DNA from: Planctomycetota bacterium
GTDB taxonomy: Bacteria; Planctomycetota; UBA1135; UBA2386
Assembly: GCA_965228735.1 (NCBI GenBank)
Contig: OZ245838.1
Coordinates: forward strand, 4,608,001 to 4,672,000
Direction: 5' to 3'
DNA length: 64,000 bases
Shown here: piece after piece, positions 1 through 64,000 of the stretch
Numbering within the stretch: the first letter of the stretch is position 1
How the letters are laid out: the number at the start of each line of letters is the position of its first letter
Program-made: the position numbers and the translations under genes
Notes under the pieces: model-generated
What the model saw: the letters and a program-made list of their open reading frames with translations, nothing else
Database searches by the model: none
What the model was told of the DNA's origin: nothing

Positions 1-190
1 CGAAACGACTGGTGAGTCTTGGCGTTCTCGAAACGGGCCGCTATTCCATTCGACCGACAAGGCTGCACGGCATCGGGATATGCTGTATTGGAAAGGGTCT
101 TGCCGCCACTTCTCGCCCCATCGGAATCGTGCGCCCGGCATGGCCTCACCAAGGATGAGCCCGCTCTAGAGTAACGTAAGGACTACACCG

Positions 191-451
191 TTGGACCGCG
201 ATACGACCAGCCAGATCGTCTCGATCCTGCTCGAACACGGCCGGCTCAGCCGCGACGCGGCGGAGTTGGAGCCGGAAGACAGCCTGTACGATGCCGGCAT
301 GACGTCCCACGCCAGTGTCAGCGTCATGTTGGCGTTGGAGGAGGCGTTCGACGTGGAGTTCCCTGATAGCATGCTCAGCCGGCGGGTCTTCGAGAGCATC
401 GGTTCCATCAGGGACGCTGTCGAGCAACTGATGACCAGTGCCCAGGGCTGA
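191..451 (+). CDS. Acyl/aminoacyl carrier protein
   Basis: 86 aa, acidic; LYDAGMTSHASVSVMLALEEAFDVEFP carries the phosphopantetheine Ser, of the type seen in amino acid:[carrier protein] ligase operons; TTG start after AAGGA. Confidence 0.88.
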   Translation: MDRDTTSQIVSILLEHGRLSRDAAELEPEDSLYDAGMTSHASVSVMLALEEAFDVEFPDSMLSRRVFESIGSIRDAVEQLMTSAQG

Positions 452-475
452 GGTGCCAAGGACCCGCGCCGTGCG

Positions 476-1639
476 ATGACCGCAACTTCGACATCGACTT
501 CCCTCGCCGGATCGGTTTCCAGGATCGCCCGGGACGTGGCAGCAAAGCACGCCGACTCCGTCGACGCGGAGGCGCGGTTCCCGCAGGAGACGATCGATGC
601 CCTGAAGGCCGCGGGCGCCCTCGGCGCTGCCGTTCCGAAGGAGTTCGGGGGCGCCGGCAGCAGCGTCGAAGACGTCACGCAGATGGCGCAGTCGCTCGGT
701 GAGAACTGCGCGGCGAGCGCGATGGTGTTCGCCATGCACCACATCCAGGTGGCGAGCATCGCGAATCACTGCGGTGAGAGCACCGAGCTGCGCGACTACC
801 TGCGCCGCGTCGCGAGCGAGCAACGCCTCATCGCGTCGGCGACGTCCGAGGTCGGACCGAGCGGCGACATGCGGCGCAGTGAGTGCGCCGTGGTTCGAAG
901 CGGCGACGGGTTCGAGGTCACGAAGCAGGCGACGACGATCAGCTACGGCAAGTTCGCCGATGATCTGCTCCTCACGGCGCGCCGCGATTCCGAAGCCGCG
1001 AGCAACGATCAGGTCGCGGTTCTCTGCGTCGACGGTGACTACACGATCGACACCAAGGGATCGTGGGACACGCTCGGCATGCGTGGGACCTGCTCCCCGG
1101 GCGGCGAGATCAAGGTGCGCGGCAAGGCCTGGCAGGTGATGCCCGCGTTCGGCGACATGGCCACCGAGACGATGGTGCCCTACTCGCACATCACCTGGGC
1201 CGGCCTCTGGCTCGGGATCGCGGTCGACGCGGTCAATCGGGCCCGCAAGGCCGTGCGTGGTGCCGCCCGCAAGAACGCCGGTGAAGTGCCGCTCGCGGCG
1301 ACCAACCTCGCCGACACGATGGAGAAGCTGAATCGGCTGAAGGCCGAGGTCTACATGGCCGCGCAGGAGCACGATCGGCTCATCGCGAACGACCGCGAGG
1401 CGCTTTCGAGCCTCGGGTACGCGCTCCGGATCAACACGCTCAAGCTGTCGGCATCGAAGCAGGTGCCCGAGATCGTGACCGAGGCGCTGCGCATCTGCGG
1501 CATCCGCGGCTACAAGAACGACTCGGAGTTCGCGCTCGGCCGTCACCTGCGCGATTCGCTGTCGGCGGCGTTGATGGTCAACAACGATCGATTGCGCGCC
1601 ACGAACGCCTCGCTCCTCTGCATCCACAAGGGCAGCTGA
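476..1639 (+). CDS. Acyl-CoA dehydrogenase family protein (probably acts on a carrier-bound substrate)
   Basis: 387 aa; FPQETIDALK..G, ATSE, WDTLGMRGT and C-terminal G..GY...RHLRD motifs; directly follows the carrier protein. Confidence 0.9.
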   Translation: MTATSTSTSLAGSVSRIARDVAAKHADSVDAEARFPQETIDALKAAGALGAAVPKEFGGAGSSVEDVTQMAQSLGENCAASAMVFAMHHIQVASIANHCGESTELRDYLRRVASEQRLIASATSEVGPSGDMRRSECAVVRSGDGFEVTKQATTISYGKFADDLLLTARRDSEAASNDQVAVLCVDGDYTIDTKGSWDTLGMRGTCSPGGEIKVRGKAWQVMPAFGDMATETMVPYSHITWAGLWLGIAVDAVNRARKAVRGAARKNAGEVPLAATNLADTMEKLNRLKAEVYMAAQEHDRLIANDREALSSLGYALRINTLKLSASKQVPEIVTEALRICGIRGYKNDSEFALGRHLRDSLSAALMVNNDRLRATNASLLCIHKGS

Positions 1640-1675
1640 GGCGCTGCCCCCCTCTCGCGCACACTCCCTTCGGCC

Positions 1676-2689
1676 GTGACTGAGAGTTCGGGCAACGTGA
1701 GTTCGGCTGCCGCCAGTGCGTCGGTCTGGTCGCTCGATGCAGCGACCTACGAGAACCACGCGCTGCACAAGAACGACCGCGATTGGCAGGAATCCAACTG
1801 CTACATCGATGTCTGGATCGAGGTGCTGCACGCGCTCGGGCTCGACGTCTACGCGAGCCTGCCGTTCACCCTCGCGAGCGACTTCGAGGACGATCAGTGG
1901 ACGTTCTACAAGCCGCCGCATACCGAGCTCGAGGAGCTCTACGGTCTCGATGTCCAGGAGCTGACACTCTGGCGTGATCTCGTGTCACACTGCGTGGAGC
2001 AGACGGCCGCGAAGAAGCTGGTCTTCGTCGAGATGGACGCGTTCCACCTCCCCGACGCCGAGGGCACGGACTACCACCAGCAGCACACGAAGTCGACGAT
2101 CGCCGTCGCGAGGATCGACGCCGAGAAGCGCACACTCGGCTACTTCCACAACACGAGCTACTACGAACTCGGCGGCGCCGACTTCGAAGGCGTCTTCAAC
2201 ACCGGCGAGCGGCCGGAGGGCTACCTGCCGCCGTACGCCGAGTGGGTTCGCATCGACAAGATGGTGCGCCGACCGGACGCGGAGCTCGTCCCGTTGTCGC
2301 TCGACCTCGCCCGCAAGCACCTCCGCCGCGCACCGACCGAGAACCCGCTCGAGAAGTTCGCGGAACGCTTTCCGCGCGATCTCGACTGGCTGCTCGAACG
2401 TGATCTCGCCGCGTATCACATGTACGTCTTCGCGGGCGTGCGGCAGTGCGGTTCGTCGTTCGACTTCGCGGCCCACTACCTGCGCTGGCTCGCCGCGCGC
2501 GGGCACCCGACGCTCGCCGAGCCGGCGGAGGAGCTCGCCATGATCTCGACCGGCTGCAAGGCGCTCATCCTCAAGCTCGCGCGCATCGTCAATCGCAAGA
2601 GGCCCAAGGACCTGACCCCGGACATCCGGGAACTGGCCGGTAACTGGGATCGGGCGATGAGCGCGCTGCGGACCCAGCTCGCGCAGTGA
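1676..2689 (+). CDS. DUF1839-like protein
   Basis: 337 aa; W.ESNCYIDVWIE, DFEDDQWTFYK, DAFHLPD..GTDY...HTKS motifs; recalled as the usual neighbour of ACP/ACAD/GH2. Confidence 0.75.
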   Translation: MTESSGNVSSAAASASVWSLDAATYENHALHKNDRDWQESNCYIDVWIEVLHALGLDVYASLPFTLASDFEDDQWTFYKPPHTELEELYGLDVQELTLWRDLVSHCVEQTAAKKLVFVEMDAFHLPDAEGTDYHQQHTKSTIAVARIDAEKRTLGYFHNTSYYELGGADFEGVFNTGERPEGYLPPYAEWVRIDKMVRRPDAELVPLSLDLARKHLRRAPTENPLEKFAERFPRDLDWLLERDLAAYHMYVFAGVRQCGSSFDFAAHYLRWLAARGHPTLAEPAEELAMISTGCKALILKLARIVNRKRPKDLTPDIRELAGNWDRAMSALRTQLAQ

Positions 2690-2720
2690 TCCGAGGCTGC
2701 GCGTCGGCTAGCGTTTTGGA

Positions 2721-5231
2721 ATGCGAGTCTCGCTGACCGAGGGTTGGATGTTCGCGGCGAGCGACGCCGGCATCGACGACCCGGCCGCGCCGGCGCTTGC
2801 GGACCTCGATTGGCGCGATGTGAGCGTGCCGGGAACCGTCGCATCGGCCCTGCGCGACCTCGGAGCCGGCGCCGATGACCGCGCAGCCATCGGCCGACGT
2901 GACCACTGGTTCCGGTGCCACTTCGCGCGACCCACGGAAAGCGCAGACGCGAGCATGAAGCTCGAGCTCGCCGGCCTCGCGTCGATCGCCGACGTCTGGC
3001 TCAACGGTGAGCACGTGCTGCACAGCGACTCGATGTTCGTCGCGCACGCCCTCGACGTCACGGATCGGCTGCAGGGCGACAACGAGCTCGTGCTGCGCTT
3101 CCATGCCCTGCTGCCGGCGCTCGGCAAGCGCCGACCGCGACCGCGGTGGCGCACGGCGCTCGTGAAGCCGCAGACGCTGCGCTACTTCCGCCAGACCCTG
3201 CTCGGGCACGTCACGGCGTGGTGTCCGGACACGATCGCGGTGGGTCCGTGGCGTGGCATCGATCTCGTCGTCGACGATGCCGTTGTCGTGCAGCGCCGCT
3301 CGGTGCGCACGAGCGTCGTCAACGGCACCGGTGTGGTCACCGTCATGCTCCAGCTGCAGCCGTGCGCGGGAACGGACCTGGACGGCGGCAGGCTCGTGGT
3401 CGGTGACCACACGGCCGAACTGGAGATCGCTCCCGGCGAGAACGGCGCGTCCGTCGCGGTCGCGCAGCTCGAGATCGCCGATGTGGAGCTGTGGTGGCCG
3501 CACACGCACGGCGGCCAGCCCCTCTATCCGGCAGCCGCCGAACTGCGCGCGGGCGGCGAGACGCTCGAGGTTCGACTCGGCAGTCTCGGCTTTCGAACGA
3601 TCGGCGAGCCGACGCTCGACCGCCCCGGCCTCGCCATCAACGGCGTCGAGATCCACGCGCGCGGCGCGTGTTGGACGACCCTCGACCTCGATCGCCTGTC
3701 TGCGGACCCCGAGGCCTACCGCGAAGCGCTCACGACGGCGCGCTATGGCGGTCTCAACATGCTGCGCGTCGGCGGCACGATGGTCTACGAGCACGACGCG
3801 TTCTATCGACTGTGCGACGAGCTCGGGATCCTCGTGTGGCAGGACTTCATGTTCGCCAACATGGACTATCCGATCGACGACCCGGAGTTTCGCGCGGCGA
3901 TCGAGCTCGAGAGCAAGCAGTTCCTCGAACGCACGCAGACCAGCTGCAGCCTCACGGTGCTGTGCGGCGGCAGCGAGGTCGAGCAGCAGGCCGCGATGCT
4001 CGGGCTGCCGCAGGAGGCCTGGTCCAACGAGTGGTTCGCGGCAGGCCTGCCGGCAATCTGCCGTGAGCTCCGGCCCGATCTGCCCTACTGGCCCTCGTCG
4101 CCGACCGGCGGCGAGCTGCCGTTCCACGTCGGGACCGGCATCGCGCACTACTTCGGCGTCGGCGCCTATCAGCGCCCGCTGGCCGACGCCCGGCTCAACG
4201 CGCCGCGGTTTGCGTCCGAGTGCCTCGCGTTCTCCAACGTGCCCGAACCCGAGAGCCTGCTCGAGCTCGGCGGCGGCGCCCTGCTCGGCCCGCACCACCC
4301 GGACTTCAAACGCGCGGTCGCGCGCGACCCCGGCACGGGCTGGGACTTCACCGACGTCACGGATCACTACGTCGAACGGCTGTTCGGCATCGATTCGCGT
4401 GACCTCCGATACGCCGACTGCGAGCGCTACTACCAGCACTGCCGGGTCGCGATCGGCGAGGTCCTCGCGACCACTGCCGGCCACTGGCGCGCCGCCGATT
4501 GCCGCAATCAGGGTGCCTTGATCTGGTTCTATCGCGACCTCGTGCTCGGCGCGGGCTGGGGCATCGTCGATGCCGCGGGGCGGCCCAAGAGCGCGTATCA
4601 CTACCTCCGACGCGCGTGGGCTCCGCGGGCCGTGTGGTTCGTCGACGATGGCCTCGATGGTCTGATCGCCCACGTCGCCAACGATGGCCCCGCACCGTTG
4701 ACCGCGAAACTGCAGGTTCGCGTCCTCGGACCGCGCGATGTGGTCACCGCCGAAGCCGAAACCGAGGTCGAGGTCGGGCCACACGCGCAGGCCGCGTTCG
4801 GCGTCGATCGACTCCTCGGCCGCTTCTGCGACACGACCTACTCCTATCGCTTCGGCCCGCGTGGTCACCACGTCATCGCCGTTCGCCTCGTGGAGGACGG
4901 CGCCGACGAGGCGATCGCGGAGGCGTGCTACTTCCCGAGCGAACTCCCGAGCGTGATGGACCCGGACGTTCGCGTGGAGGCCGAGGTCAGCGCGCAGCCC
5001 GCGGATGGTGACATCGAGATCTTCGACGTGACGTTCCGGTCGTCGCGGCTCTGCCAGGCCGTTGCGATCGATGCGCCGGGGTATCGCCCGAGCGACAACT
5101 ACTTCCACGTGCTGCCGGGCGCGCCGCGGACCGTTCGGCTCCGCGGCCGCGCCCCGCGCGGTCTGCGTGGGTTCGCGCAGCCGTTCAACTCGCCACACAC
5201 GGTTCGTCTGGTCGTTGCGCCAGACGCGTGA
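2721..5231 (+). CDS. Glycoside hydrolase family 2 (beta-mannosidase-like)
   Basis: 836 aa; ELWWPH, NMLRVGG...YE, CDELGILVWQDFMFA, LCGGSE, FASE motifs. Confidence 0.88.
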   Translation: MRVSLTEGWMFAASDAGIDDPAAPALADLDWRDVSVPGTVASALRDLGAGADDRAAIGRRDHWFRCHFARPTESADASMKLELAGLASIADVWLNGEHVLHSDSMFVAHALDVTDRLQGDNELVLRFHALLPALGKRRPRPRWRTALVKPQTLRYFRQTLLGHVTAWCPDTIAVGPWRGIDLVVDDAVVVQRRSVRTSVVNGTGVVTVMLQLQPCAGTDLDGGRLVVGDHTAELEIAPGENGASVAVAQLEIADVELWWPHTHGGQPLYPAAAELRAGGETLEVRLGSLGFRTIGEPTLDRPGLAINGVEIHARGACWTTLDLDRLSADPEAYREALTTARYGGLNMLRVGGTMVYEHDAFYRLCDELGILVWQDFMFANMDYPIDDPEFRAAIELESKQFLERTQTSCSLTVLCGGSEVEQQAAMLGLPQEAWSNEWFAAGLPAICRELRPDLPYWPSSPTGGELPFHVGTGIAHYFGVGAYQRPLADARLNAPRFASECLAFSNVPEPESLLELGGGALLGPHHPDFKRAVARDPGTGWDFTDVTDHYVERLFGIDSRDLRYADCERYYQHCRVAIGEVLATTAGHWRAADCRNQGALIWFYRDLVLGAGWGIVDAAGRPKSAYHYLRRAWAPRAVWFVDDGLDGLIAHVANDGPAPLTAKLQVRVLGPRDVVTAEAETEVEVGPHAQAAFGVDRLLGRFCDTTYSYRFGPRGHHVIAVRLVEDGADEAIAEACYFPSELPSVMDPDVRVEAEVSAQPADGDIEIFDVTFRSSRLCQAVAIDAPGYRPSDNYFHVLPGAPRTVRLRGRAPRGLRGFAQPFNSPHTVRLVVAPDA

Positions 5232-5336
5232 TTCGTGCCTGGCCGGCCCCGCGCCGGGCCCGCCTGCCTTTCTCGGGTGGAACTTCGAAGGCCCGCGTCT
5301 AGAGTCCCGGGCCTGGCTCGCTCGCCAGGACCATCG

Positions 5337-6113
5337 ATGATCACCTCCGAGGAACTCGAGCGAATCGTCCGCCGGCACCTGGAGACCGGGAAAGGGGGCG
5401 AGGAAGAACTACTGCATCAGCGCGACCGCGATCGCGGCGGTCTGGCCCGGCTCCGGACCGACTCCGGTGATCAGATCATCGTCAAGATCTGGCATACGCG
5501 CGGCTTCAAGGCCCGGCTGAAGCGAGCCCTCAAGCTGAGCAACGGGTGGCGGGAATGGCGGGTCCACAGCTCGGTGTTCGCCGCCGGGGTACCGACGCCT
5601 CGGCCGTTGGGCTACTGCCGATTCGATTCGTCTGCCGGGCGATTCGAAGCGATGGGCATCGAGGATCTCGGGTCCACGACCCGCGCGCTGTTCCACCTCA
5701 AGAACCTGATCGCCGAAGGTGCCGAGGATCAGGTCACGAGGCTCGAGGAGACCCTGATCCAGTTCACCGGCAAGATGGTCAACATGGGGCTCGTCGACGT
5801 GGATCACCAGCTCAACAACTTCCTGATCGACTCGCAGGGGGCCACGTACAGGGTCGATTTCGAATGCGCGCGACCCCGGCCCGCCAGCCGCGGGACCCGC
5901 TTGTTCGCTGAGATGTTGGCGCGCCTCATCGCCAGTCACGTGTATGCCGTGCAACCGGATACCCGTCGAACGGTTGAATTCGCGCGTAGGCTCTACGCCG
6001 CGCTGCAGATCGACGCGCCAATCCGGGCCATGATCGCCGCGAGCGTGCAGTTGAAGATGGACCATCAGCGGGCCGAGCACGGCGTGAATTCGGAAGTCTC
6101 GTTGCCTCTTTGA
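5337..6113 (+). CDS. Kdo/WaaP-like (LPS/sugar) kinase family protein
   Basis: IVK, E....VPTPRP, VDHQLNNFL, VDFE kinase-like motifs; start moved to ATG 5337 (MITSEE), preceded by AGGA. Confidence 0.65.
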   Translation: MITSEELERIVRRHLETGKGGEEELLHQRDRDRGGLARLRTDSGDQIIVKIWHTRGFKARLKRALKLSNGWREWRVHSSVFAAGVPTPRPLGYCRFDSSAGRFEAMGIEDLGSTTRALFHLKNLIAEGAEDQVTRLEETLIQFTGKMVNMGLVDVDHQLNNFLIDSQGATYRVDFECARPRPASRGTRLFAEMLARLIASHVYAVQPDTRRTVEFARRLYAALQIDAPIRAMIAASVQLKMDHQRAEHGVNSEVSLPL

Positions 6114-6610
6114 AGTTTTCGTGGCCGAGTCTGCGAATCGGTGCGTAGCGCCGCCGAGCGCTGGCCCGAATCCAGCTTCGGATCAGCAACTCGCCTCACG
6201 GATGGCGTCCCATGCGCGTGCTGAGGCGACTTGTCTCGTTTTCGCTCCTTCACAATCGCTTGGCGGACTTCCAATCATTGCGGCGTGGCGTTCACTTCGA
6301 CGCCATTGGGCGAGCTCTCGAGGTCCAGTCGTCGGGCTCGCGCCCTAGCGGCCTCGGGTGCCAACGTGATCGAGTCCGATCGCGGTGCTATGGTCCGCCT
6401 CCCTGCCGAGGGCCCCTTTCGGCTGCCGGAGGATCCGATGCTGTCGATTGCCTCACCGCTAGTCCCTGGCGGTGCTGTCTTGGAATGCGACAGCGCGTGT
6501 CTCGAACCGAGGCACTGTCGAACAAGCGAGCGAATGAGATTCAAGTCGGCCCAGCCTGCTCTCGATGACCAGCCAGCATCGCCGCGTTCGCAACTCGGAG
6601 AATCCTGAAC

Positions 6611-8920
6611 ATGACTACCTCATCGCAGCGCTGGACGACCGTCGCCGTCTTGTCGCTCTCGTTGCTCGTTTCTTGCGCCTCGGGTGAGCAGGACGGAACC
6701 GGCGCCGGCAACGAGCTTCAAGTCCTCACCGATGGACTCCCAGACGCGCTGGTCGGCTCCAGTTACTCCGCTGCGATCGAGGTTACCGGCGGTACTCCGG
6801 GCTACACGTTCACGGTGGTCGATGGCAGTCTGCCCACCGGTCTCGATTGGAACGACACGAGCGGCGCGATCTCGGGCGTGCCGTCGACTGCTGGTTCGTA
6901 TCAGTGCACGATCCAGGTCGAGGATAGCAGCGTTCCTCCACTGATCGCGCAGCAGGCCGTTTCGGTCAACGTCTACACGCCGGCTACCGCGCTGACCGTG
7001 CATTCGACCTCTCTTCCGGGAGCAACGCAGGGGGCCAACTACTTCTCGAGCGTATTGGTCTCGGGGGGCACTCCGCCCTACGGATTCTCGGTCTCGGCGG
7101 GCTCGCTTTCGCCTGGCCTCAACCTCGATACAGCAACCGGGGACGTGCTCGGCACGCCAACGTTGAGTGGCAGTTTCGCGTTCACTGTCACGGTGACGGA
7201 CAGTGCCAGTCCGGCTCAAGTCACCCACAGTGGCCTGTCTCTGGTGGTCGCGTCGAATGGCTCCAATCCGACGGCAACGTTCACCGCCAGCCGAACGACC
7301 GGTGTAGCGCCGCTGTCGATCTTCTTCGACGCGACGACGATCGCGAGTCCTCAGTACCCGCGGAAGTTCCATCACGTTCAATACAACTGGGACTTCTCCG
7401 ATCCGGGGTCGAGGCGTCCGACGGCAACGGGCCCGATGGCGGTGCACGTGTTCGAGGATCCGGGCACGTACGTGGTGACGTGTGTCGCCCTCGAGCCGGA
7501 TGGCACGCAGATCAACGAAGCGATGCTGATTCAGGTACAGGACCCGGACGTCGTGTTTGCCGGGACCGATACCATTTGCTTCTCCAACACCGCCAACTTT
7601 CCTGGGGCTCCGGTCGGCGCGAACCTGGTGACGACTAGTTCCTTCGACACAGCCCTCGCATACGCCGGCACAGGTAAGCGGTTGCTGTTCCGTCGCGGCC
7701 ACACGTTCTACAACTCGAGCACGCTCACGATCGATTCGCAGGGTCCGATGCTCGTCGGCGCGTTCGGGACCGGCACGAACCCAGACGTTCGTGGCATCTT
7801 CGGTAACAACCCGGTGATCGACGTGACTCACACGAGCGATGTGCTCGAGCTCGGTGACAACGGTTCGGAGTGCACGGACCTGCGCCTGATGGACCTGGAC
7901 TTCGATCCGCCCTCGGGCACCCCGCAGAAGCTCATCGGTGCCGCGTACCGCGTCGTGAACACGCTCGTGTATCGCATCAAAGCGGGCGAGTTCCGCCAGA
8001 TGGTGAGCTTGTCGGACGGGATCCCGAACTTTTATTCCATCGCGAATCACGATCTGACGACGATTGCCGACTGCCACTTCTGGGAAACCAGCGAGTACGG
8101 CGCTTACGTCTCCTCGAACCGTTCCGCGATTCTGGGGAGCCACTTCTTCTCGATCCCGACGGGCAGTGATCAGCACTTGATCCGGTTGCCCTGGGTCAAG
8201 AAGGGCATTATCGCCGGCAACTACATGCGGGGTGCTGCTCCGAACAAGAACTGCATCAAGCTGCATGCCCTGCCCTACACGGGTTCGGCGGCCCAGATTT
8301 CCGAAGACCTGATCATCGCGGACAACGAGATCCACACGACGACGGACTGGGGCGTCACGATCGGAACCGCGAGTTCATCTCGCGACGAACGGGTTCGTAA
8401 CGTCGTCGTCGAGCGAAACCAGTTCGTTTCCCACAACGGCAGTCAGGTCGACCTGGTCGTCAACTGTCCAGAGGTCACCGCTCGCAACAACGTGTTCGTG
8501 AACGACATCACCAATTCGCTCGGGCACTACTGCATCCGAGTCGCGCAGCGCGGACCCGGCCCGTCCCCGGCCAGCGTGGAGATCCTTCACAACACCGCCT
8601 ACACGACGAACAGCTCAATGCCGTCGATCGACCTCGTCAACGTCGGAACCCACGTGGGCGGCGCGGCCAAGGTTTGGAACAACTTGCTCTACGCTCCGAA
8701 TCTCCCGTCGTCGGCGATCGCTTCCGGGTCGGCGCCGATCGATTCGCAGGGCAACCTGCTGAACATCAACCCGCTGTTCGTCAACCCGTCGGCTTGGGAC
8801 CTCTCGTTGCAGGCGTCGTCGCCGGCGATCGGCATCGGCATCGTAGCTCCCGTGTTGGTGGACTACATGAACGATCCGCGCTCCGGAGCGGCGCCCGATG
8901 CCGGCGCCTACGAGTTCTAG
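6611..8920 (+). CDS. Lipoprotein with two Ig-like (He_PIG) repeats, a PKD domain and a beta-helix region
   Basis: Lipobox LLVSC; two LP....G..Y....GGTP.Y.F....GSL..GL repeats; PKD-like YNWDFSD..HVFEDPGTY; Asn-rich beta-helix-like C-half; C-terminal PLFVN..DL.L..SSPAI..PDAGAYEF; GGAG upstream. Confidence 0.8.
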   Translation: MTTSSQRWTTVAVLSLSLLVSCASGEQDGTGAGNELQVLTDGLPDALVGSSYSAAIEVTGGTPGYTFTVVDGSLPTGLDWNDTSGAISGVPSTAGSYQCTIQVEDSSVPPLIAQQAVSVNVYTPATALTVHSTSLPGATQGANYFSSVLVSGGTPPYGFSVSAGSLSPGLNLDTATGDVLGTPTLSGSFAFTVTVTDSASPAQVTHSGLSLVVASNGSNPTATFTASRTTGVAPLSIFFDATTIASPQYPRKFHHVQYNWDFSDPGSRRPTATGPMAVHVFEDPGTYVVTCVALEPDGTQINEAMLIQVQDPDVVFAGTDTICFSNTANFPGAPVGANLVTTSSFDTALAYAGTGKRLLFRRGHTFYNSSTLTIDSQGPMLVGAFGTGTNPDVRGIFGNNPVIDVTHTSDVLELGDNGSECTDLRLMDLDFDPPSGTPQKLIGAAYRVVNTLVYRIKAGEFRQMVSLSDGIPNFYSIANHDLTTIADCHFWETSEYGAYVSSNRSAILGSHFFSIPTGSDQHLIRLPWVKKGIIAGNYMRGAAPNKNCIKLHALPYTGSAAQISEDLIIADNEIHTTTDWGVTIGTASSSRDERVRNVVVERNQFVSHNGSQVDLVVNCPEVTARNNVFVNDITNSLGHYCIRVAQRGPGPSPASVEILHNTAYTTNSSMPSIDLVNVGTHVGGAAKVWNNLLYAPNLPSSAIASGSAPIDSQGNLLNINPLFVNPSAWDLSLQASSPAIGIGIVAPVLVDYMNDPRSGAAPDAGAYEF

Positions 8921-8998
8921 AAGCTGGGCCGACAAAGGGCGGCGGTCGAGCTTCTGGTCTATGCGCTGCCGCTGGTCGGGCTTGTGGCCACCGGACTC

Positions 8999-9829
8999 TC
9001 AGTTGGTCTTGATTCCGAGGATTGCGCGAGCGCGGTCTCGAAACTCGGTTCGCCTCTCCCGTGGAACCGCGAAGTAGTTCGTCGTTCTGCGCGGGTAGAT
9101 GTGGCTTTCGAGGAAGCCGTCCAGGCCGAGTCCGTCATCCTCATGCGCAACCCGGTTGGGTACCTGAATCGCGTAGTCGTGGCGTTCGAACTCTTCCCAG
9201 AGTCCGTTCTTTGTGAAGCCTAGAACTTCCGAGCTCGTCGGGCCGCTCTCGAACATGACGAGAGGGCGGCGGTTCCGAAGTAGTTCGGGAGCCCCTCTGA
9301 GGACACCGAGCTCGGCTCCTTCCACGTCGATCTTCACGACGTCGACGGCCTCGTTGCCGACCAGGTCGTCCAGTCGCTTCACGCCTACCTGGATCTCGGT
9401 AACGTCCGTGCCGGACTTGGAAGGCCGTCTCAACGAGTTGTAACCCGACCGGCGCCGATCGAGATGGAACGACGCGGTGCCGTCTTGTTCGCCGACCGCA
9501 CAGTCGTGGACCGTCGCGCGCGGAAAGCGCAAGCGCAGGCGCTTGGCCTTGTCGGGGGTGGCTTCGATCGCGATGACCCGAACGTCTGGACAGTGTGCCA
9601 AAACGGCCGCCGTGATCGACCCGATGTGAGCCCCCACGTCGACGAACACGCTCCCTGGCTTCGGCAGACGAACTACGAGCGAAGTGGAGATCTCGTCGTT
9701 AGCGTGGGTGCCAACGGCTTCTCGGTTCCGGATCGCGGCATGCGTAAGCTCCAGTATCCCTCTCGCCGTGCTCAGCCACCGACCGAACGGTGTCGTCAAG
9801 ATGCGCTGCTTCAGGCCTTGGACGATCAC
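8999..9829 (-). CDS. FkbM family methyltransferase
   Basis: FVDVGAHIG and VVKIDVEGAELGVLRGA motifs. Confidence 0.9.
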   Translation of the reverse strand: MIVQGLKQRILTTPFGRWLSTARGILELTHAAIRNREAVGTHANDEISTSLVVRLPKPGSVFVDVGAHIGSITAAVLAHCPDVRVIAIEATPDKAKRLRLRFPRATVHDCAVGEQDGTASFHLDRRRSGYNSLRRPSKSGTDVTEIQVGVKRLDDLVGNEAVDVVKIDVEGAELGVLRGAPELLRNRRPLVMFESGPTSSEVLGFTKNGLWEEFERHDYAIQVPNRVAHEDDGLGLDGFLESHIYPRRTTNYFAVPRERRTEFRDRARAILGIKTN

Positions 9830-10049
9830 GGCACGTTCGGGTGGGGTGGATGCTGGCCCGACACGAAGGAGGTTACTTCATGCCGGGAGGCTGGGCTGGC
9901 GAAACCTACGTTCCTCAGATCAGGGGGTCCAGAATCCTCTGGTCGAAGCTGCGCGTTAGGTGGCGCGATCGGAGTCGGACGACGTCGCGGGGTCCGCATC
10001 GTCTGATTTCGGGATTGACTTGCACGATGAAGTGGGAGGATGACGCGAC

Positions 10050-10904
10050 GTGACCGATTCCTTGTTGAGCGACGTGACCACCGACCGGGGCGAGACCTTT
10101 CCGGTCCGCCGGTGGGGAATGCGGGGTCTGCCCATGATTCTGCACCATGCGACCGGCTTCTGTAAGGAAGTATGGGACCCGGTGGCGCGGGAGCTCGCCG
10201 CGGCCCACGTCGTCTACGCGTTCGACGCCCGGGGCCATGGTGACGGGCCGCCCGTCGACGGTGAACTCTCGTGGGAGCGATACTCGGCGGATTTGGCGGA
10301 TGTCTCGCGCGCCATCGCGCGTTGCGCCGGGTTCGAGTCGTTCGCGGGCCTGATCGGCCATTCACTGGGCGGCGTCGCTGGCCTCACGGCGGCTGTCGCT
10401 GAGCCGCAGCTATTCCGCCGACTGCTCCTCGTCGAGCCTGTGCTCATACCCGGTGCTGGTTGCAACGCACGTCAGCGCGGGCGTAGTCCTTTTTCGGTCA
10501 TGACCCGCATGCGACGCGCCAGATTCGATTCCCGTCGCCATGCCCGCGAGGTCTTGTCCGAGACCCCGCCCTACAGCCGGTTCTCCCCGGAGGTCTTCGA
10601 TGCGTATCTAGAGACGTGTTGGCGAGATCTCGACGGCGGTGAAGTCGGACTCAAGTGTTCGCCCGAACTGGAGGCGGCGATCTACGAGTTCGGCCCTACG
10701 AAGGTGCTCGACGGTCTCGATGGGTTTCACGTGCCGACCAGAATCGTGGCGGCTAATAGGGGCGACTTTCTTGCCGCCTATACATCCTTGCGAATTCACC
10801 GTTGGCTCGAGGTCGTCGAGGTCGATAGCAGCCACCTCGTGCCCATGGAGGATCCTCACACGATCGTCGATCTGGCGCGAAGTTGGTTCAAAGCGGGTGG
10901 CTAA
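10050..10904 (+). CDS. Alpha/beta hydrolase
   Basis: HATGF, DARGHG, GHSLGG nucleophile elbow, HLVPME. Confidence 0.88.
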   Translation: MTDSLLSDVTTDRGETFPVRRWGMRGLPMILHHATGFCKEVWDPVARELAAAHVVYAFDARGHGDGPPVDGELSWERYSADLADVSRAIARCAGFESFAGLIGHSLGGVAGLTAAVAEPQLFRRLLLVEPVLIPGAGCNARQRGRSPFSVMTRMRRARFDSRRHAREVLSETPPYSRFSPEVFDAYLETCWRDLDGGEVGLKCSPELEAAIYEFGPTKVLDGLDGFHVPTRIVAANRGDFLAAYTSLRIHRWLEVVEVDSSHLVPMEDPHTIVDLARSWFKAGG

Positions 10905-10957
10905 CCCCTCGCCGGCGGGCGTTGGTGCTGCAGGGCCCCGTTCGTCGAGCGCTGTCA

Positions 10958-11551
10958 CTAACTCGTCTTTGCTGGCGACTTGAGCACCGGGCTCCCTGGC
11001 ATGCGTCGGGCCGGGTTGCCGATCATCGTTACCCCTGGCTCCACGTCCGTGACGATGACGGAGTTGGCGCCGATCACCGCATCGTGCCCCACCGTTACTG
11101 GCCCCGCGATGCAAGCACCCGCATAGATGTCGACCCGATCGCCGATGACCGGTAGGCCGTCGGACTCGGCGTTGCGGCGAGCGATACCGCAGGCGAAGTT
11201 CTGGCGCATCTGAACGTCGTCACCGATCGACTCTGCCATGATGTAGATCCCGCCGTGGTGCCAGATTCGGACTCGGCGGCCCAGCTTGACCGCGTACGGC
11301 ACGTGGGTCGCGAACGCCATGATCATGAAGCGGTTGAGGACCCGGTAGAGGACCGTGAACGGGAATCGCACGAGCTTCGGCAAGCCCATGCGCCAGTTGC
11401 CGAATCGGTGGATCCAGATCGCCCACAGTCCGGGTTGAAGCAGGCCCCGGTCATGGGCGCAGTAGTCCTCCCAGAGCAACCGGAACAACCCGATGCCAGC
11501 CGGGTTCTGGTTGGTCGAGCCGCGGCGCGGTTGAGGATTCGGGGAGTTCAT
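10958..11551 (-). CDS. Hexapeptide-repeat O-acetyltransferase (CysE/WcaB-like)
   Basis: PVIGDRVDIYAGACIAG.VTVG..AVIGANSV..GNPAR left-handed beta-helix repeats; polysaccharide context. Confidence 0.85.
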   Translation of the reverse strand: MNSPNPQPRRGSTNQNPAGIGLFRLLWEDYCAHDRGLLQPGLWAIWIHRFGNWRMGLPKLVRFPFTVLYRVLNRFMIMAFATHVPYAVKLGRRVRIWHHGGIYIMAESIGDDVQMRQNFACGIARRNAESDGLPVIGDRVDIYAGACIAGPVTVGHDAVIGANSVIVTDVEPGVTMIGNPARRMPGSPVLKSPAKTS

Positions 11552-11758
11552 GGGGCCAGGGAACAGTACCTCAGCGGGCGTCAGCGGCCGAGCGGATTGG
11601 CCTTGCCGGGGGATGGCTCGGTCGCCTCGGCATCGGCCAGGTGTCAGATGGCTCCGAGCGGGCCTACCCGTTTTCGAGGCGATGTGCGGGCTTGGATCCT
11701 GTCCCGGCTCATGGTCAGGTTGCGGGTCGAGACCGGGCCTTCGCTTGGTCCCCTACCG

Positions 11759-12721
11759 ATGTCAACCAGATCGAGGAACCCGGAGCCACGGTACTGTCTG
11801 ATTTCGCCGTGCAGAGACGAGGTGGAGTACGTCCGTAAGACGCTGGACTCGGTATTGAACCAGACCTTGCTACCGGCCTGTTGGGTCATCGTGGACGATG
11901 GCTCCACGGACGGCACGGAGAAGATCCTCGCAGAGTACGCGCAACGACATCCGTACATCAGGATTGTCCGGCGAGCGGATCGCGGTCGTCGCCGCGTCGG
12001 ACCTGGAGTCGTCGACGCATTTTACGCGGGCTACGAGACCGTGGACATGAACGACTTCGACTACGTCTGCAAACTGGACGTCGACCTCGACCTGCCGGAA
12101 CGCTACTTCGAGACGCTGATCGCGAAGATGGAGGCCGATCCGAGGATCGGTACCTGCAGCGGCAAGCCCTACTTCCGGTTGGGAGACCGGCTCGTCAGTG
12201 AGGCGTGCGGCGACGAGAATTCAGTCGGGATGACCAAGCTCTTTCGCGTCGAGTGCTTCCGCGACATCGGCGGATTCGTGCGAGAGGTCATGTGGGACGG
12301 CATCGATGGACATCGTTGCCGCATGCTTGGTTGGATCGCGGTCAGCTGGGACGAGCCCGAGCTGCGTTTCGAGCACCTACGCGTCATGGGCTCGAGCGAG
12401 AAGGGCATCTGGACCGGCCGAAAGCGCCACGGCTACGGGCAGTGGTTCATGGGAACGGGGTTGCCGTACATGGTGGCCACGGCGCTGTTCCGCATGAGTC
12501 GGCACCCGTATGTGATCGGCGGACTGGCCATGCTCGCCGGCTACATCGGGGCCATGCTGCGACGATCAGCCCGGTATCCAGATCTCGCGTTTCGGGCATT
12601 CCTTCGCCGATACCAGTGGTCTTGCCTGCTTCGCGGCAAGGGTGCGGCGACCAGGCGCCTCAACGAAGCCAGCGAGCAGGTGTGGCGCGAACGGCAGGCG
12701 AATTCCGTTGCCGATCGATGA
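11759..12721 (+). CDS. Glycosyltransferase family 2
   Basis: ISPCRDE, IVDDGSTDGT, KLDVD; start re-assigned to ATG 11759. Confidence 0.9.
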   Translation: MSTRSRNPEPRYCLISPCRDEVEYVRKTLDSVLNQTLLPACWVIVDDGSTDGTEKILAEYAQRHPYIRIVRRADRGRRRVGPGVVDAFYAGYETVDMNDFDYVCKLDVDLDLPERYFETLIAKMEADPRIGTCSGKPYFRLGDRLVSEACGDENSVGMTKLFRVECFRDIGGFVREVMWDGIDGHRCRMLGWIAVSWDEPELRFEHLRVMGSSEKGIWTGRKRHGYGQWFMGTGLPYMVATALFRMSRHPYVIGGLAMLAGYIGAMLRRSARYPDLAFRAFLRRYQWSCLLRGKGAATRRLNEASEQVWRERQANSVADR

Positions 12722-12743
12722 GCCGGTTGGCCGGTGACACGGG

Positions 12744-13385
12744 TCAGTTCCCCCGCGCGACGGCCAGTGCACGCTTGCGCGATAGCGGCTTCTTGTCGGC
12801 GATCCACTCGAACCCGGCTCGCAGGATCGATCGAATCGATGGCACATTGCGGCGACTGCAGTCGACGTAGGCCGTTCCGCGGTTCGCGAGCTCCGCGTGC
12901 ATGGCGAAGCGATAGAGCTTCGGAGCCACACCGCGGCCGCGGAACGCTGGATACGTCCGGACACGAAAGAACACGATGTCTTCGGGTTCGAGCGGAAGGA
13001 ACCACTCCGCGAAGTACCGCCCCTTCCGGGTGAGCAGCAGTCCGGCCGTTCGGTTGTTGATCGACGCGACGTACAGCGTCGAGTTCTCGCGCAGCTCGCG
13101 CCTGTCTTCGGCCAACGTGGATTCGCCGCCTTCCGCGATGATGGCGCGGCAGACTTCGGCCGGGAGCTCGTCCGCGTTCTCGTACGCACGAAACGAGAGC
13201 TCGGTATCCGTCACCGCCGAGTAGGGGCCCCGATGCGCGAACACGTGGTGCTTGTTGGGCCAAAGGACCCACCAGTAGCCCCGCAGGCGTCGAAGGCCTT
13301 TACCGACCAGGCCGGGCATGCGGTCCAGGCGAGACGGTTCGGGTACGCGCATCGAGCTGGCGGGGGAGACGGAGAGCGAAGTCAT
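12744..13385 (-). CDS. GNAT family N-acetyltransferase
   Basis: TYPAFRGRGVA acetyl-CoA motif and N.PS...I..AGF; start uncertain (13385 chosen, later ATGs possible). Confidence 0.7.
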   Translation of the reverse strand: MTSLSVSPASSMRVPEPSRLDRMPGLVGKGLRRLRGYWWVLWPNKHHVFAHRGPYSAVTDTELSFRAYENADELPAEVCRAIIAEGGESTLAEDRRELRENSTLYVASINNRTAGLLLTRKGRYFAEWFLPLEPEDIVFFRVRTYPAFRGRGVAPKLYRFAMHAELANRGTAYVDCSRRNVPSIRSILRAGFEWIADKKPLSRKRALAVARGN

Positions 13386-13665
13386 GCGGCCGGTCGTGAG
13401 CTGCCAGCGGTAGTCTGGCACGTTCTCGGCGCACGGCCAGCCGATTGTACGAATGGTTCTCTTCTCGAGCACGGGAGACTTGGAGCCGACCTTGCAACAG
13501 TCGAGACGGCAGGGCGTCGGCATCCGTTCGGATGCGTGATCCGCTGATGGCATCGGTGCCTGCCGGCGGCGACCGGAGCGTTTTGGCTGGACTGGGTATC
13601 GTGACCGCTATTGAATCCGGATGGGCTTCGAGTGCCTCGTGGCCGAGGTTGCCGCAAGCCACCAC

Positions 13666-14919
13666 ATGAAGATCAACATCCCGTACGGCCGATCCGCCGT
13701 TCATCCTCTCGAGCTTGACGCGCGGACTCGCATTCAGGTTCTCGAGGCGAACGAAGCGCCGGAGGTCGACGAGGAGCAGGTCATTCAGCACGCGGTTCGG
13801 AATCCGATCGACAGCGAGCCGCTCGAGACCTTTCTCGCGGGGGCGCGGGATGTGCTCGTGATCGTGAACGACGCGACGCGCCCGACCCCGACTGCTCGAA
13901 TCCTCGACTACATCGACAGCTCGCTGCAGCGCGTCGAGCATCGCTTCATCGTGGCGACGGGCGCCCATCGGGCCCCGACCGAGGCGGAGTACCAACGAAT
14001 CTTCGGCGATCGTTACCCGACGATTCGTGGCCGCGTCACTTCGCACGACTCGAAGCGCCGGGAGGACATGGTCGATCTCGGGCACTCATCGAACGGGACT
14101 CCGATCCTCATCAACCGGGCAGCGATCGATGCCGATCGACTCGTGATCATCGGCGGAGTCGTGCCGCACTATTTCGCGGGCTACACCGGCGGCCGCAAGT
14201 CGCTGCTGCCGGGCATCGCGGGGTTCGAGACCATCGAAGCGAACCACCGCCTCGCCTTGCAGTCCTCGGCTCGGGCGCTGGCGCTGCGCGGGAATCCGGT
14301 TCACGAGGACATGGAGGATGCGATTCGCTCGGTCGAGAAACCCGTGTTCTCGATCATGGTCGTGCCGGACAAGAACCACCGGGTGGCTGCTGCAACGGCT
14401 GGCCACATCCATGGATCGTTCGAGCGTGCGGTCGAGAAGAGCAATCGGATCTTCGTCGCGCCGCTGGCCAGGAAAGCCGACATCGTCGTATCCGTCGTCA
14501 AACCGCCGCAGGACATCGACCTCTATCAGGCTCAGAAGGGGATCGAGAACGCGAAGCTCGCATTGAAGGATGGTGGCATCATCATCCTCGTCGCGGAGTG
14601 TGACAACGGCGTTGGTTCGAGCACGTTCGCTGACCTCCTCCGTAGTCGCGAGACGTCCCAAGAGGTCCTCGCAGAGATCGACCGTTCGTTCCGGCTGGGG
14701 TACCAGAAGGCCGGGATGATGGCCGAGATCGATACCTGGGCGAAGATGTGGATCGTGACGGACATCGATCGTGACGAGTTGCAGGGGTTGTTCCTCACCC
14801 CGTTCGGGAGCGTTCAGGAGGCCGTCGACCGCGCTCTCGAGGACAAGGGCCCGGACGCCGAGCTGCTGGTCCTGATGGATGGCGGAATGACGGTTCCGAG
14901 CGTCGGGTCGGGTGCTTGA
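13666..14919 (+). CDS. larA: Nickel-pincer-dependent lactate racemase (LarA) family protein
   Basis: VNDATRPTP, ATGAHR, PHYFAGYTGGRKSLLPG, EANH, DLYQAQK motifs; start ATG 13666 (MKINIPYG). Confidence 0.85.
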   Translation: MKINIPYGRSAVHPLELDARTRIQVLEANEAPEVDEEQVIQHAVRNPIDSEPLETFLAGARDVLVIVNDATRPTPTARILDYIDSSLQRVEHRFIVATGAHRAPTEAEYQRIFGDRYPTIRGRVTSHDSKRREDMVDLGHSSNGTPILINRAAIDADRLVIIGGVVPHYFAGYTGGRKSLLPGIAGFETIEANHRLALQSSARALALRGNPVHEDMEDAIRSVEKPVFSIMVVPDKNHRVAAATAGHIHGSFERAVEKSNRIFVAPLARKADIVVSVVKPPQDIDLYQAQKGIENAKLALKDGGIIILVAECDNGVGSSTFADLLRSRETSQEVLAEIDRSFRLGYQKAGMMAEIDTWAKMWIVTDIDRDELQGLFLTPFGSVQEAVDRALEDKGPDAELLVLMDGGMTVPSVGSGA

Positions 14920-15092
14920 CCGCGCGAGCGCAAGCTGTTGTCGCGCCCCTGTTCCGCGCGGTTGCTCCCGGCAAGGGTCGGTTCAAGGCCGCGATGGGAG
15001 GGGGTCGATAGTGGCTCGCGGGTTGCAGGAGGCGGATGCGGCTGCCGGGACCGGTGCGCCGTTGCCGCGGCAAGTGGAATGAGGCACACGAA

Positions 15093-16325
15093 ATGACGAC
15101 GGCCGCTGTCCGAGAACTGCTGCGGTCGAGCAAGGCGGCTGCCGTTGTGTTCCCGCTGAGCTACAACGGCGTCCTCTTCACGCGGGCGTTGCATGCCGAG
15201 GGCGTCCCCGTCGTGGGCGTCGTGCAGCCGCCCAGGGACTGCTTCTGGTGGACGTGGAGTTGCAGGAAGGTCGTCGTCGACGATCTCTACGGCGAGGACA
15301 CGGTGGCGACCCTGATCGCCCTCGGTGAGATCGCCGACATCAAACCCGTGCTGATCGCTACGTCCGATGAGGGGTTGCTCTTCATCACGAGGCACCGGGA
15401 GCGGCTGGCGCCTTTCTTCCGCATCAACGTTCCACGTGCGGATACCGCGGCACTCCTGATGGACAAGCTGAGTCTGTACGGCTGGGGCAGCGACCGGTTC
15501 GACTTTCCGAAGACGCTCGCGATCCACTCGGACGACGAGCTGGCCCGGGCGGTGAGCGAGGTGACGATGCCGGCGATCATCAAGCCGACCTATCGCGACG
15601 CGAACTGGCCGCCAGAGCTCGACAAGGCAGTGCTGTGCGAAGACACAGCTACGATGGAGGCCTACTATCGCGAGGCCAAGGACCACGCGCCGACCTTCCT
15701 GGTTTCGGAGTACGTCCCGGGCGGTGACGCGAACATCGAAACTTGCCACGTCTACTACGATCGGGGGCGGATGTTGGCGTCGTACACGGACCAGAAGATC
15801 CGGCAGTCGCCGCCACTGACGGGAACCGGCGCGTTCATCTCGTCGTGCCACAACCCCGAGATCCGCGACATCACGAAGCGGTTCTTCGACGCCCACGGGG
15901 ACTACTCGGGCGTCGGCGGGATCGAGTTCAAGAAGGACGAGCGGACGGGCAGCTTCAAGATCATCGAGCCGTTCGTCGGCCGACCGAGCAGTCACTTCTA
16001 CACCGGCCTGGGCGAGGGGTTCAACTTCCCCTATCTCGTCTACTGCCACATCGCCGGGCTCGACGTTCCGGAGTATCAGCAGTCCCGCCGGATCGTCAGT
16101 CAGTTGGACGAAGAGTTCGAGCTGCGCTCGTTCCGGTGGTACCTGCGCCAGGGTGAGATGACGATCTGGGGCTACATCAGAGCCGTTTGCAGCACCCGGG
16201 TCTTCGTGCGCTATTCGCTGCGTGATCCGATCGTCGGGCTGGTGTACACGGCGCAGGTCTTGCGGCGGATCGTCGGGAAGGCGTTCGCGCGCTTGATCGG
16301 CAAACGCGGCAAGGACCCGGCGTGA
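15093..16325 (+). CDS. ATP-grasp carboxylate-amine ligase (D-aspartate ligase-like)
   Basis: ATSDE, MDK, FPKT, IIKP, SEYVPG, K.RQ.P...GT, IEFKKD.R motifs. Confidence 0.75.
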   Translation: MTTAAVRELLRSSKAAAVVFPLSYNGVLFTRALHAEGVPVVGVVQPPRDCFWWTWSCRKVVVDDLYGEDTVATLIALGEIADIKPVLIATSDEGLLFITRHRERLAPFFRINVPRADTAALLMDKLSLYGWGSDRFDFPKTLAIHSDDELARAVSEVTMPAIIKPTYRDANWPPELDKAVLCEDTATMEAYYREAKDHAPTFLVSEYVPGGDANIETCHVYYDRGRMLASYTDQKIRQSPPLTGTGAFISSCHNPEIRDITKRFFDAHGDYSGVGGIEFKKDERTGSFKIIEPFVGRPSSHFYTGLGEGFNFPYLVYCHIAGLDVPEYQQSRRIVSQLDEEFELRSFRWYLRQGEMTIWGYIRAVCSTRVFVRYSLRDPIVGLVYTAQVLRRIVGKAFARLIGKRGKDPA

Positions 16326-17323
16326 CACTCGGCGTCGTGGTGATCGGGCGCAACGAAGGTGAGCGCCTGCGTCGCGCGATCGAGTCGTGTCGTGGTCGAG
16401 GCGCACACGTGCTCTACGTTGATTCCGGATCCACGGACGGCAGCGTGAAGTTGGCGCGAGAGCTGGGCGTTGCCGTACTCGGATTGTGCCCCTCCCGTCC
16501 GTTCTCCGCGGCGCGCGGCCGCAAGGAGGGCTTCGAGTGGTTCGCGGCGAACGGCGTCGATGTCGACCACGTCCAGTTCGTGGACGGCGACTGCTGTCTC
16601 GATCGGGCGTGGCTCGAGTGCGCGACGGGTCATCTGGCCGCCAATGCCGATGTCGGCATAGTCTGCGGCGGCCTCGAGGAAGAGCATCCGGAAGCTTCGG
16701 TGTTCAACCGGATGAACTCGATCCGCTGGCAGGCTGCCGCGCCGGGCGACATCGAGTCGTGTGGTGGAATCTTCATGGTGCGGCGCGCGGTCTACGAGGC
16801 CGCAGGCGGCTTCGACGACCGGTTGATCACGGGGGAAGAGGCGGAGTTCTGTGTTCGCGTGCGGGCGTCCGGAGCACGTATCGTTCGGCTGCCGGCGCCG
16901 ATGGCATCCCACGATTCGAACATGGTGCGCTTCGGGGATTGGTGGAAGCGCGCGGTCTGGGGCGGCTATGGCGATGCCCACAAGCTGCGGGCGCAAGTGG
17001 ACATGGGCGGGGCGAGCGAGGGCTCCGAGTTGCGGAGTGCGCTGCTCTGGGGGGCGGTCGTGCCGGCGGTGGCCGTGCTCGGTGCGGTCGTTGCGCTTTG
17101 GGTGCCCTGGCTCTGGCTGGTACCGCTGTCATGCGTGGCCGGGTACCTGCTGCTCTTCGCCAAGATCGCGGCGCATCGGTTGCGGCAAGGGGACGGATTC
17201 GGGGATGCCGCGGTCTATTCCGCGCTTTGCGTCGTCCGAAAGACGCCGTTCGCGGTCGGTGTCCTGAGGTTCTTCGCCAGTCGTGGCGGGCAGGCGCGGC
17301 CGGACCCCCATGCCCGGGCGTAG
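16322..17323 (+). CDS. Glycosyltransferase family 2
   Basis: VVVIGRNEGERL, YVDSGSTDGS, FVDGD, GEEAEFC; C-terminal TM helices. Confidence 0.9.
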   Translation: MTLGVVVIGRNEGERLRRAIESCRGRGAHVLYVDSGSTDGSVKLARELGVAVLGLCPSRPFSAARGRKEGFEWFAANGVDVDHVQFVDGDCCLDRAWLECATGHLAANADVGIVCGGLEEEHPEASVFNRMNSIRWQAAAPGDIESCGGIFMVRRAVYEAAGGFDDRLITGEEAEFCVRVRASGARIVRLPAPMASHDSNMVRFGDWWKRAVWGGYGDAHKLRAQVDMGGASEGSELRSALLWGAVVPAVAVLGAVVALWVPWLWLVPLSCVAGYLLLFAKIAAHRLRQGDGFGDAAVYSALCVVRKTPFAVGVLRFFASRGGQARPDPHARA

Positions 17324-17555
17324 CGGCCATGGCAACGGGCGAACCGGGCCGGCCCAGCTCGGCGCCGGGCCCGCGAGAAGCCCGGCATGGCGGGGAGGCC
17401 CGGTCGCCGATCGGTCCGCGTGAAGCTATACTGCTCAGCGTCTTGGGCGCCGCGGCCCGATAACCGCATGGACTGCTCACTTCGACCGGCAGCTTCGTTG
17501 CCAGTGCACGTTCGCTGGAGTCACGCGGTCGCTGACAGCTTGGAAGACTGACTGA

Positions 17556-19775
17556 ATGAACTCGCACACGCGGCATCTCGGGCAGGTCGAGCTCGGTGGG
17601 CTCGAGGCCCCGGGCTCGGGCGAACCACCACGGCGCAAGGGCCTGCTCCGGTTTGCCGTCATCCGGTATCGCGGGACCATCGCGATCGGCATGTTCATCG
17701 GTGCCTTGCTCGGATTCCTATACGGGGCCGGCCAGCCCAACACCTACGAGGCGGCTGGCAAGATGTTGTTCCAGACCGGCATGCGTGAGGCCGCGAACGC
17801 CGAGCTTGTCGTGGGGGAGTCGGTGAGTGCGTCCCGCACCGATGCGCAGTCGATCGCGACGGAGATGCAGATCCTCGAGAGCCCGGAGATCTATCAGAAG
17901 GTCCTCGAGACGGTCGGGGTGGAGCGGCTCATCGCGACGCCGGACCCACGGCGAGTCGACACGGAATCGACGCCGTTGCCGGTCGTGTTGTTGCACGAGT
18001 TCCAGGCGTGGCTGCTCGGGATGGGTCAAGGCGACGAAGCCGGCAGGCCCCGGGTCTCGACCAGCGCGGTGCTCTCTGGACTGCAGCGGGCGCTGCGCCC
18101 CGACGCGCTGACGCCGTCGAGTGTCATCGAGGTGTCGTTCGTCGCGGCGGACCCCGTTGTCGCACGCGACGTGGTCAATGCCTACCTCGAGGCTGCCGAG
18201 TCGCACCACCGCAAGGTGTTCAGCTCGAAGGAGCGACTCGAACTCAGTCGCTCGGAGGAACAGACCGCGAGGCGCGAGGTCGATGAGGCCGTGAGCGCCC
18301 TCGAGGAGTTCAATCAGAAGAACGGGATCTACGACCTGGCCGCGCAACGGACCGCGCTGGTCGTTCGCATCAACGAGCAGGAGCGCCTGATACAAGATGC
18401 TCGCACGCAGATGCGCCAGCTCGAGGTTCAGATCGCGTATCTCAAGCTTGCGATTGCTGTGGTCCAGAAGGAGCCGGCGCTGCTGGACAGCGCTCAGCCG
18501 AACCCGGACTACACCCGGATCCAGACCAGCTTGTCCGCGCTCGTGCTGCGCAAGCTGGACATGGAGCGTCGGGTCGCCGAGACGGCGGAGCAGTTCGCCG
18601 CGCGTCAGAAGACCCTCGATGAGAGGATCGCCATCCTCGAGCAGGAGGTGGCGAAGACCTCACCGACCGCGATGCAGCCGAACTTCGCGCGCGCGGAGCG
18701 GCTCGCGGCGTTGCAGGGAAAGCTCGTGGATGCCGAGGGATCGGCCGCCGGCCTCGACAAGGTCGTGGAGGGCAGGACGACGCAGCTCGAGGGACTCCGC
18801 AAGCGTCTGCAAGCCCTGAACGAGAGTGGACCACGCTCGGAGGCCTTGGCGGCCGAAGTGGCGCGCCAACGACAGGTCGCACAGAACCTCGCGGAGCGGC
18901 GGGAGCGCCTCGAGATGATGGGACTGCTGGACGACCAGCGCCTCGGCAACCTGAAGACGGTGGAAGCCGCGGTGACACCGCTAGCGAAGCTGGGGCCGGC
19001 TCGCGGGAAATTCCTGCTGTTCGGTTGCGTGCTGGGCGCGTGTGCTGGCCTGTCGATCGCGTTGTGGCGCAGTCTCACCGACCCCCTCCTCCGCCGGCCG
19101 GGTGAGCTGGCCCAGTTCGGAGGCGAACCCGTCCTGGCGGTCGTTCCGAAGTCGAAGGTCGTCGTTGACCTGGCTGGCATCGTGGCCGGGTCCGTGGGCG
19201 AGGAGTCGCACATCCCCGCACTCATCCACGAGATGCGCGAGAACTTCGCCGGCGGTCAGGGTGTGTCACGCCCACATCGGGTCGCGTTCGTCGGCGGCGG
19301 CGTCGATGTCGAGTGCTCGATGGTGACGCTTGCTGCCGCTCGTGGGCTGGTGGAGAGCGGAGCCAGGGTTCTCGTGGTGGGGGGGGAACGCCTCGTCGAG
19401 GATCTGGGCTCGGAGTCCTCGTCGCCACCTCGGAACGAGGTGGTCGCGACGGCGGAGCCACGCCTCTCGGTCCTGGCGGTCGATCGTGTCGTCGCGCCGG
19501 CCCACGCGCTCGATCGCGTCGAGGCGGAGTTCGACTACGTGTTGCTCGACGTCGGCGATTTCGAGACCAACCCGGCGTTCTCGGCACAGTTGACGAGCGC
19601 GCACTCGCATGTCCTCGTTGTTGCAGGCGGCCGCCTGACGCGACATCAGGTCGAGAAACGACTGCGGACGGTCAAGCGCGTCGGGGGTGAGTACCGGGGC
19701 GCGGTTTTCACTTCCTATGACAGCAGCTACCCGCGGTGGTTGCCCGGTCAGGATCCCGAACTGCAGGCGACGTGA
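17556..19775 (+). CDS. Polysaccharide co-polymerase / chain-length determinant (Wzc/GumC-like) with degenerate kinase domain
   Basis: N-terminal TM, E.QIL.S, long coiled coil, second TM after P..K.GP, C-terminal CpsD-like region (FDYVLLD) without a Walker A. Confidence 0.8.
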   Translation: MNSHTRHLGQVELGGLEAPGSGEPPRRKGLLRFAVIRYRGTIAIGMFIGALLGFLYGAGQPNTYEAAGKMLFQTGMREAANAELVVGESVSASRTDAQSIATEMQILESPEIYQKVLETVGVERLIATPDPRRVDTESTPLPVVLLHEFQAWLLGMGQGDEAGRPRVSTSAVLSGLQRALRPDALTPSSVIEVSFVAADPVVARDVVNAYLEAAESHHRKVFSSKERLELSRSEEQTARREVDEAVSALEEFNQKNGIYDLAAQRTALVVRINEQERLIQDARTQMRQLEVQIAYLKLAIAVVQKEPALLDSAQPNPDYTRIQTSLSALVLRKLDMERRVAETAEQFAARQKTLDERIAILEQEVAKTSPTAMQPNFARAERLAALQGKLVDAEGSAAGLDKVVEGRTTQLEGLRKRLQALNESGPRSEALAAEVARQRQVAQNLAERRERLEMMGLLDDQRLGNLKTVEAAVTPLAKLGPARGKFLLFGCVLGACAGLSIALWRSLTDPLLRRPGELAQFGGEPVLAVVPKSKVVVDLAGIVAGSVGEESHIPALIHEMRENFAGGQGVSRPHRVAFVGGGVDVECSMVTLAAARGLVESGARVLVVGGERLVEDLGSESSSPPRNEVVATAEPRLSVLAVDRVVAPAHALDRVEAEFDYVLLDVGDFETNPAFSAQLTSAHSHVLVVAGGRLTRHQVEKRLRTVKRVGGEYRGAVFTSYDSSYPRWLPGQDPELQAT

Positions 19776-19811
19776 TGCGGGTCGTGCACCGATGACGACC
19801 GGTGGTGCGCG

Positions 19812-21125
19812 ATGCCGGCGCTAGTACCCATTGCCCTGTTCGGCTGGCTGCCGCTGTCGTTGGTCTTGTTCTCCATGCTCCAACCGGCGCGCGCCGTGTT
19901 GGCGACCCTCCTCGGGGGGTGGTTGTTCCTGCCGAACAGTGAGATCGACCTGCCGGGGTTCCCGCCCTACACGAAGTCGACGGCCATCGCCCTGGGGCTG
20001 ATGCTCGGTGCCGTGACCACGGGTTCGAAGGGGCGAGCGCCGTTTGCCCTGCGTTGGTTCGACTATCCCGTCCTCGTCTTCTGCGTCGGGTCAGCGGCCA
20101 CTTCCCTGAGCAATGACCTCGGTCTCTACGATGGCGCCTCGACAGCACTCGAGAAGCTGATGTTCTGGGCGGTGCCGTACTTCTTCGGGCGCCTCTACTT
20201 CACCAATCTGGCAGCGCTTCGCGACATGGCGATTGCCTTCGCGATCGGCGGGATCGTCTATGGGGTTCTGTGCCTCTACGAGATCCGGATGAGTCCTCGG
20301 CTGAACCTCAACGTCTACGGCTTCCTGCAGCACAGTTGGCGGCAGCACATCCGGTACGGCGGGTGGCGGCCGATGGTCTTCATGGAACACGGACTGATGG
20401 TGGCCCTCTGGATGGCGGCGACCACGACGGTGTCGTTCTGGTTGTGGCGAGGTCGGGTGCTGACCCGGGTCGCGGGCATGCCATTGGCGTGGGTCACTCC
20501 TGCTCTGGCAGTCGTGACCGTGCTCTGCAAGTCGGCCGGTGGGTGGCTCGCGCTGTCGATCGGTGTTGGCACCTACTACCTCTACCAAGGTCTGCGGATG
20601 CGCTGGGTGCTGGTAGCGGCGCTGCTCGTCTTCCCGGCCTACGTATTCTCGCGTATCACCGGGCTCGTTGCGGCGGATCAGGTTCAAGCCATCGCGGAGA
20701 CCGTTTTCGATCGGGAGCGCGTCGGCTCGCTCGTCGTGAGGTTGTCGCAGGAGGATCCCTTCGTCTCGCGAGCCCTGATCCGTCCGATACTCGGTTGGGG
20801 GGGGTACGGCCGGGGCTGGCCGGTCGATCCGTTCTCCGGCTCCAATGCCGTGCGGCAGGTCGATGCGCTGTGGCTGGTCGTCTTCAGCAAGTTCGGGTTG
20901 CTCGGCCTGATCTCGCTGTGCATGACCTTAGTGCTCGGGCCGTTGATCGCGCTCCGGTCGGTGGCCAGGGCCCGGCATGCCGGCTATCTTCAGAGGTTCC
21001 TACCGGCAGTCCTGTGCGTGCCGGTCGCGTTGTTTCTTGCCGATAGTCTGTTCAACGGCATGGCGAACCCCGCATACACGTTGGCCGCTGGTGCGCTCGC
21101 CGGCTTCGGCTCGGCGCGAGCGTGA
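19812..21125 (+). CDS. O-antigen ligase / polysaccharide polymerase (Wzy-like) membrane protein
   Basis: About 10-12 hydrophobic segments; R.GGWRP..F..H, RPILGWG motifs; between the Wzc-like gene and the flippase. Confidence 0.75.
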   Translation: MPALVPIALFGWLPLSLVLFSMLQPARAVLATLLGGWLFLPNSEIDLPGFPPYTKSTAIALGLMLGAVTTGSKGRAPFALRWFDYPVLVFCVGSAATSLSNDLGLYDGASTALEKLMFWAVPYFFGRLYFTNLAALRDMAIAFAIGGIVYGVLCLYEIRMSPRLNLNVYGFLQHSWRQHIRYGGWRPMVFMEHGLMVALWMAATTTVSFWLWRGRVLTRVAGMPLAWVTPALAVVTVLCKSAGGWLALSIGVGTYYLYQGLRMRWVLVAALLVFPAYVFSRITGLVAADQVQAIAETVFDRERVGSLVVRLSQEDPFVSRALIRPILGWGGYGRGWPVDPFSGSNAVRQVDALWLVVFSKFGLLGLISLCMTLVLGPLIALRSVARARHAGYLQRFLPAVLCVPVALFLADSLFNGMANPAYTLAAGALAGFGSARA

Positions 21126-22585
21126 CGATGGACGGTCGTTCCCTGCGATCGCGGGCACTCGCAGGGTCGTTCTGGACCCTCGGCGGATACACGACGAGCC
21201 AGCTCATTCGGCTCGGCAGCCACCTCGTCCTGGCCTGGTTGCTGGCGCCGGAGATCTTCGGGTTGATGGCACTCGTGAAGGTCGTTCAGCAGGGCCTCAC
21301 GATGTTCTCCGACATTGGCATCGCGCCGAGCATCGTACAGAGCAAGCGTGGGGACGATCCCGAGTTCCTGAACACCGCGTGGACGATTCAGATCATCCGC
21401 GGCGTGATCCTGTGGCTCGTGGCCTGTGTGCTCGCGTGGCCGTTGGCCGCGCTGTTCGCACGCAATGACCTGGCGGCCTGGCAGCTGCTCTACCTGTTGC
21501 CGGTGGCGGGATTCGGCGCCGTGTTCGACGGCTTCGCCTCGACTTCGCTCGGGACCCTGAATCGCAAGCTCTGGCTCGGGCGGGTGACATTGCTCGAGGT
21601 CGGCACGCAAGTGGCTACCGTCGCGGTGATGGTCGCCTGGGGCGCGGTATCGGCGACCGCCTGGGCCCTCGTGTTCGGGGGGTTGGCCGGCTCGCTCGTG
21701 CGCTGCGTCGTGAGCCACTACCTGGTTCCGGGTTACCGCGTGCGGATCGTCTACAATCGCGATTGCGCGCGCGAGATCCTGCACTTCGGGAAGTGGATCT
21801 TCTCGAGCACCGCCTTCACGTTCCTCGCGCTCAACCTCGACCGCCTGATCCTGGGCAACATCCTGTCTCTCGATGAGCTGGGGCTCTACTCGATCGCCCT
21901 GGTGTTCGCCAAGGTGCCGCAGCACGTGGGCTCGCGGCTGTCCTCGACCGTGCTCTTTCCGGTGTATTCGTCGTTTCGCGACCAACCGGATCGCATGGTC
22001 AGCGTGGCGTTGAAGGCGCGAGGCCTCGTGCTGCTGGTCGGGGTGGCGGTTTGCACCTGCCTCGTCGTCGTGAGCCCGATCTTCTTCTACACGTTGTGGG
22101 ACGAGCGCTATCACGAAGCGGGGACCATCGCGCAGTGGATGGCGCTCTACATCTGGGCGATGCTCGTGCAGCTGACGATGAGCCGAATCCCCCTCGCGCT
22201 CGGGAACTCCCGGGCGCTGTTCTTCGCGAACGTGTGGATGTGCGCCGGCAACCTCCTGGCGCTCGTGGGCTACGTCTACTTCGCCCTGCCCGGGTTCATT
22301 GCGGGGCTGGCCCTCGGCCCGATCGTGTCACACCTCTACCTGCTCCGGCACGTTCCCTCGGGAGCCAGAGCGCTCTTGCGACAGAGTGTGGGGTTCACGT
22401 TCGTCGCGGGCTCGTACGGCGGCCTCGCCGTTGCGGTGACCTCATACGTGCGCGCTACGTGCAGCGAGACCGCTTGGGCCTTCGCGGTCGGCGGAATGGC
22501 GCTGATACCCCTGACGATCGCGGGCGCGGTCGGAGCCGCGCAGTTGAAGAACCGCTCGGGGGCCGTTGCGGCCGCGTCTCGCTGA
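21122..22585 (+). CDS. wzx: Oligosaccharide flippase (Wzx-like)
   Basis: LAWLLAPEIFG, FSDIGI, TAWT.QI.RG, DRLILG...LGLYS.A; multi-TM. Confidence 0.88.
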   Translation: MTMDGRSLRSRALAGSFWTLGGYTTSQLIRLGSHLVLAWLLAPEIFGLMALVKVVQQGLTMFSDIGIAPSIVQSKRGDDPEFLNTAWTIQIIRGVILWLVACVLAWPLAALFARNDLAAWQLLYLLPVAGFGAVFDGFASTSLGTLNRKLWLGRVTLLEVGTQVATVAVMVAWGAVSATAWALVFGGLAGSLVRCVVSHYLVPGYRVRIVYNRDCAREILHFGKWIFSSTAFTFLALNLDRLILGNILSLDELGLYSIALVFAKVPQHVGSRLSSTVLFPVYSSFRDQPDRMVSVALKARGLVLLVGVAVCTCLVVVSPIFFYTLWDERYHEAGTIAQWMALYIWAMLVQLTMSRIPLALGNSRALFFANVWMCAGNLLALVGYVYFALPGFIAGLALGPIVSHLYLLRHVPSGARALLRQSVGFTFVAGSYGGLAVAVTSYVRATCSETAWAFAVGGMALIPLTIAGAVGAAQLKNRSGAVAAASR

Positions 22586-22617
22586 TCGCCGCGTCCTGCT
22601 CGGCGGTATTCGGGGCG

Positions 22618-23691
22618 TCAACGATAGCGCCGCCGCCGCTCCAGCCGTCCACGGACTCGGGTGGGGAGTTGACGCAGGCCCTTGAACGGGAGCCCGACCG
22701 TGTATCGCTCCCAGGTAGCGATGGCTCTCCGGCAAGTGCGAAGAACCGACGGGGTCTCGACCGTGCCCTCGAGCAGGCCGATCTCGCTCGTCATCAGCCG
22801 CTGTTTGTAGAGCGCTTCGCCCTTGCCGAGATCGATTCGTCGGATCCCACGCTCGGCGACCGCTTCTGCAATCCTGAGCAGCAGAATGAGCCCGGGGCTG
22901 AACCTCGAGTATTCCGCCGTGTAGCCGGGGAACCAGTAGTGCAGGACATCCGTCGAGCGAATGCCGAAGTGCAAAGCGATCGGTTCGTCACCGAGATAGA
23001 GCGCCGAGAGGATTCCCGAGAACTGTTCCTCTCGGGTGGCGTGCGCTGCCCGGAGAAGATCTCTGGTCCAGGCATGGGCGAACGCGTCCGCGGTTCCCGA
23101 CTCGCGGTACTGGCTCGACTTGATCGCCATGAGCCGGTCCAGAAGGCGATCGTCGGTTGCCTCCAACTCGAACCGCAGCGGCCCGTGCTCGCGTTCGAGC
23201 TTCCGGCACGCGGCATCGACCTTGTTCACCTGCTTGGATCCGCTGGCGCGAACCCGAGCGCCGTAGTCCGCGAAACCGGCTTCCAGATCCATGCAGGGCG
23301 ACGCTGCCGACGCCGTAGCGTGTGGCGCGAACGCTTCGTTGCCCGACGACAGGTGATCGAAATCCCAGACCGCGACCCCACAGTTGGCGACCAACTCCTG
23401 GGCGTCGAATCGTGTGTCCGCGGCCATGATCGGCCCGTGGTGATCCGAGAGCGGTCCGCCGACCGGGCGTCCACGGCGCCATGGTCCGACCTGGAACGGG
23501 AAGAAGCCGGTCGGGTTCGAGTCGCCGCCGAGGATGGCGACGCGCACGTCGTTGCGCACCGTCGCGACCAACCGCGTGAATTCGTGGCAGAAGTAGGGAC
23601 TGGCCAGCAGCGGGTTCGCGCTCCGGATCTCGTTCCAGGCCGCCACGTCCCGGGCGGTGAGATCCATGCCATCGATGACCCTGACTTTCAC
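22618..23691 (-). CDS. GNAT acetyltransferase, CelD/BcsL (Acetyltransf_6) type
   Basis: SPYF..EF, SDHHG, FSPGLILL, IDLGKG...YK motifs. Confidence 0.85.
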   Translation of the reverse strand: MKVRVIDGMDLTARDVAAWNEIRSANPLLASPYFCHEFTRLVATVRNDVRVAILGGDSNPTGFFPFQVGPWRRGRPVGGPLSDHHGPIMAADTRFDAQELVANCGVAVWDFDHLSSGNEAFAPHATASAASPCMDLEAGFADYGARVRASGSKQVNKVDAACRKLEREHGPLRFELEATDDRLLDRLMAIKSSQYRESGTADAFAHAWTRDLLRAAHATREEQFSGILSALYLGDEPIALHFGIRSTDVLHYWFPGYTAEYSRFSPGLILLLRIAEAVAERGIRRIDLGKGEALYKQRLMTSEIGLLEGTVETPSVLRTCRRAIATWERYTVGLPFKGLRQLPTRVRGRLERRRRYR

Positions 23692-23854
23692 GGTGCTGCA
23701 ACGCGCTGTCTGGCGCGATCATCGCGAACCGCGACTGGGAGCGAGCGCCAGGTCGGTGTGCGTTTCGGGATTGCTTTCTACTGTCCACCTGCAGCCGACT
23801 CACGAGCGAAAGAGGCGAAAGCTGTCGGCTTCCGGGCCGCGCGAGGTGCGTGTC

Positions 23855-25792
23855 CTACAAGGTGACGCGATAGCGGCGCGTCCAATGCAGCAGGACGAAT
23901 ATCGCCCAGATGCGTGACCAGTAGATGCCGGGTGCGCCGGCCTGGTGGGCTTCCCACAGACGAAGCACCGCGTCGGGATTCAGACCGCTGGCCTCGCAGA
24001 GCCCGCGGTCACGGAGCGTGGCATCGATGTCGCCCTTGAGTGCATTCCGGCTCCAGACCTCGAGTGGCAAGACGAAGCCCGATTTGGGGCGGTCGAACAA
24101 CTCGGTCGGTAGGCCGCGCAGACCGTTTCTTCGGAGGGCATCCTTGCGGCCCAGCGGCTCGTATCGGCGCGGGATGCTCATGCCCGCAGCGGCTTCGATG
24201 ACCTCGTGATCGAGCAGCGGCACCCGCACCTCGAGTGCGACTGCCATGCTGGCCGTATCCGTGTCGCGCAGCAGTCGCTCACCGATGAAGTTCATGAGTT
24301 CGAGATTCGAGATGCCGTGCAGCGTCGGAGCGTCACGCCAGAATCGATCCCGAGCGGTCGAGTCGGCCGCTGCCAGACCGTGGGACGTCGGGGCGGAGCG
24401 AAGACGACTCAGCTGGGCCAGGAAGGCGGACGAAAAGAGCCCGTACGACACCTGGTAGAGCTCCGCGATGTCGCCCTTCGTCGCCAACGCATCGGCGAGT
24501 TTGCCCCAGCGTGTTTGCGGCGGCACGACTCCTGCCGGACCGGTCTTGAGGCGGGTGACGAGGCCCGCGAGTCGTCGCCGGACCGGATCCGGCAGCACGC
24601 CGAGGCGGCGGGCCCACGTCGCTGCCTTCGGGATGTCGCGGAAACTCCGGTAGCCGCCGAAGAGCTCATCGCCACCCGCGCCCGAAACGGCGACCGTGAT
24701 GCCGGCCTCGCGAACTGCCCGACTCACGAAGTACGTGTTGATTCCGTCGAATGTCGGCTGATCCAGGCCGCCGAGCGCGCTTTCGAGCTGGCTCGCAAAG
24801 CGCGCTTCGCCGAGGTGGATCTCGTGGTGCTCGGTACCGATGTGTTCCGCGACTGCCCGCGCGTAGGAGCTCTCGTCGAACTCGGACTCGTCGAACGCGA
24901 TGTTGAACGTGCGGATGCCCTGGCTGCAGCGGCTCGCGAGGTTGGCCATGGCGCTCGAATCGATGCCCCCCGACAAGAAGACACCGAGCGGCACATCGGC
25001 GATCAGGCGATCCCGGACCGCCTGCTGGAGCTTGTCGGCGAGGTGCTCTTCCCGGTCCTCGTCCGAGCCGCTCCCGGTCGAGCTCGTCGGCAGGCTCCAG
25101 AAGCGCTCTGGCTCCTGCATCGTGCCGTCGGCATCGATCCAGCCGGTATGTCCCGCCGGGAAGCTGCGGATGCCGTCGACGATGGTGGCGCTCCCGTTCA
25201 CGAACCCGTTCCACAGGTAGGTGGAGAGGGCGGTCTCCGAGAGCCGTCGGTCCACCAGGCCGCTCTCGAGCAGGGCCCGGACCTCGGAGGCGAATATCGC
25301 GATCCGCTTGCCGGCCGGCCGCTGAACTTCACTGATGTAGAGCGGCTTGATGCCCACCCGGTCGCGAGCGATCAGCACGCGTCGGGACGTCGCGTCCCAC
25401 AGCGCGAACGCGAACATCCCGCGAAAGTGTCGGACGCAGTCGCGGCCCCATTGGGCGTAGGACTTGAGGATTACCTCCGAGTCGGTCTGCGTACGGAACT
25501 CGTGACCGAGGCTTTCCAGTTCCCCGCGGACGATTCCGAAGTTGTAGATTTCTCCGTTGAAGCAAAGTACGTTGCCCGTCGACGGGTCGTGCATGGGCTG
25601 ACGCCCGGCGTCGCTCAAGTCGATGATGGCGAGTCGCCGATGCGCGAAATACGCGCCGAACTCGGGCTCGGAATCGCTTCGCCAAGTGCCCTTCGCATCG
25701 GGCCCTCGGTGGGCCTGGAAGTCAGAGCAGCGCGCGATGGCGTCCGTCACTTCGCCATCAATTGCTCCAACCCCGCCTGCGATTCCGCACAT
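23855..25792 (-). CDS. asnB: Asparagine synthase-like glutamine amidotransferase (polysaccharide-associated)
   Basis: N-terminal MCGIAG (catalytic Cys), HRGPD, RRLAIIDLS, FNGEIYN, LSGGIDSS, GAGGDELFGGY, EVRVPLLD. Confidence 0.93.
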   Translation of the reverse strand: MCGIAGGVGAIDGEVTDAIARCSDFQAHRGPDAKGTWRSDSEPEFGAYFAHRRLAIIDLSDAGRQPMHDPSTGNVLCFNGEIYNFGIVRGELESLGHEFRTQTDSEVILKSYAQWGRDCVRHFRGMFAFALWDATSRRVLIARDRVGIKPLYISEVQRPAGKRIAIFASEVRALLESGLVDRRLSETALSTYLWNGFVNGSATIVDGIRSFPAGHTGWIDADGTMQEPERFWSLPTSSTGSGSDEDREEHLADKLQQAVRDRLIADVPLGVFLSGGIDSSAMANLASRCSQGIRTFNIAFDESEFDESSYARAVAEHIGTEHHEIHLGEARFASQLESALGGLDQPTFDGINTYFVSRAVREAGITVAVSGAGGDELFGGYRSFRDIPKAATWARRLGVLPDPVRRRLAGLVTRLKTGPAGVVPPQTRWGKLADALATKGDIAELYQVSYGLFSSAFLAQLSRLRSAPTSHGLAAADSTARDRFWRDAPTLHGISNLELMNFIGERLLRDTDTASMAVALEVRVPLLDHEVIEAAAGMSIPRRYEPLGRKDALRRNGLRGLPTELFDRPKSGFVLPLEVWSRNALKGDIDATLRDRGLCEASGLNPDAVLRLWEAHQAGAPGIYWSRIWAIFVLLHWTRRYRVTL

Positions 25793-25973
25793 GACGAAAG
25801 CATCTCACTTTCCGGGAGAGAAAAAACCGCAAGCCGATCCCGGTTCGGTTACGGATTCGGACACACCGCGCCTCGTGGCCGGCGCGTGATTCGGGGCCGC
25901 GTTCTCGGGCGGTGATGCGTCGGTTGCAGGTCGAATTGTCGGTTTCAGTTCCAAGGCAGTTGGGGGTTCAGTC

Positions 25974-27020
25974 GTGAAAGCAGCCATCATCGGAGCGGGT
26001 CATATTGCTCGTGCCCACATGGCTTGTCTGCGCGACTTGCCGGGGGTGGAGACCGCGGCGGTCTGCGATCTCTCCCGCACGCTGGCGGAGTCCGCGGCGG
26101 ATCAGTTCGGGATTCCCAACTGGTATACGGACTACAAGAGGATGTTGGAGGTCGAGCGGCCGGACGTCGTGCATATCGCGACGCCGCCGCGGAGCCACTA
26201 CGCGATGGCCGTAGATGCGCTCGAAGCGGGCGCGCACGTCTTCATCGAGAAGCCCATCGTCACCGAGTTCGACGATCTGAAGTCGCTCGTCGAGCTCGCC
26301 GATGCAAAGGAACGGATCCTGATCGAGGATCACAACTATCTCTTCAATCGGTCGGTCCAGAAAGTGCTGGGGTGGGTCGAATCGGGAGAGTTCGGCGAGG
26401 TGGCTCACATCGACGCGGTCATCGGCCTGGGGATCCTCGGCGAGGGCAGCCGGATGGCCGATCCGAACGTGCCGCATCCGAGCCTCGATCTGCCGGGTGG
26501 AGTGATCGCCGAATTCCTGACCCACCTCGCGTACATGAGCTGGGCGTTCGTCGGGCCAGCGCGTTCCGTCGCGACCAACTGGCGCAAACGGCAGGCGGAC
26601 TCGCCTCTCCCATCCGATGATTTCCGGGCTTTGATCGATGCCGAGCGTGGGACCGCGAGTCTCGTGTTCAGCGCGCACATCCAGCCGGATGCGTTCTTCA
26701 TCCGGGTTCACGGCAGCAAGATGCGGGCCGAAGCCCACCTGTTCGAACCGAAGTTGGTGAGCGAGCGGGTTCGCGGGGCGGGGCCGCTGACGCCGATCCT
26801 CAACGGGGTGGCGCTTGCACGAAAGGAGCTGCGTTCGGCCTGCGCCAGCTTGTGGCGCAAATTGAGCGGTGGCCCCGGGAGCTACGAGGGGCAAACGGAA
26901 CTCCTGCGGCGAAGCTACGAGAGCTTCGCGAAGGGCACACCGCCGCCGATCTCGATCGCCCAGATCGAAGACGTCAACCGCCTCGTCGCCGAGGTCGTGA
27001 ACGAGGCCAATCAGATATGA
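25974..27020 (+). CDS. Gfo/Idh/MocA family oxidoreductase
   Basis: IIGAGHIA, ATPP.SH, HVFIEKP. Confidence 0.9.
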   Translation: MKAAIIGAGHIARAHMACLRDLPGVETAAVCDLSRTLAESAADQFGIPNWYTDYKRMLEVERPDVVHIATPPRSHYAMAVDALEAGAHVFIEKPIVTEFDDLKSLVELADAKERILIEDHNYLFNRSVQKVLGWVESGEFGEVAHIDAVIGLGILGEGSRMADPNVPHPSLDLPGGVIAEFLTHLAYMSWAFVGPARSVATNWRKRQADSPLPSDDFRALIDAERGTASLVFSAHIQPDAFFIRVHGSKMRAEAHLFEPKLVSERVRGAGPLTPILNGVALARKELRSACASLWRKLSGGPGSYEGQTELLRRSYESFAKGTPPPISIAQIEDVNRLVAEVVNEANQI

Positions 27021-28024
27021 AAGTCCTGATCACCGGCGCCAGCGGCTTCCTCGGCCGTCGAGTCGTGGCGGCGTTCCTCGCGAAGGGCGTCGACGTCCGG
27101 GTCATGGTTCGGCCCGCGACTCGAGTCGAGCGGTTCGGCTGGCCTGACAGCGTCGAGATCGTCAGGCACGACCTTCGGGCGCGAGGTTCACTGCAAGCGG
27201 CGTTCGACGGCGTGGACACGTTGGTCCACCTCGCCGCGTGCGTCGGTGGGGACGACGACGAGCGCTTCGCCTCGACGGTGGTCGGAACGGAGCACCTGCT
27301 CAGCGCGATGGCGCAATCGCAGGCTCGCCGCCTCGTGCTCGCCAGCACCTTTTCGGTCTACGACTGGTCCGCGATCCGCGGCACCCTCGACGAGTCTTCG
27401 CCTCTCGAGGCCGATCTCTACACCCGGGACAGCTATGCGGTGACCAAGTTTTGGCAAGAACGCATGGTGATTCGCATGAGCGAGGAGAACGGTTGGGATC
27501 TGCGGGTCCTGCGCCCGGGTTTCATCTGGGGCGAGGGCAACTCCGACCTCGCGGGGATCGGGCAGCGCTTCGGGCGGTTCAGCTTCGTGTTCGGGCTCCC
27601 CAATCGCCGCATGCCGCTGACCCACGTCGACAACTGTGCCGATTGTTTCGTCGCGGTGACCCTCGCCGAGGGGCTCGAGGGGCAGATCTTCAACGTCGTC
27701 GACGACGCGGGGGTCTCGGCCTGGCGTTACGACCGCGTGTACCTTCGTCGCAGCGGTCGCAAGGGTATCCGAATTCCGGTCCCGTACCGTTTGGCCTACT
27801 GGGGCACGCGGGTTGCTCAGCGGATCAGCAAGTGGGTCTTCCGCGGTAAGGGGAAGTTGCCGAGCATCCTCGTGCCCTGTCGATTCGAGGCCCGGTTCAA
27901 GCCGTTGCGATTCTCGAACCAGAAGCTCGCGGACCAAGTCGGTTGGACTCCGCCGCTGAGCTACGAAGAGTGTCTCGAGCGGACGTTCCGGTCAGAGGAG
28001 ACCGATCCGCTCGTGACCCAATAG
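27017..28024 (+). CDS. NAD-dependent epimerase/dehydratase
   Basis: MKVLITGASGFLG, HLAA, YAVTK (YxxxK), LRPG; ATG 27017 overlaps the upstream stop. Confidence 0.9.
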   Translation: MKVLITGASGFLGRRVVAAFLAKGVDVRVMVRPATRVERFGWPDSVEIVRHDLRARGSLQAAFDGVDTLVHLAACVGGDDDERFASTVVGTEHLLSAMAQSQARRLVLASTFSVYDWSAIRGTLDESSPLEADLYTRDSYAVTKFWQERMVIRMSEENGWDLRVLRPGFIWGEGNSDLAGIGQRFGRFSFVFGLPNRRMPLTHVDNCADCFVAVTLAEGLEGQIFNVVDDAGVSAWRYDRVYLRRSGRKGIRIPVPYRLAYWGTRVAQRISKWVFRGKGKLPSILVPCRFEARFKPLRFSNQKLADQVGWTPPLSYEECLERTFRSEETDPLVTQ

Positions 28025-28038
28025 AGTCGACCCACCGA

Positions 28039-29349
28039 GTGTCCAAGCCCAGCTCACCCGATACGCAGCTTCCCGATCCGGCCAGCGCCGGCGATCGGCC
28101 ATCGATTGCCTACTTGACCAGCGTCTATCCGCGCGCGACCGACACGTTCGTGCGAGCGGAGATCGTCGCCCTCGAGGAGCTCGGGTTCGACATCCATCGC
28201 TTCGGCGTGCGACGCCCTGACGCATCGCAGCTCGTCAGCGCAGCAGTCGAGGACGAGGCGAAGCGCACGACCTACCTGCTCGGCCGAGACCGCCTGTTGG
28301 CGCTCATGCTGGCCGCAGTCGCTGCGGCGCTCGGGTCGCCGGTGCGGACCATCCGTGCCGTGCCGCTGACGTTCTCGACGGGCGGCCGCGGCCTCGCGGC
28401 CCGGATCCGGCAGGTCGCCTATTTGTTCGAGGCGATGCTGCTCGCTCGTGAGCTGCGGCGTCGTCGGGTAGACCACCTGCACAACCACATCTCCGAGAAC
28501 TCGGCGCACGTCGCGATGCTGGCCTCCCAGCTGACCGGCATTCCGTTCAGCACCACCGTCCACGGGATGGAGTTGCTGTCCGCGGCCGAACTCGGGCTTG
28601 GCGAGAAGATCGAGCGCTCGGCGTTCACGGTGTGCATCAGCGGATTCACGCGCAGCCAGTGCATGATGCACCTGTCGCGCTCGACGTGGGCGAAGCTCGT
28701 TGTCGTTCGCTGTGGCGTCGGGGCGGAGTTTCTCGAAGCCGCTGCGGCGCCGTTCCCCGAGCGCCACCGGTTCGTGTGTGTCGGCCGGCTGAGCCCGGAG
28801 AAAGGGCATCTGCAGCTCATCGAGGCAGCGCGACTGCTGGCCGAGGCCGGCCTGGACTTCGAACTGGTGATCGTGGGCGATGGTGAGCTGCGCCCAGAGC
28901 TCGAGATCCAGATCGCGAGCAGTGGGTTGGACGAGCGGGTGAGGATCGCGGGGTGGCTCGACAGTGGTGCCGTTCGTCGCGCGATCGAGTCGTCGAGCGT
29001 TCTCGTCGTGCCGAGCTTCAGCGAGGGTATTCCTGTCGCGATCATGGAAGCGCTGGCGCTCGGTCGACCGGTCGTGAGCTCACGGGTCGGTGGGATTCCG
29101 GAACTCGTCGAGCACGGGAAGAGCGGATGGCTCGTGACCCCGGGCTCCGTCGAGTCTCTGGTGGCAGGCATGACGGCAGCCATCCAGGCCGGGCCGGAAG
29201 AACTTGCCGAGAAGGGCGGCAGCGGTGCTGAGCGGGTGCGCCAGTTGCACGATGTGACGGTCGAGGCCGCGAAGCTCGCTGCGCGGTTTCGAGCGGTGAT
29301 CGCTGGTCAGGCCGTCAGCTCGGGTAAGGGGCCGACTGTCCGTGCGTAA
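28039..29349 (+). CDS. Glycosyltransferase family 4 (WcaL-like)
   Basis: YP..TDTFV.AE, VGRLSPEKG, PSFSEGIPVAIMEA (EX7E); GTG start 28039 inferred. Confidence 0.9.
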   Translation: MSKPSSPDTQLPDPASAGDRPSIAYLTSVYPRATDTFVRAEIVALEELGFDIHRFGVRRPDASQLVSAAVEDEAKRTTYLLGRDRLLALMLAAVAAALGSPVRTIRAVPLTFSTGGRGLAARIRQVAYLFEAMLLARELRRRRVDHLHNHISENSAHVAMLASQLTGIPFSTTVHGMELLSAAELGLGEKIERSAFTVCISGFTRSQCMMHLSRSTWAKLVVVRCGVGAEFLEAAAAPFPERHRFVCVGRLSPEKGHLQLIEAARLLAEAGLDFELVIVGDGELRPELEIQIASSGLDERVRIAGWLDSGAVRRAIESSSVLVVPSFSEGIPVAIMEALALGRPVVSSRVGGIPELVEHGKSGWLVTPGSVESLVAGMTAAIQAGPEELAEKGGSGAERVRQLHDVTVEAAKLAARFRAVIAGQAVSSGKGPTVRA

Positions 29350-29414
29350 GGGCGGGTGTGTTCTTGTGGCGGTCTCGTGCGCCGGAACAATGGCGTCGCC
29401 CCTTCCCGAGGCCG

Positions 29415-30242
29415 ATGAGCGTCATTCCGGATATTCCCGCCATGGTGGCTGACCCACTTCCGGAGGTCGTGCTGACTGGCGTGCGCATTCACGCGATCGA
29501 CCAGCCACGGTGCGTTGCCCGTGTCATGGAGAGCCTCGACGCCGAGCGGGGTGGATGGATCGCGACGGCGAACCTCGACCATCTGCGCCGGTTGCGAAGC
29601 GACGCCGAGTTCCGCCGCGTCTACGACGACGCGGCGCTCGTCGTCGCCGATGGCATGCCGTTGGTTTGGGCGGCGAGACTCCAGGGCACGCCGCTACCGG
29701 AGCGCGTGGCAGGGTCCGATCTGATCCACAGTCTGTCGGCCGCTGCAGCAGAACGAGGGCGTCGTATCTTCCTGGTCGGCGGAGACCCTGGTACGGCGGA
29801 AGCCGCCGCGGCCAAGTTGGCGGCCGACAATCCGGGCCTGCAGGTCGCCGGTACCGACTGTCCGCCGTTCGGTTTCGAGCGTGATCCGGACCAGATGGCC
29901 GACCTGCGGCGCAAGCTGGCCGCGAGCGGCGCCGACCTCGTTTTCGTTGGGCTGGGCTCGCCCAAACAGGAGTTCCTGATCGACGCGATTCATGAAGTGC
30001 TGCCGGCCGCATGGTGGGTGGGCATCGGCATCAGTTTCAGCTTCGTCTGCGGTGAAGTCCGACGGGCCCCGGTCTGGGTACGGCGGGTCGGACTGGAATG
30101 GGCTCATCGCTTGCTGCAAGAACCCCGCCGACTCGGAGCGCGGTACCTCTGGCACGGGCCGCCCTTCGTCATGCGCCTGTTTGCGTCCGCGCTGTTCAGG
30201 CGCTTTCGGCCATCATCGGGCCGAACCCCGAGGAACCGGTAG
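29415..30242 (+). CDS. WecB/TagA/CpsF family glycosyltransferase
   Basis: TANLDH, VADGMP, ERVAGSDL, VGLGSPKQE, RAP.W....GLEW..RL..EP.RL..RY; start uncertain (29358/29415/29442). Confidence 0.92.
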   Translation: MSVIPDIPAMVADPLPEVVLTGVRIHAIDQPRCVARVMESLDAERGGWIATANLDHLRRLRSDAEFRRVYDDAALVVADGMPLVWAARLQGTPLPERVAGSDLIHSLSAAAAERGRRIFLVGGDPGTAEAAAAKLAADNPGLQVAGTDCPPFGFERDPDQMADLRRKLAASGADLVFVGLGSPKQEFLIDAIHEVLPAAWWVGIGISFSFVCGEVRRAPVWVRRVGLEWAHRLLQEPRRLGARYLWHGPPFVMRLFASALFRRFRPSSGRTPRNR

Positions 30243-30351
30243 TCCGGACTGCGATGCGAATTCTCTGCAATCATCCTCGCGCAGGTCACTCGCCCCGGCG
30301 GCTTCGGCTGCAGGCGCGCTCTGCTCCACGTTCGGGCATGACAGCTCGGGG

Positions 30352-31260
30352 ATGGCAATCGTGACCCTTCCGACCTTCCTCGTGATCGGCGCCGAGAAGG
30401 CCGGGACCACCGCGCTGCACGCGGCTCTCGATCGCCATCCGCGGGTGTTCATGAGCAACCCGAAGGAACCCTCCTTCTTCCTCTCCGAGGATTCGCGTTA
30501 TCTCGAGCAGGATCTGATGGGGCAGCCCCACGGCGACATCCGGACCCTCGCGGAGTACGAGGCTCTCTTCGCGGCCGCCGCGCCGGGGCAGGCGATCGGA
30601 GAATCCTCGCCCTGCTACCTCTACAGCCCCGACGCCGCCCGCTTCATCAAGAGCCTGATCCCCGACGTGCGCATCGTCGTGATGCTGCGTGATCCGGCGG
30701 AGCGGGCTTTCTCGCAGTTCACGTTCAATCAGCAGCGTGGTTGGGAGCCGCTATCCAGGACCTTCCAGGAAGCGCTCGCGCTCGAGGACGAGAGGGTGCG
30801 GGCGAACTCGATGTGGGCGTTCCACTACGTCAATCGTGGCATGTACGCGCGTCAGCTCGCGCCATACGTGGAGACGTTCGGTGACCAATTGCGGGCCTGG
30901 GCCTACGACGAGTTCGTCAAGGATCCTGCGAAGGTGCTGGGCGAGATCCACGATTTCCTGGGCGTGGAACGTGTCGATCTGGAAGAGCCCGCCCAGAGGA
31001 AGAACGTCACCTCGCTGCCACGGCTCGGGATCATCCGCCAGTTGCTCGATCGCCCGAATCCCGTGAAGGCCCTGGTCGGCCGTCTGATTCCGACGCACTT
31101 TCGGCGAGCCATGGGCGCGAGACTGCGGCAGTGGAACTCCCGCCGCCCGGAGCGCGACGACAGTTCGATCGCGTCGCTGAGGCCACGCTTCGTGGACGAC
31201 ATCGAGGCGCTGGCGTCCGGGTTGCTACCTGGAGCGCGGCGGTGGTTGGAGCGCGACTGA
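30352..31260 (+). CDS. Sulfotransferase
   Basis: IGAEKAGTT (5'-PSB), KEP.FF, GESSP.YL, LRDPAERAFS (3'-PB); ATG 30352. Confidence 0.9.
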   Translation: MAIVTLPTFLVIGAEKAGTTALHAALDRHPRVFMSNPKEPSFFLSEDSRYLEQDLMGQPHGDIRTLAEYEALFAAAAPGQAIGESSPCYLYSPDAARFIKSLIPDVRIVVMLRDPAERAFSQFTFNQQRGWEPLSRTFQEALALEDERVRANSMWAFHYVNRGMYARQLAPYVETFGDQLRAWAYDEFVKDPAKVLGEIHDFLGVERVDLEEPAQRKNVTSLPRLGIIRQLLDRPNPVKALVGRLIPTHFRRAMGARLRQWNSRRPERDDSSIASLRPRFVDDIEALASGLLPGARRWLERD

Positions 31261-31264
31261 GCCG

Positions 31265-34141
31265 TTACGCGGAGCGTTCGTGACCCGCAGTCTCTTCGCG
31301 GATGGCGGCCGCGAGGAGTGCGGCGTGGTCGAGCATGGTGTTGTGGTTCCCGGGTACCCACTCGACGCGCAAAGTACGGAAGCTCTTGCCCCAGCCGTTG
31401 TCTGGATCCATGACCCGGACGCCCGAGCCGTTGACCGACGTCGCTCTCGTGCCGGGGCCCAGCCAGACCTTCCGTTCGTCTCGGGGGCGGAAGAGCAGAA
31501 CGGGGATATCCAGACTCGGCGGCGAGAACGCGGCCGCGGCAACCTTGAATGCGTCTCGAATCCGGATCGAGCGGATCTGGCTCGGTGTGAGTCTCTCGGC
31601 GGGCTCTCGGTTGGCCGGGTTGCTCGGCGAAGCGTCGTCGTTCCGCCCCAGGCTGTGGCGGGCCTTCGTCAGCACTGCCTTGGAGATGCCACCCTCGTGC
31701 AGCAGCCGGCGGATCTGGAACATCCGGCGTTGCCAACCCTGCAGACGGCTCGTGGGGTGGCGGGTGTCGATGAGAAACAGCCCGGAAACGGTTTCGCCGG
31801 CGTCAATGAGTTGTTGCGCCATTGCCATCGCTATCAACCCGCCTCCGGAGTAGCCGCCGAGGTGATACGGCCCGTTGGGTTTCACCTGGCGGATCTCGCG
31901 GAGGAAGTCGCGAGCGGCGTCCTCGATCGTCTCGTGTGGCCCGTCATCTCCGAGAACGCCGCGGTACTGCAGCCCGAACACCGGCCGGTCCTCGAACTCG
32001 CGTGCGAGCCGCGCGAGCGTGACGACGTTGCCGTTGCGGCCCCCGACGACGAACAACGCGTGCGTCAGGTCCGGTTCCTGGGCTGCGGCCGCGTTGATCG
32101 GAACGACGAACCGATGCTCACGCTCCGAGGCTCCGGTGAGACGTGCTCGCACGAATCGGGCCAGGCTCCGGATCGACCCGGCTTCGAACAGCGTCGAGAT
32201 CGGCAACTCGAGCCCGGTGTGATCCAAGATTCTGGCGAAGACGCCGACCGCGATCAGCGAGTGCCCGCCGGCTTCGACGAAGTCGATGTCCGCATCGACG
32301 GGGCGGCCCAGGGCGTCCCGGAACGCCGCCGCGATCACCGTCTCGAGTTCGTCCAGATGCTGAACGCCGTTCGTTGACGGCGTTGCGGGGGAGTCGCGCG
32401 CGCTGTCGCGGTCCGCGAGCAGTGCGGCTGGGACGCTCAGCTCGAAGGACCGGTCGAGCGCACCGCCGTGCCTGCTGGTTGCGGATCTGCCCGACGTCGG
32501 CTTGGAGGCCGCGCTCTTCGGTGATCGGGTGGCGGGTTCGTTCGTGTCGGGCGTGACCTCGCCAGCCCGGGAAGCGTCCATCTCGAGCGTTCCGTGTTCT
32601 GCGATCGTTGCACCCGGCGCGATGGACCGCAGGAAGTCGAGTGCGGGCTCATTGCGATCGGTCTCTTTGTACTCGAGACCGACCTTGCCGAGACCTCGAT
32701 CGCGGGCGATGTCACCGAGCCGCTGCAGCATCCGGTGCTCGACTCCCCGTCCGAGCGCGCGGCAACTCAGCAAGAACGTCGGAGCGACAACGGCATCCCC
32801 GTTCACCCGGTAGATGACCAGGCCGACGATGCCGTACTCACCGAATCGGTCGCTGGCACCGACGAGGAACCCGCGATCTCCGGAGGCCAGATCGGACTCG
32901 AGCTCGTCGACTTTCCGCCGCCGAACGGAGAGGTGGAACTGGTTCGTGCGCAGTGTCAGTTCCGATGCGCGATCCATCCGCTCCGAGTCGATGTCGTGGA
33001 ACGTCAACCGCAGCTCCAGGTTGGCCAGGAACTCGCCGAGCGACGGTGCCGTATCGCGGTTCGCCTCGCGCGACAGATGGGCGCGGTAATACTCGACGCG
33101 GCTGCCGGAGGCCGCATCGTTGCGTAGATCGAACGCCCAATGGTGATCGCAGAATCGCACCATGTCGGCGTCGTTGTCCGGAAACCTCGTGACCGTCACG
33201 CCGGGGCAGTTGGCTTCGACCTCGGCACACTCGACCGGGTTGTCGTCGACGAAGATGAAGCTGTCCGTCCCGAGGCTGAGCTTCTCCCCGATCTCCCGGA
33301 TGTTTTCGGATTTCGGTCGCCAGTTGACCGCGGCGATGGTGACCGAGTCGCGCGGCAGGACCATGTCGTCGCGCTCTGCCCAGACACGCTCGACGTCCTC
33401 GGCAGAGTTCTTGGAGCACAGACCGATGACGACTCCGGACTCGGCCTGCGTGACGAGAAGGCGGTGCAGGGCGAGGTGGCCCTCGGTCAGTTCGATTCCC
33501 GTCGGCCCGACCTCGCCGCAGACGCCACGCCACAGGGTGTTGTCGCAATCGACGATGATGGCCTTGTGCGTTGGCTTGGTCCGCCGGTGCACTGCTCGAG
33601 CGAGTGCGGTGGCCCAGGCCGCATAGCCCGCCGGGGTGAACGGCATGGCACCGATCTTGTCACTCGCCGGGTCGTCGAACCTGGGCGTGGGGTAGGCGGC
33701 CTTGACCTCGTCTTCGACGATCAGGGTCACGTTCGGACTCTGGTCGATCGAGGCGCGCGCCCGTTCGACGATCGAGCCCCATTCGGCAGTGCTCTGACCG
33801 GTGCCGCGGCAGAGCCCCAGAATTGTTGGCGACGGCTGACGGGCCGCGGTCGCGATCAACTCGACAATCTGATCGGGGCCCGAGTCCTGCCAATCCGAGG
33901 GGCGGACGAGCATGGCGTGCAGTCGGTCCTCGGCGTCAGGCCGGGCTGCGGACGCGAGCAGGGTCTGGAACACCTGCCCGAACCCGTCTTCCTCGACTGC
34001 CCAGGGCATGCCGAGAGCCGTCGCCCAATGGGCGAGCAGTTCGCGGATCGGTTGCACCGAGAAGGTGCCACCGACGACGACGGTGAGTTGCTGCGGAGAC
34101 GACAAGATGGGCGAATTCAGGAGCTGGCCGACTATCGGCAA
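31265..34141 (-). CDS. FkbH-like (HAD-IIIC) glyceryl transferase fused to a carrier domain and a thioesterase
   Basis: VDCDNTLW.G, SKN, NWRPKS, FVDDNP.EC, RTNQF, DRFGEYG, LLSCRALGRGVE; carrier DFVEAGGHSL; TE GGYSGGG and VPGNH. Confidence 0.88.
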   Translation of the reverse strand: MPIVGQLLNSPILSSPQQLTVVVGGTFSVQPIRELLAHWATALGMPWAVEEDGFGQVFQTLLASAARPDAEDRLHAMLVRPSDWQDSGPDQIVELIATAARQPSPTILGLCRGTGQSTAEWGSIVERARASIDQSPNVTLIVEDEVKAAYPTPRFDDPASDKIGAMPFTPAGYAAWATALARAVHRRTKPTHKAIIVDCDNTLWRGVCGEVGPTGIELTEGHLALHRLLVTQAESGVVIGLCSKNSAEDVERVWAERDDMVLPRDSVTIAAVNWRPKSENIREIGEKLSLGTDSFIFVDDNPVECAEVEANCPGVTVTRFPDNDADMVRFCDHHWAFDLRNDAASGSRVEYYRAHLSREANRDTAPSLGEFLANLELRLTFHDIDSERMDRASELTLRTNQFHLSVRRRKVDELESDLASGDRGFLVGASDRFGEYGIVGLVIYRVNGDAVVAPTFLLSCRALGRGVEHRMLQRLGDIARDRGLGKVGLEYKETDRNEPALDFLRSIAPGATIAEHGTLEMDASRAGEVTPDTNEPATRSPKSAASKPTSGRSATSRHGGALDRSFELSVPAALLADRDSARDSPATPSTNGVQHLDELETVIAAAFRDALGRPVDADIDFVEAGGHSLIAVGVFARILDHTGLELPISTLFEAGSIRSLARFVRARLTGASEREHRFVVPINAAAAQEPDLTHALFVVGGRNGNVVTLARLAREFEDRPVFGLQYRGVLGDDGPHETIEDAARDFLREIRQVKPNGPYHLGGYSGGGLIAMAMAQQLIDAGETVSGLFLIDTRHPTSRLQGWQRRMFQIRRLLHEGGISKAVLTKARHSLGRNDDASPSNPANREPAERLTPSQIRSIRIRDAFKVAAAAFSPPSLDIPVLLFRPRDERKVWLGPGTRATSVNGSGVRVMDPDNGWGKSFRTLRVEWVPGNHNTMLDHAALLAAAIREETAGHERSA

Positions 34142-34354
34142 CGCATAACTGGGAATTGACTTACGAAGGGTGGTCAGGCTCCCGGGAGGGCCGGGAGCCG
34201 AGCGTGAACGTGGCTTCGCAACGGGGGACCGAGCCGCGGCTCGCGGAGTCGGGCAACGCGGTCCGAGCCGTTGGTCCCGGTGCGAAGGGCGGAATGCGCC
34301 CCGTGACCAGCAGGTCCCGTCGGCGGAACCGCCAGGCCCCGCGGGGGCGAGGAA

Positions 34355-35239
34355 CTAACGGCCCGGCAGCTGGTTTGTTGCAGCAAGAATCGTCGCGGCG
34401 GTTCGTGCGGCCCGAGTACCGGTGTGAGTGTTCGTGATCTTCTGCAGGGCCGCCCGAGCCGTATCGACGGTGCCGCCGGCAGCCGATTCCGTGAGAGCAT
34501 CCCGGAGCGCCTTCTCGGCCGTGATCTCGGCGACGAGTTCCGGCGCCCTCGTCCGCTGCAACAATCCTGCAGCTCTCGCTGCCAGGGTCGAGTTGGCGCC
34601 CGTTCTTTCGATGGCCTCGCAAAGCTCGGTCGCACGAGCGTATGCACCACTCGCCATTGCCTTCTCGGCGAGTCTCATGAGTCGGGCCAGGTCGCGGGCT
34701 CGATCGGCCGTGGTCGCGCGTTGCTCGGCGACGTAGTTCCGCACGGCGGCCATGTCGTCGAGTGGATTGCCCTCCATCACGACCGTGCCTTCGGGGGAGA
34801 GCAGGATGTACGACGGAACCGACTGTCGGTTCATCTCGAAGGGGTAGCCGTTCGTGAAGATCGCCGAGGTCCCGAACCACCCGCGTTCGAGCCCGAGGCG
34901 GAGAACGTCGTCGAGCTCGTGGCGTCGCTCGATCAGGATCGCCTGGAAGTGGTCGTCGAACTGACGCTGCAGATCGAGTGACGCCGGCACGGACGTCGCA
35001 ATGCAATGCCCTCAATTCTTGCCCCAGATCAGGATGAGCACGGGCACGCCGCGCAGGTCTTCGAGCGACCCTACTCCTCGGTCGTGGAACATCGGGCGAG
35101 AGAACTCGTGGCTCAGCCGATCGCCGACGCGGATGGCGCCGGGGCGGTGCGGTTGCCCGCGCGTCTTCTTGTACCAGTAGATTCCCGCGGCAGCCGCCAG
35201 GACGAGAACGGCGACCAGGATGATGCTCGGCGTCTTCAT
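34355..35239 (-). CDS. Probable selenoprotein: membrane-anchored thioredoxin-like (TlpA/redoxin) protein with UxxC motif
   Basis: ORFs 35012-35239 and 34355-34990 are in the same frame and separated only by TGA at 35014-35012; read-through gives LRGVPVLILIWGKN-U-GHC, a later VPSYILLSPEG.V motif and an N-terminal TM; 294 aa in total. Confidence 0.75.
34980..34997 (-). promoter_or_regulatory. Candidate bacterial SECIS element
   Basis: Minus-strand GACG-U-CC-GUGCC-GG-CGUC hairpin starting at +15 after the in-frame UGA; bulged U and a loop beginning with GU. Confidence 0.55.
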
Positions 35240-36303
35240 CGTCGGAGTAACTCACGGAAGCGGCACACCTCGGCCCGGAAGCCGGCTGAGTCGTGTTCGT
35301 CGTCTCGAACGACGGTGCGTTGCATTGTGATGGCGATGCGAGTCAGGTTGATCGGATTCGTATCGCGCTGGTTCATGCCGCCGTCACGAAAACCGGCGTA
35401 GCGGTAACCAGCCGCTCGAACGGCGGCCTCGACCCGCGCGTCCGAGTCGCCATTGGGGTAACACAGGCCGGAGACCGGCTTGTGGGTCCACTCTGCGAGC
35501 TGAGCAGCAGATTGGCGCAGCTCATGATCGAGGTCCGCGTCGTTCAGCAGCGGCAGAATCGGATGCGTCACCGAGTGCGAGCCGATCTCGTGGCCGCCGC
35601 GATCGAGCTCGATTACCTGCTCGGGAGTCATGGGGCGGCACAACGTGGCGTCGAAGGTGCCGCTGGCGACCGCCTGGGCCCGTTCGACGAACTCCATTCG
35701 CCGGGCTCCGGGGAGCGCCTTGAGGCTGTCGGTCCACGCCTGGCCGGTTGGAGGCTGCCCGTCGGCGGTAGCGGCCGAGGATTCACGCCGGACGGACCGA
35801 AGCAATTCGACCTGATCCTCGCGCGACAGCCGATCCCAGACGAATGCCGCCCGGTCGAACCACAACGCCTGGCCCGATTTCACGAAGTCGCTCGTGACGT
35901 AGAAGGTCCCTCGAACACCGTGCTTCTCGAGGATCGGAGCGGCTAGCGCGTGGTTGTCCCAATAGCCGTCGTCGAAGCTGATGGCGAGCAAGGGGCGACT
36001 CGCGGGACGGCCGTTCGCGAGTTCGTCCATGGCTTCTACGACCGGCAGAACCTCACAGTGCGACGCGAGCCACTCGACCTGGGCGTCGAACGAGTTCTGC
36101 GGAATCACCAGGCTCGCGAGCGGGTAATCGCGGCAATCCTCGAGCGGCAGCACGCGGTGATACATGAGGATCGTCAATCCGCGGCGCATTCGCCGTTCCA
36201 TCAGGCGCATCAATCCGGTCAGTTCGGCGACGCGGTCGATCCCCGAACGCAAGCGATGCTTGAAGGTGCGGGCGAGGCCAGGGGACTCGACGGCGGACGT
36301 CAT
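35236..36303 (-). CDS. Polysaccharide deacetylase (CE4/NodB-like)
   Basis: ILMYHRV, ISFDDGY.DN, EIGSHSVTHPIL, CYPNG; ATG 36303. Confidence 0.9.
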   Translation of the reverse strand: MTSAVESPGLARTFKHRLRSGIDRVAELTGLMRLMERRMRRGLTILMYHRVLPLEDCRDYPLASLVIPQNSFDAQVEWLASHCEVLPVVEAMDELANGRPASRPLLAISFDDGYWDNHALAAPILEKHGVRGTFYVTSDFVKSGQALWFDRAAFVWDRLSREDQVELLRSVRRESSAATADGQPPTGQAWTDSLKALPGARRMEFVERAQAVASGTFDATLCRPMTPEQVIELDRGGHEIGSHSVTHPILPLLNDADLDHELRQSAAQLAEWTHKPVSGLCYPNGDSDARVEAAVRAAGYRYAGFRDGGMNQRDTNPINLTRIAITMQRTVVRDDEHDSAGFRAEVCRFRELLRR

Positions 36304-37229
36304 CACTTTGCCAAGGCCTCGGTCCGAGTCCGCTGTGGTGATCGCAGGATTGGCGCCCGGAGTCGGTCGCGAAAGCGGTTGTCGCCGCGCCCGGTGAGTC
36401 GTTTCACCAACGACCGTACGCCAACGACGGTGACTTCCGCGCAGTCCGCGAACGCCGCGGCGACGACGCCGAAGTGCTTGCGCAGGTAGTAGAACCGACT
36501 CTCGTAGTAGTGCTTCGAGATGTCTTGCCCGTGCATCGTCTCGTTGGTCTTGGCGGTGCTCGCTCCTGCGAGGTGCGAGGCCACGGCTGCGCCCGTGACC
36601 CACAGCTCGTGACCGGCCTCGCACACGCGGCGACAGAGATCGGTCTCCTCGAAGTACAGGAAGAACCGTGGATCGAATCCGCCGAGCGCGACCATGACGT
36701 CACGACGCGCGAGCAGCACTGCACCGCACAGCCAGTCGGTCCGACGTGGGGCGGACCCCGGTGGGACCGGCTCACTGGGTGGGATCCTCCACCCCGCGGC
36801 GGCGGCAATGACGCGCCATGGAGTCGGCAAGGGATGGATCTTCTGGGCGGAACCGTTCGGATTGAGGATCGCCGGCGCCACGATGGCGGCCTGCGGGTGC
36901 TGCTCCAAGTGCTCCTGCAAGATCGCGAGTGCCGGCAAGGGCAGGACGGCGTCGGGGTTCAGGAACAGCACGTAGTCACCCTCGGCCATCGCCAGGCCGA
37001 TGTTGCACCCTCGACCGAAGCCGACGTTCTCCTTGCTCGCCACGACATCGACCCAGGGGAATCGCGATTCGACGGAGCCGGCCGTGTCGTCCGTACTCGC
37101 GTTGTCCACGACGATGACGCGCACCGTGCCTGCAGCTTGCCCGTCCGCGAGCGCCTCGAGCGCCGCGTCGACCGTGCCGGCTGAGTTGTACGTCACGATG
37201 ACGACCGTGATCGGGGCGCTGCGACTCAT
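36303..37229 (-). CDS. Glycosyltransferase family 2 (WbbL-like)
   Basis: VVIVTYNS, VVDNASTD, N.GFGRGCN, FLNPD, GGFD.RFFLYFEETDLC; ATG 37229. Confidence 0.92.
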   Translation of the reverse strand: MSRSAPITVVIVTYNSAGTVDAALEALADGQAAGTVRVIVVDNASTDDTAGSVESRFPWVDVVASKENVGFGRGCNIGLAMAEGDYVLFLNPDAVLPLPALAILQEHLEQHPQAAIVAPAILNPNGSAQKIHPLPTPWRVIAAAAGWRIPPSEPVPPGSAPRRTDWLCGAVLLARRDVMVALGGFDPRFFLYFEETDLCRRVCEAGHELWVTGAAVASHLAGASTAKTNETMHGQDISKHYYESRFYYLRKHFGVVAAAFADCAEVTVVGVRSLVKRLTGRGDNRFRDRLRAPILRSPQRTRTEALAK

Positions 37230-38245
37230 GACCGACCGAACAGTTTCTCGGGGAGCGTGGGGTAGGCCCCGCCGGTCTTGTAGCGGAAGAACGTCATCGA
37301 CTCCGGTGCCGCGATACGGGTGAGCTGGTAGGGGTCGGAGGCCGACGTGATCTGACGTCGGGCGCCCGACGCAACGGCAGAACTCAGCCCGGCGGCCTCG
37401 ACGAGATTCCGGCCGTCGGCGTCCGACCGACCATAGGGGAACGAGAAGTGAGCGGGTTCGTAGCCGAGCTCGCGACGGAACTCGTCGCAGCACGTGGTGA
37501 CCTCGTGGTCTCGCACCGCCGAATCCGCGTTCTGCAGGTCGCAGTGATCGGAGGTGTGTACGCCCAGCTCCATCAGGTCGTAGTCGTCGCGCAGTCGTCG
37601 AGCCTCGTCCCAGTTCATCGTCAGCCTGGGTCCGGTCTCCCGTGGCTGCAGCTGTTCCGTGAGGGTGGCCAGCAGGGCCTGACGCTGATCGAGGTTTCCG
37701 AGGATCATCGCCGAGTTGATCTCGGCACGGGCGCTTCGCTCGACGGGCCCGTGGTCGAGGCGAATCGGCGTATTGCGACCAGGCAGCGCCAGGTCCTCGC
37801 GGCTGCGGGTCCGGAAGATCGTGTGGACGCGGTCGACCCACTGATTCTCGCCGCGGCCCACGTATCCCGTACAGAGGTAGAGCAACGCTGGCAGTCCGAG
37901 CTCCGCGAGAATCGGCGCGGCGACCTCCAGGTTGTCGAGGTAACCATCGTCGAGAGTGACGACGACCGTTCCTGCTGGTGGTTCTTCGCCCTTCCGGATC
38001 GTTGCGACGAGGTCGCTGAGACCGATCACGCGACGGTGTCGCGCGAGGAACGTCATCTGTCGACGGAACAAGTTGGCGTCGATCGTGTTGGAAGGATCGT
38101 GCCAGCTACGCCGCTCCGGCGTGGAGACGCTGTGATACATCAGGATCACGGCGCCGACCGGCGACGCGGCGCGAACGTAGATCCAGGACAGGCCGCTCAG
38201 GTAGAGCCCCGCGTGCAGACCTTGCAAGACTCGTTGCTTCAACAC
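37226..38245 (-). CDS. Polysaccharide deacetylase (CE4/NodB-like)
   Basis: ILMYHSV, VTLDDGYLDN, GVHT..H, FSFPYG. Confidence 0.9.
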   Translation of the reverse strand: MLKQRVLQGLHAGLYLSGLSWIYVRAASPVGAVILMYHSVSTPERRSWHDPSNTIDANLFRRQMTFLARHRRVIGLSDLVATIRKGEEPPAGTVVVTLDDGYLDNLEVAAPILAELGLPALLYLCTGYVGRGENQWVDRVHTIFRTRSREDLALPGRNTPIRLDHGPVERSARAEINSAMILGNLDQRQALLATLTEQLQPRETGPRLTMNWDEARRLRDDYDLMELGVHTSDHCDLQNADSAVRDHEVTTCCDEFRRELGYEPAHFSFPYGRSDADGRNLVEAAGLSSAVASGARRQITSASDPYQLTRIAAPESMTFFRYKTGGAYPTLPEKLFGRS

Positions 38246-38302
38246 GGAGGAGATCGGTGCTCAGAGGCAGGCGGTTCGAGGTCGAGCGAAAGGGAGCGGC
38301 GA

Positions 38303-39025
38303 TCAGAAGTTCCCCACGGGGAAGGCGATCGGCAGCGGCAGGTTCTGGCGGATGTACTTGTCGACCCAGACGTTGATCTTGTCGATCATGTTGTTCGGGA
38401 CGTAGATCACGTCGTGCGGTTGGAGGAACACTGGTGTGCCGTCCACCCAGTTGTCGAGTCCGGCATCGAACTGCCAGACCTGGTGCCTTCGTTCGACTGG
38501 GAGCCAGCGGATCAGCATCGCTTCTTCGAGGAGTGCGGATCCCTTGACCGGCCCTCCGGCGCGTCCGATGGCCTCCAGGAAGGTAAGCTCACCGCGCCCG
38601 AACGCGACGACGCCCGGTATGTTGACCTCGCCGATCACCGTGACTTCGCGCGGCGCCGGGTCGATGATGTCGACGGACACGGTGCCCGCGCCCACCTCGC
38701 TCTGGTTGGCGTAGGCTTCGCTGACCTTGGCGCCGAGCGCCCCGACGGATAGTCCCACCAGCTGGAGCTCGCCCACGAACGTGAACGTCGCGCGGCCGTC
38801 GTCGCGCACGATGGTTTGGTGGTCCCACTCCGGCTTCTGCGGGAACCGCACACCGATCGTATCACCCGCGACGACGAACGCCTGTGGGGAGAGCGTCGCG
38901 TTGATGTCGGGAGCAACGGCACGCAAGGCCGGGAACGAGCAGCCACTGGCCAGAGTCAACGCCAGGAGTCCGAGAACTCGGCCCCCTGCTCGACGTGCCA
39001 ACGAATCACGGTTGCTCTCACGCAT
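38303..39025 (-). CDS. wza: Polysaccharide export lipoprotein (Wza/Poly_export-SLBB)
   Basis: Lipobox LASGC; GD.I.V, VR.DG, VIGEV..PG, EAI..AGG, LQP.DVIYVP. Confidence 0.85.
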   Translation of the reverse strand: MRESNRDSLARRAGGRVLGLLALTLASGCSFPALRAVAPDINATLSPQAFVVAGDTIGVRFPQKPEWDHQTIVRDDGRATFTFVGELQLVGLSVGALGAKVSEAYANQSEVGAGTVSVDIIDPAPREVTVIGEVNIPGVVAFGRGELTFLEAIGRAGGPVKGSALLEEAMLIRWLPVERRHQVWQFDAGLDNWVDGTPVFLQPHDVIYVPNNMIDKINVWVDKYIRQNLPLPIAFPVGNF

Positions 39026-39086
39026 CGGTCGTCGAGCATACCCCGCGTCGTGCTCGGCACACAGCGAACCCGCGCCCCGGCGGGCA

Positions 39087-39992
39087 CTACGAATCGGCGC
39101 GGGGAGTCGTTCGCGCTTCTCTGCCCGCGAGCCGTTCTGCCACCGTCCGGAGCTGACAAAGGTCGCGCGGCCGCGCCAGGCGGGAAACGCGGACGGAGCG
39201 CGCCAGTGCCACGCAGCTCTGCATCAGCGATTCGGGGCCGCTGACGCCGCTGAGAAGTTCGGGGAAGTACGAGTGCCGCAGCAACGCGACGCCCGCGGTG
39301 AGTCCGCGGAGCGGCGTCGGTTCGACGCTTCCGGTCGAACTCAGAACGTAGACGTGGCGCAGCCGGACCGGGCTGTCGGCACAGGATTCCGCGGGTACCC
39401 TGGCGACGCGCTTCTCGGGGCGGTCGCCGGGGCCGATGGGCCGGTTGTCCGGTACGACCTCACGGGTGGCCACCGGTCCGGGTGCGACCATTGGCTCGGT
39501 AGCCGTGGGGTCGATTGCCGCGATGTCGTCCGTCACGAACCGGCAGCCGAATTCGACCATGAGCCTGGCCAGCGTCGACTTGCCGACCCCGGAATCGCCA
39601 GCGAACGCGATGCCGGCCATCGTCGCGGGCTGCGCGACGCAGCTCGCGTGCAGGCAGAAGAATCCGCGTTGTTGCAGGAGCAGCCCCATGGCGGGGCCGG
39701 CGATGAACTGTGCGAGGTCCTGACTCGGCTCGACGTCTACGCCGGATGGCGTCACGGTGATCGATCGCCCGTCACGGACGCGCAGCGCGCCGACCCCGGC
39801 GCGCACGATCGTCGAGTCCTGCGGCGACAGCCGGTGCCAGTCGCCGCTGTGATCGGGCGGCGCAGCCCCGTCGGCAGGGAGTGACGAGGTTTCGATCGTG
39901 ACGTCCGTTGCGTCACGCGAGGATTCCGGCCGCAGGCTGGGGAGCGGTACTTCCGAACGGATGGACAGTCCGTATGCGCGGTATGTCGGCAC
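39087..39992 (-). CDS. HPr-kinase-like lasso peptide kinase
   Basis: Y.AYGL.I.SE..LP start, LHASCV, Walker A GDSGVGKST, VTDD; immediately downstream of the lasso precursor. Confidence 0.82.
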   Translation of the reverse strand: MPTYRAYGLSIRSEVPLPSLRPESSRDATDVTIETSSLPADGAAPPDHSGDWHRLSPQDSTIVRAGVGALRVRDGRSITVTPSGVDVEPSQDLAQFIAGPAMGLLLQQRGFFCLHASCVAQPATMAGIAFAGDSGVGKSTLARLMVEFGCRFVTDDIAAIDPTATEPMVAPGPVATREVVPDNRPIGPGDRPEKRVARVPAESCADSPVRLRHVYVLSSTGSVEPTPLRGLTAGVALLRHSYFPELLSGVSGPESLMQSCVALARSVRVSRLARPRDLCQLRTVAERLAGREARTTPRADS

Positions 39993-40066
39993 GGACGAAC
40001 TGCCTCAACGACCGAGCGCGCTCGGTTGAACTCGAACGGTCCTGGGCAGAGCCAGCTGGCCGAGCG

Positions 40067-40237
40067 TTAGCTCGAGCCCGGGTTCGCCCACGGGTTCCAA
40101 CCCGATCCCTGGCCGTTGAAGAATTCGCCCCAGCGGCCGCCAATCCATTGCGTGAGTTCTTCGACTCGGCCTTGGACTTCGATGGATGGCGTTTCGTAGG
40201 TGCGGTCGGTGTCGTTGGAGTGAGTCTGATCGTTCAT
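40067..40237 (-). CDS. Lasso peptide precursor (56 aa): MNDQTHSNDTDRTYETPSIEVQGRVEELTQ | WIGGRWGEFFNGQGSGWNPWANPGSS
   Basis: Leader YETPSI (YxxPxL-type), G, Thr at -2; acceptor Glu at core position 8; lies between cyclase and kinase. Confidence 0.88.
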   Translation of the reverse strand: MNDQTHSNDTDRTYETPSIEVQGRVEELTQWIGGRWGEFFNGQGSGWNPWANPGSS

Positions 40238-40343
40238 CAGAGAGCTAACCAGGGTAGAAGGGTCTGGCGCAGGGGCCATCAGAAGATACCCCAGCAACGG
40301 GGTGTGGGAAGGGGGGTTGCGCCTTTTCTTCGAGCGCCTCGGC

Positions 40344-42209
40344 TCAGCGCGAGCGGACCCAGAATCCGAGCAAGACGCCGAGCCAGAGCGCCATTCCGTC
40401 GGACTCCGCGATGCCACCGGGGGGTAGCGCCAGGATTCGGCGGAGTGCCCCGAGGTCCACGAACTCATCGAGGCCCGGAGAGTTGCGGAGTAGCGAATCG
40501 ATACGATCTCGGTCTGCGACCAGGAATCCCTGCTCGAACTGGTCACCCCAATGTGACTTGTGAACGCGAGTCCGGATTGCCTCGGGAACGATCCCGCGCA
40601 AGGCCCGGCGCTGGATGGCTCGATCGTAGCCGCCATGGAGTCGTTGCTCGGGTGGCAGCCCGTAGCAGAATTCGATCAGCCGGTGGTCGAAGTAGGGGTG
40701 CCGGTGATCGAGCCCGAACGCCGCGCTCGCCTTGTCGTGGACCTCGAGCGAGTGCGCGATCAGCGGGGTCGTCAGGGCGCGGTGGTGGGCCTCGCGCAAG
40801 CTTCGGGGCGGGCGGTTCGCCTCGACGACCGCCTGGCGATCTCGCATTCGGGCGGTCCAGTCGACTTCACGCGCAAAGCCGGGCGCGATGCTCGATGGCA
40901 CGGCCCCGAGTTCTCGTCGCCAGGAGCGGGTCACGGAACGGACCACCGGCGCGAGTCCGAAGTGCCAGAAGAACCGCTTCGTCGACTGCCGAAACACGCC
41001 GGCGAGTTGCCGGCACTCGCGCACGGCGCGAACGATGCGGCCGCGGCGCACGAGTTCGGCGAGCCAATCCGTGCCGTGACTGACGGTCGTGTCGCCATCG
41101 ACGCCGTCGATGACGGCTCGGATCCCGAGTTCGCGGGCGCGCCGGGCGAGTGACCAATAGACGTAGAGGTTGGGCGCGCAGAACGGTTCTTCGACCCGTT
41201 CGAGCATGGCGTCCACCTCGCGCAAGGGGCTCGTGCTGCTCGCCGAGACGAACTCTGCCGGCCACGGCTCGTTCGGTTCGTCGTCGCCGTTCGCCGCGAG
41301 GACCAGGTCGATGTACTGCCGCTCGTCGATCCGCGGGAAGTCGGGGAACAGCGCCGACAGCGTCGTGATCGGATGCGCTCCCCAGGCTTTCCGATTCGCG
41401 TGCGCGAGCCGGACCAGGCCTGACGAATCCAGGCCGCCGCTCAGCAGGATCGCCGTCGGCTCGTCGCGGTGCAGGCGGCAGCGGAGCGCTTCCGTGAGCG
41501 TGTCGCGGAAGCGCTCGGCATAGCTCTGGTCATTGGCCAGCTCGACGCGGTGATCCGGGTCGAGCGCCCAGTAGCGGCGCAGGGACTCCCCGCTCTCGCG
41601 GACGGTCAGGGAATGGCCGGGTGGCAGCCGTCGAACGTGCTCGTAGAACGTGCGGTCGTGGTCGGCGAATACCTGGCCGAGGTAGTCCGCGATCTTGCCG
41701 TTGTCGAGATCACGCGGCACGTCGGCGGCGTCGAGCAGCGGGCCGATCTCCGATGCGAAGACGAAACGCTCGGGCGCGAGGTGGTAGTAGAACGGGCGCG
41801 TTCCGAGGCGGTCTCGCGCGCAGAACAGCTGACGCTCGAGGGATGACCAGATGGCAACCACGAAGTCACCGAACAGGTGCTCGGGGCAGCTCTCACCCCA
41901 GCGTTCATAGGCCCGCAAGACGATGTCGGCGGGGGTCGCATCGGCCGGGGCGTCGAGTTCGGCTGCGAGGTCCGAGAGGTTGTCGATGCGGGCCGCGATC
42001 GCGGCGATTCGACCGTTGCGCTGCGCGATCGCGGCCTCGGACCCGGTCGGGGCGAGCACGCCGAACGCCGCGCCGGCCGTGTTCGTCGCGAGGCGAGCTG
42101 CGCCGCGATGCGCCATCCGACCGGCCATTGCGGCAATTCGGTCCCGGTCGAGGGGGCGTTCGTCCCGTTGCCAGGCTCCAACGAGCCCGCTGCTGATGAT
42201 CCCGATCAT
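40344..42209 (-). CDS. Lasso peptide cyclase (asparagine synthetase-like, C protein)
   Basis: RIDN..DL, GDF..AIW, RDRLGTRP, LSGGLDSS, G.DGD, HPYFD.RL.EF; no N-terminal catalytic Cys; start ATG 42209 inferred. Confidence 0.88.
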   Translation of the reverse strand: MIGIISSGLVGAWQRDERPLDRDRIAAMAGRMAHRGAARLATNTAGAAFGVLAPTGSEAAIAQRNGRIAAIAARIDNLSDLAAELDAPADATPADIVLRAYERWGESCPEHLFGDFVVAIWSSLERQLFCARDRLGTRPFYYHLAPERFVFASEIGPLLDAADVPRDLDNGKIADYLGQVFADHDRTFYEHVRRLPPGHSLTVRESGESLRRYWALDPDHRVELANDQSYAERFRDTLTEALRCRLHRDEPTAILLSGGLDSSGLVRLAHANRKAWGAHPITTLSALFPDFPRIDERQYIDLVLAANGDDEPNEPWPAEFVSASSTSPLREVDAMLERVEEPFCAPNLYVYWSLARRARELGIRAVIDGVDGDTTVSHGTDWLAELVRRGRIVRAVRECRQLAGVFRQSTKRFFWHFGLAPVVRSVTRSWRRELGAVPSSIAPGFAREVDWTARMRDRQAVVEANRPPRSLREAHHRALTTPLIAHSLEVHDKASAAFGLDHRHPYFDHRLIEFCYGLPPEQRLHGGYDRAIQRRALRGIVPEAIRTRVHKSHWGDQFEQGFLVADRDRIDSLLRNSPGLDEFVDLGALRRILALPPGGIAESDGMALWLGVLLGFWVRSR

Positions 42210-42323
42210 GGAAACGTCGCGCCCCGGAGGACAGCGGCCGGAGCATACTGGCCGATGTTGCGTTACGCTTCCCGGGCCTTGCCGAGGGAAGTTCGGCACA
42301 TGTGGGTCGACCCGACGCAGCGC

Positions 42324-42623
42324 ATGACAGGAGACATCGGACTCAACTCGGTCGTTCGAGCAAACATTCGTCAGCTTTCGGTCGAGATCGACGGCGAGAC
42401 CGTCCTGCTCAACTTCGACGACGGATTCTACTACTCGATCAACTCGGTCGGAGCGCGGATCTGGACGCTGGTCCAGGACGCGACCCGAGTGTGCGACGTG
42501 AAGGCGGCGTTGCTTTCGGAGTTCGACGTCGACTCGGCCAGATGCGAGGCCGACCTGCTGGCGCTGCTCGCCGACCTCGAGGCGAAGAACCTCATCGAGG
42601 TACTCGATGCGGATCCTGCGTAG
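42324..42623 (+). CDS. PqqD-family RiPP recognition element (lasso B1)
   Basis: 99 aa; EIDGETVLL...G.YY.IN.VGARIW..., EFDV....CE.DL..LL..L....LI. Confidence 0.9.
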   Translation: MTGDIGLNSVVRANIRQLSVEIDGETVLLNFDDGFYYSINSVGARIWTLVQDATRVCDVKAALLSEFDVDSARCEADLLALLADLEAKNLIEVLDADPA

Positions 42624-43053
42624 GTTCTGGCGGCTGTCGTTCTCCGAGAAGCTGATGCTCGGCAAGGCGTGGGGGTTGCTCGCCGTCGTGCGAAGCAGCA
42701 TGTGGATCGCGGGGTTCGCGCGGACCAAGCGCTGGGTCGATCGTCGACACGCGCGCGTGGAACGACTCGTGCGGTCGCGCCAGGAGCCGCATCGGATCGC
42801 CCGAATGGTCGAGATCGCGAGTCACTTCTTCCCTGGCGGTCGGCATTGCCTGAGTCGGGCGATGGTGCTCGAGGTGCTGCTGCGCCGCCGCGGCTACGAC
42901 GCCAAACTGGAGATCGGTGTCGCGTTGGCGGATGCACCCGTCCAGAGCGGGTCACGGCTCTCGGCGCACGCCTGGGTCACGCACGGTGACCGGATCCTTC
43001 TCGGTGGAGCCGAGGCTCCCGACTTCAAGCGGTTGACGCGGTCGGGTCGGTGA
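42607..43053 (+). CDS. Lasso peptide leader peptidase (B2, transglutaminase-like)
   Basis: HCLSRA (Cys), L.IGV, AHAWV (His); overlaps the RRE gene. Confidence 0.9.
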   Translation: MRILRRFWRLSFSEKLMLGKAWGLLAVVRSSMWIAGFARTKRWVDRRHARVERLVRSRQEPHRIARMVEIASHFFPGGRHCLSRAMVLEVLLRRRGYDAKLEIGVALADAPVQSGSRLSAHAWVTHGDRILLGGAEAPDFKRLTRSGR

Positions 43054-44051
43054 CTCGTTCGACGGACAGCTTCTCCGCGGCGGACGCGCCGCCTCGCATC
43101 CGCGTCACCGCGCTGCAGAAGCGCTACCCGCGGAACCGCAATCTGCTGCGGTTCCTGCGCGCGCCGCATCGCCGCGACTACACGATGGCGCTCCGTGGGG
43201 TCGATCTCGTGATCCCGCAGGGCGGCATCTACGCGCTCCTCGGCCCCAACGGCGCTGGCAAGACGACGCTACTGAAAGCGCTCTCGGGTCTGCTCCTGGC
43301 CAACTCTGGCACGATCGAGATCGATGGCATCGACCTGACGAACGAGCCGCGGAAGTTGCGCAATCGCGTCGCGCTGGCCGTGTGCGACGAACGTTCGTTC
43401 TACTGGCGCATCAGCGGCCGCGAGAACCTGCGGTTCTACGCGACGCTCAACGGGCTCGAGGGCGCGGCGCGCGATCGCCGGATCGATGAATGCCTCGCGA
43501 TGGTGCGGTTGGGGTCGGCTGGCGATCGGCGCTACATGGAGTACTCGGCGGGCATGCGGCAGAGCCTCGCGCTGGCGCGCGGGCTGTTGCTCGATCCGCC
43601 GATCCTCCTCATGGACGAGCCAACGCGGTCGCTCGACCCCGAGGCCACGGCGGCGGTCCACGATGTGATCACCGGGTTGCAGGCTGCCGATCCGAGCCGC
43701 GTGTTCTTCTACTCGACCCATGACCTGGCCGAGGCGGAATCGATCTCGAGTGATGTCATCGTGCTGCGGGGCGGGCGCATCGTGATGCAGCGGAGCCTCG
43801 CTCGCGAGGCCGGCTACGTCTACCGCGTGCGCACCCATCCCGAGCTGCCCGAGAGATTGCTCGACGACATCGACGGGCTGCAGGTGCTGGGCAGCTCGGA
43901 AGCCGGCACGGTCGTCGAGTTCGCCGAGTTCCGGACGCTCGATGCGGTGCTCGCGCGGCTCGCCGAGCGTCGTTTGCAGGTGCGCGAGGTCGCAGAGCAG
44001 CGGTCGCGGCTCGGCGAACTGTATCGCTCGAGCGCGGAGGCGCAGCGATGA
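43050..44051 (+). CDS. ABC exporter ATP-binding protein
   Basis: GPNGAGKT, YSAGMRQ signature, LLMDEP, STH. Confidence 0.92.
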   Translation: MTRSTDSFSAADAPPRIRVTALQKRYPRNRNLLRFLRAPHRRDYTMALRGVDLVIPQGGIYALLGPNGAGKTTLLKALSGLLLANSGTIEIDGIDLTNEPRKLRNRVALAVCDERSFYWRISGRENLRFYATLNGLEGAARDRRIDECLAMVRLGSAGDRRYMEYSAGMRQSLALARGLLLDPPILLMDEPTRSLDPEATAAVHDVITGLQAADPSRVFFYSTHDLAEAESISSDVIVLRGGRIVMQRSLAREAGYVYRVRTHPELPERLLDDIDGLQVLGSSEAGTVVEFAEFRTLDAVLARLAERRLQVREVAEQRSRLGELYRSSAEAQR

Positions 44052-44863
44052 GTCTGCCACGCACGGCTGTCGCGTTCCTGCGGCGCGAGTTCCTCGAAGA
44101 GGCGTCCTACCCGCTCAAGGTCGTGTTCGGGTTCGGCGCGGCGATCGTGAGTATCGGGTTCCTCGTAATCTTCGCCGACTTCGTCGGCGCCACGATGGCC
44201 GGCAGCGGTGAAGGGCGAATGGCACACGGCTACCTGCCGTTCGCGCTCGTCGGACTGAGCTTCCACACGCTGCTCGATACCGCTTTGCGCGAACTGAGCT
44301 CGCGGATTCGCCGGGCGCAGATGCAGGGCACGTTCGAGGCGCTGCTCGCGACGAGCACGCCGCTGCCCGTGCTCATGCTCGCGCTGCCGCTCTACCCGTT
44401 GCTGCGGACGTGCTCGCGATTCGTGTTGCTGCTCTTGTTCGGGTGGCTCGTCCTGGATGTGCCGCTCAGCTTCGGCAACTGGCCCGTCGTGCTCGTGGCG
44501 TTCGGGCTTGCCGTGACCGTCTTCACGGCGATCGGTCTCGTGTTCGCCGGCCTCACGGTCGTGTTCAAGCAGACCGAGCCGCTGATCGCCGTCTTCAACG
44601 CGTCGTGTTTCTTCCTCGGTGGCGTGATCGTGCCGTCGGGTGAGTTGCCCGCGGTGCTGCAATGGGTCGGCGTGCTGTTGCCGATCACCCCGGCGCTCGA
44701 GGCGTTCCGGATCGCTGCGATCGATGGTGGCGACTTCGCGGCTGCAGGGCCGGTGCTCGGACAACTGGCCGTCTTCGCGGTCGTCCTCGTGCCGTTCAGC
44801 GTCGTCGTGTTCCGCTGGTCGATTCGGCAGGCGCTTCGCGACGGCAGCCTCGGGCACTACTGA
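44048..44863 (+). CDS. ABC-2 type exporter permease
   Basis: About 6 TM segments, GTFE.LL..S.P, GG...P...LP..L; translationally coupled to the ATPase. Confidence 0.88.
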   Translation: MSLPRTAVAFLRREFLEEASYPLKVVFGFGAAIVSIGFLVIFADFVGATMAGSGEGRMAHGYLPFALVGLSFHTLLDTALRELSSRIRRAQMQGTFEALLATSTPLPVLMLALPLYPLLRTCSRFVLLLLFGWLVLDVPLSFGNWPVVLVAFGLAVTVFTAIGLVFAGLTVVFKQTEPLIAVFNASCFFLGGVIVPSGELPAVLQWVGVLLPITPALEAFRIAAIDGGDFAAAGPVLGQLAVFAVVLVPFSVVVFRWSIRQALRDGSLGHY

Positions 44864-44874
44864 CCGGTCGCGCC

Positions 44875-45537
44875 CTACAACGGCGGCCAGGCCTTGACCG
44901 CCATGAGACACCCATCGCCCACCGGCACGATGATCGAGTTGAGGCGCGGCTCGTCCTGGACCAGCTTCAAGAACGCCCGCAGGCCCTGCGCGCGCGGCGT
45001 GTCGTTCTTCGGATCGTCGATCTCGCCGCCGTCGAGCACGTTGTCGGCGAACAGCGTGCCGCCGGGTCGCAGGATCCGCATCGCGTGCGCGAAGTAGTCG
45101 GGGTAGCCCTCCTTCTCCGCGTCGATGAACACGGCGTCTGCCGTGCCGTCCGCGTGCTGGTTCAGGGTCTCGTGCGCGTCGCCGACGATGATCTGGATCT
45201 TGTCCTTCTGCTGGGATTTCAGGATCCAGTCCTGGGCGAAGGCTGCGTGGATCGGCTCGAGCTCGTGGGTGACGACGGTGCCGTCCGCGGCGAGCCCGCG
45301 CGCCATCGCGATCGCCGAGTAGCCGCCGAGGGTGCCGACCTCCACGACCCGAACGGCCTTGGTCGCCGCGAGCGCGATCTGCAGGAAGGCGGCCTGCTCG
45401 GGCGCGATCTGGATCTCCGGCAGGCCGGCTTCGACCGCGGCGGTGCGCAGATCGCGCAGCAGCTCGTCCTCGGGAATGGTCTGGCCGCGGATGAAGTCGA
45501 AGAGCGGGGCGTCGACCGGCGTGCTCAGCTTGGACAT
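44875..45537 (-). CDS. SAM-dependent O-methyltransferase (COMT/CCoAOMT family)
   Basis: EVGTLGGYS, FIDAEK..Y, LRPGG..ADN, PVGDG. Confidence 0.92.
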   Translation of the reverse strand: MSKLSTPVDAPLFDFIRGQTIPEDELLRDLRTAAVEAGLPEIQIAPEQAAFLQIALAATKAVRVVEVGTLGGYSAIAMARGLAADGTVVTHELEPIHAAFAQDWILKSQQKDKIQIIVGDAHETLNQHADGTADAVFIDAEKEGYPDYFAHAMRILRPGGTLFADNVLDGGEIDDPKNDTPRAQGLRAFLKLVQDEPRLNSIIVPVGDGCLMAVKAWPPL

Positions 45538-45566
45538 GCGCGCAAGGTAGCGCTATCCATGCCGCA

Positions 45567-46133
45567 GTGAACCCTGGTTTCGAACCCGCGGCGGCCAAGA
45601 GCCGGCTGCTCGAGCTCGTTCGCGAGCGCGCCTACAAGGACGGCCTCGATATCGTGCTCGCGTCCGGCAAGCGCTCCGACTTCTACATCAACGGCAAGAA
45701 GGTCTCGCTGCACCCCGAAGGCCTCTGGCTGATCGCGCGGCTCCTGCTGCACAAGCTCGAGGCCTATCCCGACATCACCGCGGTCGGCGGGCTGACGCTC
45801 GGCGCGGATCCGTTGGCCAGCGCGGTCGCGGCGCTGTCGTTCGAGACCGGCCAGAACCTCAAGGCGTTCCTCGTTCGCAAGGAGGCGAAGGGGCACGGCA
45901 CCGGCTCGCGCATCGAGGGTGATCTCGAGAAGGGCGAGAAGGTCTGCGTTCTCGAGGACACGGTCACGACCGGCGGCAGCGCGAAGAAGGCGATCGACGC
46001 GGTGCTCGAGGTCGGTGCGGAACCCGTCGTCGTGATGACGATCGCCGATCGCGAGGACCCGGACGCCGAGCCGTTCCGCCAGGAGTGGAAGGTCGAGTCG
46101 CTCGTGACGCTGAGCGAGATCCGCAACGGCTGA
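45567..46133 (+). CDS. pyrE: Orotate phosphoribosyltransferase
   Basis: LASGKRSDFY, GGLTLGADP, VRKEAKGHG, LEDTVTTGGS. Confidence 0.95.
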   Translation: MNPGFEPAAAKSRLLELVRERAYKDGLDIVLASGKRSDFYINGKKVSLHPEGLWLIARLLLHKLEAYPDITAVGGLTLGADPLASAVAALSFETGQNLKAFLVRKEAKGHGTGSRIEGDLEKGEKVCVLEDTVTTGGSAKKAIDAVLEVGAEPVVVMTIADREDPDAEPFRQEWKVESLVTLSEIRNG

Positions 46134-46148
46134 TGCAGAGGCCCCGGC

Positions 46149-47540
46149 ATGCGTGACGTCGTCGCGATCGTGCCGGCGGCCGGGCTCGGCGAACGGATGG
46201 GCGCCGACAAGGCGTTGCTCGCGCTCGGCGAACGCACCGTCGTCGAGCGGGTCGTGGCCACGCTGCGCGCGGCTGGAGTGAGCGACGTGCTCGTCGTGCG
46301 GCGACGCGGCGCGGAACCCCTGCCCGATGGGCTCGCGGCGACCGTGGTCGAAGTCGAACCCGGCGGTGAAATGGCAGACAGCTTGCGCGCGGCCCACGCG
46401 CGGTTGCCTTCGGGCGCTGGGCGAATCCTCGTGCTGCCGGTCGATCATGCGCTCGTCGAGGCCGACACCGTGCGGGCCGTCGTCGCCGTGCTCGACGATG
46501 CCGCCGACGCGCATGTCGCGTTGCCGACGTACCGCGATCGCCCGGGCCATCCGGTGGCGTTCGAGCGCGCGGTGTTCGACGAGATCACGGCCGATGGCGC
46601 CGTTCTGCGCGACCTGGTTCGGCGCGACCCCGACCGGGTGCGGACCATACCGACGGCGAATCCCTGGGTGCGCGCGGACCTCGATCATCCGGAGGACCTG
46701 CGCGCCGCGCGCGCGGCGCTCACGCAGGTGTCCCCCCTGTCGACCGTCGAACTGATGGCGCGACATCGCAGCCGGCGTTCGTTCCGCGACGCGCCGGTCC
46801 CGCGCGCGCAGATCGAACGACTCGTCGATGCCGCGCGCCACGCGTCGACGTCGAGCTACATCCAGACCACTACCGTGATCGCGGTGACCGATCCGCAGCA
46901 GAAAGGTGAGTGCGCGCGGCTCTGCGGGGGGCAGCAGCAGATCGTCGAGGCGCCCGTGTTCTTCGCGCTGTGCGCCGATCTGCAGCGGCTGGCGCGCGCG
47001 TGCGAGCGGCACGGGGCGACGTTGCAGAGTCAGAGCCTCGAGCTGTTCTTGCAGGCCACCGTCGACGCGGCGCTCGTCGGCCAGAACCTGCTGCTCGCGG
47101 CGGAGTCCGAAGGGCTCGGTGGTTGCATGATCGGCGGCGCGCGCAACCACCCGATCGAGCTCGCGCAGCTGCTCGGGTTGCCGGCCCATGCGTACGTCGT
47201 GTTCGGCATGACGGTCGGTGAGCCGATCGACGATCCGGCCGCGCGTGGTCGCATGCCGCTGACCGGCGTGCTGCACTTCGAGGGCTACGACCACGACGGC
47301 GTCGATGCGGCGCTCGCCGGCGCCGACGAGGTGATGAACGACTGGGCCCGCCGCGCGAACGCGCAGAGCGCCGGGTATGGCGGTCGACCCGTCGACGAGA
47401 CCAAGGGGTGGGCCGCACGCATGGCGCGCATGTGGGGCGAGGACGGTCGCTACGCCATCGCGCGTCGGACGCTCATGGCCGAGCTGCGGCGGCTGGGCTT
47501 CGGCCTCGCCGACGAATCGGCGGAGACGGGCGATGACTGA
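46149..47540 (+). CDS. Fusion of a MocA/MobA-like NTP transferase and an NfsA-type nitroreductase
   Basis: N-half PAAG.G.RMG.DKALL, PVDH, GHPV, DLDHPEDL; C-half HRS.R.F, ASTSSY.Q, DAALVGQN...AAES.GLG.C.IGG.RN. Confidence 0.85.
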   Translation: MRDVVAIVPAAGLGERMGADKALLALGERTVVERVVATLRAAGVSDVLVVRRRGAEPLPDGLAATVVEVEPGGEMADSLRAAHARLPSGAGRILVLPVDHALVEADTVRAVVAVLDDAADAHVALPTYRDRPGHPVAFERAVFDEITADGAVLRDLVRRDPDRVRTIPTANPWVRADLDHPEDLRAARAALTQVSPLSTVELMARHRSRRSFRDAPVPRAQIERLVDAARHASTSSYIQTTTVIAVTDPQQKGECARLCGGQQQIVEAPVFFALCADLQRLARACERHGATLQSQSLELFLQATVDAALVGQNLLLAAESEGLGGCMIGGARNHPIELAQLLGLPAHAYVVFGMTVGEPIDDPAARGRMPLTGVLHFEGYDHDGVDAALAGADEVMNDWARRANAQSAGYGGRPVDETKGWAARMARMWGEDGRYAIARRTLMAELRRLGFGLADESAETGDD

Positions 47541-48171
47541 CATCGAAGTCCTGCACCTCGACGACTTCCTCGCGATCGTGAACAAGCCCGCGGGCGTGCT
47601 CGTCGTGAATGCCCCTGGCCGTCGCGGACCGACCCTCGTCGACAGGATGCGGCGGCAGCTCGGCGGCTACGTCGAGCCCGTGCACCGGCTCGACGAGGAC
47701 ACGACGGGGGCGATCGCGCTGGCGCGAAGTCCGGAGGGCCGTTCGGCGCTCGAGGGCGTGTTCCGGCGGCACGCTGCCGAGCGCGTCTATCTCGCGCTGA
47801 CGACGGCGGCGCCGTCACCGCCGGCAGGCCGGATCGAATCGCAGCTCAAAGCGGATGATGCGGGGGTGATGCGCGTGGTGCCGTCGGGCGGCGAACGCGC
47901 CGTGACGCACTACGAGACGGTCGAAAGGCGCGGCCGCTGCACGCTCGTGCGATGCGAGCTCGAGACCGGTCGCCGCAACCAGATCCGCGCCCACCTCGCG
48001 GCGCTCGGCTGCCCGGTGGCCGGGGATCGCAAGTACGGCTATCGGCGCCGGGCTGACGAGCGCTTCGGGCGTGTCATGCTGCATGCCTGGCGGCTCGCGC
48101 TTCGGCATCCGATTCTTGGCAACGAAGTGGACGTAACGGCGGTTGCCCCGGAACCCGACCTACGGCCTTGA
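47533..48171 (+). CDS. RluA-family RNA pseudouridine synthase
   Basis: VNKPAG, VHRLDEDTTG, ETGRRNQIR.H, GD.KYG, LHA; ATG 47533. Confidence 0.93.
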   Translation: MTDIEVLHLDDFLAIVNKPAGVLVVNAPGRRGPTLVDRMRRQLGGYVEPVHRLDEDTTGAIALARSPEGRSALEGVFRRHAAERVYLALTTAAPSPPAGRIESQLKADDAGVMRVVPSGGERAVTHYETVERRGRCTLVRCELETGRRNQIRAHLAALGCPVAGDRKYGYRRRADERFGRVMLHAWRLALRHPILGNEVDVTAVAPEPDLRP

Positions 48172-48263
48172 ACGTGCCGAGGCGGGTGTCTCACGATGGA
48201 AGCGGGTCGAGCCTCGACTAGCATGTCCGTGTCACTCTGCTGCCGGTCGGGACGGCTTCGGTA

Positions 48264-49358
48264 TTGAACGATCATCTACGCGCGATCCTGAAAGGAGTCT
48301 TCGGTGACGGCTCGGCCTCCCAGGCGGACGAGTTTCGGGCGGCCTGCAGCCGTGTACGGCCCGCGGACTGGGGCGGTTTGTTGCCGGAGCTGGAGAGTCA
48401 CCGCCTCGCGCCCCTGGTCGGCTACACCGCCCGCCGGCTCGATCTCGAGTCCGCCATTCCGTCGGCGCCACGGGAGCGGTTGCGGGAGTCGTATCGCGCG
48501 GCCTTTTTGTTTGCCGAACTACAGTCTCGAGCTCTGCGCGACATTCTGGTGGCCCTGCGCGCTGGCGGGGTCGAGCCGATCATCTTCAAGGGCCTCGTGC
48601 TGAGCGGCGCGTTCTATCCCGATCGAGGGGCCCGGCCGATGGTCGACGTGGACTTCCTGGTTGCGGTTTCCGAGCTGAAGCGCACGGTCCGCGCGCTGCG
48701 AAAGCTGGGCTACACGCGACGCATTCGCGATGGTGTCGTGGGGCCGAATGGGTTCGTCAACCCGTTCGGTGTCGTCATTGATCTGCATTGGCAATTCGAC
48801 TTGTTTGCCCCGGACCAGCATGCCGAGATCACTGAGGACCGCGCGATCCGAGAACTCGGAGAGCATCCGATTCGCTCGTGGGAGCCCAACGCGATGCTCG
48901 TCCATCTCGTGTACCACCTCGTCGGACATCGCGAAGGCACCGGGATCAACCTCGGCTGGCTCGTCGACATCGGGTTCCTCGTCCGTTCCGATGGCGATCG
49001 CATGAACGTCGACGCGATTCGTCGGCTCGCGCCCACCGATGCCTGCTTCGCGATGGTCTGGCGCATTCTCGCGTTCCTCGAACGCGACTGCGGTGTCGAA
49101 CTTCCGGCGCACCTCGCCCAGCAGGCGGCGCTTTACGAACCGCTCTCCCTGCCGCGCATCCTGCGCGAGAGCCGGCTTCGCCCCTGGGGCCTGCCCGGTC
49201 TCGTCGGTGCCGGACGGTTCCTGTTCCGGCGCGTGTTCGGCGGGTCCACCAAGCGTCGCAATCCGACCTTGACCGACCTCGCGCTCGCGATCACCGACCG
49301 GATCCAGGACCGCCGCGCGGACAGCCGCGCCATCGCGACCGTGCGAACGCAGTCTTGA
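48264..49358 (+). CDS. Nucleotidyltransferase family protein (NTP_transf_5 type)
   Basis: FKG..L...YP..G.R.M.DVDFLV, IDLHW, W..DI motifs; TTG start. Confidence 0.82.
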   Translation: MNDHLRAILKGVFGDGSASQADEFRAACSRVRPADWGGLLPELESHRLAPLVGYTARRLDLESAIPSAPRERLRESYRAAFLFAELQSRALRDILVALRAGGVEPIIFKGLVLSGAFYPDRGARPMVDVDFLVAVSELKRTVRALRKLGYTRRIRDGVVGPNGFVNPFGVVIDLHWQFDLFAPDQHAEITEDRAIRELGEHPIRSWEPNAMLVHLVYHLVGHREGTGINLGWLVDIGFLVRSDGDRMNVDAIRRLAPTDACFAMVWRILAFLERDCGVELPAHLAQQAALYEPLSLPRILRESRLRPWGLPGLVGAGRFLFRRVFGGSTKRRNPTLTDLALAITDRIQDRRADSRAIATVRTQS

Positions 49359-49444
49359 GGCCGCGCGGGGCCCCTCGGCAGCCTGCCCGCTCGACCGCAT
49401 TTCCGCCTACGGTCGCACCGCATTCGGACTAAGATCTGCCGCGC

Positions 49445-50830
49445 TTGCAGGTTCCTGTTCGACTTACCAAGGAGTCCCTGTTCGGCTTCTTGACGAGCAC
49501 GCGACTGCCCGTCGTCTCGAGCATCGCGACCGTCATTCGCTGGGTCTCGCTGGGCCTTTGCGTTGCCGGACTCGGGCACGCGCTGTTCTGCCTACTGCGG
49601 TACGACGATCCGTGGTGGGCGGCGGATCTGCCGTGGTCGGGGGCGTTGCCGGTGCTGGTCGCAGCGCCGGTGTTCGGGGCGGCCTGGCTGCATTGGCGGC
49701 GGCGGCGCATCGATCGGGCCGCGCTGCTGATGTTCGTGGCGCTGCTCGCGCTCTCGAGCCTGGCGAACTGGCCGCGCGGGGCGTTCAGCCCGGCATGGTA
49801 TCTGCACCCGTTCCTCGCGCTGCTTGCGACGATGGCGCTCGGTGTGATTCCGGGGCTCGGTCTCACGCTCGCGGCGGTCACGGTCATGTTGCTTGCCGCA
49901 TCCGTCGGTCCGGCGGCGGTCGGGGTCGGGACGGGAGCGGGTGGATCGGTCCAGGGCGACGTCTGGGTGCACGTCACGAGCCTCTGTGCGCTGACGCTCG
50001 CATCGGCGCTCGTCGGCGCGATCACCAACCGGCTCGTGTTCATGGCGCTGGTCACCGCGGAATCCCAACGCCGCAAGAACTTCGAGTCGAGCCGCGCCTT
50101 GCGTTACCGCGAGAAGCTGCTGCGTCACGCGCTGCGCGTCGAGACGGTCGGCGACCTCGCCGGCATGGTCTGCCATCAGTTGCGCAACGCCCATCAGGTG
50201 CTGCTCGGTCACGTGACCCTCGCAATGGGCGCCGACGAAACCGAGCGCACGGAGCGCCTCGCGGCCATCGAACGCACCCTCGGCGAGACCCAGCCGTTGT
50301 TGCAGCAGCTGATGCGGATGGCGCATCCGGACGAAGGCGCAACGACACCGACGGACCTGAGCGCTTTGGCACGCGAGTTCTTCGGGCAGGCGCGGCTCAT
50401 CGTGCCCGAGGCGATCACGATGCGGTCGGAGATCGCCGATGGCCCGCTGCCGGCGCTGATCAACCCGCAGGGCCTGTCGCACGCGCTCTGGAACCTCGTG
50501 ATCAACGCCCGGCAGGCGCTCGGCGGCAGCGGCATGATCCGGATTCGGTGCGGCGGCAATCGCTCCCAGGTCTGGATCGAGATCGCCGATGACGGCCCCG
50601 GGATCCCGGCAGAAGTCCGCGAACGGATCTACGACCCCTACTTCACGACCAAACCGCCCGGGCAAGGAACCGGACTCGGATTGACGGCCGTGGCGCGCTT
50701 CGTCCGGGCCAGCAACGGGGTCATCCAGCTCGCGAGCGAGATCGAGGAGGGGACGGCGTTCCGGATGCGGTTCCCGCGGGCGGCCGAGAGTGCGGAAGCG
50801 ACCGCGGCGCGCGGGGCGGCCGGGGCCTGA
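49445..50830 (+). CDS. Membrane sensor histidine kinase
   Basis: Several TM segments; H-box CHQLRN, NLVINA, DDGPGI, DPYFTTK, GTGLGL; start uncertain. Confidence 0.88.
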   Translation: MQVPVRLTKESLFGFLTSTRLPVVSSIATVIRWVSLGLCVAGLGHALFCLLRYDDPWWAADLPWSGALPVLVAAPVFGAAWLHWRRRRIDRAALLMFVALLALSSLANWPRGAFSPAWYLHPFLALLATMALGVIPGLGLTLAAVTVMLLAASVGPAAVGVGTGAGGSVQGDVWVHVTSLCALTLASALVGAITNRLVFMALVTAESQRRKNFESSRALRYREKLLRHALRVETVGDLAGMVCHQLRNAHQVLLGHVTLAMGADETERTERLAAIERTLGETQPLLQQLMRMAHPDEGATTPTDLSALAREFFGQARLIVPEAITMRSEIADGPLPALINPQGLSHALWNLVINARQALGGSGMIRIRCGGNRSQVWIEIADDGPGIPAEVRERIYDPYFTTKPPGQGTGLGLTAVARFVRASNGVIQLASEIEEGTAFRMRFPRAAESAEATAARGAAGA

Positions 50831-50838
50831 CGCGCGGG

Positions 50839-51177
50839 TCAGCCGAGCGCGACCGCACGACCGAGCTTCTGGCCCAGGATCCCGGCGAGGATCGCGTGCA
50901 GCGTGCCGCGGCCCTTGGTGTCGAGCCACTGCCCTGCGGTCGGGTCGTAGCTGAAGTGCCACGCGGACGCGCCCTCGGCGAGCCAGATCTGGCTCGCGGC
51001 AGCTTGCCGGTTGAGCACGCAGTGACGCCCGTCGGCAAACGTCATCTTCAGCACGCCGCCCGCGTAGTCGGCCTCGAGTTCGTCCGGGTCGATGGCGTCC
51101 AACGCCTCGAGGATCGCCGTGAGGCAGGCCTCGGAACGGGCGGAGAAGTCGGGGTCGTGGGGCGCGGTGTTGGCCAT
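50839..51177 (-). CDS. cyaY: Iron donor protein CyaY (frataxin-like)
   Basis: GGVL..TF.DG...VLNRQ....QIWLA....HF motifs, 112 aa. Confidence 0.9.
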   Translation of the reverse strand: MANTAPHDPDFSARSEACLTAILEALDAIDPDELEADYAGGVLKMTFADGRHCVLNRQAAASQIWLAEGASAWHFSYDPTAGQWLDTKGRGTLHAILAGILGQKLGRAVALG

Positions 51178-51240
51178 GGCGGGATCCGCAGGGGCAGACC
51201 AAAAACTAGGTCAGGGGCTTGCCAAGACGAGAGCAGGGCG

Positions 51241-51284
51241 AGAAAAAGAGTGGCCGACGATCCTCTCCCAGGATCGCCGGCCAC
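51241..51284 (-). terminator. Intrinsic terminator (minus strand)
   Basis: Minus-strand GTGGCCGGCGATCCT-GGGAG-AGGATCGTCGGCCAC (15-bp stem, one G-U pair) followed by TCTTTTTCT. Confidence 0.75.
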
Positions 51285-51402
51285 GATAGTGGGTCCCGGC
51301 CGCGACTTGTGCCCTCTCGAATCCGCGGTCTGCCAGCGAGCTTCAGTTTTCAGGCCTTGGCTCGTTGTCAAACCGCGTTGCGCGGCCGGGACCACTCGTC
51401 CC
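51241..51402 (-). ncRNA. Candidate structured small RNA of about 160 nt (family not established; 6S-like possible)
   Basis: Nested long stems 51283-51304/51381-51399 and 51324-51341/51360-51377, a terminator directly 3' and a TACATT -10-like hexamer at 51412-51407. Confidence 0.5.
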
Positions 51403-51598
51403 ATGCAATGTAGTAGACGCATGAACGGGCGAAACTTTCCGAAGCAGAGCGGGTTTTTCTGCTCGTTGGCACGCCCGAGTCCCGAACGGGCCCCTTGGTG
51501 AAGAGCGCAGCGCCCTTGCCTGGGCCAGGTTGTGGCCGTTCGGATGCGATGTTTGAAGATTGTGCCAGCAGGTGGCACGCGCGCCGTTCGCTGCCGGT

Positions 51599-52585
51599 TC
51601 AGAGCGCGCGTTCGGCCGCTGTTCGCCACGCCGGATACAGATCTGCGACCGATTGACGCTCCGCCTCGGCCTCGAAGCCGAGGAGAACTCGATGCCGGAG
51701 AGCCGGCATGACACATGCGTCGATGTCTGCACGATCGATTGCGGGTCGCCCTGACAACAGAGCGCGGGCCTTGGCGCCGAGCACGATGGCCTGCCCGGCG
51801 CGCGCACTAGCGCCGTAACGCACGAACCGTTGCGTGCGTTCATCCGACTCGGGATTCGGATGCGTCGCGAGAATCAGGTGCGCGACGTAACGCAGCAGGT
51901 GCGAGCCGCACAGCACGTCACGCACGATGCCCTGCAGCTCGCTGAGCTCCTCGGCGGTCAGCTGCGGCGCCTGCGCGGCGGCCGCGCCGCCCGTCGTCGT
52001 CTCGAGGATGCGGACCATCGCATCCGCGGACGGCGTGGCGACGTCGAGGCGAAACAGGAACCGATCGAGCTGGGCCTCGGGCAGCGGAAACGTGCCCTCG
52101 AGTTCGATCGGGTTCTGCGTCGCGATCACGTGGAACGGCCGCTTCAGCTGGTGGGTCGTGCCGGCGACCGTCACGGAATGCTCCTGCATCGCCTCGAGCA
52201 GCGCCGACTGGGTCTTCGGGGTGGCGCGGTTGATCTCGTCGGCGAGCACGATGCCGGCGAAGATCGGCCCGCGCTGGAACCGGAACGCGCGGCGGCCGCC
52301 TTCTTCGTCCAGCACCTGCGTGCCCGTGATGTCGGTCGGCATGAGGTCCGGCGTGCACTGGATCCGCGAGTCCTCGAGGCCGAGGCCTTGCGCGAGCTTG
52401 CGCACGAGCAGGGTCTTGCCGAGGCCCGGCAGACCCTCGAGCAGCACGTGACCGCCCGCGAGGATGCCGATGAGCAGGTCCTCGATCAGGCGATCCTGGC
52501 CGATGATCTGGCTGCTGAGCTGCGTGTGAAGGTCGCGGACCTTCTTGACGAGAGCGGTGGCGCGTTCCTGGATCGCTTCGGCCAT
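51599..52585 (-). CDS. moxR: MoxR-family AAA+ ATPase
   Basis: IIGQ, HVLLEGLPGLGKT, RIQCTPDLMP.DI.G, LADEINRA.PKTQSALLEAM.E, ATQNPIE.EGT.PLPEAQLDRF; ATG 52585. Confidence 0.93.
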   Translation of the reverse strand: MAEAIQERATALVKKVRDLHTQLSSQIIGQDRLIEDLLIGILAGGHVLLEGLPGLGKTLLVRKLAQGLGLEDSRIQCTPDLMPTDITGTQVLDEEGGRRAFRFQRGPIFAGIVLADEINRATPKTQSALLEAMQEHSVTVAGTTHQLKRPFHVIATQNPIELEGTFPLPEAQLDRFLFRLDVATPSADAMVRILETTTGGAAAAQAPQLTAEELSELQGIVRDVLCGSHLLRYVAHLILATHPNPESDERTQRFVRYGASARAGQAIVLGAKARALLSGRPAIDRADIDACVMPALRHRVLLGFEAEAERQSVADLYPAWRTAAERAL

Positions 52586-52617
52586 GGTTCCGCCGCAGTC
52601 TACGGCGGGGTGCTGGC

Positions 52618-53538
52618 TCAAATCCCGCGTCGCATGGATTTGTGCTCGAGGTAGCGCTCGGCGCGGTCGGGCAGGATCGCGACGATCGTCTTGCCCTGGT
52701 TGGCCGGGCGGCGCGCGACGGCGACGGCGGCCTGCACGACGGCGCCGCTCGCCGGGCCGAGGAGCAGGCCTTCGGAACGGGCGAGCGCCCGCACGCCTTC
52801 GGACGCTTCTTCGTCCGCGATGCGGGCGATCTCGGCGAGGTCGCTCGGTGCGAGGATGTCCGGGATGAAGCCGGGGCCGAGCCCCGGGATGTCGTGCGGG
52901 CCGGCCTCGCCGCCGCTGAGCACGGCGCTGCTCGCGGGTTCGACCCCGATCACGTCGACCTTGCGGTCGCCGAAGAACGCGGCGCACCCCGCGGCCGTGC
53001 CGCCCGTGCCGACCGGCGCGACGACGATGTCGACCTTGCCGTCGGTGTCGCGCCAGATCTCGCGCGCGGTGGTCTGCGCGTGCGTGTCCGCATTGCTGCG
53101 GTTGGTGAACGCCTGCAGACAGACCCCGCCAGTGCCCTTGGCGATCTGCTCCGCCCGACTCATCGCGCCGCGCATGCCGTCGTTCGACGGCGTCTGTTCG
53201 ACCCGCGCGCCGAACGCCTGGAACAGCGCGAGCCGACTCTCGGGTTGATACTCGGGCATGGTCAGTACGACCTGATAGCCGAGCCGGGCGCCGACCATCG
53301 CGATCGCGAGGCCGAGGTCGCCGCTGCTGCACTCGACGATCGTGCCGCCCGGTTCGAGGTAGCCCTGCTGCTCGGCGTGCCGGATCATCGCGAGCGCCGC
53401 GCGATCCTTGTTGCTGCCCGATGGGCTCATCGCCTCGAGCTTGCCGAAGAGTCGGACGCCGGTGGGGGCGATCGCGGACAGTTCGACGAGCGGGGTGTCG
53501 CCGATCAGCCAGGTGACATCACTCGCGAATCGTGCCAT
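52618..53538 (-). CDS. cysK: Cysteine synthase family PLP enzyme
   Basis: IGDTPLV, KLE..SPSGSNKDR (PLP Lys), GTGGT, VEP, GLG.GFIP, ERYL; substrate loop is atypical. Confidence 0.8.
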   Translation of the reverse strand: MARFASDVTWLIGDTPLVELSAIAPTGVRLFGKLEAMSPSGSNKDRAALAMIRHAEQQGYLEPGGTIVECSSGDLGLAIAMVGARLGYQVVLTMPEYQPESRLALFQAFGARVEQTPSNDGMRGAMSRAEQIAKGTGGVCLQAFTNRSNADTHAQTTAREIWRDTDGKVDIVVAPVGTGGTAAGCAAFFGDRKVDVIGVEPASSAVLSGGEAGPHDIPGLGPGFIPDILAPSDLAEIARIADEEASEGVRALARSEGLLLGPASGAVVQAAVAVARRPANQGKTIVAILPDRAERYLEHKSMRRGI

Positions 53539-53573
53539 TCGGCAAGCGTAGCTTGGTCGAGAGGTCGCACCAG

Positions 53574-54740
53574 ATGATGATGCCGCGCATGACGAGCTCG
53601 CGTTCGCTGATCGGATTCGCAGTCATGTTCGCGGCGTGTGCGGGCGTTTCGCCGCGTCCGAATGCAGCCAATGCGGATTCGTTGCCGAGTCGCACGTTGT
53701 CGCGCAGCGAGGCCGAGCAGTTGCGGTCGATCGTCGAACAGGCCAAGGAAGACATCATCCGCCGGCGCTACGACGCGGCGGCCCGCGGCGTCGAGGCGGC
53801 GCTCGCGCTCGACCCGCGCAGCGCCCGGGCGCACGCGATCCGCGGCATCGTGCGGCTCGAACGCGCCCGCGCCCAGGAGCCGCCGGACATCTTCCTGCAG
53901 AACAGCGGCGAAGCCGACACCGTGATCGCGGAGCAGCTGGCGCCGAACGACCCGTTCGTCGCGTGGATGCGCGCGCACTTCCTGGCCGAGAGTGGTCACC
54001 TCAGCGCCGCCGCCGCCGCGGCCGAGGCGGGCATCCAGCGCGCCGCGGGTTCGCCGCCCGACCAACTCGCGGCGCTGTACGGCGCGGCCGGGACCTATCG
54101 CTACGAGCTCGGCGAGGAGCGCACCGCTCTGCCGCTGCTCGAGCGCTACGTCGAGTTGCAGCCCGACGACGCGGCCGCGCGGTTTCGCATGGGCAACTGC
54201 CTGCTGCGCCAGGCGATCGTGCCGCTCGCCGCCGAGCTGACGGCGGACGCGATCGCGCAGGGCGACGCGGTCCGCGCGTCCCGGTCGTTCGACGCTTGTT
54301 TCGAGTTGGCGCCTGGCGATGACGACGCCGCGCTCGCGGCGGGCGCAGCTCTCGTGCGCGCGGCCGAGCTCGCGAGCAAGCGCGTGGCCTCCGGCGATCC
54401 GGGCCTCGAGCCCGAGGTTCCGGATGAGCTGCTGGATCAGGCGATGGCGCGCTTCGAAACGGTCGCGGAGCGCTTTCCCGACAACGCCGAAGCGGTGTTT
54501 CGCATCGGCGTGGTGCACGAAGAACGCGACGATGCAGTCGCGGCGGCCACGTCCTACGAGCTCGCGCTCGGCCGCGACCCGAAGCATCTCGGCAGCCTGC
54601 TCAACCTCGCGGCGCTGCGCGCCGAATCGGACCCGACTGCAGCGCGCGAGCTCTGGCGCCGCGCGCTCGCGGCCGACGCAACGCGCGGCGGTCTGACGGA
54701 CCGCGAGCGCCGCGACCTGCAGGCGCGCGTCGACGGCTGA
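53574..54740 (+). CDS. Tetratricopeptide repeat protein, possible lipoprotein
   Basis: Repeated A...L.L.P helical units; hydrophobic N-terminus ending FAAC; start uncertain (53574-53589). Confidence 0.75.
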   Translation: MMMPRMTSSRSLIGFAVMFAACAGVSPRPNAANADSLPSRTLSRSEAEQLRSIVEQAKEDIIRRRYDAAARGVEAALALDPRSARAHAIRGIVRLERARAQEPPDIFLQNSGEADTVIAEQLAPNDPFVAWMRAHFLAESGHLSAAAAAAEAGIQRAAGSPPDQLAALYGAAGTYRYELGEERTALPLLERYVELQPDDAAARFRMGNCLLRQAIVPLAAELTADAIAQGDAVRASRSFDACFELAPGDDDAALAAGAALVRAAELASKRVASGDPGLEPEVPDELLDQAMARFETVAERFPDNAEAVFRIGVVHEERDDAVAAATSYELALGRDPKHLGSLLNLAALRAESDPTAARELWRRALAADATRGGLTDRERRDLQARVDG

Positions 54741-54829
54741 GAGCAGCTGCCGAAGATGGCCGTACCGAACCCGCTTCGAATCCGCCACTCGACGGGCGGG
54801 TCGGGGCGCGGTCGCCTCACGGTCGCCGT

Positions 54830-55603
54830 CTACGCGCCCATGATGCTGTAGCCGGCATCCACGTAGATCGTCTGCCCCGTGATCCCCGAGCTCAGCTGCG
54901 ACAGCAGGAACGCGGCCGTGTTGCCGACGTCGGCCTGGTCGACGTTGCGCTTCAGCGGCGACTTGTCGGCCATCGAATCCAGCAGGCTGTTGAAGTCGGA
55001 CACGCCCATCGCGGACACGGTCTTGATCGGGCCGGCCGAGATCGCGTTGACGCGGGTGCCCTGCGGGCCGAGGTCGTTGGCGAGGTAGCGCGTGCTGGCC
55101 TCGAGCGCGGCCTTCGCGACGCCCATGACGTTGTAGTTCTGCACGACCTTCTCGGCGCCGTAGTAGCTCAGGCAGACGACGCCGGCGTTGCGGCCCTCCA
55201 TCATCGGCGCCGCGGCCTTGCAGAGGCCGACGAGCGACCAGGCCGAGACCTGTTGCGCGAGGGCGTAGCCGTCCCACGACGTGTCGCGGAAGTTGCCGCC
55301 GAGCTCTTCGCGCTTGGCGAACGCGATCGAATGCACGAGGCCGTCGAGGCCGTCGAACTCCTTGCCGAGGGCCTCGAAGCAACGGTCGATGTCGCCGTCG
55401 ACCGTGACATCGCATGGCGCGAGAACCGTGTCGTCGCCGAGATCGCCGGCGAGCTTCTTCACCGCGTCGCCCATGCGCTCGTTCTGGTAGGTCAGCGCGA
55501 TGCGGGCGCCTTCGCGGTGGAGCGCCTGAGCGATGCCCCAGGCGATGGAGCGCTTGTTGGCCACCCCGAAGATGACGACGTTCTTGCCGGACAATAGTGC
55601 CAT
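54830..55603 (-). CDS. fabI: Enoyl-ACP reductase
   Basis: GVANKRSIAWGIA, CDV, VHSIAFA, YNVMGVAKAALE, ISAGPIKT; ATG 55603. Confidence 0.95.
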   Translation of the reverse strand: MALLSGKNVVIFGVANKRSIAWGIAQALHREGARIALTYQNERMGDAVKKLAGDLGDDTVLAPCDVTVDGDIDRCFEALGKEFDGLDGLVHSIAFAKREELGGNFRDTSWDGYALAQQVSAWSLVGLCKAAAPMMEGRNAGVVCLSYYGAEKVVQNYNVMGVAKAALEASTRYLANDLGPQGTRVNAISAGPIKTVSAMGVSDFNSLLDSMADKSPLKRNVDQADVGNTAAFLLSQLSSGITGQTIYVDAGYSIMGA

Positions 55604-55638
55604 GCCGGCGATCCTAGGCCGTGTCCGGCCTCCGATCA

Positions 55639-56700
55639 CTACTCCGGCTCGGCGCGAGCGCGATCGGCCTGCCGGAACGCCTTGCGGGAGACGGTCGTCC
55701 ACGGCGTCTCCTCGTCGATCGGATGCCATCGCAGTCGGCCGCGGGCTTCGGCTTCGCCGCCGTGAACGCAGTAGGTGATCCGATGGCGCGTGATCGCGTG
55801 GCGGACCCGGGCCAGCTCGCTCCCGACCGTCACGTTCGCCGCGTAGCGCTGCTGCAGAACGCCGCCGAGGGTCGCGGCATCGGCCGTCACGAGCACGCCG
55901 GCGCCCGGCAGTTCGATCTGTCCGGCATTGGGTTCGTCGTCCGGCACGCGGGCGCCGAGGGCCTGGGAGCTGGGGGCCTGGCCGTTCTTGAGCACGAGAA
56001 CGGCGCGCGACGTCACGTCGATGGGCTCGGGGCGCGGCTTCCTGGCGGGGAGCTCCGCGGCCGTGCCTTCGGCCAGGGCCGTGCAGTCGGCCGCGACCGG
56101 GCAGTCGGCGCAGCGCGGCGATCGCGGCGTGCACACCGTGGCGCCGAGCTCCATGAGCGCCTGGTTGAAGTCGCCGGGGCGGCGCGGGTCGAGCTCGGCC
56201 GCTGCGTGCTCGCGCACCGCGCGTTGGGCGGGGCCGGCCTTGATGTCCGTCGTGATGCCGCGGTGGCGCGCGAAGACCCGTTCGACGTTGCCGTCGACGG
56301 CGGGTTCCGGAACGTCGAACGCGATCGACGCGATGGCGCCGCGCGTGTAGGTGCCGATGCCGGGCAGTTGCCCGAGCGCGTCGGGATCGTTCGGCACGCG
56401 GCCGTCGTGGTCGCGCACGACGGCGTGCGCGCCATCGCGGAGCAGCCGCGCTCGCCGGTAGTAGCCGAGGCCGCGCCAGGCGCGCATGAGCTCATCGTCG
56501 GTGACCGCAGCGAACGCGGCCGGGTCGGGATACGCGGCCATGAAGCGTTCGTACGCGTCGCGCACGGCCTCGACGCGCGTCTGCTGCAGCATGATCTCGC
56601 TGACCCAGATCGCCCACGGATCACGACTCCGACGCCACGGCAGGTCGCGTTGGCACTGGTCGAACCACGCGAGCAGGCGCGCGGCGAAGGTCCGCGCCAT
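55639..56700 (-). CDS. mutY: A/G-specific adenine glycosylase
   Basis: RDLPWR, VSEIMLQQT, W.GLGYY.RAR, HhH LPGIG.YT, VDGNV.RV, 4Fe-4S motif CTPRSPRCADCPVAADC. Confidence 0.95.
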   Translation of the reverse strand: MARTFAARLLAWFDQCQRDLPWRRSRDPWAIWVSEIMLQQTRVEAVRDAYERFMAAYPDPAAFAAVTDDELMRAWRGLGYYRRARLLRDGAHAVVRDHDGRVPNDPDALGQLPGIGTYTRGAIASIAFDVPEPAVDGNVERVFARHRGITTDIKAGPAQRAVREHAAAELDPRRPGDFNQALMELGATVCTPRSPRCADCPVAADCTALAEGTAAELPARKPRPEPIDVTSRAVLVLKNGQAPSSQALGARVPDDEPNAGQIELPGAGVLVTADAATLGGVLQQRYAANVTVGSELARVRHAITRHRITYCVHGGEAEARGRLRWHPIDEETPWTTVSRKAFRQADRARAEPE

Positions 56701-57533
56701 CAGTCGCCGAGCGCGCTGGCGTCGGTGGGCCGCGACTGCAGCTCGAGGCCGAGGCGGTCGCGCAGGTCCTGTTCGGCCTGATCGAGCAGGTCGTTGAGCT
56801 GCACCGCGTTCTCACTCTCGCTCACGAGCGAGATGCGGATCGTGCGGGTGCGGTCGGCGCCCTGCACGCGGGTGCGGACGCTGACCATCGGGTGGCGCGC
56901 CGCGATGTCGCTGAGCGCCCGGCTGATCGAGCTCTCGTCCTGACCGTGGTAGTCGACCTGGCGCTCGCCGCGGACCGTGTCGGGCCCTTCGGCGCTCATC
57001 ACCGGCATGACGTCGACCGTGAAGAAGCGCTGCATCTCGGCCGGGACGCCGGGCAGCAGGAACACGGTCGTATCGTTCACCCGCAGGTGCACCGCCGGCG
57101 CCGTGCCGACCGTGTTGGGGTAGCACGTCGCGCCGACCGGGACGAACGACATGCCGCGCCGGGACTCGTTGAGCTCGGCGTCCTCGATGATGTCGCGCGC
57201 CTTGAGCCGCTTGTAGGACGCGGAGATGAATTCGAGCGCCTTGGGGTCCTCCTTGAGCTCGATGCCGGCCGCCTTGGCGAGGCAGCCGCGCGAGTTGTCG
57301 TCCCAGTTGGGGCCCATCCCGCCGGTCATCAGAACGAACGTGGGACGTTCCGAGATGGCCCATTTCAGGGCCGCGACCATCTCGGCCTCGACGCGGTCGA
57401 TGACCTGGATGGTGCGCACGCGATAGCCGATGTCGTCGAGCCGGTTGGCGATGAACGCCGCATTGCGGTCGACCACCGCTCCTTCGAGGATCTCGCGGGA
57501 AACGACGAGGATGATGACGCTTTTGTCGAACAA
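56700..57533 (-). CDS. CinA N-terminal-like molybdopterin-binding domain protein
   Basis: EILEG..VD.N, TGGMGP..DD, N.VGTAP, LPGVP.EM; no PncC C-terminal domain. Confidence 0.82.
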   Translation of the reverse strand: MFDKSVIILVVSREILEGAVVDRNAAFIANRLDDIGYRVRTIQVIDRVEAEMVAALKWAISERPTFVLMTGGMGPNWDDNSRGCLAKAAGIELKEDPKALEFISASYKRLKARDIIEDAELNESRRGMSFVPVGATCYPNTVGTAPAVHLRVNDTTVFLLPGVPAEMQRFFTVDVMPVMSAEGPDTVRGERQVDYHGQDESSISRALSDIAARHPMVSVRTRVQGADRTRTIRISLVSESENAVQLNDLLDQAEQDLRDRLGLELQSRPTDASALGD

Positions 57534-57729
57534 ATCAGGACTCCGGGGGAAGGAGGACTGGGGCTGAATGGCGCGAGGCCGGGATCGGCGACCTGGGGCG
57601 GCGCCGCAACCCTCATGCTACAGGAAGGCCGTTGTTGAAGGTCCAGGATGGGTGCGGAAGAATGCTCTTTTCTGGCACCGGGATTCTCCTGACCGGCGCG
57701 CCGCCGAACGAATGCGGCGGGCCGGCTCG

Positions 57730-57773
57730 CTGGCACGTCCAACTGGCACGTCCAACTGGCACGTCCAACTGGC
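57730..57773. repeat. 13-bp tandem repeat (CTGGCACGTCCAA x3 plus CTGGC)
   Basis: Read directly from the sequence; lies in the divergent cinA-like/gyrA intergenic region. Confidence 0.95.
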
Positions 57774-57809
57774 GGATCCTGCACTCGACCGATCGCCCTG
57801 AGCTCGCAA

Positions 57810-60326
57810 ATGACCGACTCGACCCCGCCTCCGGCCGGCGGCCGCATCACCGATCTCCTGCTCGAACAGGAGATGCGCGAGAGCTATCTCAACTACTCGA
57901 TGAGCGTGATCCTCTCGCGCGCTCTGCCCGACGTGCGCGACGGTCTCAAGCCCTCGCAGCGGCGCGTGCTGGTCGCGATGAACGACCTCAACCTGGGGCC
58001 GCGCGGCAAGCACAGGAAGTGCGCGAAGATCTGCGGCAACACGTCGGGTGACTACCACCCGCACGGCGAATCGGTCGTGTATCCGACGCTCGTCGGCATG
58101 GCGCAGCCGTTCACGATGCGTTACCCGCTCGTCGACTCGCAGGGCAACTTCGGCGCGATCGACGGCAGCCCGCCTGCGGCCATGCGCTACACCGAGGCGC
58201 GCAAGGCGATGCCCGCCGAGCACATGCTCGACGACCTGCAGCAGGACACCGTCGACATGGTGCCCAACTACGACGGCAGCAAGATGCAGCCCGTCGTGCT
58301 GCCGGGGCGTTTCCCCAACCTCGTGTGCAACGGCTCGACCGGCATCGCGGTCGGCATGGCGGCGAGCCTCGCGCCGCACAACCTGCGCGAGGTCGCCAAA
58401 GCCGTCAACAAGCTGCTCGACAACCCCGACGTGACGCTCGACGAGTTGCTCGAGATCGTGCCGGGACCCGACTTCCCGACGGGCGGCATCGTCATGGGGC
58501 GCGGTGGCGTGCGGAACGCTTACGCGAGCGGCCGCGGCTCGGTCGTCGTGCGGGCCAAACACCACATCGAGGAGAAGCGCGGCCGCAAGCAGATCGTGTT
58601 CACCGAGGTGCCGTTCCAGGTCAAGACGACGACGATCCTCGAGCGCATCACGACGCTCGTGAAGAACGCGCAGATCGACACGATCGCGGACGCCAACGAC
58701 GAGTCCAACGACCGCGTCGGGCTGCGGCTCGTGGTCGAGCTCAAGCGCGGTGTCGACGACGAACAGGTGACGCTCAACCAGCTGTTCAAGATGTCGCCGC
58801 TGCAGACGACGTTCTCGATCATCAATCTCGCGATCGTCGAGAACCGGCCGCGCACGCTCGGCTTCAAGGCGATGCTCGAGTGCTATCGCGATCACCGGAT
58901 CGAGGTGATCACGCGGCGCACGCGCTTCCTGCTGAAGCGCGCCGAAGAACGGCTGCACATCATCGAGGGCCTGCGCCTCGCGGTGCAGAACATCGACGAG
59001 ATCGTCGAGATCATCAAGACGTCGGCCAACGTCGACGAGGCGCGGCAGCGGCTCGTCGCGCGCTTCGAGCTCTCCGAGATCCAGGCGCGCGCGATCCTCG
59101 ACATGCGGCTCGCGCGGCTGACCGGCCTCGAGATCGAGAAGCTCGAGGCGGAGCACAAGGAAGTCACCGACAAGATCGCCTACTACCAGACGATCCTCAA
59201 CGACCGCAGCGTGCTCATCGGCCTGATTCGTCAGGACCTCGACGACATGGTCGCGCAGCTCGGCGACGATCGTCGCACGCAGATCTCCGACGAGGAGGTC
59301 GGCAGCTTCATCGCCGAGGACCTGATCCCCGTCGAGATGATGGCGGTCACCGTGACCAACAGCGGCTACATCAAGCGCACGGCGCTCGATCAGTACCGCA
59401 CGCAGGGTCGCGGCGGCAAGGGCGTGAGCGGCGGTGAGACCAAGGAGGGCGACTTCCTGTGGAAGCTCTTCGTCGCGTCGACGCACGACTACCTGCTCTT
59501 CTTCACCGACCGCGGACGCGTCTACTGGCGGAAGGTCTATCAGCTGCCGAGCTTCGGTCGCACGGCCAAGGGGCGGTCGCTCGCCAACGTCGTCGAGACG
59601 CAGGAGGGTGAACGCATCACGGCGATCCTGCGCGTCGACGAGTTCGACGAGGAGCGCTTCCTCGTCACCGCGACCAAGAGCGGGCTCATCAAGAAGAGCA
59701 AGCTGTCGCTCTACAGCCGTCCGCGCGCCGGCGGCATCATCGCCGTCAAGCTCGACGAGGGTGACGGGCTCGTCGGCGTCAGCGTCGTCAAGCCGGACCA
59801 GCACATCGTGCTCGGTTCGCAGAACGGCATGGCGATCCGCTTCAGCGAGAGCGACGCCCGCGCGATGGGCCGCGGCGCGGTCGGCGTCTGGGGCATTCGC
59901 CTCGCAGACGGCGACCAGGTCTGCTCGATGGTCGTGACGGACGGCAGCGGTGAGTTCCTCACCATCTGCGAGAACGGCTACGGCAAGCGCACCAAGGTCG
60001 AGGAGTACCGCAGCCAGTCGCGCGGCGGCAAGGGCATCATCGACATCCGCACCAACGAGCGGAACGGCAAGGTCGTCAACGTCCTCTCCGTGACCGAGGA
60101 GGACGAGGTGATGATGATCACCAAGGACGGCCAGATCGTGCGCACCAAGGTCGCGGGCATCAGCGTCATCGGCCGCAACACCCAGGGCGTGCGCTGCATC
60201 TCGCTGAACGGCGACGACAAGCTCGTGTCCGTCGCGCGCATTCCGCGCGAGGACGAGGCCGAAGCGGAAGCCGAGGCCGGGTCGGGTCCGAAGGGCGATG
60301 GCGGCAGTGACGGAGGTGGGGCGTAA
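57810..60326 (+). CDS. gyrA: DNA gyrase subunit A
   Basis: [24 protein letters not shown] (catalytic Tyr), [15 protein letters not shown], GyrA-box QGRGGKG and C-terminal beta-pinwheel repeats. Confidence 0.97.
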
Positions 60327-60763
60327 TGGCCGAGTACCTCGACCGGCTGACCGCCGACATGAAGACCGCGATGAAGGCCGGTGAGAAGGACCGCCTCACG
60401 GTCCTTCGCATGATCATCAGCGACATCAAGAAGAAGGCCGAGGCCGAGGGCGAGCTCGCGGCCGACGGTGAGGTTGCGATCCTCACCAAGGCCGTCAAGA
60501 CGCGCGCGGACACCGTGTCGCAGGCGCGCGCGGCCGGCCGCGACGAGATCGCGGATCGCGAGCAGAAGGAGATCGAGATGATCCAGGGCTACCTGCCGCA
60601 GCAGATGAGCGCCGACGAGGTCGCTCAGAAGGTCAGGGACCTCGCCGCCGAGATCGGCTACGCGGGCCCGCAGGACACCGGCCGCTTCATGAAGGAGTGG
60701 ATGGGTCGCTACAAGGGCCAGGCCGACGGCAAGGCGGTGCAGGCGGCCATTCGGTCGTTGTGA
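60326..60763 (+). CDS. GatB/YqeY domain protein
   Basis: DMK.AMKA.EK.RL.VLR, K.R, AGR.E.A..E..EI..I..YLP.Q, ADGK. Confidence 0.92.
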   Translation: MAEYLDRLTADMKTAMKAGEKDRLTVLRMIISDIKKKAEAEGELAADGEVAILTKAVKTRADTVSQARAAGRDEIADREQKEIEMIQGYLPQQMSADEVAQKVRDLAAEIGYAGPQDTGRFMKEWMGRYKGQADGKAVQAAIRSL

Positions 60764-60955
60764 TCGGGGTTTCCGCGGATCGCGGTCGCGCGTGGCTTCG
60801 GATGAGACGGCCCGTCGCGCGATTCCGTGTTTCGCTTGGTTGGCTCGCTATGGTCGCGTTGGCGTGTCGGCGCTCGGCTTTCCGGTATGGCGTCGAGCGT
60901 GGCCTCCGTACAGTCGGGATTTGATCCTCGATCTTGCCTCGCCCCGCCCCAAGCC

Positions 60956-63900
60956 GTGACAGCTCGTCTTGATCTGACTCCGACGCAAGCCGGTCTCCTC
61001 TGGCAGGCACTTGCACACCCTGAGACGAACCTCGAGCAGATCGTCTGCGTGCTGCGCGAGGACGTGAACCCCGCCGTTCTGGCACGGTGCTGGCAGGAGC
61101 TCGTAGATCGCCACGCCGTTCTGCGCTCCAGGTTCCGCTGGGGCGCGGCCGACCCAGAGCAGGTGTTCGAAGCGACGGCGACTTTGCCCGTTACGAACCT
61201 CGTCCTGGAACCAGGCGACGAGCGCGCTCGCGAGCGTGAGTTCGCCGAGTTCCTGCGATCCGACCGGCAACGGGGGCTGCAGTTGGACGAGGCGCCAGTT
61301 TGCCGCGTCACTCTGGTGACCTGTGGCTCCGAGACGCGGTGCGTGTGGACGTTCTCGCACGTGCTGTTCGATGGCCGATCATTCGTGGATCTGCTGGCCG
61401 AGCTGTTCGATTCGTACGACGCGGGTGTGGAACAGCGCCCGTGGACCGCGCCGGAGTTGCCGGACTACGAGCGCTATCGGGAGTGGCTGAGTGGCCGCGA
61501 TGCCGGCCCGGGAGTCGAGTTCTGGCAGCGCGAACTCGAGGGATTCGGGCGCGCCAGCCCCGTGCTCGTACAGCGGAACGCCGCGGGCCTCGATGGCCAG
61601 CACGTGGGCCCGTTGGCGAAAGTGACCCGGGTGCTCTCGGCGGATCGAACGGCGCGCCTCACGCGGGCCGCGAGCGAGCTCGGGGTCACGCCGAACAACG
61701 TGGTGCAGGCGGCCTGGGCGCTCACGCTGGCGGCCTACGCCGGTCAAAGTGACGTGGCGTTCGGCGTCGTCCGGGCCGGTCGGCACGGCACGGTCGAGGG
61801 CGCGGAACGGATGGTCGGCGTATTCATGAACACGCTGCCACTGCGCGTTCGGCTGCAGGAACACGGCACCGTGCGCGATCTGCTGACGGATCTGCGGCAG
61901 CGCCAGATCGCCTGGCGCGAGCACGAGCACGTGCCGCTCGCGACCATTCAGTCCGCTGCGGCGTCCGAGCGCGGGGCGCCGCTGTTCCACAGCATCCTCG
62001 TCTTCGACAATCGGAACCTCGACAGCCACCTGCATCGCGTCGGGCAGCCGGCGACTCGCTCGTTCGAGCTGCACGAGAAGACGGGCTATCCGGTCACGCT
62101 GTACGCCTACTGCGATGACGAGCTCACTCTCGCGATCGCCTACGACCGCGATCAGATCGAAGGCGAGGCTGCCGAAGAGGCCTGCGCCGGACTCGTAGAG
62201 TTGGCGCTCGAGCTCGTCGAACAACCAGACCGCCGCCTCGACGAGGTGGAGGTCATCGCATCGGACGTTCGCCGCCGCCTGCTCGAGTCCTGGAACGCAA
62301 CCGAGGTCGCGTATGCCCAGGAAGCGACGATCCCGATGTCGTTCCGCGAACGGGTCGAGATCGCGCCGGATCGGCCCGCGGTGACTGCCGGTGGGCGCAC
62401 GCTCGACTACCGGCAGTTCGCCGAGTTGGTGACCCGGATCGCGGGTCGGTTCCGGCAAGCCGGCGTCGGGCCGGGGGACGTCGTAGGGGTCTGCACGGGG
62501 CGGACCGTGGAGATGCTGGCGGCGCTCTATGCCATCATGGAGCTCGGCGCCGCATACCTGCCGCTCGACCCGGAGTTCCCCGAGTCGCGGCTGCAGTTCA
62601 TGCTCGAGGACTCCGGGGCGCGGGTCGTCGTGACCGATGCTCTCGGGGCGGATCGTGCGGGCCGCCTGGGCGTCGATACGGTCGCGCTCACCGATGCCGA
62701 CGCCGATGGCGATGATGCCCCGAACGAAGAACGGCCGGCGACGCGTTCGAGCAGCGATGACGCCTACCTGATCTATACGTCGGGCTCGACCGGCAAGCCG
62801 AAGGGCGTGCGGGTGACGCACCGCAACGTGCAGAACTTCTTCGCCGGAATGGACGAGCGCCTCGGGAGCGACGAGCTCGGCACCTGGCTCGCCGTCACGA
62901 GCCTGTCGTTCGACATCTCGGTTCTCGAGCTGCTCTGGACCACGTGCCGCGGGTTCCACGTGGTGTTGTACGGCGGCCTCAAGCAGGACGCACCGGTCAG
63001 CACCGGCCACCCGGGCTTCAGCTTGTTCTATTTCGCGGCCGACGCCGGGGAGGATCCGGCTGCGAAGTACCGCGTCCTGCTCGAAGGTGCCGAGTTCGGG
63101 GACCAGAACGGATTCGAGGCCGTCTGGACGCCGGAGCGCCACTTCCACGCGTTCGGCGGCCTGTATCCCAACCCGTCGGTCGTGGGAGCCGCGATCGCAG
63201 CGCGTACCCGTCGGATCGGGATCCGCGCCGGCAGCGTGGTTCTGCCGCTGCATCATCCGCTGCGAGTCGCCGAGGAATGGTCGGTCGTCGACAACCTCTC
63301 GGACGGGCGTGTCGGCGTGTCCTTCGCGTCCGGCTGGCACCCCAACGACTTCGTCCTGGCGCCCCACCAGTACGAGGATCGCAAGGCCAAGCTGTTCGAG
63401 AACATCGAAGTCGTGCGGCGCCTCTGGCGGGGCGAAGCCGTCGAGTTCGAGAACCCCAAGGGGGAATCGGTCGCCACTTCGATCCTGCCGCGGCCGATCC
63501 AGCGCGAGCTGCCGATCTGGGTCACTGCCGCAGGGAATCCCGAGACGTTCCGGCAGGCCGGTGAGCGCGGCGCGTTCCTGCTCACGCACCTGCTCGGTCA
63601 GACGGTGGCCGAGGTCGCCGAGAAGGTCGCGCTGTATCGCGAAGCGTGGCGGGCGGCGGGACACGCTGGCTCCGGTCGCGTGACCCTGATGCTCCACACG
63701 ATGGTCGGCGAGAATCGTGAGAACGTCAAAGCCGTCGTGCGCGAGCCGATGCGCGGCTACCTCCGCTCGTCGATCGATCTGATCAAGCAGCACGCGAGTG
63801 CGTGGTCAGCGACGGCGCGGCCACTCGAGGAGTCGACCGGCAATCTCGATGAGCTGTCGCCGGCGGACCTGGATGCGCTGCTCGAGTTCTCGTTCGAGCG

Positions 63901-64000
63901 CTACTTCGAGACCAGCGCGTTGTTCGGGACGGTCGACGATTGCGTCGCGATGGTCGACAACGTCATGGCGGCGGGCATTGACGAGATCGGTTGCCTGATC
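60956..64000 (+). CDS. NRPS (3'-truncated by the window): condensation domain, then adenylation domain interrupted by a MupA/Atu3671-type luciferase-like monooxygenase
   Basis: Motifs fall in one frame running to the window end: LTPTQAGLL, RHAVLR, SHVLFDGRS, VGVFMNTLPLR; AYLPLDP, AYLIYTSGSTGKPKG, SFDIS; then FSLFYF..WTPERHFHAFGGLYPNPSV..RVAEEWSVVDNLS.GR; alternative start ATG 60887. Confidence 0.9.
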   Translation, partial: MTARLDLTPTQAGLLWQALAHPETNLEQIVCVLREDVNPAVLARCWQELVDRHAVLRSRFRWGAADPEQVFEATATLPVTNLVLEPGDERAREREFAEFLRSDRQRGLQLDEAPVCRVTLVTCGSETRCVWTFSHVLFDGRSFVDLLAELFDSYDAGVEQRPWTAPELPDYERYREWLSGRDAGPGVEFWQRELEGFGRASPVLVQRNAAGLDGQHVGPLAKVTRVLSADRTARLTRAASELGVTPNNVVQAAWALTLAAYAGQSDVAFGVVRAGRHGTVEGAERMVGVFMNTLPLRVRLQEHGTVRDLLTDLRQRQIAWREHEHVPLATIQSAAASERGAPLFHSILVFDNRNLDSHLHRVGQPATRSFELHEKTGYPVTLYAYCDDELTLAIAYDRDQIEGEAAEEACAGLVELALELVEQPDRRLDEVEVIASDVRRRLLESWNATEVAYAQEATIPMSFRERVEIAPDRPAVTAGGRTLDYRQFAELVTRIAGRFRQAGVGPGDVVGVCTGRTVEMLAALYAIMELGAAYLPLDPEFPESRLQFMLEDSGARVVVTDALGADRAGRLGVDTVALTDADADGDDAPNEERPATRSSSDDAYLIYTSGSTGKPKGVRVTHRNVQNFFAGMDERLGSDELGTWLAVTSLSFDISVLELLWTTCRGFHVVLYGGLKQDAPVSTGHPGFSLFYFAADAGEDPAAKYRVLLEGAEFGDQNGFEAVWTPERHFHAFGGLYPNPSVVGAAIAARTRRIGIRAGSVVLPLHHPLRVAEEWSVVDNLSDGRVGVSFASGWHPNDFVLAPHQYEDRKAKLFENIEVVRRLWRGEAVEFENPKGESVATSILPRPIQRELPIWVTAAGNPETFRQAGERGAFLLTHLLGQTVAEVAEKVALYREAWRAAGHAGSGRVTLMLHTMVGENRENVKAVVREPMRGYLRSSIDLIKQHASAWSATARPLEESTGNLDELSPADLDALLEFSFERYFETSALFGTVDDCVAMVDNVMAAGIDEIGCLI

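What the first reader, a model, noticed from the sequence alone, without database searches (positions are those of the whole stretch)
31265..42209. Lasso genes appear transcriptionally continuous with polysaccharide export genes: possible peptide-glycan conjugate system
Seen: one uninterrupted minus-strand run of cyclase, precursor, kinase, (61-bp gap) wza, deacetylase, GT2, deacetylase, redoxin and FkbH fusion; I noticed no U-tailed terminator between kinase and wza. In the whole 5-39 kb Wzx/Wzy/Wzc/Wza locus I recognise no initiating phosphoglycosyl transferase (WcaJ/WbaP/WecA type). Established: pseudomycoidin is glycosylated on its phosphorylated C-terminal Ser. Inference (speculative): the phospho-lasso peptide could be a primer, cap or surface anchor for the glycan, or be glycosylated by neighbouring GTs, i.e. 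a RiPP-glycan hybrid rather than an antibiotic. The priming enzyme may simply lie outside the window.
Basis: inference. Interest (0 to 1): 0.75.

Follow-up and report, generated by a model that had tools for sequence, protein, structure and literature searches.

The report
Phospho-lasso peptide inherited with polysaccharide locus
A complete gene set for a knotted, likely phosphate- and sugar-tagged peptide sits beside polysaccharide-export genes, as it does in related bacteria, but the sugar chain is most likely started by an ordinary lipid-priming enzyme encoded elsewhere in the genome, so the peptide is likely a partner of the sugar coat and not its primer.

Summary
The gene order and the 61-bp kinase-wza gap are real.

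The primer idea fails. The genome has three stand-alone WcaJ/WbaP-type transferases and one WecA-like gene. One is the closest relative of the priming enzyme inside a relative's orthologous lasso-polysaccharide locus. Both long-contig orthologous loci carry their own priming enzyme.

Transcriptional continuity is doubtful: the gap holds a strong -10-like element, and in all 6 other orthologous loci psmN lies antisense after the kinase.

Proximity is conserved: wzc/wza lie within 5 kb of the precursor in 6 of 7 orthologous loci. Three relatives lack both the ring-forming Glu and a detectable cyclase but keep the Trp-rich, Ser-ended tail, kinase, PsmN and wzc.

Lasso/capsule co-location is published for Bacilli (PMC13381572), and this scan noted it before on other DNA (92 notes, 81+ genomes). 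Verdict: a new member of a known kind with an open function; a covalent peptide-glycan conjugate is possible (about 0.2) but untested.

The parts
40344..42209 (-). Lasso macrolactam cyclase (C), 621 aa
   Evidence: Asn_synthase + GATase; NF033535 E 5e-150, 501 bits vs cut-off 525; SGGLDS motif, no N-terminal Cys; 50% identical to cyclases of G680 and G678
42242..42247 (-). -10-like hexamer upstream of the cyclase (predicted promoter)
   Evidence: score 8.7; 2.5% of convergent regions reach it
40067..40237 (-). Precursor (A), 56 aa: YxxP leader, Thr at -2, 26-aa Trp-rich core with Trp1, Glu8 and C-terminal Ser
   Evidence: NF033521 21.9 bits, over cut-off 19; 9 homologues at 62-81% local identity, all ending in Ser; core positions
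40283..40288 (-). -10-like hexamer upstream of the precursor (predicted promoter for A-K)
   Evidence: score 9.2; 1.3% of convergent regions reach it
39087..39992 (-). HprK-like lasso kinase (K)
   Evidence: Hpr_kinase_C E 2e-6, below cut-off; H115, K138, D155, D156 invariant in 13 sequences
39035..39040 (-). -10-like hexamer TATGCT in the 61-bp kinase-wza gap (predicted wza promoter)
38303..39025 (-). wza/OPX polysaccharide export protein, short (240 aa)
   Evidence: Poly_export + SLBB; weak TIGR03027/EpsY matches
37226..38245 (-). Polysaccharide deacetylase
   Evidence: PF01522; 43% orthologue in the G678 lasso-EPS locus
36303..37229 (-). GT2 glycosyltransferase (best match Myxococcus EpsD model, below cut-off)
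   Evidence: 42% orthologue beside the G678 cyclase
35236..36303 (-). Second polysaccharide deacetylase
   Evidence: PF01522
34355..35239 (-). Redoxin-like protein with in-frame TGA in a U-x-x-C position (likely selenoprotein)
   Evidence: selA, selD and tRNA-Sec in the genome; no Pfam/NCBIfam match for either half
31265..34141 (-). FkbH-ACP-thioesterase fusion (likely acyl decoration of the glycan)
   Evidence: TIGR01686 over cut-off; PP-binding and Thioesterase
42324..42623 (+). B1 / RRE (PqqD family)
   Evidence: PF05402
42607..43053 (+). B2 leader peptidase
   Evidence: NF033537 over cut-off; Cys81 and His-Ala-Trp invariant in 5 sequences
43050..44863 (+). ABC-2 exporter (ATPase 43050-44051, permease 44048-44863)
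   Evidence: 58-61% identical to exporters in orthologous lasso clusters
48264..49358 (+). PsmN-like nucleotidyltransferase (NTP_transf_5), displaced 3.4 kb from the ABC genes
   Evidence: PF14907; only copy in the genome; groups with PsmN of the 6 orthologous loci, plus one long branch, support 0.98; Pol-beta NTase fold
17556..19775 (+). wzc-like co-polymerase
   Evidence: TIGR03007 E 3e-19 and TIGR01005, below cut-offs; homologues lie beside the precursor in relatives
19812..21125 (+). Likely wzy polymerase (inferred)
   Evidence: No Pfam/NCBIfam match; hydrophobic, between wzc and wzx; 33.5% orthologue in G680
21128..22585 (+). wzx flippase
   Evidence: Polysacc_synt/Polysacc_synt_3
29358..30242 (+). 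WecG/TagA/CpsF (GT26) second-sugar transferase
   Evidence: PF03808; TIGR00696 over cut-off, EpsA model E 3e-53
30352..31260 (+). Sulfotransferase
   Evidence: Sulfotransfer_3

Best explanation
This is a paeninodin/pseudomycoidin-type lasso cluster co-inherited with a Wzx/Wzy polysaccharide locus: the peptide is likely phosphorylated on its last Ser, likely hexose-capped through the PsmN homologue and likely exported by its own ABC-2 pump to work beside the polysaccharide outside the cell, while the polysaccharide is likely primed on undecaprenyl phosphate by a stand-alone transferase elsewhere in the genome. Shown: gene content, conserved proximity, in-locus priming enzymes in relatives, three priming enzymes in trans here. 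Inferred from characterised homologues: K modifies the C-terminal Ser of the precursor, B1/B2 remove the leader, C closes a Trp1-Glu8 ring, PsmN adds one or two hexoses. Inferred from motifs: three transcription starts on the minus strand (C; A-K; wza onward), with read-through possible. Inferred from comparative data: the Trp-rich, Ser-ended tail rather than the ring is what is kept with the exporter, which fits a matrix or surface role better than an antibiotic one. The best candidate primer is the Bac_transf at genome position 5.754 Mb.
For: Three Bac_transf genes over the TIGR03025 cut-off and one WecA-like gene lie outside any polysaccharide cluster. The genome's second wza/wzc/exosortase locus also has no priming gene within the 33 kb read. 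The 5.754-Mb enzyme is 65% identical to, and syntenic with, the priming gene of a wza-wzc locus in lasso-free sister genome G001. It groups with the in-locus enzyme of G680's orthologous lasso locus, support 1.00. G680 and G591 have Bac_transf 11 and 8 kb from the precursor; G166 and G186 have one about 8 kb from B2 and G428 a WecA-like gene about 2 kb from it. The locus has Wzx and a GT26 whose named family members act on undecaprenyl-PP-sugar. M. xanthus also keeps EpsA/C/D/E in a separate cluster from its primer EpsZ (PMC7484181 passages), and those four models are the best NCBIfam matches for window genes (all below cut-off). Linkage: 6 of 7 orthologous loci. In the phylum sample, 6 of 8 other cyclase+kinase clusters with 30 kb or more of context have wza/wzc within 20 kb, against 1 of 9 other B2 loci. 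Across phyla, 17 of 47 long loci have wza/wzc/wzx/PGT within 10 kb, against at most 4.8% of 22-kb windows of this genome. G591, G592 and G677 lack Asp/Glu in core positions 1-12 and have no cyclase orthologue (best 27-33%, against 50% in G680/G678), yet keep B2, K, PsmN, the tail and wzc.
Against: No product, transcript or mutant was observed. Same-genus genomes G001 and G002 have wza/wzc but no B2 or PsmN detected (90% and 88% complete), so the peptide is not needed for polysaccharide export in general. Across phyla, 30 of 47 long loci show no export gene within 10 kb, and a Ser in the last three residues is no commoner in linked loci (15 of 25 precursors) than in unlinked ones (15 of 29). 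Half of the 24 linked cross-phylum loci are cyanobacterial and not independent. The background rate comes from one genome. The cyclase-lacking genomes are incomplete (94, 87, 70%), and two of their contigs break next to B1/B2. The kinase is about 10 residues shorter than its relatives after the DD motif, and psmN is displaced, so the cluster may be partly impaired.
Confidence: 0.55

Rival explanations
1. Covalent conjugate as cap or anchor: the polysaccharide is primed on lipid as usual, but a repeat unit or chain is then joined to the peptide's phospho-Ser (by PsmN acting as a phospho-sugar transferase, or by locus GTs extending the PsmN hexose), giving a RiPP-glycan hybrid.
For: K and psmN are the genes nearest to wzc/wza in 5 of 6 other orthologous loci. 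The C-terminal Ser is invariant in 10 of 10 precursors and survives apparent ring loss. PsmN is needed for hexose on phospho-Ser (PMC6993621 passages). Native products could not be assigned in Paenibacillus, where the authors suspect extra sugar modification (PMC13381572 passage). FKRP is a weak fold neighbour of PsmN (Z 6.3, rmsd 3.5, 135 aligned).
Against: The peptide has its own ABC-2 exporter and PsmN looks cytoplasmic, whereas Wzy polymer is made in the periplasm (recalled). No ligase-like gene is conserved in the module. PsmN's best fold matches are ordinary nucleotidyltransferases (MenT1 Z 12.6, ANT(2'') Z 11.8). A Ser near the C-terminus is not enriched in linked loci across phyla.
Confidence: 0.2
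2. Hitch-hiking: the lasso module is an independent signal or antimicrobial cluster that travels in polysaccharide islands because these are gene-exchange hot spots or share regulation, with no biochemical link.
For: Patchy distribution (precursor family in 6 of 339 genomes of the class; B2 not found in either same-genus genome); gene order is reshuffled between relatives; many related clusters have no export genes nearby.
Against: The kinase-PsmN-wzc/wza adjacency persists across two families despite rearrangement and only 35-45% kinase identity; B2 loci without the cyclase+kinase pair are rarely linked (1 of 9); loss of the ring while the tail is kept is hard to square with a lasso antibiotic.
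Confidence: 0.2
3. One reading: the phospho-lasso peptide replaces the missing priming transferase and is the primer on which the Wzx/Wzy glycan is built.
For: No priming gene in the window or 18 kb upstream, nor on G035's 1.67-Mb lasso-EPS contig; a diphospho-hexose pseudomycoidin species (m/z 2940) resembles a PP-sugar primer (PMC6993621 passage).
Against: In-locus priming enzymes in G680, G591, G166, G186, G428 and in 7 of 80 cross-phylum loci; three intact-looking enzymes in trans here; the second wza locus of this genome also lacks one; Wzx/Wzy pathways start on undecaprenyl phosphate (PMC12802240, start of abstract in listing).
Confidence: 0.04

Closest known systems
Pseudomycoidin cluster psmCAKB1B2ND, Bacillus pseudomycoides (PMC6993621; passages read)
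   Same: C, A ending in Ser, HprK-like K, split B1/B2, NTP_transf_5 PsmN, ABC transporter; C-A-K order.
   Different: Likely Gram-negative host; Trp1 26-aa core; ABC-2 (ATPase + permease) exporter; B1/B2/ABC divergent from C; psmN displaced; abuts wza.
Paeninodin-like lasso clusters embedded in capsular polysaccharide loci of Bacilli (PMC13381572; abstract, section 6, passages and part 2 of the references read)
   Same: Phospho-lasso genes inside or beside a polysaccharide locus; role unknown; those authors report joint up-regulation with an eps gene and speculate on biofilm.
   Different: Different phylum with an OPX/Wza export route; no SpI-type peptidase seen; a conserved peptide family shared across genera.
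Linear polyphosphorylated peptides (LPP; lppAKBSDN; PMC13381572)
   Same: RRE + HprK kinase + NTP transferase beside polysaccharide genes; resembles the apparently cyclase-less relatives G591, G592, G677.
   Different: LPP uses an SpI peptidase and phosphorylates core Ser3; these relatives keep B2 and a C-terminal Ser. This genome has a cyclase and Glu8.
Myxococcus xanthus eps Wzx/Wzy pathway (PMC7484181; passages read)
   Same: Best NCBIfam matches EpsA, EpsC, EpsD, EpsE, weak EpsY; primer EpsZ sits in a separate cluster from these transferases.
   Different: All matches are below equivalog cut-offs; no lasso genes are mentioned in the passages read; here the primer candidate is over 1 Mb away.

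Membership tests
Lasso peptide BGC | Precursor with YxxP leader and Thr at -2 | tested here: met
   NF033521 over cut-off; alignment
Lasso peptide BGC | Asp/Glu acceptor at core position 7-9 | tested here: met
   Glu8, given cleavage after the Thr-Gln pair
Lasso peptide BGC | AsnB-like macrolactam cyclase, RRE (B1) and B2 peptidase with Cys/His | tested here: met
   the cyclase scores 501 against the NF033535 cut-off of 525, far above generic AsnB (207)
Lasso peptide BGC | Threaded topology of the product | not testable with these tools
   Needs NMR or thermal/protease assays
Paeninodin/pseudomycoidin phospho-lasso subtype | Kinase with His-Lys-Asp-Asp motif and precursor C-terminal Ser (PMC9266682 passages) | tested here: met
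   H115, K138, D155, D156; Ser last in 10 of 10
Paeninodin/pseudomycoidin phospho-lasso subtype | PsmN-like NTP transferase with metal-binding Asp pair | tested here: met
   PF14907; D128/D130 invariant in 21 sequences; groups with the cluster's orthologues
Paeninodin/pseudomycoidin phospho-lasso subtype | Phosphorylated or hexosylated product | not testable with these tools
   Needs mass spectrometry
Wzx/Wzy polysaccharide pathway | Wzx flippase, co-polymerase, OPX | tested here: met
   Wzx and Wza over Pfam cut-offs; co-polymerase only by below-cut-off NCBIfam matches
Wzx/Wzy polysaccharide pathway | Wzy polymerase | tested here: inconclusive
   19812-21125 has no family match; assigned by position and orthology
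Wzx/Wzy polysaccharide pathway | Priming phosphoglycosyl transferase available | tested here: met
   Three in trans; in-locus in orthologous loci
Linear polyphosphorylated peptides (LPP) | No cyclase; SpI-type leader peptidase | tested here: not met
   Cyclase and B2 present in this genome; SpI was not searched for specifically
   Promoter-like element in the gap; orientation not conserved; no RNA holder listed

The most novel reading that the evidence does not exclude
This peptide family is a secreted glycan-carrying tag: kinase plus PsmN turn its last Ser into a phospho-sugar handle that joins the peptide covalently to repeat units of the neighbouring polysaccharide, the Trp-rich tail anchors or cross-links the coat, and the lasso ring is an optional stabiliser that some relatives have lost while keeping B2. 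That would be a RiPP-polysaccharide conjugate and would give paeninodin-type peptides their missing function.
Probability: 0.2. Interest if true: 0.8.

Novelty: new member of a known kind. Interest (0 to 1): 0.42.

Why it matters
The role of paeninodin-type phospho-lasso peptides is stated as unknown in 2026 (PMC13381572). This locus removes one hypothesis (peptide as primer). It also supplies a natural test series: one conserved peptide family, tied to wzc/wza in two bacterial families, with ring-competent members and apparently ring-less ones. That points experiments at the C-terminal phospho-Ser, PsmN and matrix phenotypes rather than at antibiotic screens. The co-location itself is not new.

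Tried and rejected
Terminator scan: uninformative (9 found, 7.2 expected); the strict sigma-70 scan found 0 sites, so a genome-trained -10 matrix was used.

RNA evidence: no RNA holder listed; one guessed-RNA run laid nothing. Neither counts as evidence.

Rfam and ARAGORN: nothing in the window. Repeats in 31000-49500: only short, low-identity GC-rich matches, no insertion scar seen.

PsmN against PDB sequences: no match. Foldseek: nothing at E <= 0.001. The monotopic priming-transferase fold is not listed among the matches, which does not exclude it.

Two custom-profile 'PGT' hits (L133, L156) and one in G186 proved to be PglF-type dehydratases and were dropped; L111's wzc was unconfirmed and the locus was counted by its wza. 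One search checked 34 of the 41 marker ORFs listed; left out were three contig-edge fragments, one sulfotransferase and three metagenome ORFs.

A test of whether linked loci prefer Ser-ended precursors gave no difference.

The phylum was not established (one search gave no kinship). 'Likely planctomycete' rests on DUF1549/DUF1553/DUF1501 genes in a same-phylum genome and on recall that these families are typical of that phylum.

PMC4919450 (paeninodin kinase paper) is not held; its content is taken second-hand from PMC9266682. Paper searches listed no paper on this peptide family or on a lasso-polysaccharide link outside Bacilli. I saw only the top listings, most subscription papers are missing, and the supplements of PMC13381572, which tabulate neighbourhoods, were not read.

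No complex prediction was run.
Full report
Observation. The minus-strand run is as described: cyclase, precursor, kinase, a 61-bp gap, wza, deacetylase, GT2, deacetylase, a redoxin-like gene and an FkbH-ACP-thioesterase fusion. Three DNA runs cover 31000-49500 in single contigs with no differences; they may be this genome's source. B1 (42324-42623), B2 (42607-43053) and an ABC-2 exporter (43050-44863) are on the plus strand. A PsmN-like nucleotidyltransferase lies at 48264-49358 and is the genome's only copy. The polysaccharide locus has wzx, a wzc-like gene, a likely wzy, GT2/GT4/GT26 transferases and a sulfotransferase. It has no Bac_transf or WecA-type gene.

The peptide. The 56-aa precursor passes the lasso leader model. 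Cleavage after the conserved Thr-Gln gives a 26-aa core with Trp1, Glu8 and a final Ser. Nine homologues were found among 10 candidates, one being the window's own; all end in Ser and share an almost invariant Trp-rich core. The kinase has the His-Lys-Asp-Asp residues that a review names as catalytic in kinases of the C-terminal Ser (PMC9266682, passages). In pseudomycoidin, hexose on the phospho-Ser depends on psmN (PMC6993621, passages). The displaced gene groups with PsmN of the orthologous clusters (support 0.98, with one extra long branch). Kinases (7 of 7) and B2s (6 of 6) of these loci form clean clades (FastTree, midpoint root). Its model (pLDDT 92.6) is a Pol-beta-type nucleotidyltransferase: best matches MenT1 (Z 12.6, rmsd 2.9, 169 aligned) and ANT(2'') (Z 11.8), with FKRP weaker (Z 6.3).

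The missing primer is not missing. The genome has three Bac_transf genes (0.125, 1.068, 5.754 Mb), all over the TIGR03025 cut-off, and a WecA-like gene at 0.139 Mb. None lies in a polysaccharide cluster. The genome's second wza/wzc/exosortase locus also has none within the 33 kb read. In the lasso-free sister genome G001, the position syntenic with 5.754 Mb holds a wza-PGT-GT2-wzc locus; this genome keeps only the PGT (65% identical) and one GT2 there. That enzyme groups with the in-locus PGT of G680's orthologous lasso locus (support 1.00). G680 and G591, the two orthologous loci on long contigs, carry Bac_transf 11 and 8 kb from the precursor. G166 and G186 have one about 8 kb from B2, and G428 has a WecA-like gene beside B2. 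Seven of 80 cross-phylum loci have one within 10 kb. M. xanthus likewise keeps EpsA/C/D/E apart from its primer EpsZ (PMC7484181, passages), and those models are the best, though below-cut-off, matches for window genes. One counter-example remains: G035's 1.67-Mb lasso-EPS contig has no Bac_transf, but its genome has two on another contig.

Transcriptional continuity is doubtful. The lack of a U-tailed terminator says little (9 found, 7.2 by chance). The gap holds TATGCT 15 nt before the wza start. This hexamer occurs in 20 of 1358 divergent-upstream regions and 0 of 532 convergent regions. A -10 matrix trained on divergent regions scores the wza site 10.2, above all convergent regions. The cyclase (8.7) and precursor (9.2) also have sites; kinase, both deacetylases, GT2, redoxin and FkbH do not, but neither do B1 and wzc, so the matrix misses promoters. 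In all 6 other orthologous loci psmN follows the kinase on the opposite strand. The kinase-wza tandem is therefore specific to this genome and likely a product of rearrangement. Read-through is not excluded; no RNA run was listed.

Proximity is conserved. The precursor profile matched 7 of 339 genomes of the class. Six, including this one, are true family members; G035 matched by leader only. With metagenome locus L166 this gives 7 loci. In 6 of them wzc or wza lies within 5 kb of the precursor. In G678 the contig ends, but its cyclase contig carries wzc, wza, wzx and orthologues of the window's deacetylase and GT2. In a phylum sample, 36 of 401 genomes had B2. Among loci with at least 30 kb of context, 6 of 8 other cyclase+kinase clusters had wza/wzc within 20 kb, against 1 of 9 other B2 loci, four of which are one family. 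Among the best 80 of 586 cyclase relatives in GTDB, 24 of 80 (17 of 47 long loci) had wza, wzc, wzx or a PGT within 10 kb, against at most 4.8% of 22-kb windows here. Against over-reading: 12 of the 24 are cyanobacteria; most long loci show no export gene; Ser-ended precursors are not enriched in linked loci (15 of 25 vs 15 of 29); and the two same-genus genomes have wza/wzc but no B2 or PsmN detected.

The ring looks optional. G000, G680 and G678 have Glu8 and an orthologous cyclase (50% identity). G591, G592 and G677 have no Asp/Glu in the first 12 core residues and no cyclase orthologue (best 27-33%). They still keep B1, B2 with its Cys and His, kinase, PsmN, a Trp/Tyr-Asn-x-Trp...Pro-Gly...Ser tail and neighbouring wzc. 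They are 87, 70 and 94% complete, and two contigs break near B1/B2. G591's locus is intact on a 130-kb contig, and L166 shows other genes where G680 has its cyclase. Earlier scan notes on cyclase-less modules prompted this check. The pattern suggests that selection acts on the modified tail.

Mechanism and rivals. Most likely (0.55): a lipid-primed Wzx/Wzy polysaccharide using a transferase in trans, plus a co-inherited phospho(hexosyl) lasso peptide that is exported separately and works with the coat. Rivals are a covalent cap or anchor conjugate (0.2), hitch-hiking without function (0.2) and the peptide as primer (0.04). All biochemical steps are inferred from homologues.

Novelty. Co-location of paeninodin-like clusters with capsular polysaccharide loci, joint up-regulation with an eps gene and the biofilm speculation are in print for Bacilli (PMC13381572). 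This scan holds 92 similar notes from at least 81 genomes, none matching this precursor by sequence. My searches (top listings only) showed no paper on this peptide family. Supplements were not read. Verdict: a new member of a known kind; interest 0.42.

Noticed in passing
window 34355-35239 (-), TGA at 35014-35012: Redoxin-like gene with an in-frame TGA in a U-G-H-C motif; selA, selD and tRNA-Sec are present, and four more redoxin-like frames with TGA at the same motif position occur in the genome. Likely a selenoprotein inside a polysaccharide operon; no SECIS was established.
   Followed up: partly
window 17556-19775 (+): The C-terminal domain of the wzc-like protein lacks a recognisable Walker A; a stand-alone kinase-like domain lies at genome 6,765,856-6,766,620. 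May be a pseudokinase as reported for M. xanthus EcpK (PMC12004946, title and start of abstract only).
   Followed up: partly
window 38303-39025 (-): The wza is short (240 aa), as are its orthologues (211-247 aa); it may belong to the composite OPX/beta-barrel export type (PMC9601211, listing only). No barrel partner was sought.
   Followed up: no
window 191-5231 and L012:17236-17961: PPTase, ACP, acyl-CoA dehydrogenase, DUF1839 and a GH2-like gene flank the locus; the ACP is 70% identical to one two genes from psmN in G678, and G680 has NRPS/PKS genes between wzy and the cyclase. Suggests acyl or aminoacyl decoration belongs to the same island.
   Followed up: partly
window 13621-14919 (+): LarA-family nickel-dependent racemase (best model LarAH6, below cut-off) inside the polysaccharide locus.
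   Followed up: no
window 6611-8920 (+): Likely lipoprotein with Ig, PKD and beta-helix domains at the edge of the locus, possibly a glycan-binding or glycan-cleaving surface protein.
   Followed up: no
L010 (G000 5.742-5.762 Mb) versus L187-L188 (G001): This genome seems to have lost most of a wza-PGT-wzc locus present in its sister, keeping only the PGT and one GT2.
   Followed up: yes
L063-L064, L069-L070, L072-L073, L075-L076, L080-L081: Five genomes of one low-GC family carry kinase, B1, B2 and PsmN with no cyclase and no wza nearby.
   Followed up: no
L014-L017 (G023, G035): Same-family genomes carry a different two-precursor phospho-lasso cluster with a related ABC-2 exporter, a GT2 next to B1 and wza/wzc nearby.
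   Followed up: partly
L097, L100, L137, L138, L145: Cyclase relatives with kinase, and in three cases B2 and PsmN, occur in Methanobacteriaceae archaea.
   Followed up: no

Follow-up and report, generated by a model that had tools for sequence, protein, structure and literature searches.

A conserved in-frame TGA predicts a membrane-anchored selenocysteine redoxin within a polysaccharide and lasso gene cluster in Planctomycetota

Introduction

An in-frame TGA on the minus strand of the window (the whole 64,000-nucleotide stretch of Planctomycetota DNA analysed here) separates two called open reading frames which, if joined, would make a redoxin with selenocysteine (Sec) at its attacking position. 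We asked if this TGA is read as Sec, if the hairpin behind it is a selenocysteine insertion element (SECIS), and what such a protein could do among polysaccharide and lasso peptide genes. The features of the gene are as follows.

34355..35239, minus strand: whole gene, 294 aa with TGA as Sec; anchor helix, TlpA-type thioredoxin domain and helical tail
35171..35227, minus strand: hydrophobic N-terminal helix (residues 5-23), likely an uncleaved anchor; same feature in the orthologue of genome G304
34706..35143, minus strand: TlpA/ResA/DsbE-like thioredoxin domain (residues 33-178) with invariant Pro142; fold match to 3eyt
35012..35014, minus strand: TGA in frame, predicted to encode Sec76 at the first position of U-G-H-C; homologues have TGA or Cys here
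35003..35005, minus strand: Cys79, predicted resolving cysteine; nearly invariant column in alignment A2
34980..34997, minus strand: SECIS hairpin, 6-bp stem GACGUC/GGCGUC, loop CGUGCC, +15 to +32 after UGA; supported by covariation and by the Val codon GTG
34358..34705, minus strand: six-helix C-terminal domain (residues 179-294), from model and alignment; typical family members have about 55 residues more

Results

The reading frame across the TGA

The gene runs from an ATG at 35239 to a TAG ending at 34355 and holds 294 codons, of which one, at residue 76, is an internal TGA in the context WGKN-U-GHC; the original prediction of one 294-aa frame with TGA at the first-Cys position of a TlpA-type site was thus borne out, coordinates included. 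Translation table 11 cuts the gene into a 75-aa ORF (35012-35239) and a 211-aa ORF (34355-34990), and public collections store exactly these pieces as separate proteins. Contigs from runs X4, X5 and X7 were identical to the window gene, but this DNA may itself derive from those runs; two further studies (runs X14 and X18) held a strain about 95% identical in which TGA and hairpin were unchanged (9 differences over the 221 nt of 34900-35120, none in either element). Codon changes in the X14 strain were 18 synonymous versus 14 non-synonymous and fell on both sides of the TGA, counted over the differences listed inside the gene, where the list gives 40 of the 47 in the stretch. The orthologue in G304, a genome of another genus, was 49% identical over 289 residues and read WGKN-U-THC, again with TGA. 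Among 53 distinct family proteins examined, one of which lacked the motif, the column held TGA in 36 of the 52 motif-bearing members, Cys in the other 16 and Trp in none; the Cys members were picked on purpose and the 36:16 ratio is therefore no frequency.

These data bear upon the view that the TGA is not read through, being a true stop (of a pseudogene, or between two small proteins), a sequencing error or a Trp codon. The databases do keep the halves apart and the hairpin by itself is not unusual; nevertheless, a sequencing error was rejected since the TGA stands in the independent X14 and X18 assemblies, a pseudogene was rejected from the TGA kept in the 49%-identical orthologue together with the 18:14 strain changes over both halves, and Trp was rejected because no homologue has Trp at the column and the genes adjoining the redoxin use TGA as their stop. 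We regard this view as extremely improbable; the window gene very likely encodes one 294-residue selenoprotein, as judged from comparative sequence data.

Selenocysteine machinery

The source genome (G000) encodes SelA (E 1e-109), SelB (337 bits versus a cut-off of 242), SelD and a tRNA-Sec with anticodon UCA, all four above curated cut-offs, so that the machinery whose presence was to be checked is complete; the SelD gene carries its own in-frame TGA. Across this Planctomycetota class, 317 of 339 genomes have SelA, as do all 104 of the high-quality ones, some of them about 2 Mb in size. The class seems to have a large selenoproteome that has received little study. With machinery, codon and hairpin taken together, Sec insertion at UGA76 is predicted with near certainty.

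The hairpin downstream of the TGA

The hairpin had been proposed as an fdhF-like SECIS with a bulged U and a pentaloop. A hairpin does follow the UGA and a loop G does lie at +22, as proposed; the bulged U and pentaloop are not the conserved structure. In energy the window hairpin was unexceptional: it did not differ significantly from shuffled sequences (z -0.70 to +1.25), three registers lay within 1.2 kcal/mol of each other, and it was the weakest among 33 TGA genes (-8.3 kcal/mol). It agrees with the bSECIS model of PMC13188914, where Fig. 2A gives a loop of 3-9 nt, a stem of 4-16 bp, a G in the first two loop positions, a spacing of 16-37 nt and an MFE of -7.5 kcal/mol or lower; the window hairpin has a 6-nt loop, 6 bp, G second and a 20 nt spacing. 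Its energy is borderline: folding 28 nt gives -8.5 kcal/mol, and folding the 18-nt hairpin by itself gives -6.7 to -6.9. Rfam at gathering scores gave no matches over 33000-37000 of the window. The motif CGTGCC occurs at a similar distance after 79 of the 6,201 TGA-x-x-Cys sites of the genome (69% GC).

Covariation was scored over 17 TGA genes that have the same spacing; L029, one codon shorter, and the two Cys genes did not enter. The hairpin scored 0.512 versus 0.144 for shuffled alignments (0/500 shuffles) and at most 0.274 for slid registers, relatedness among the sequences inflating such scores. CGTGCC was invariant in the 17 genes, inside a covarying stem of 8 pairs; the bulged-U register shares the lower pairs, and its upper pair holds in 8/17 genes, versus 13/17 and 17/17 for the pairs of the unbulged stem. 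The conserved fdhF-type bulged U with pentaloop was rejected on these family pairs, and in four genes of the f2 family the register is shifted by one base. Hairpins enclosing the loop Val codon averaged -11.3 kcal/mol in 33 TGA genes versus -8.1 in 16 Cys genes, a comparison of related sequences whose P value is overstated; the Val codon itself was GTG in 33/33 TGA genes versus 10/16 Cys genes. By covariation the SECIS is real, with a predicted unbulged 6-bp stem (including a U-G pair) and a CGUGCC hexaloop. The observation of a putative hidden selenoprotein is confirmed by the conservation of TGA and hairpin among homologues, and not by hairpin strength.

The family signature W-G-x-x-U-x-x-C-x-x-x-S/A-V-P is written in the very codons that form the SECIS. 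Because the stem covaries through the post-active-site codons and relaxes in Cys copies, the redoxin family offers a clean natural test of protein-RNA dual coding.

A class-wide redoxin family

Searched with the window protein, 25 of 61 related genomes (its own among them) gave matches, and a profile built on an alignment of 21 sequences (A2) matched 194 of the 339 class genomes (E 1e-40). Among the 150 A2 matches listed (70 further ones stand outside that list), a hand count gave 134 with TGA and 16 without, the place of the TGA being checked in fetched loci only; all 16 TGA-less matches were fetched and carry Cys at the Sec column. Cys copies lie in SelA-positive genomes in 15 of 16 cases, often beside a Sec copy, and 8-9 changes between TGA and Cys were counted on a quick tree. 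A sample of 301 genomes from across the phylum had more distant relatives, mostly with TGA, in 70. Homologues thus carry TGA or Cys at the predicted column.

Annotation captures little of this. The 150 protein-library hits listed, sorted by simple rules, comprised 76 post-TGA-like fragments, 39 CxxC proteins, 3 ending just before the Sec position and 32 others. Atlas clusters, queried with a Cys homologue and not with the window protein, were mostly from Planctomycetota. The window protein matched no Pfam or NCBIfam thioredoxin model; homologue L022 reached 27.3 bits versus a cut-off of 26.6 when scored with PF08534/PF00578, and P0011, a Cys member named by NCBI 'TlpA family protein disulfide reductase', fell below. 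No A2 member was seen at an NCBIfam cut-off (scores were at hand for four; the best E was 1e-9 or weaker for all 21). That this class-wide family has been overlooked by annotation is a solid conclusion, and with the family present in over half of the class genomes and mostly stored as post-TGA fragments, selenium use is undercounted in these bacteria.

Several other genes were seen alongside. A tblastn of the window protein against its own genome gave no paralogue under E 0.4, and the profile was needed to find L042 (G000:C1:6179608-6180573, minus strand), a full-length family paralogue (hhalign 99.8%) that has lost both the active-site U and C and is a probable catalytically dead redoxin, judging by its sequence. 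About 30 family-length library hits also lacked the standard motif by a simple pattern test. The Sec copy of genome G040 (L059, G040:C1 about 2,268,100-2,269,200) appears frameshifted in mid-gene, perhaps by an assembly error. Elsewhere in G000 a tandem array (L055:6460-8863; G000:C1 about 204,460-206,860, plus strand) holds a Cys peroxiredoxin, a Sec peroxiredoxin (TFVU) and a Sec TlpA-plus-helical gene (ETWUGPC), and four further TlpA-like UxxC genes, with TGA at G000:C1 848558 (+), 6546711 (+), 3714212 (-) and 3976156 (-), share a different SECIS, with a GGUC loop encoded by H-E-R-S-L-V.

The rare U-x-H-C branch

The window protein and its G304 orthologue joined at 100% on a long branch (1.98) with no settled place in the family on the quick tree. 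Both have a longer hydrophobic N-terminus followed by KK, have lost about 55 tail residues, and place a His directly ahead of the resolving Cys, which was seen in 2 of the 52 motif-bearing proteins. Of the 339 class genomes, two (G000 and G304) have the branch, and no further member was found in a phylum sample of 401 genomes (E 1e-35). A metagenome scan with the window protein gave 92 pattern hits, none confirmed; a scan with P0004 gave one 1.1-kb contig (L134) which, being nearly identical to the G304 locus, is not independent evidence. Two N-terminal fragments, P0119 and P0152, share 52-53% identity with the window protein, stop immediately ahead of the Sec position and carry an anchor like its own; from their sequences they are probably further members of the branch on short contigs. 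A region search with P0119 returned itself only. His at this place in an archaeal thioredoxin is described as raising the potential by 66 mV, still far below DsbA (PMC4395160), and by analogy its effect here is probably modest.

Domain structure

AlphaFold2 on A2 gave a model (pLDDT 90.9) with a helix at 6-28, a thioredoxin domain and then helices to the C-terminus, which fits the original proposal of a membrane-anchored redoxin with a helical C-terminal extension. The best fold matches of the redoxin domain were of the DsbE/ResA/TlpA type (Foldseek E 1.5e-5), with 3eyt at a VIA-align Z of 16.6 and an rmsd of 2.1 A over 136 residues; W72, U76 and C79 are nearly invariant and P142 is invariant in A2. 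A fold search with the helical tail was uninformative (best Z 8.7, a common helical arrangement) and gave no significant TPR match.

Gene neighbourhood

The genes that bear upon the setting of the redoxin are these.

35236..36303, minus strand: polysaccharide deacetylase (PF01522), upstream; its TGA stop overlaps the redoxin ATG (ATGA, 35236-35239)
36303-37229, minus strand: GT2 glycosyltransferase, upstream in the same gene run
37226-38245, minus strand: second deacetylase, upstream in the same gene run
38303-39025, minus strand: Wza-type export lipoprotein, upstream in the same gene run
31265..34141, minus strand: FkbH-ACP-thioesterase gene, downstream; its closest orthologue among 91 family genomes is that of G304
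29992..31260, plus strand: sulfotransferase; its orthologue (66%) adjoins the redoxin in G304

The redoxin gene closes a run of overlapping genes with deacetylase, GT2 and deacetylase, and the Wza-type gene lies just before the run. About 44 kb around it hold Wzz, flippase, glycosyltransferase, sulfotransferase, amidotransferase, FkbH-ACP-thioesterase, DUF1839/ACP and lasso genes, and the GC content of the cluster is 62-69% versus 69.4% for the genome. In G304 the redoxin orthologue sits between orthologues of the sulfotransferase (66%) and DUF1839 (76%), with an ISL3 transposase two genes away; other G304 contigs hold orthologues of FkbH (53%), deacetylase (43%), GT2 (42%), Wza (38%) and flippase (35%), as well as of the lasso cyclase (53%) and ABC protein (61%). 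The FkbH half matched 4 of the 91 family genomes, G000, G304 (56%), G023 (38%) and G007 (32%), and the last two, with the more distant FkbH, gave no match to the rare redoxin branch.

Translational coupling to the deacetylase had been proposed from the 4-bp overlap; the overlap exists, but it is not conserved in G304, the only orthologue with context, where the redoxin is not coupled to a deacetylase and gene order differs from that of the window. A scan for sigma-70 promoters and terminators found nothing above chance. The proposed glycan/lasso operon setting likewise stood in part: the rare branch lies in the cluster in two genomes, of one family; whereas, typical family members lie outside glycan operons. 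Among 57 neighbours of 13 typical loci (71 of 113 ORFs were scanned, with family genes, a syntenic duplicate and doubtful frames left out) there were no exopolysaccharide genes, bar one PMT_2/TPR protein and a sulfatase at one locus. The cluster link is therefore specific to the rare branch.

The lasso genes (39087-44863 and 48264-49358 of the window) encode a cyclase, an HprK-like kinase, an ABC exporter and an NTP_transf_5 nucleotidyltransferase, with a B2 protease on the opposite strand (42607-43053); B1 was not found among the few ORFs tested. The precursor has 56 aa (40067-40237) with a Trp-rich core and no cysteine, and the lasso peptide was rejected as a redox substrate on that ground. 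At 191-5231 the window holds ACP, acyl-CoA dehydrogenase, DUF1839 and GH2-like genes, and in G304 (L053:4672-6478) DUF1839 comes after an amino acid-[acyl-carrier-protein] ligase; these ACP/DUF1839 genes and the FkbH-ACP-thioesterase may add acyl or aminoacyl groups to the polysaccharide. A lactate racemase (LarA)-like gene (13621-14919) also lies within the cluster.

Discussion

We propose that the gene encodes a membrane-anchored, probably outward-facing Sec thiol-disulfide oxidoreductase that services cysteine-containing proteins of the exopolysaccharide cluster, a reading to which we give a probability of about 55%. Sec-tRNA would be brought to UGA76 by SelB sitting on the CGUGCC hairpin; in the absence of selenium, translation would end there and yield just the 75-aa anchor stub. 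A domain of predicted TlpA/ResA-type fold would be tethered to the inner membrane by the N-terminal helix. There the selenolate of Sec76 would attack a disulfide in the substrate, to be resolved by Cys79; His78 may shift the site somewhat towards isomerase behaviour. From TlpA/ResA/StoA chemistry, the oxidised site would be recharged by the DsbD-type protein of the genome, which has one DsbD membrane domain (at G000:4263914). The helical tail presumably binds a partner, which is likely encoded by the cluster; the lipoprotein at 6611-8920, with eight further cysteines, is a speculative candidate.

The side of the membrane on which the domain lies bears directly on this scheme. An inverted arrangement, with an N-out anchor and a cytoplasmic domain that keeps cysteine-rich tailoring enzymes (deacetylases, GT2, FkbH, amidotransferase) reduced, agrees with the positive-inside rule, there being 5 basic residues after the window helix versus 1 before it, and 3 versus 2 in G304; the overlapping upstream enzymes, moreover, look cytoplasmic, each with 4-5 cysteines and, in the adjacent deacetylases and GT2, no signal peptide evident by eye. 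It is opposed by the TlpA/ResA/DsbE fold, whose matches are mostly extracytoplasmic proteins, by the signal-peptide-like N-termini with which typical family members start (by eye), and by the related fragment P0119, in which basic residues are more numerous ahead of the helix than behind it. We consider the inverted arrangement unlikely; from the family N-termini, and against the charge bias, the catalytic domain probably lies on the periplasmic side. Less likely still is a selenium peroxidase of peroxiredoxin or GPx type that clears envelope peroxides rather than exchanging protein disulfides. Peroxiredoxins and GPx do appear among the fold matches (Z about 14), and the Atlas clusters of the Cys homologue carry AhpC-TSA besides Redoxin; against this, disulfide interchange proteins are the best fold matches, the site is W-G-x-x-U-x-x-C with a downstream Pro and not the peroxiredoxin T-x-x-U of Table 1 in PMC13188914, and the Sec-peroxiredoxin motif P-x-x-x-T-x-x-U given there is absent from the window protein.

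What the rare branch does for the cluster is less firmly placed, and a glycan role is plausible. The strongest form of such a role, in which a Sec oxidoreductase was recruited from the class-wide family, re-anchored, shortened, retuned (U-x-H-C) and dedicated to the exopolysaccharide/lasso pathway, we regard as less likely than not; if true, surface-glycan production or decoration would depend on selenium supply. Less probable to us than the proposed reading, and still to be taken seriously, is that the redoxin is a real selenoprotein and a general envelope oxidoreductase which travels on the same island and has no dedicated polysaccharide or lasso role. Co-transfer on an island would account equally well for the cluster link, and the varied, non-glycan neighbourhoods of typical members, the differing neighbours in G000 and G304 and the transposase near the G304 copy are all in keeping with it; further, no second close family member in G000 retains an active site (the 6179608 paralogue is motif-less), so the window gene could stand in. 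Against a mere passenger, G304 also keeps a typical Sec copy, and although gene order has changed and the two proteins now share 49% identity, the branch has not left the cluster. Should the rare branch indeed act for the cluster, it would bring a selenoenzyme into glycan biosynthesis, for which the literature searched gave no report.

Comparison with known systems

The kind of enzyme is already known, since TlpA-like UxxC selenoproteins of the cd02966, PF08534 and PF00578 types are catalogued in PMC13188914, whose review text as far as consulted does not mention Planctomycetes. These share with the present family the TlpA-type fold, Sec at the attacking position, a downstream bacterial SECIS and Cys homologues; the family adds a helical C-terminal domain and the W-G-x-x-U-x-x-C-x-x-x-S/A-V-P signature. 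Sec machinery and a few selenoprotein candidates are described for other planctomycetes (PMC4807772). BSepDB (PMC13326102) covers 16,621 Sec-using species, its main text, in the parts consulted, being without mention of Planctomycetes or TlpA, and the same holds for the main text of deep-Sep (PMC12013277). No paper on the redoxin family, nor any that places a selenoprotein among exopolysaccharide genes, came up in our literature search; members may be filed under general redoxin names in BSepDB and in the supplements of PMC13326102 and PMC4807772.

Two curated models describe redoxin selenoproteins of similar length, NF041054 (ResA-like, WAxxUGC) and NF041382 (VPGUxxT type 1), and some family members match them weakly (best E 1e-5 and 1e-6; about 15-25 bits versus cut-offs of 300 and 350). 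Membership of NF041054 was rejected, the motif being UxxC and not UGC and the score at most 24.8 bits among the members scored versus 300; NF041382 was rejected because VPGUxxT is absent and 21.6 bits, over the helical part only, compare with 350.

The E. coli fdhF SECIS, which has a bulged U, resembles that of the window in lying within the coding region and in having GU early in a small apical loop, and differs from that of the redoxin family, where no bulged U is conserved. E. coli YbbN/CnoX, which has a chaperone role, also places a helical domain after a thioredoxin domain (3qou, Foldseek E 3e-4); whereas, the whole proteins compare at a TM-score of 0.25, YbbN/CnoX has a classical Trx domain and no anchor, and the window tail has no significant TPR match.

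Closest in architecture are B. subtilis ResA/StoA, TlpA and DsbE/CcmG, which like the window protein combine one membrane anchor with an extended thioredoxin domain; they differ in having CxxC, no helical tail, and a location and function that have been tested, with identities to the window protein of 12-20%. The nearest precedent in function is StoA, described in PMC2665060 as an anchored ResA-like reductase needed to make spore cortex peptidoglycan; it shows that a protein of this kind can be dedicated to a glycan layer.

Follow-up and report, generated by a model that had tools for sequence, protein, structure and literature searches.

A predicted Trp1-Glu8 lasso peptide cluster with kinase and nucleotidyltransferase genes beside a surface-polysaccharide locus in a Planctomycetota bacterium

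Introduction

A compact set of peptide biosynthesis genes adjoins a polysaccharide locus in the window, the 64,000-nucleotide stretch of a Planctomycetota genome analysed here. What does this cluster make, and what might its product be for? A sequence-only reading of the window had proposed a complete lasso peptide cluster yielding a rare lasso closed from Trp1 to Glu8. What phosphorylated lasso peptides do biologically is stated to be unknown (PMC13381572), and so is the role of the linear polyphosphorylated peptides (LPPs), linear analogues whose link to capsules was published for Bacillota in 2026. No characterised Planctomycetota lasso peptide was found among the literature matches listed. 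Published systems are compared below as described in excerpts of the cited sources.

Results

Precursor A (56 aa, positions 40067..40237, minus strand) reads as had been claimed: a 30-residue leader with a YxxP motif and Thr at -2 (residue 29) is followed by a 26-residue core, WIGGRWGEFFNGQGSGWNPWANPGSS (nucleotides 40147-40070). The frame is indeed buried in a longer one, a 189-aa ORF (40636-40067) that overlaps the cyclase gene in a different frame. The description of the precursor as unannotated does not hold: the identical 56-aa sequence is already a called protein in a sequence collection, and one homologue carries the source name 'putative RiPP precursor'. Against the lasso leader model NF033521 the precursor scores 21.9 bits (cut-off 19), and a six-frame scan of the 7.19-Mb genome with a strict leader pattern gave it as the sole match. 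Core codons 1-20 differ from those of two relatives by 9 and 11 synonymous changes and by 0 and 1 amino-acid changes; this synonymous excess points plainly to a precursor protein under selection.

Glu8 (codon 40126-40124) is the sole acidic residue of the core, so Trp1-Glu8 is the only ring that the core allows. Core position 3 is Gly, and the terminal Ser26 is encoded at 40072-40070. The alignments support the prediction that cleavage after Thr(-2)/Gln(-1) would expose Trp1, with Glu8 as the putative acceptor; Thr(-2) and Glu8 are both invariant in the 10 closest precursors.

The precursor belongs to an uncharacterised family, and homologues of it are labelled Planctomycetota. Trp comes first in 27 of the 28 family precursors and Ser last in 25 (3/28 end otherwise), an acid is present in 22 and always at position 8, and the leader Tyr, Pro and Thr are invariant across 27 aligned precursors; these counts exclude two repetitive proteins (P0033, P0035) and a leader-only match (P0043). 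Trp1 is thus less rare than had been implied, the more so as Trp1 lassos are already known in two characterised examples, fusilassin and cellulassin. These share Trp at core position 1 with the window's core. They are actinobacterial and form a Trp1-Glu9 ring, whereas the window's peptide would close at Glu8, and the excerpt of their source describes neither a kinase nor a nucleotidyltransferase (10.1101/2020.11.25.399105). A literature search for N-terminal Trp lasso peptides gave nothing relevant among the matches listed, and one on the core motifs gave unrelated matches only; the RODEO lasso survey or bioRxiv survey supplements may list these precursors.

Lasso cyclase C (621 aa, 40344..42209, minus strand) has the AsnB fold and starts with Met-Ile-Gly, lacking the N-terminal Cys of AsnB, as the sequence-only reading had observed. 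It scores 501 bits against NF033535, below the cut-off of 525, versus 207 against asn_synth_AEB. In the cyclase tree it does not group with true AsnB enzymes: it falls with Cys-less cyclases of lasso clusters (100% local support), separate from 22 AsnB-like rows, and is sister to the cyclases of three other Trp1-Glu8 clusters on a longer branch than theirs. The frame is fully open, the ATP-binding SGGLDS motif is present, and identity to the sisters is 48-50%. A sequence search of solved structures with C returned no lasso cyclase, the best match being an AsnB-like hydroxyamidotransferase. The window's second AsnB (23855-25792) has the Cys, groups with true AsnB and was discarded as a candidate. 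A lasso cyclase lies beside the Trp1-Glu8 cluster or on the same contig in 6/6 testable genomes (G000, G675, G677, G119, G718 and G719; L048 was too short and was left out).

On the plus strand follow (i) the RRE, B1 (107 aa, 42300..42623), with 62 bits to PF05402 (PqqD) and 63 bits to NF033536, below its cut-off of 80; (ii) the leader peptidase B2 (148 aa, 42607..43053), with 78 bits to NF033537 (cut-off 33) and a match to PF13471; and (iii) the ABC-2 exporter, comprising an ATPase (43050..44051; PF00005) and a permease (44048..44863; PF01061) that are 45-61% and 40-62% identical, respectively, to genes in related clusters. Of the proposed B2 triad, the Cys and His motifs are present and no third residue was identified. 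Profile matches thus bear out the PqqD-type RRE, B2 peptidase and exporter around the precursor, and with them the identity of the locus as a lasso peptide cluster.

The cluster as first listed was nevertheless not complete, because two genes had been left out. The first, an HprK-like peptide kinase, K (301 aa, 39087..39992, minus strand), lies 75 bp behind the precursor, inside the stretch that the sequence-only reading covered but never named there. K matches PF07475 (E 2e-6) and HprK_rel models, all below cut-off, and a sequence search of solved structures gave weak matches to HPr kinases. The alignment shows its His, GxxGxGKS and Asp-Asp motif complete, matching the description of lasso kinases, and the kinase adjoins the precursor in related loci.

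The second gene, nucleotidyltransferase N (364 aa, 48264..49358, plus strand), lies beyond that stretch, displaced 3.4 kb from the exporter behind four unrelated genes (44875-48171); these were considered as tailoring genes and rejected, as none of the four matched in any related locus. N scores 143 bits against PF14907 and is the sole member of that family in the genome. A quick tree places it at 100% among the N genes facing the kinase in clusters of the Trp1 family, its orthologues adjoin the kinase in related clusters, and its KG, DxD and His residues are invariant. A sequence search of solved structures with N found no match. The structure model (pLDDT 92) matches MenT1 (Z 12.2) and ANT(2'')-Ia (4xje, Z 11.7) in a tie, with FKRP lower (Z 6.9); the modelled fold common to N, ANT(2'')-Ia and MenT1 says nothing on the chemistry of N. 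ANT(2'')-Ia is the template named for PsmN, the pseudomycoidin nucleotidyltransferase (PMC6993621). By Pfam family, synteny, tree and modelled fold, N classes as a putative PsmN-like nucleotidyltransferase tied to the cluster.

Among the closest published counterparts is pseudomycoidin (psm, Bacillus pseudomycoides), which likewise combines A, B1, B2, C and D with an HprK-like K and an N resembling ANT(2'')-Ia, and whose core also ends in Ser (PMC6993621). Its ring is Ala1-Asp9 rather than the predicted Trp1-Glu8, and the window differs further in its Trp-rich core, two-gene ABC-2 exporter, displaced N and Planctomycetota-type host. Paeninodin (pade), for which the excerpts give no N gene and an unrelated core, has a kinase that modifies the linear precursor at its C-terminal Ser, as predicted here (PMC6993621, PMC8498205). 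Its leader carries WxxP, in contrast to YxxP in the window, and the strict paeninodin clade is defined by that leader and a Bacillota host (PMC13381572). The window thus appears to resemble the paeninodin/pseudomycoidin type in its predicted workings and falls outside the strict paeninodin clade. The bsf cluster of Bradymonas sediminis shares A, B1, B2, C, D, K, N, the kinase motif and a Gram-negative host, but has Ile at -2 and is phosphorylated by BsfK at Ser3, where the window has Thr at -2 and a C-terminal Ser (PMC10368454).

With its conserved C-terminal Ser, the window's gene set equals that of pseudomycoidin, and a phospho(glycosyl)ated lasso peptide is hence the likely product rather than a plain 26-mer. 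The reading that we favour, at somewhat better than even confidence, is that the cluster makes a Trp1-Glu8 lasso whose Ser26 would first receive a phosphate and then probably a sugar; the peptide would be exported as a companion of the surface polysaccharide encoded alongside. By analogy with paeninodin and pseudomycoidin, K would phosphorylate Ser26 on the linear precursor, B1 would bind the YxxP leader, and B2 would cut after Gln(-1). C would then activate Glu8 with ATP and close the ring by joining it to the amine of Trp1, the phosphate would receive one or two hexoses in a step that requires N, and the ABC-2 pair would export the peptide. Another Ser than Ser26 could be the target of K, as with BsfK and with LppK, which also phosphorylates Ser3 (PMC13381572), although core position 3 is Gly here. 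Threading of the tail is not assured, since unmodified pseudomycoidin is a branched ring and not a threaded lasso (PMC6993621). The computed monoisotopic masses are 2832.26 for the ring form, 2912.22 with phosphate, 3074.28 with phosphate and one hexose, and 3236.33 with two hexoses. The earlier prediction of a 26-mer minus water stands as regards the ring; with K and N omitted from the earlier list, that species is likely only an intermediate or minor form.

The polysaccharide part of this reading rests on the neighbourhood. A Wza-type polysaccharide export gene (38303..39025, minus strand; PF02563, SLBB), one of two in the genome, lies 62 bp behind the kinase. It closes a single-strand run C-A-K-wza (gaps of 106, 74 and 61 bases) and is the first gene of a polysaccharide locus (~9000-39025) with deacetylases, glycosyltransferases, a flippase and a Wzc-like gene. 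A full-length B2 match occurs in 12 genomes of the order, which are kin and hence not 12 independent events; nine of them have a Wza gene no more than 15 kb from the cluster, and polysaccharide genes flank the cluster in the other three. The chance of such proximity in the window's genome is ~0.8%.

A mobile RiPP cassette could simply have landed in these surroundings, which would then have no functional tie to the peptide. The cassette is patchy (B2 occurs in 16/339 genomes of the order and in neither congener), and Trp1 clusters of another class have no Wza match nearby. With the window's Wza as a single weak query, there was no match around G119, G718 or G719, nor in 15 cyanobacterial, Nitrospira and other loci, and by this sequence comparison the polysaccharide link is not general across clusters. 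Against a landing site, four gene orders put wza immediately beside the cassette and on its strand (K-wza in the window, wza-B1 in G452 and in G559, wza-wzc-B1 in G482), and Bacillota show the same association together with joint up-regulation (PMC13381572). We regard a landing site as possible but unlikely.

Doubtful, too, is a phosphorylated-only lasso of the paeninodin type, in which K acts and the displaced N is inactive on the peptide or lacks a partner or donor. The distance of N from the exporter fits this, as do paeninodin, which lacks N, and the published lppN deletion, which had no visible effect in a heterologous host (PMC13381572); PsmN, for its part, may need a host enzyme (PMC6993621). 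However, N is intact, is the only PF14907 gene available and travels with K in relatives.

The modified lasso that we favour must also be weighed against relatives that are predicted to form no ring. Six of them, with no detected lasso cyclase, have precursors without a ring acceptor, and the same six retain the terminal Ser together with the genes for RRE, B2, kinase and nucleotidyltransferase. In G674 and G462 a cyclase may lie beyond a contig end. Another contig has a clean cyclase deletion, and cyclase presence and absence on the tree need at least three changes. Across the family Trp1 and Glu8 decay by degrees, while tail, kinase and nucleotidyltransferase stay. The ring of the window might then already be dispensable, the cluster mostly yielding a linear or branched, unthreaded phosphopeptide. 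The recurrent losses favour this, as do the cyclase score below cut-off, the B2 tree, in which two cyclase-less clusters are the window's sisters (96/92), and the unthreading of pseudomycoidin (PMC6993621). Yet the cyclase keeps its full frame, motif and identity to its sisters, and Trp1 and Glu8 are unchanged amid the 9-11 synonymous changes, whereas a cyclase-less relative has 12 amino-acid changes in core codons 1-20. We hold this reading to be improbable.

Least probable is the plain lasso of the sequence-only reading, presumably a bioactive peptide, for which A, B1, B2, C and D would suffice and Trp17/Trp20 would act as the lock. Its five core genes are all there and purifying selection acts on the ring region, but an intact kinase directly follows the precursor, the family keeps its terminal Ser, excerpts of PMC6993621 report no antibacterial activity from paeninodin or pseudomycoidin, and the steric plugs find no support, as WxxW persists in 5/6 acceptor-less members and its conservation needs no ring.

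Discussion

Near-identical cassettes with and without a cyclase make this family a natural experiment. Relatives without a cyclase keep the predicted tail-modifying enzymes, so the tail may be more important than the knotted ring. We infer from these relatives that the modified tail is under lasting selection and that the ring is accessory, probably serving stability. A published idea holds that the C-terminal sugar mainly locks the threaded ring (PMC6993621); the predicted tail-modification genes kept where no ring can form argue against it.

LPPs offer a second comparison. Like the window they have an RRE, K, N, an exporter, a lasso-like YxxP leader and a setting in capsular polysaccharide loci (PMC13381572). 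They have no cyclase, as in the window's cyclase-less relatives, whereas the window itself keeps one. LPPs are described as using a signal-peptidase-like protease and Ser3 phosphorylation and as restricted to Bacillota. The cyclase-less relatives, by contrast, have the lasso B2 and a C-terminal Ser and reflect repeated loss inside a lasso family; no signal-peptidase-like leader peptidase was found among the scanned neighbour genes, and B2 is present in the window as well as in these relatives.

More speculatively, and with rather low confidence, the Ser-phosphate-sugar tail may be the working part, acting as primer, anchor or structural partner of the Wza/Wzc-exported polysaccharide while the Trp-rich body holds it at the surface. 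The ring would then be optional, its loss on at least three occasions giving rise to a class of B2-processed linear phosphoglycopeptides.

The family supplies a lasso system from Planctomycetota and a Trp1-Glu8 cyclase subfamily for engineering. If the tail proposal is true, B2-processed linear phosphoglycopeptides would have been filtered out by cyclase-anchored genome mining, and the purpose of paeninodin-type and LPP peptides would be answered.

Lasso precursor and cyclase in the window

The sequence-only reading placed a 56-aa lasso precursor (A) at 40237-40067 on the minus strand, and this small ORF with its leader and core was borne out on rereading the sequence. Against the NCBIfam lasso leader model, A scores 21.9 bits (cut-off, 19), and nothing else in the 7.19-Mb genome matches a strict leader pattern. 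The identities proposed for the cyclase (C; 42209-40344), RRE (B1), B2 leader peptidase and ABC-2 exporter genes also hold. C lacks the N-terminal Cys and scores 501 bits on NF033535, below the cut-off of 525. A 37-row FastTree places C, at 100% local support, in a group with 14 further cyclases of lasso clusters and separate from 22 AsnB-like rows, a point on which the earlier claim hung; its nearest rows are cyclases from three other Trp1-Glu8 clusters. The window's genome encodes a single cyclase of this kind and a single B2 above the cut-off. A second AsnB-like gene in the window (23855-25792, minus) has the N-terminal Cys and encodes a true amidotransferase belonging to the polysaccharide locus.

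A word-seeded search gave nine homologues of A, all ending in Ser, in which Trp1, Trp6, Glu8, Phe9, Phe10, Trp17 and Trp20 are invariant, so the predicted acceptor (the Asp/Glu closing the ring) is conserved. A profile search across 1.84 billion representatives gave 22 matches, and removal of three non-members left 28 family precursors, several labelled Planctomycetota by their sources. Trp is first in 27 of the 28, Ser is last in 25, and 22 have an acid at positions 7-9, always at 8. The family is sparse across the genomes profiled: the wider profile matched 11/339 genomes of the order (some through the leader only) and 3/59 of another class, and the narrower profile matched 3/401 phylum-wide. 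Terminal Ser and the Trp17/Trp20 pair (WxxW) occur in 19 and 16 of the 22 acceptor-bearing precursors, and in 6 and 5 of the six acceptor-less ones. Trp17 and Trp20, proposed earlier as steric plugs, persist without a ring; Phe9/Phe10 track ring-bearing members better.

Predicted tail-modifying genes

The cluster had been listed as complete, but two genes were overlooked. Directly behind A on the same strand lies an HprK-like kinase gene (K; 39087-39992), whose product aligns with the catalytic residues that PMC10368454 reports for lasso kinases (His, glycine-loop-Lys-Ser and Asp-Asp). The second (N; 48264-49358) encodes a PF14907 nucleotidyltransferase, the only one in the genome. It groups at 100% in a quick tree with N orthologues that directly face the kinase in related clusters (L048, L049/L050 and L072-L076). 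Its predicted model (pLDDT 92) matches ANT(2'')-Ia (Z 11.7; rmsd 3.4 across 164 residues), with MenT1 an equal match. The pseudomycoidin paper (PMC6993621) names ANT(2'') as template for PsmN, and its product bears a phosphate and one or two hexoses on the last Ser. Judged by homology, K, N and the terminal Ser correspond to the pseudomycoidin gene set.

Four plus-strand genes (44875-48171), absent from related clusters, separate the exporter from N. They comprise a 220-aa ORF that matches nothing in Pfam or NCBIfam and resembles an O-methyltransferase, and genes for a phosphoribosyltransferase, a MobA-like/nitroreductase fusion and a pseudouridine synthase.

Cyclase absence among relatives

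Of 339 genomes of the order, 16 have B2, with a full-length match in 12; in three f3 genomes the B2 matches are partial and the precursor is not clear. A screen scoring only three candidates per genome found a lasso-type cyclase (E below 1e-100) in six of the 12 (G000, G023, G157, G675, G677 and G482). The precursors of these six carry Asp or Glu at position 7, 8 or 10; the acid lies solely at 10, beyond the usual 7-9, in both from G157 and one of two from G023. With all candidates scored, the other six (G674, G578, G579, G452, G559 and G436; completeness, 69-94%) yielded generic AsnB matches only (best E 3e-29; true cyclases, 1e-88 and 1e-189), the G674 contig stopping exactly at the expected cyclase site. 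None of their eight precursors has an acid at 7-10, and all end in Ser. All six retain RRE, B2, K and N; in the genomes whose catalytic motifs were examined, B2 and N are intact in five and K in six. No replacement modifying enzyme was found among 95 selected neighbouring proteins. One further genome, G462, has a Glu8 precursor at a contig edge and no cyclase found. In L078, a cyclase-less cluster, an IS110 transposase and a reverse transcriptase (11472-14687) are inserted between kinase and N.

Comparison of two loci gives direct evidence of cyclase deletion. In L073, a 1.86-kb cyclase gene separates a 160-aa gene from B1, whereas in the otherwise collinear metagenome contig L050 only 190 bases, holding no remnant of a cyclase, lie between B1 and the counterpart of the 160-aa gene (48% identical). 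The precursors show graded decay of the ring: that of L050 has Leu1 and retains Glu8, P0026 has lost Glu8, and that of G674 has lost part of the ring. On a 15-row K+B2+N tree, which leaves out G436, G119, G482 and L048, a single clade was rejected both for all cyclase-less rows (AU p 1.5e-5) and for the four Trp1-derived ones (AU p 2e-50). Cyclase presence and absence require at least three changes on this tree, whose outgroup loci were chosen via their cyclase, biasing the root towards presence.

Cyanobacterial-style precursors beside a cyclase (L056, 9280 and 10665; L031, 6315) have Asp10 as sole plausible acceptor, implying either a ring of 10 residues or cleavage at a different site. Nitrospira-type clusters (L037, L038, L040 and L045) have RRE, cyclase, kinase and N, with B2 not matched, and precursors terminating in Cys-Leu, not Ser. 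In G119, a Trp1-Glu8 precursor with a long Gly tail is accompanied by B1, C and N (L055); its kinase and B2 genes sit on different contigs (L099 and L100).

Polysaccharide neighborhood

C, A, K and a Wza-type polysaccharide export gene (38303-39025) run consecutively along the minus strand, ~60-110 bases apart, which suggests a shared transcript; a promoter scan found nothing. Beyond wza lie deacetylase and glycosyltransferase genes, followed further along the locus by a flippase, a Wzc-like gene and more transferases. In 9 of the 12 order genomes with full-length B2, the distance to a Wza gene is no more than 15 kb, and in G436 it is ~25 kb; short contigs of G674 and G675 have Wzc-like or glycosyltransferase genes as flanks. 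Given two Wza genes in the window's genome, the chance of this proximity is ~0.8%. Against the generality of the link, a weak single-query test with the window's Wza gave no match in the surroundings of G119, G718 or G719, nor in 15 loci of other phyla.

The polysaccharide locus also holds a 958-aa FkbH domain, carrier protein and thioesterase fusion (31265-34141, minus), with an NRPS-like gene on the corresponding side of the L073 cluster, and a LarA lactate-racemase-family gene amid its glycosyltransferases (13621-14919, plus). A sulfotransferase gene (29992-31260, plus) lies 8 kb from the kinase, and L074 has one as well. Some Firmicutes lasso clusters are reported with neighboring sulfotransferases; the one here is more likely polysaccharide-related than lasso-related.

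Proposed pathway and relation to known systems

Each chemical step of the following pathway is read from homology. Most likely, K would phosphorylate Ser26 on the linear precursor, B1/B2 would take off the leader, C would close the Trp1-Glu8 ring and N would lead to a hexose attached to the phosphate; the product would leave through the ABC-2 pair alongside surface polysaccharide.

Trp1 is already known from fusilassin and cellulassin, whose rings close Trp1-Glu9 (10.1101/2020.11.25.399105), whereas Trp1-Glu8 is predicted here. The tail chemistry of K and N is known from pseudomycoidin. Linear polyphosphorylated peptides are linear analogues in capsule loci of Bacillota, phosphorylated at Ser3, and their biological role is stated as unknown (PMC13381572); they have a peptidase other than B2, whereas the cyclase-less relatives here keep B2 and a terminal Ser. 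Literature covering few subscription journals yielded no published description of this core, nor of a lasso family whose B2-type clusters lost the cyclase. One large published survey demanded a local cyclase, so cyclase-less clusters would be absent from its list. The lasso cluster of the window is real and likely of the phospho(glyco)-lasso type, and it adds cyclase-bearing and cyclase-less states inside one peptide family. It matters less for Trp1 than the sequence-only reading supposed, and more for its tail and for relatives that have repeatedly lost the ring.
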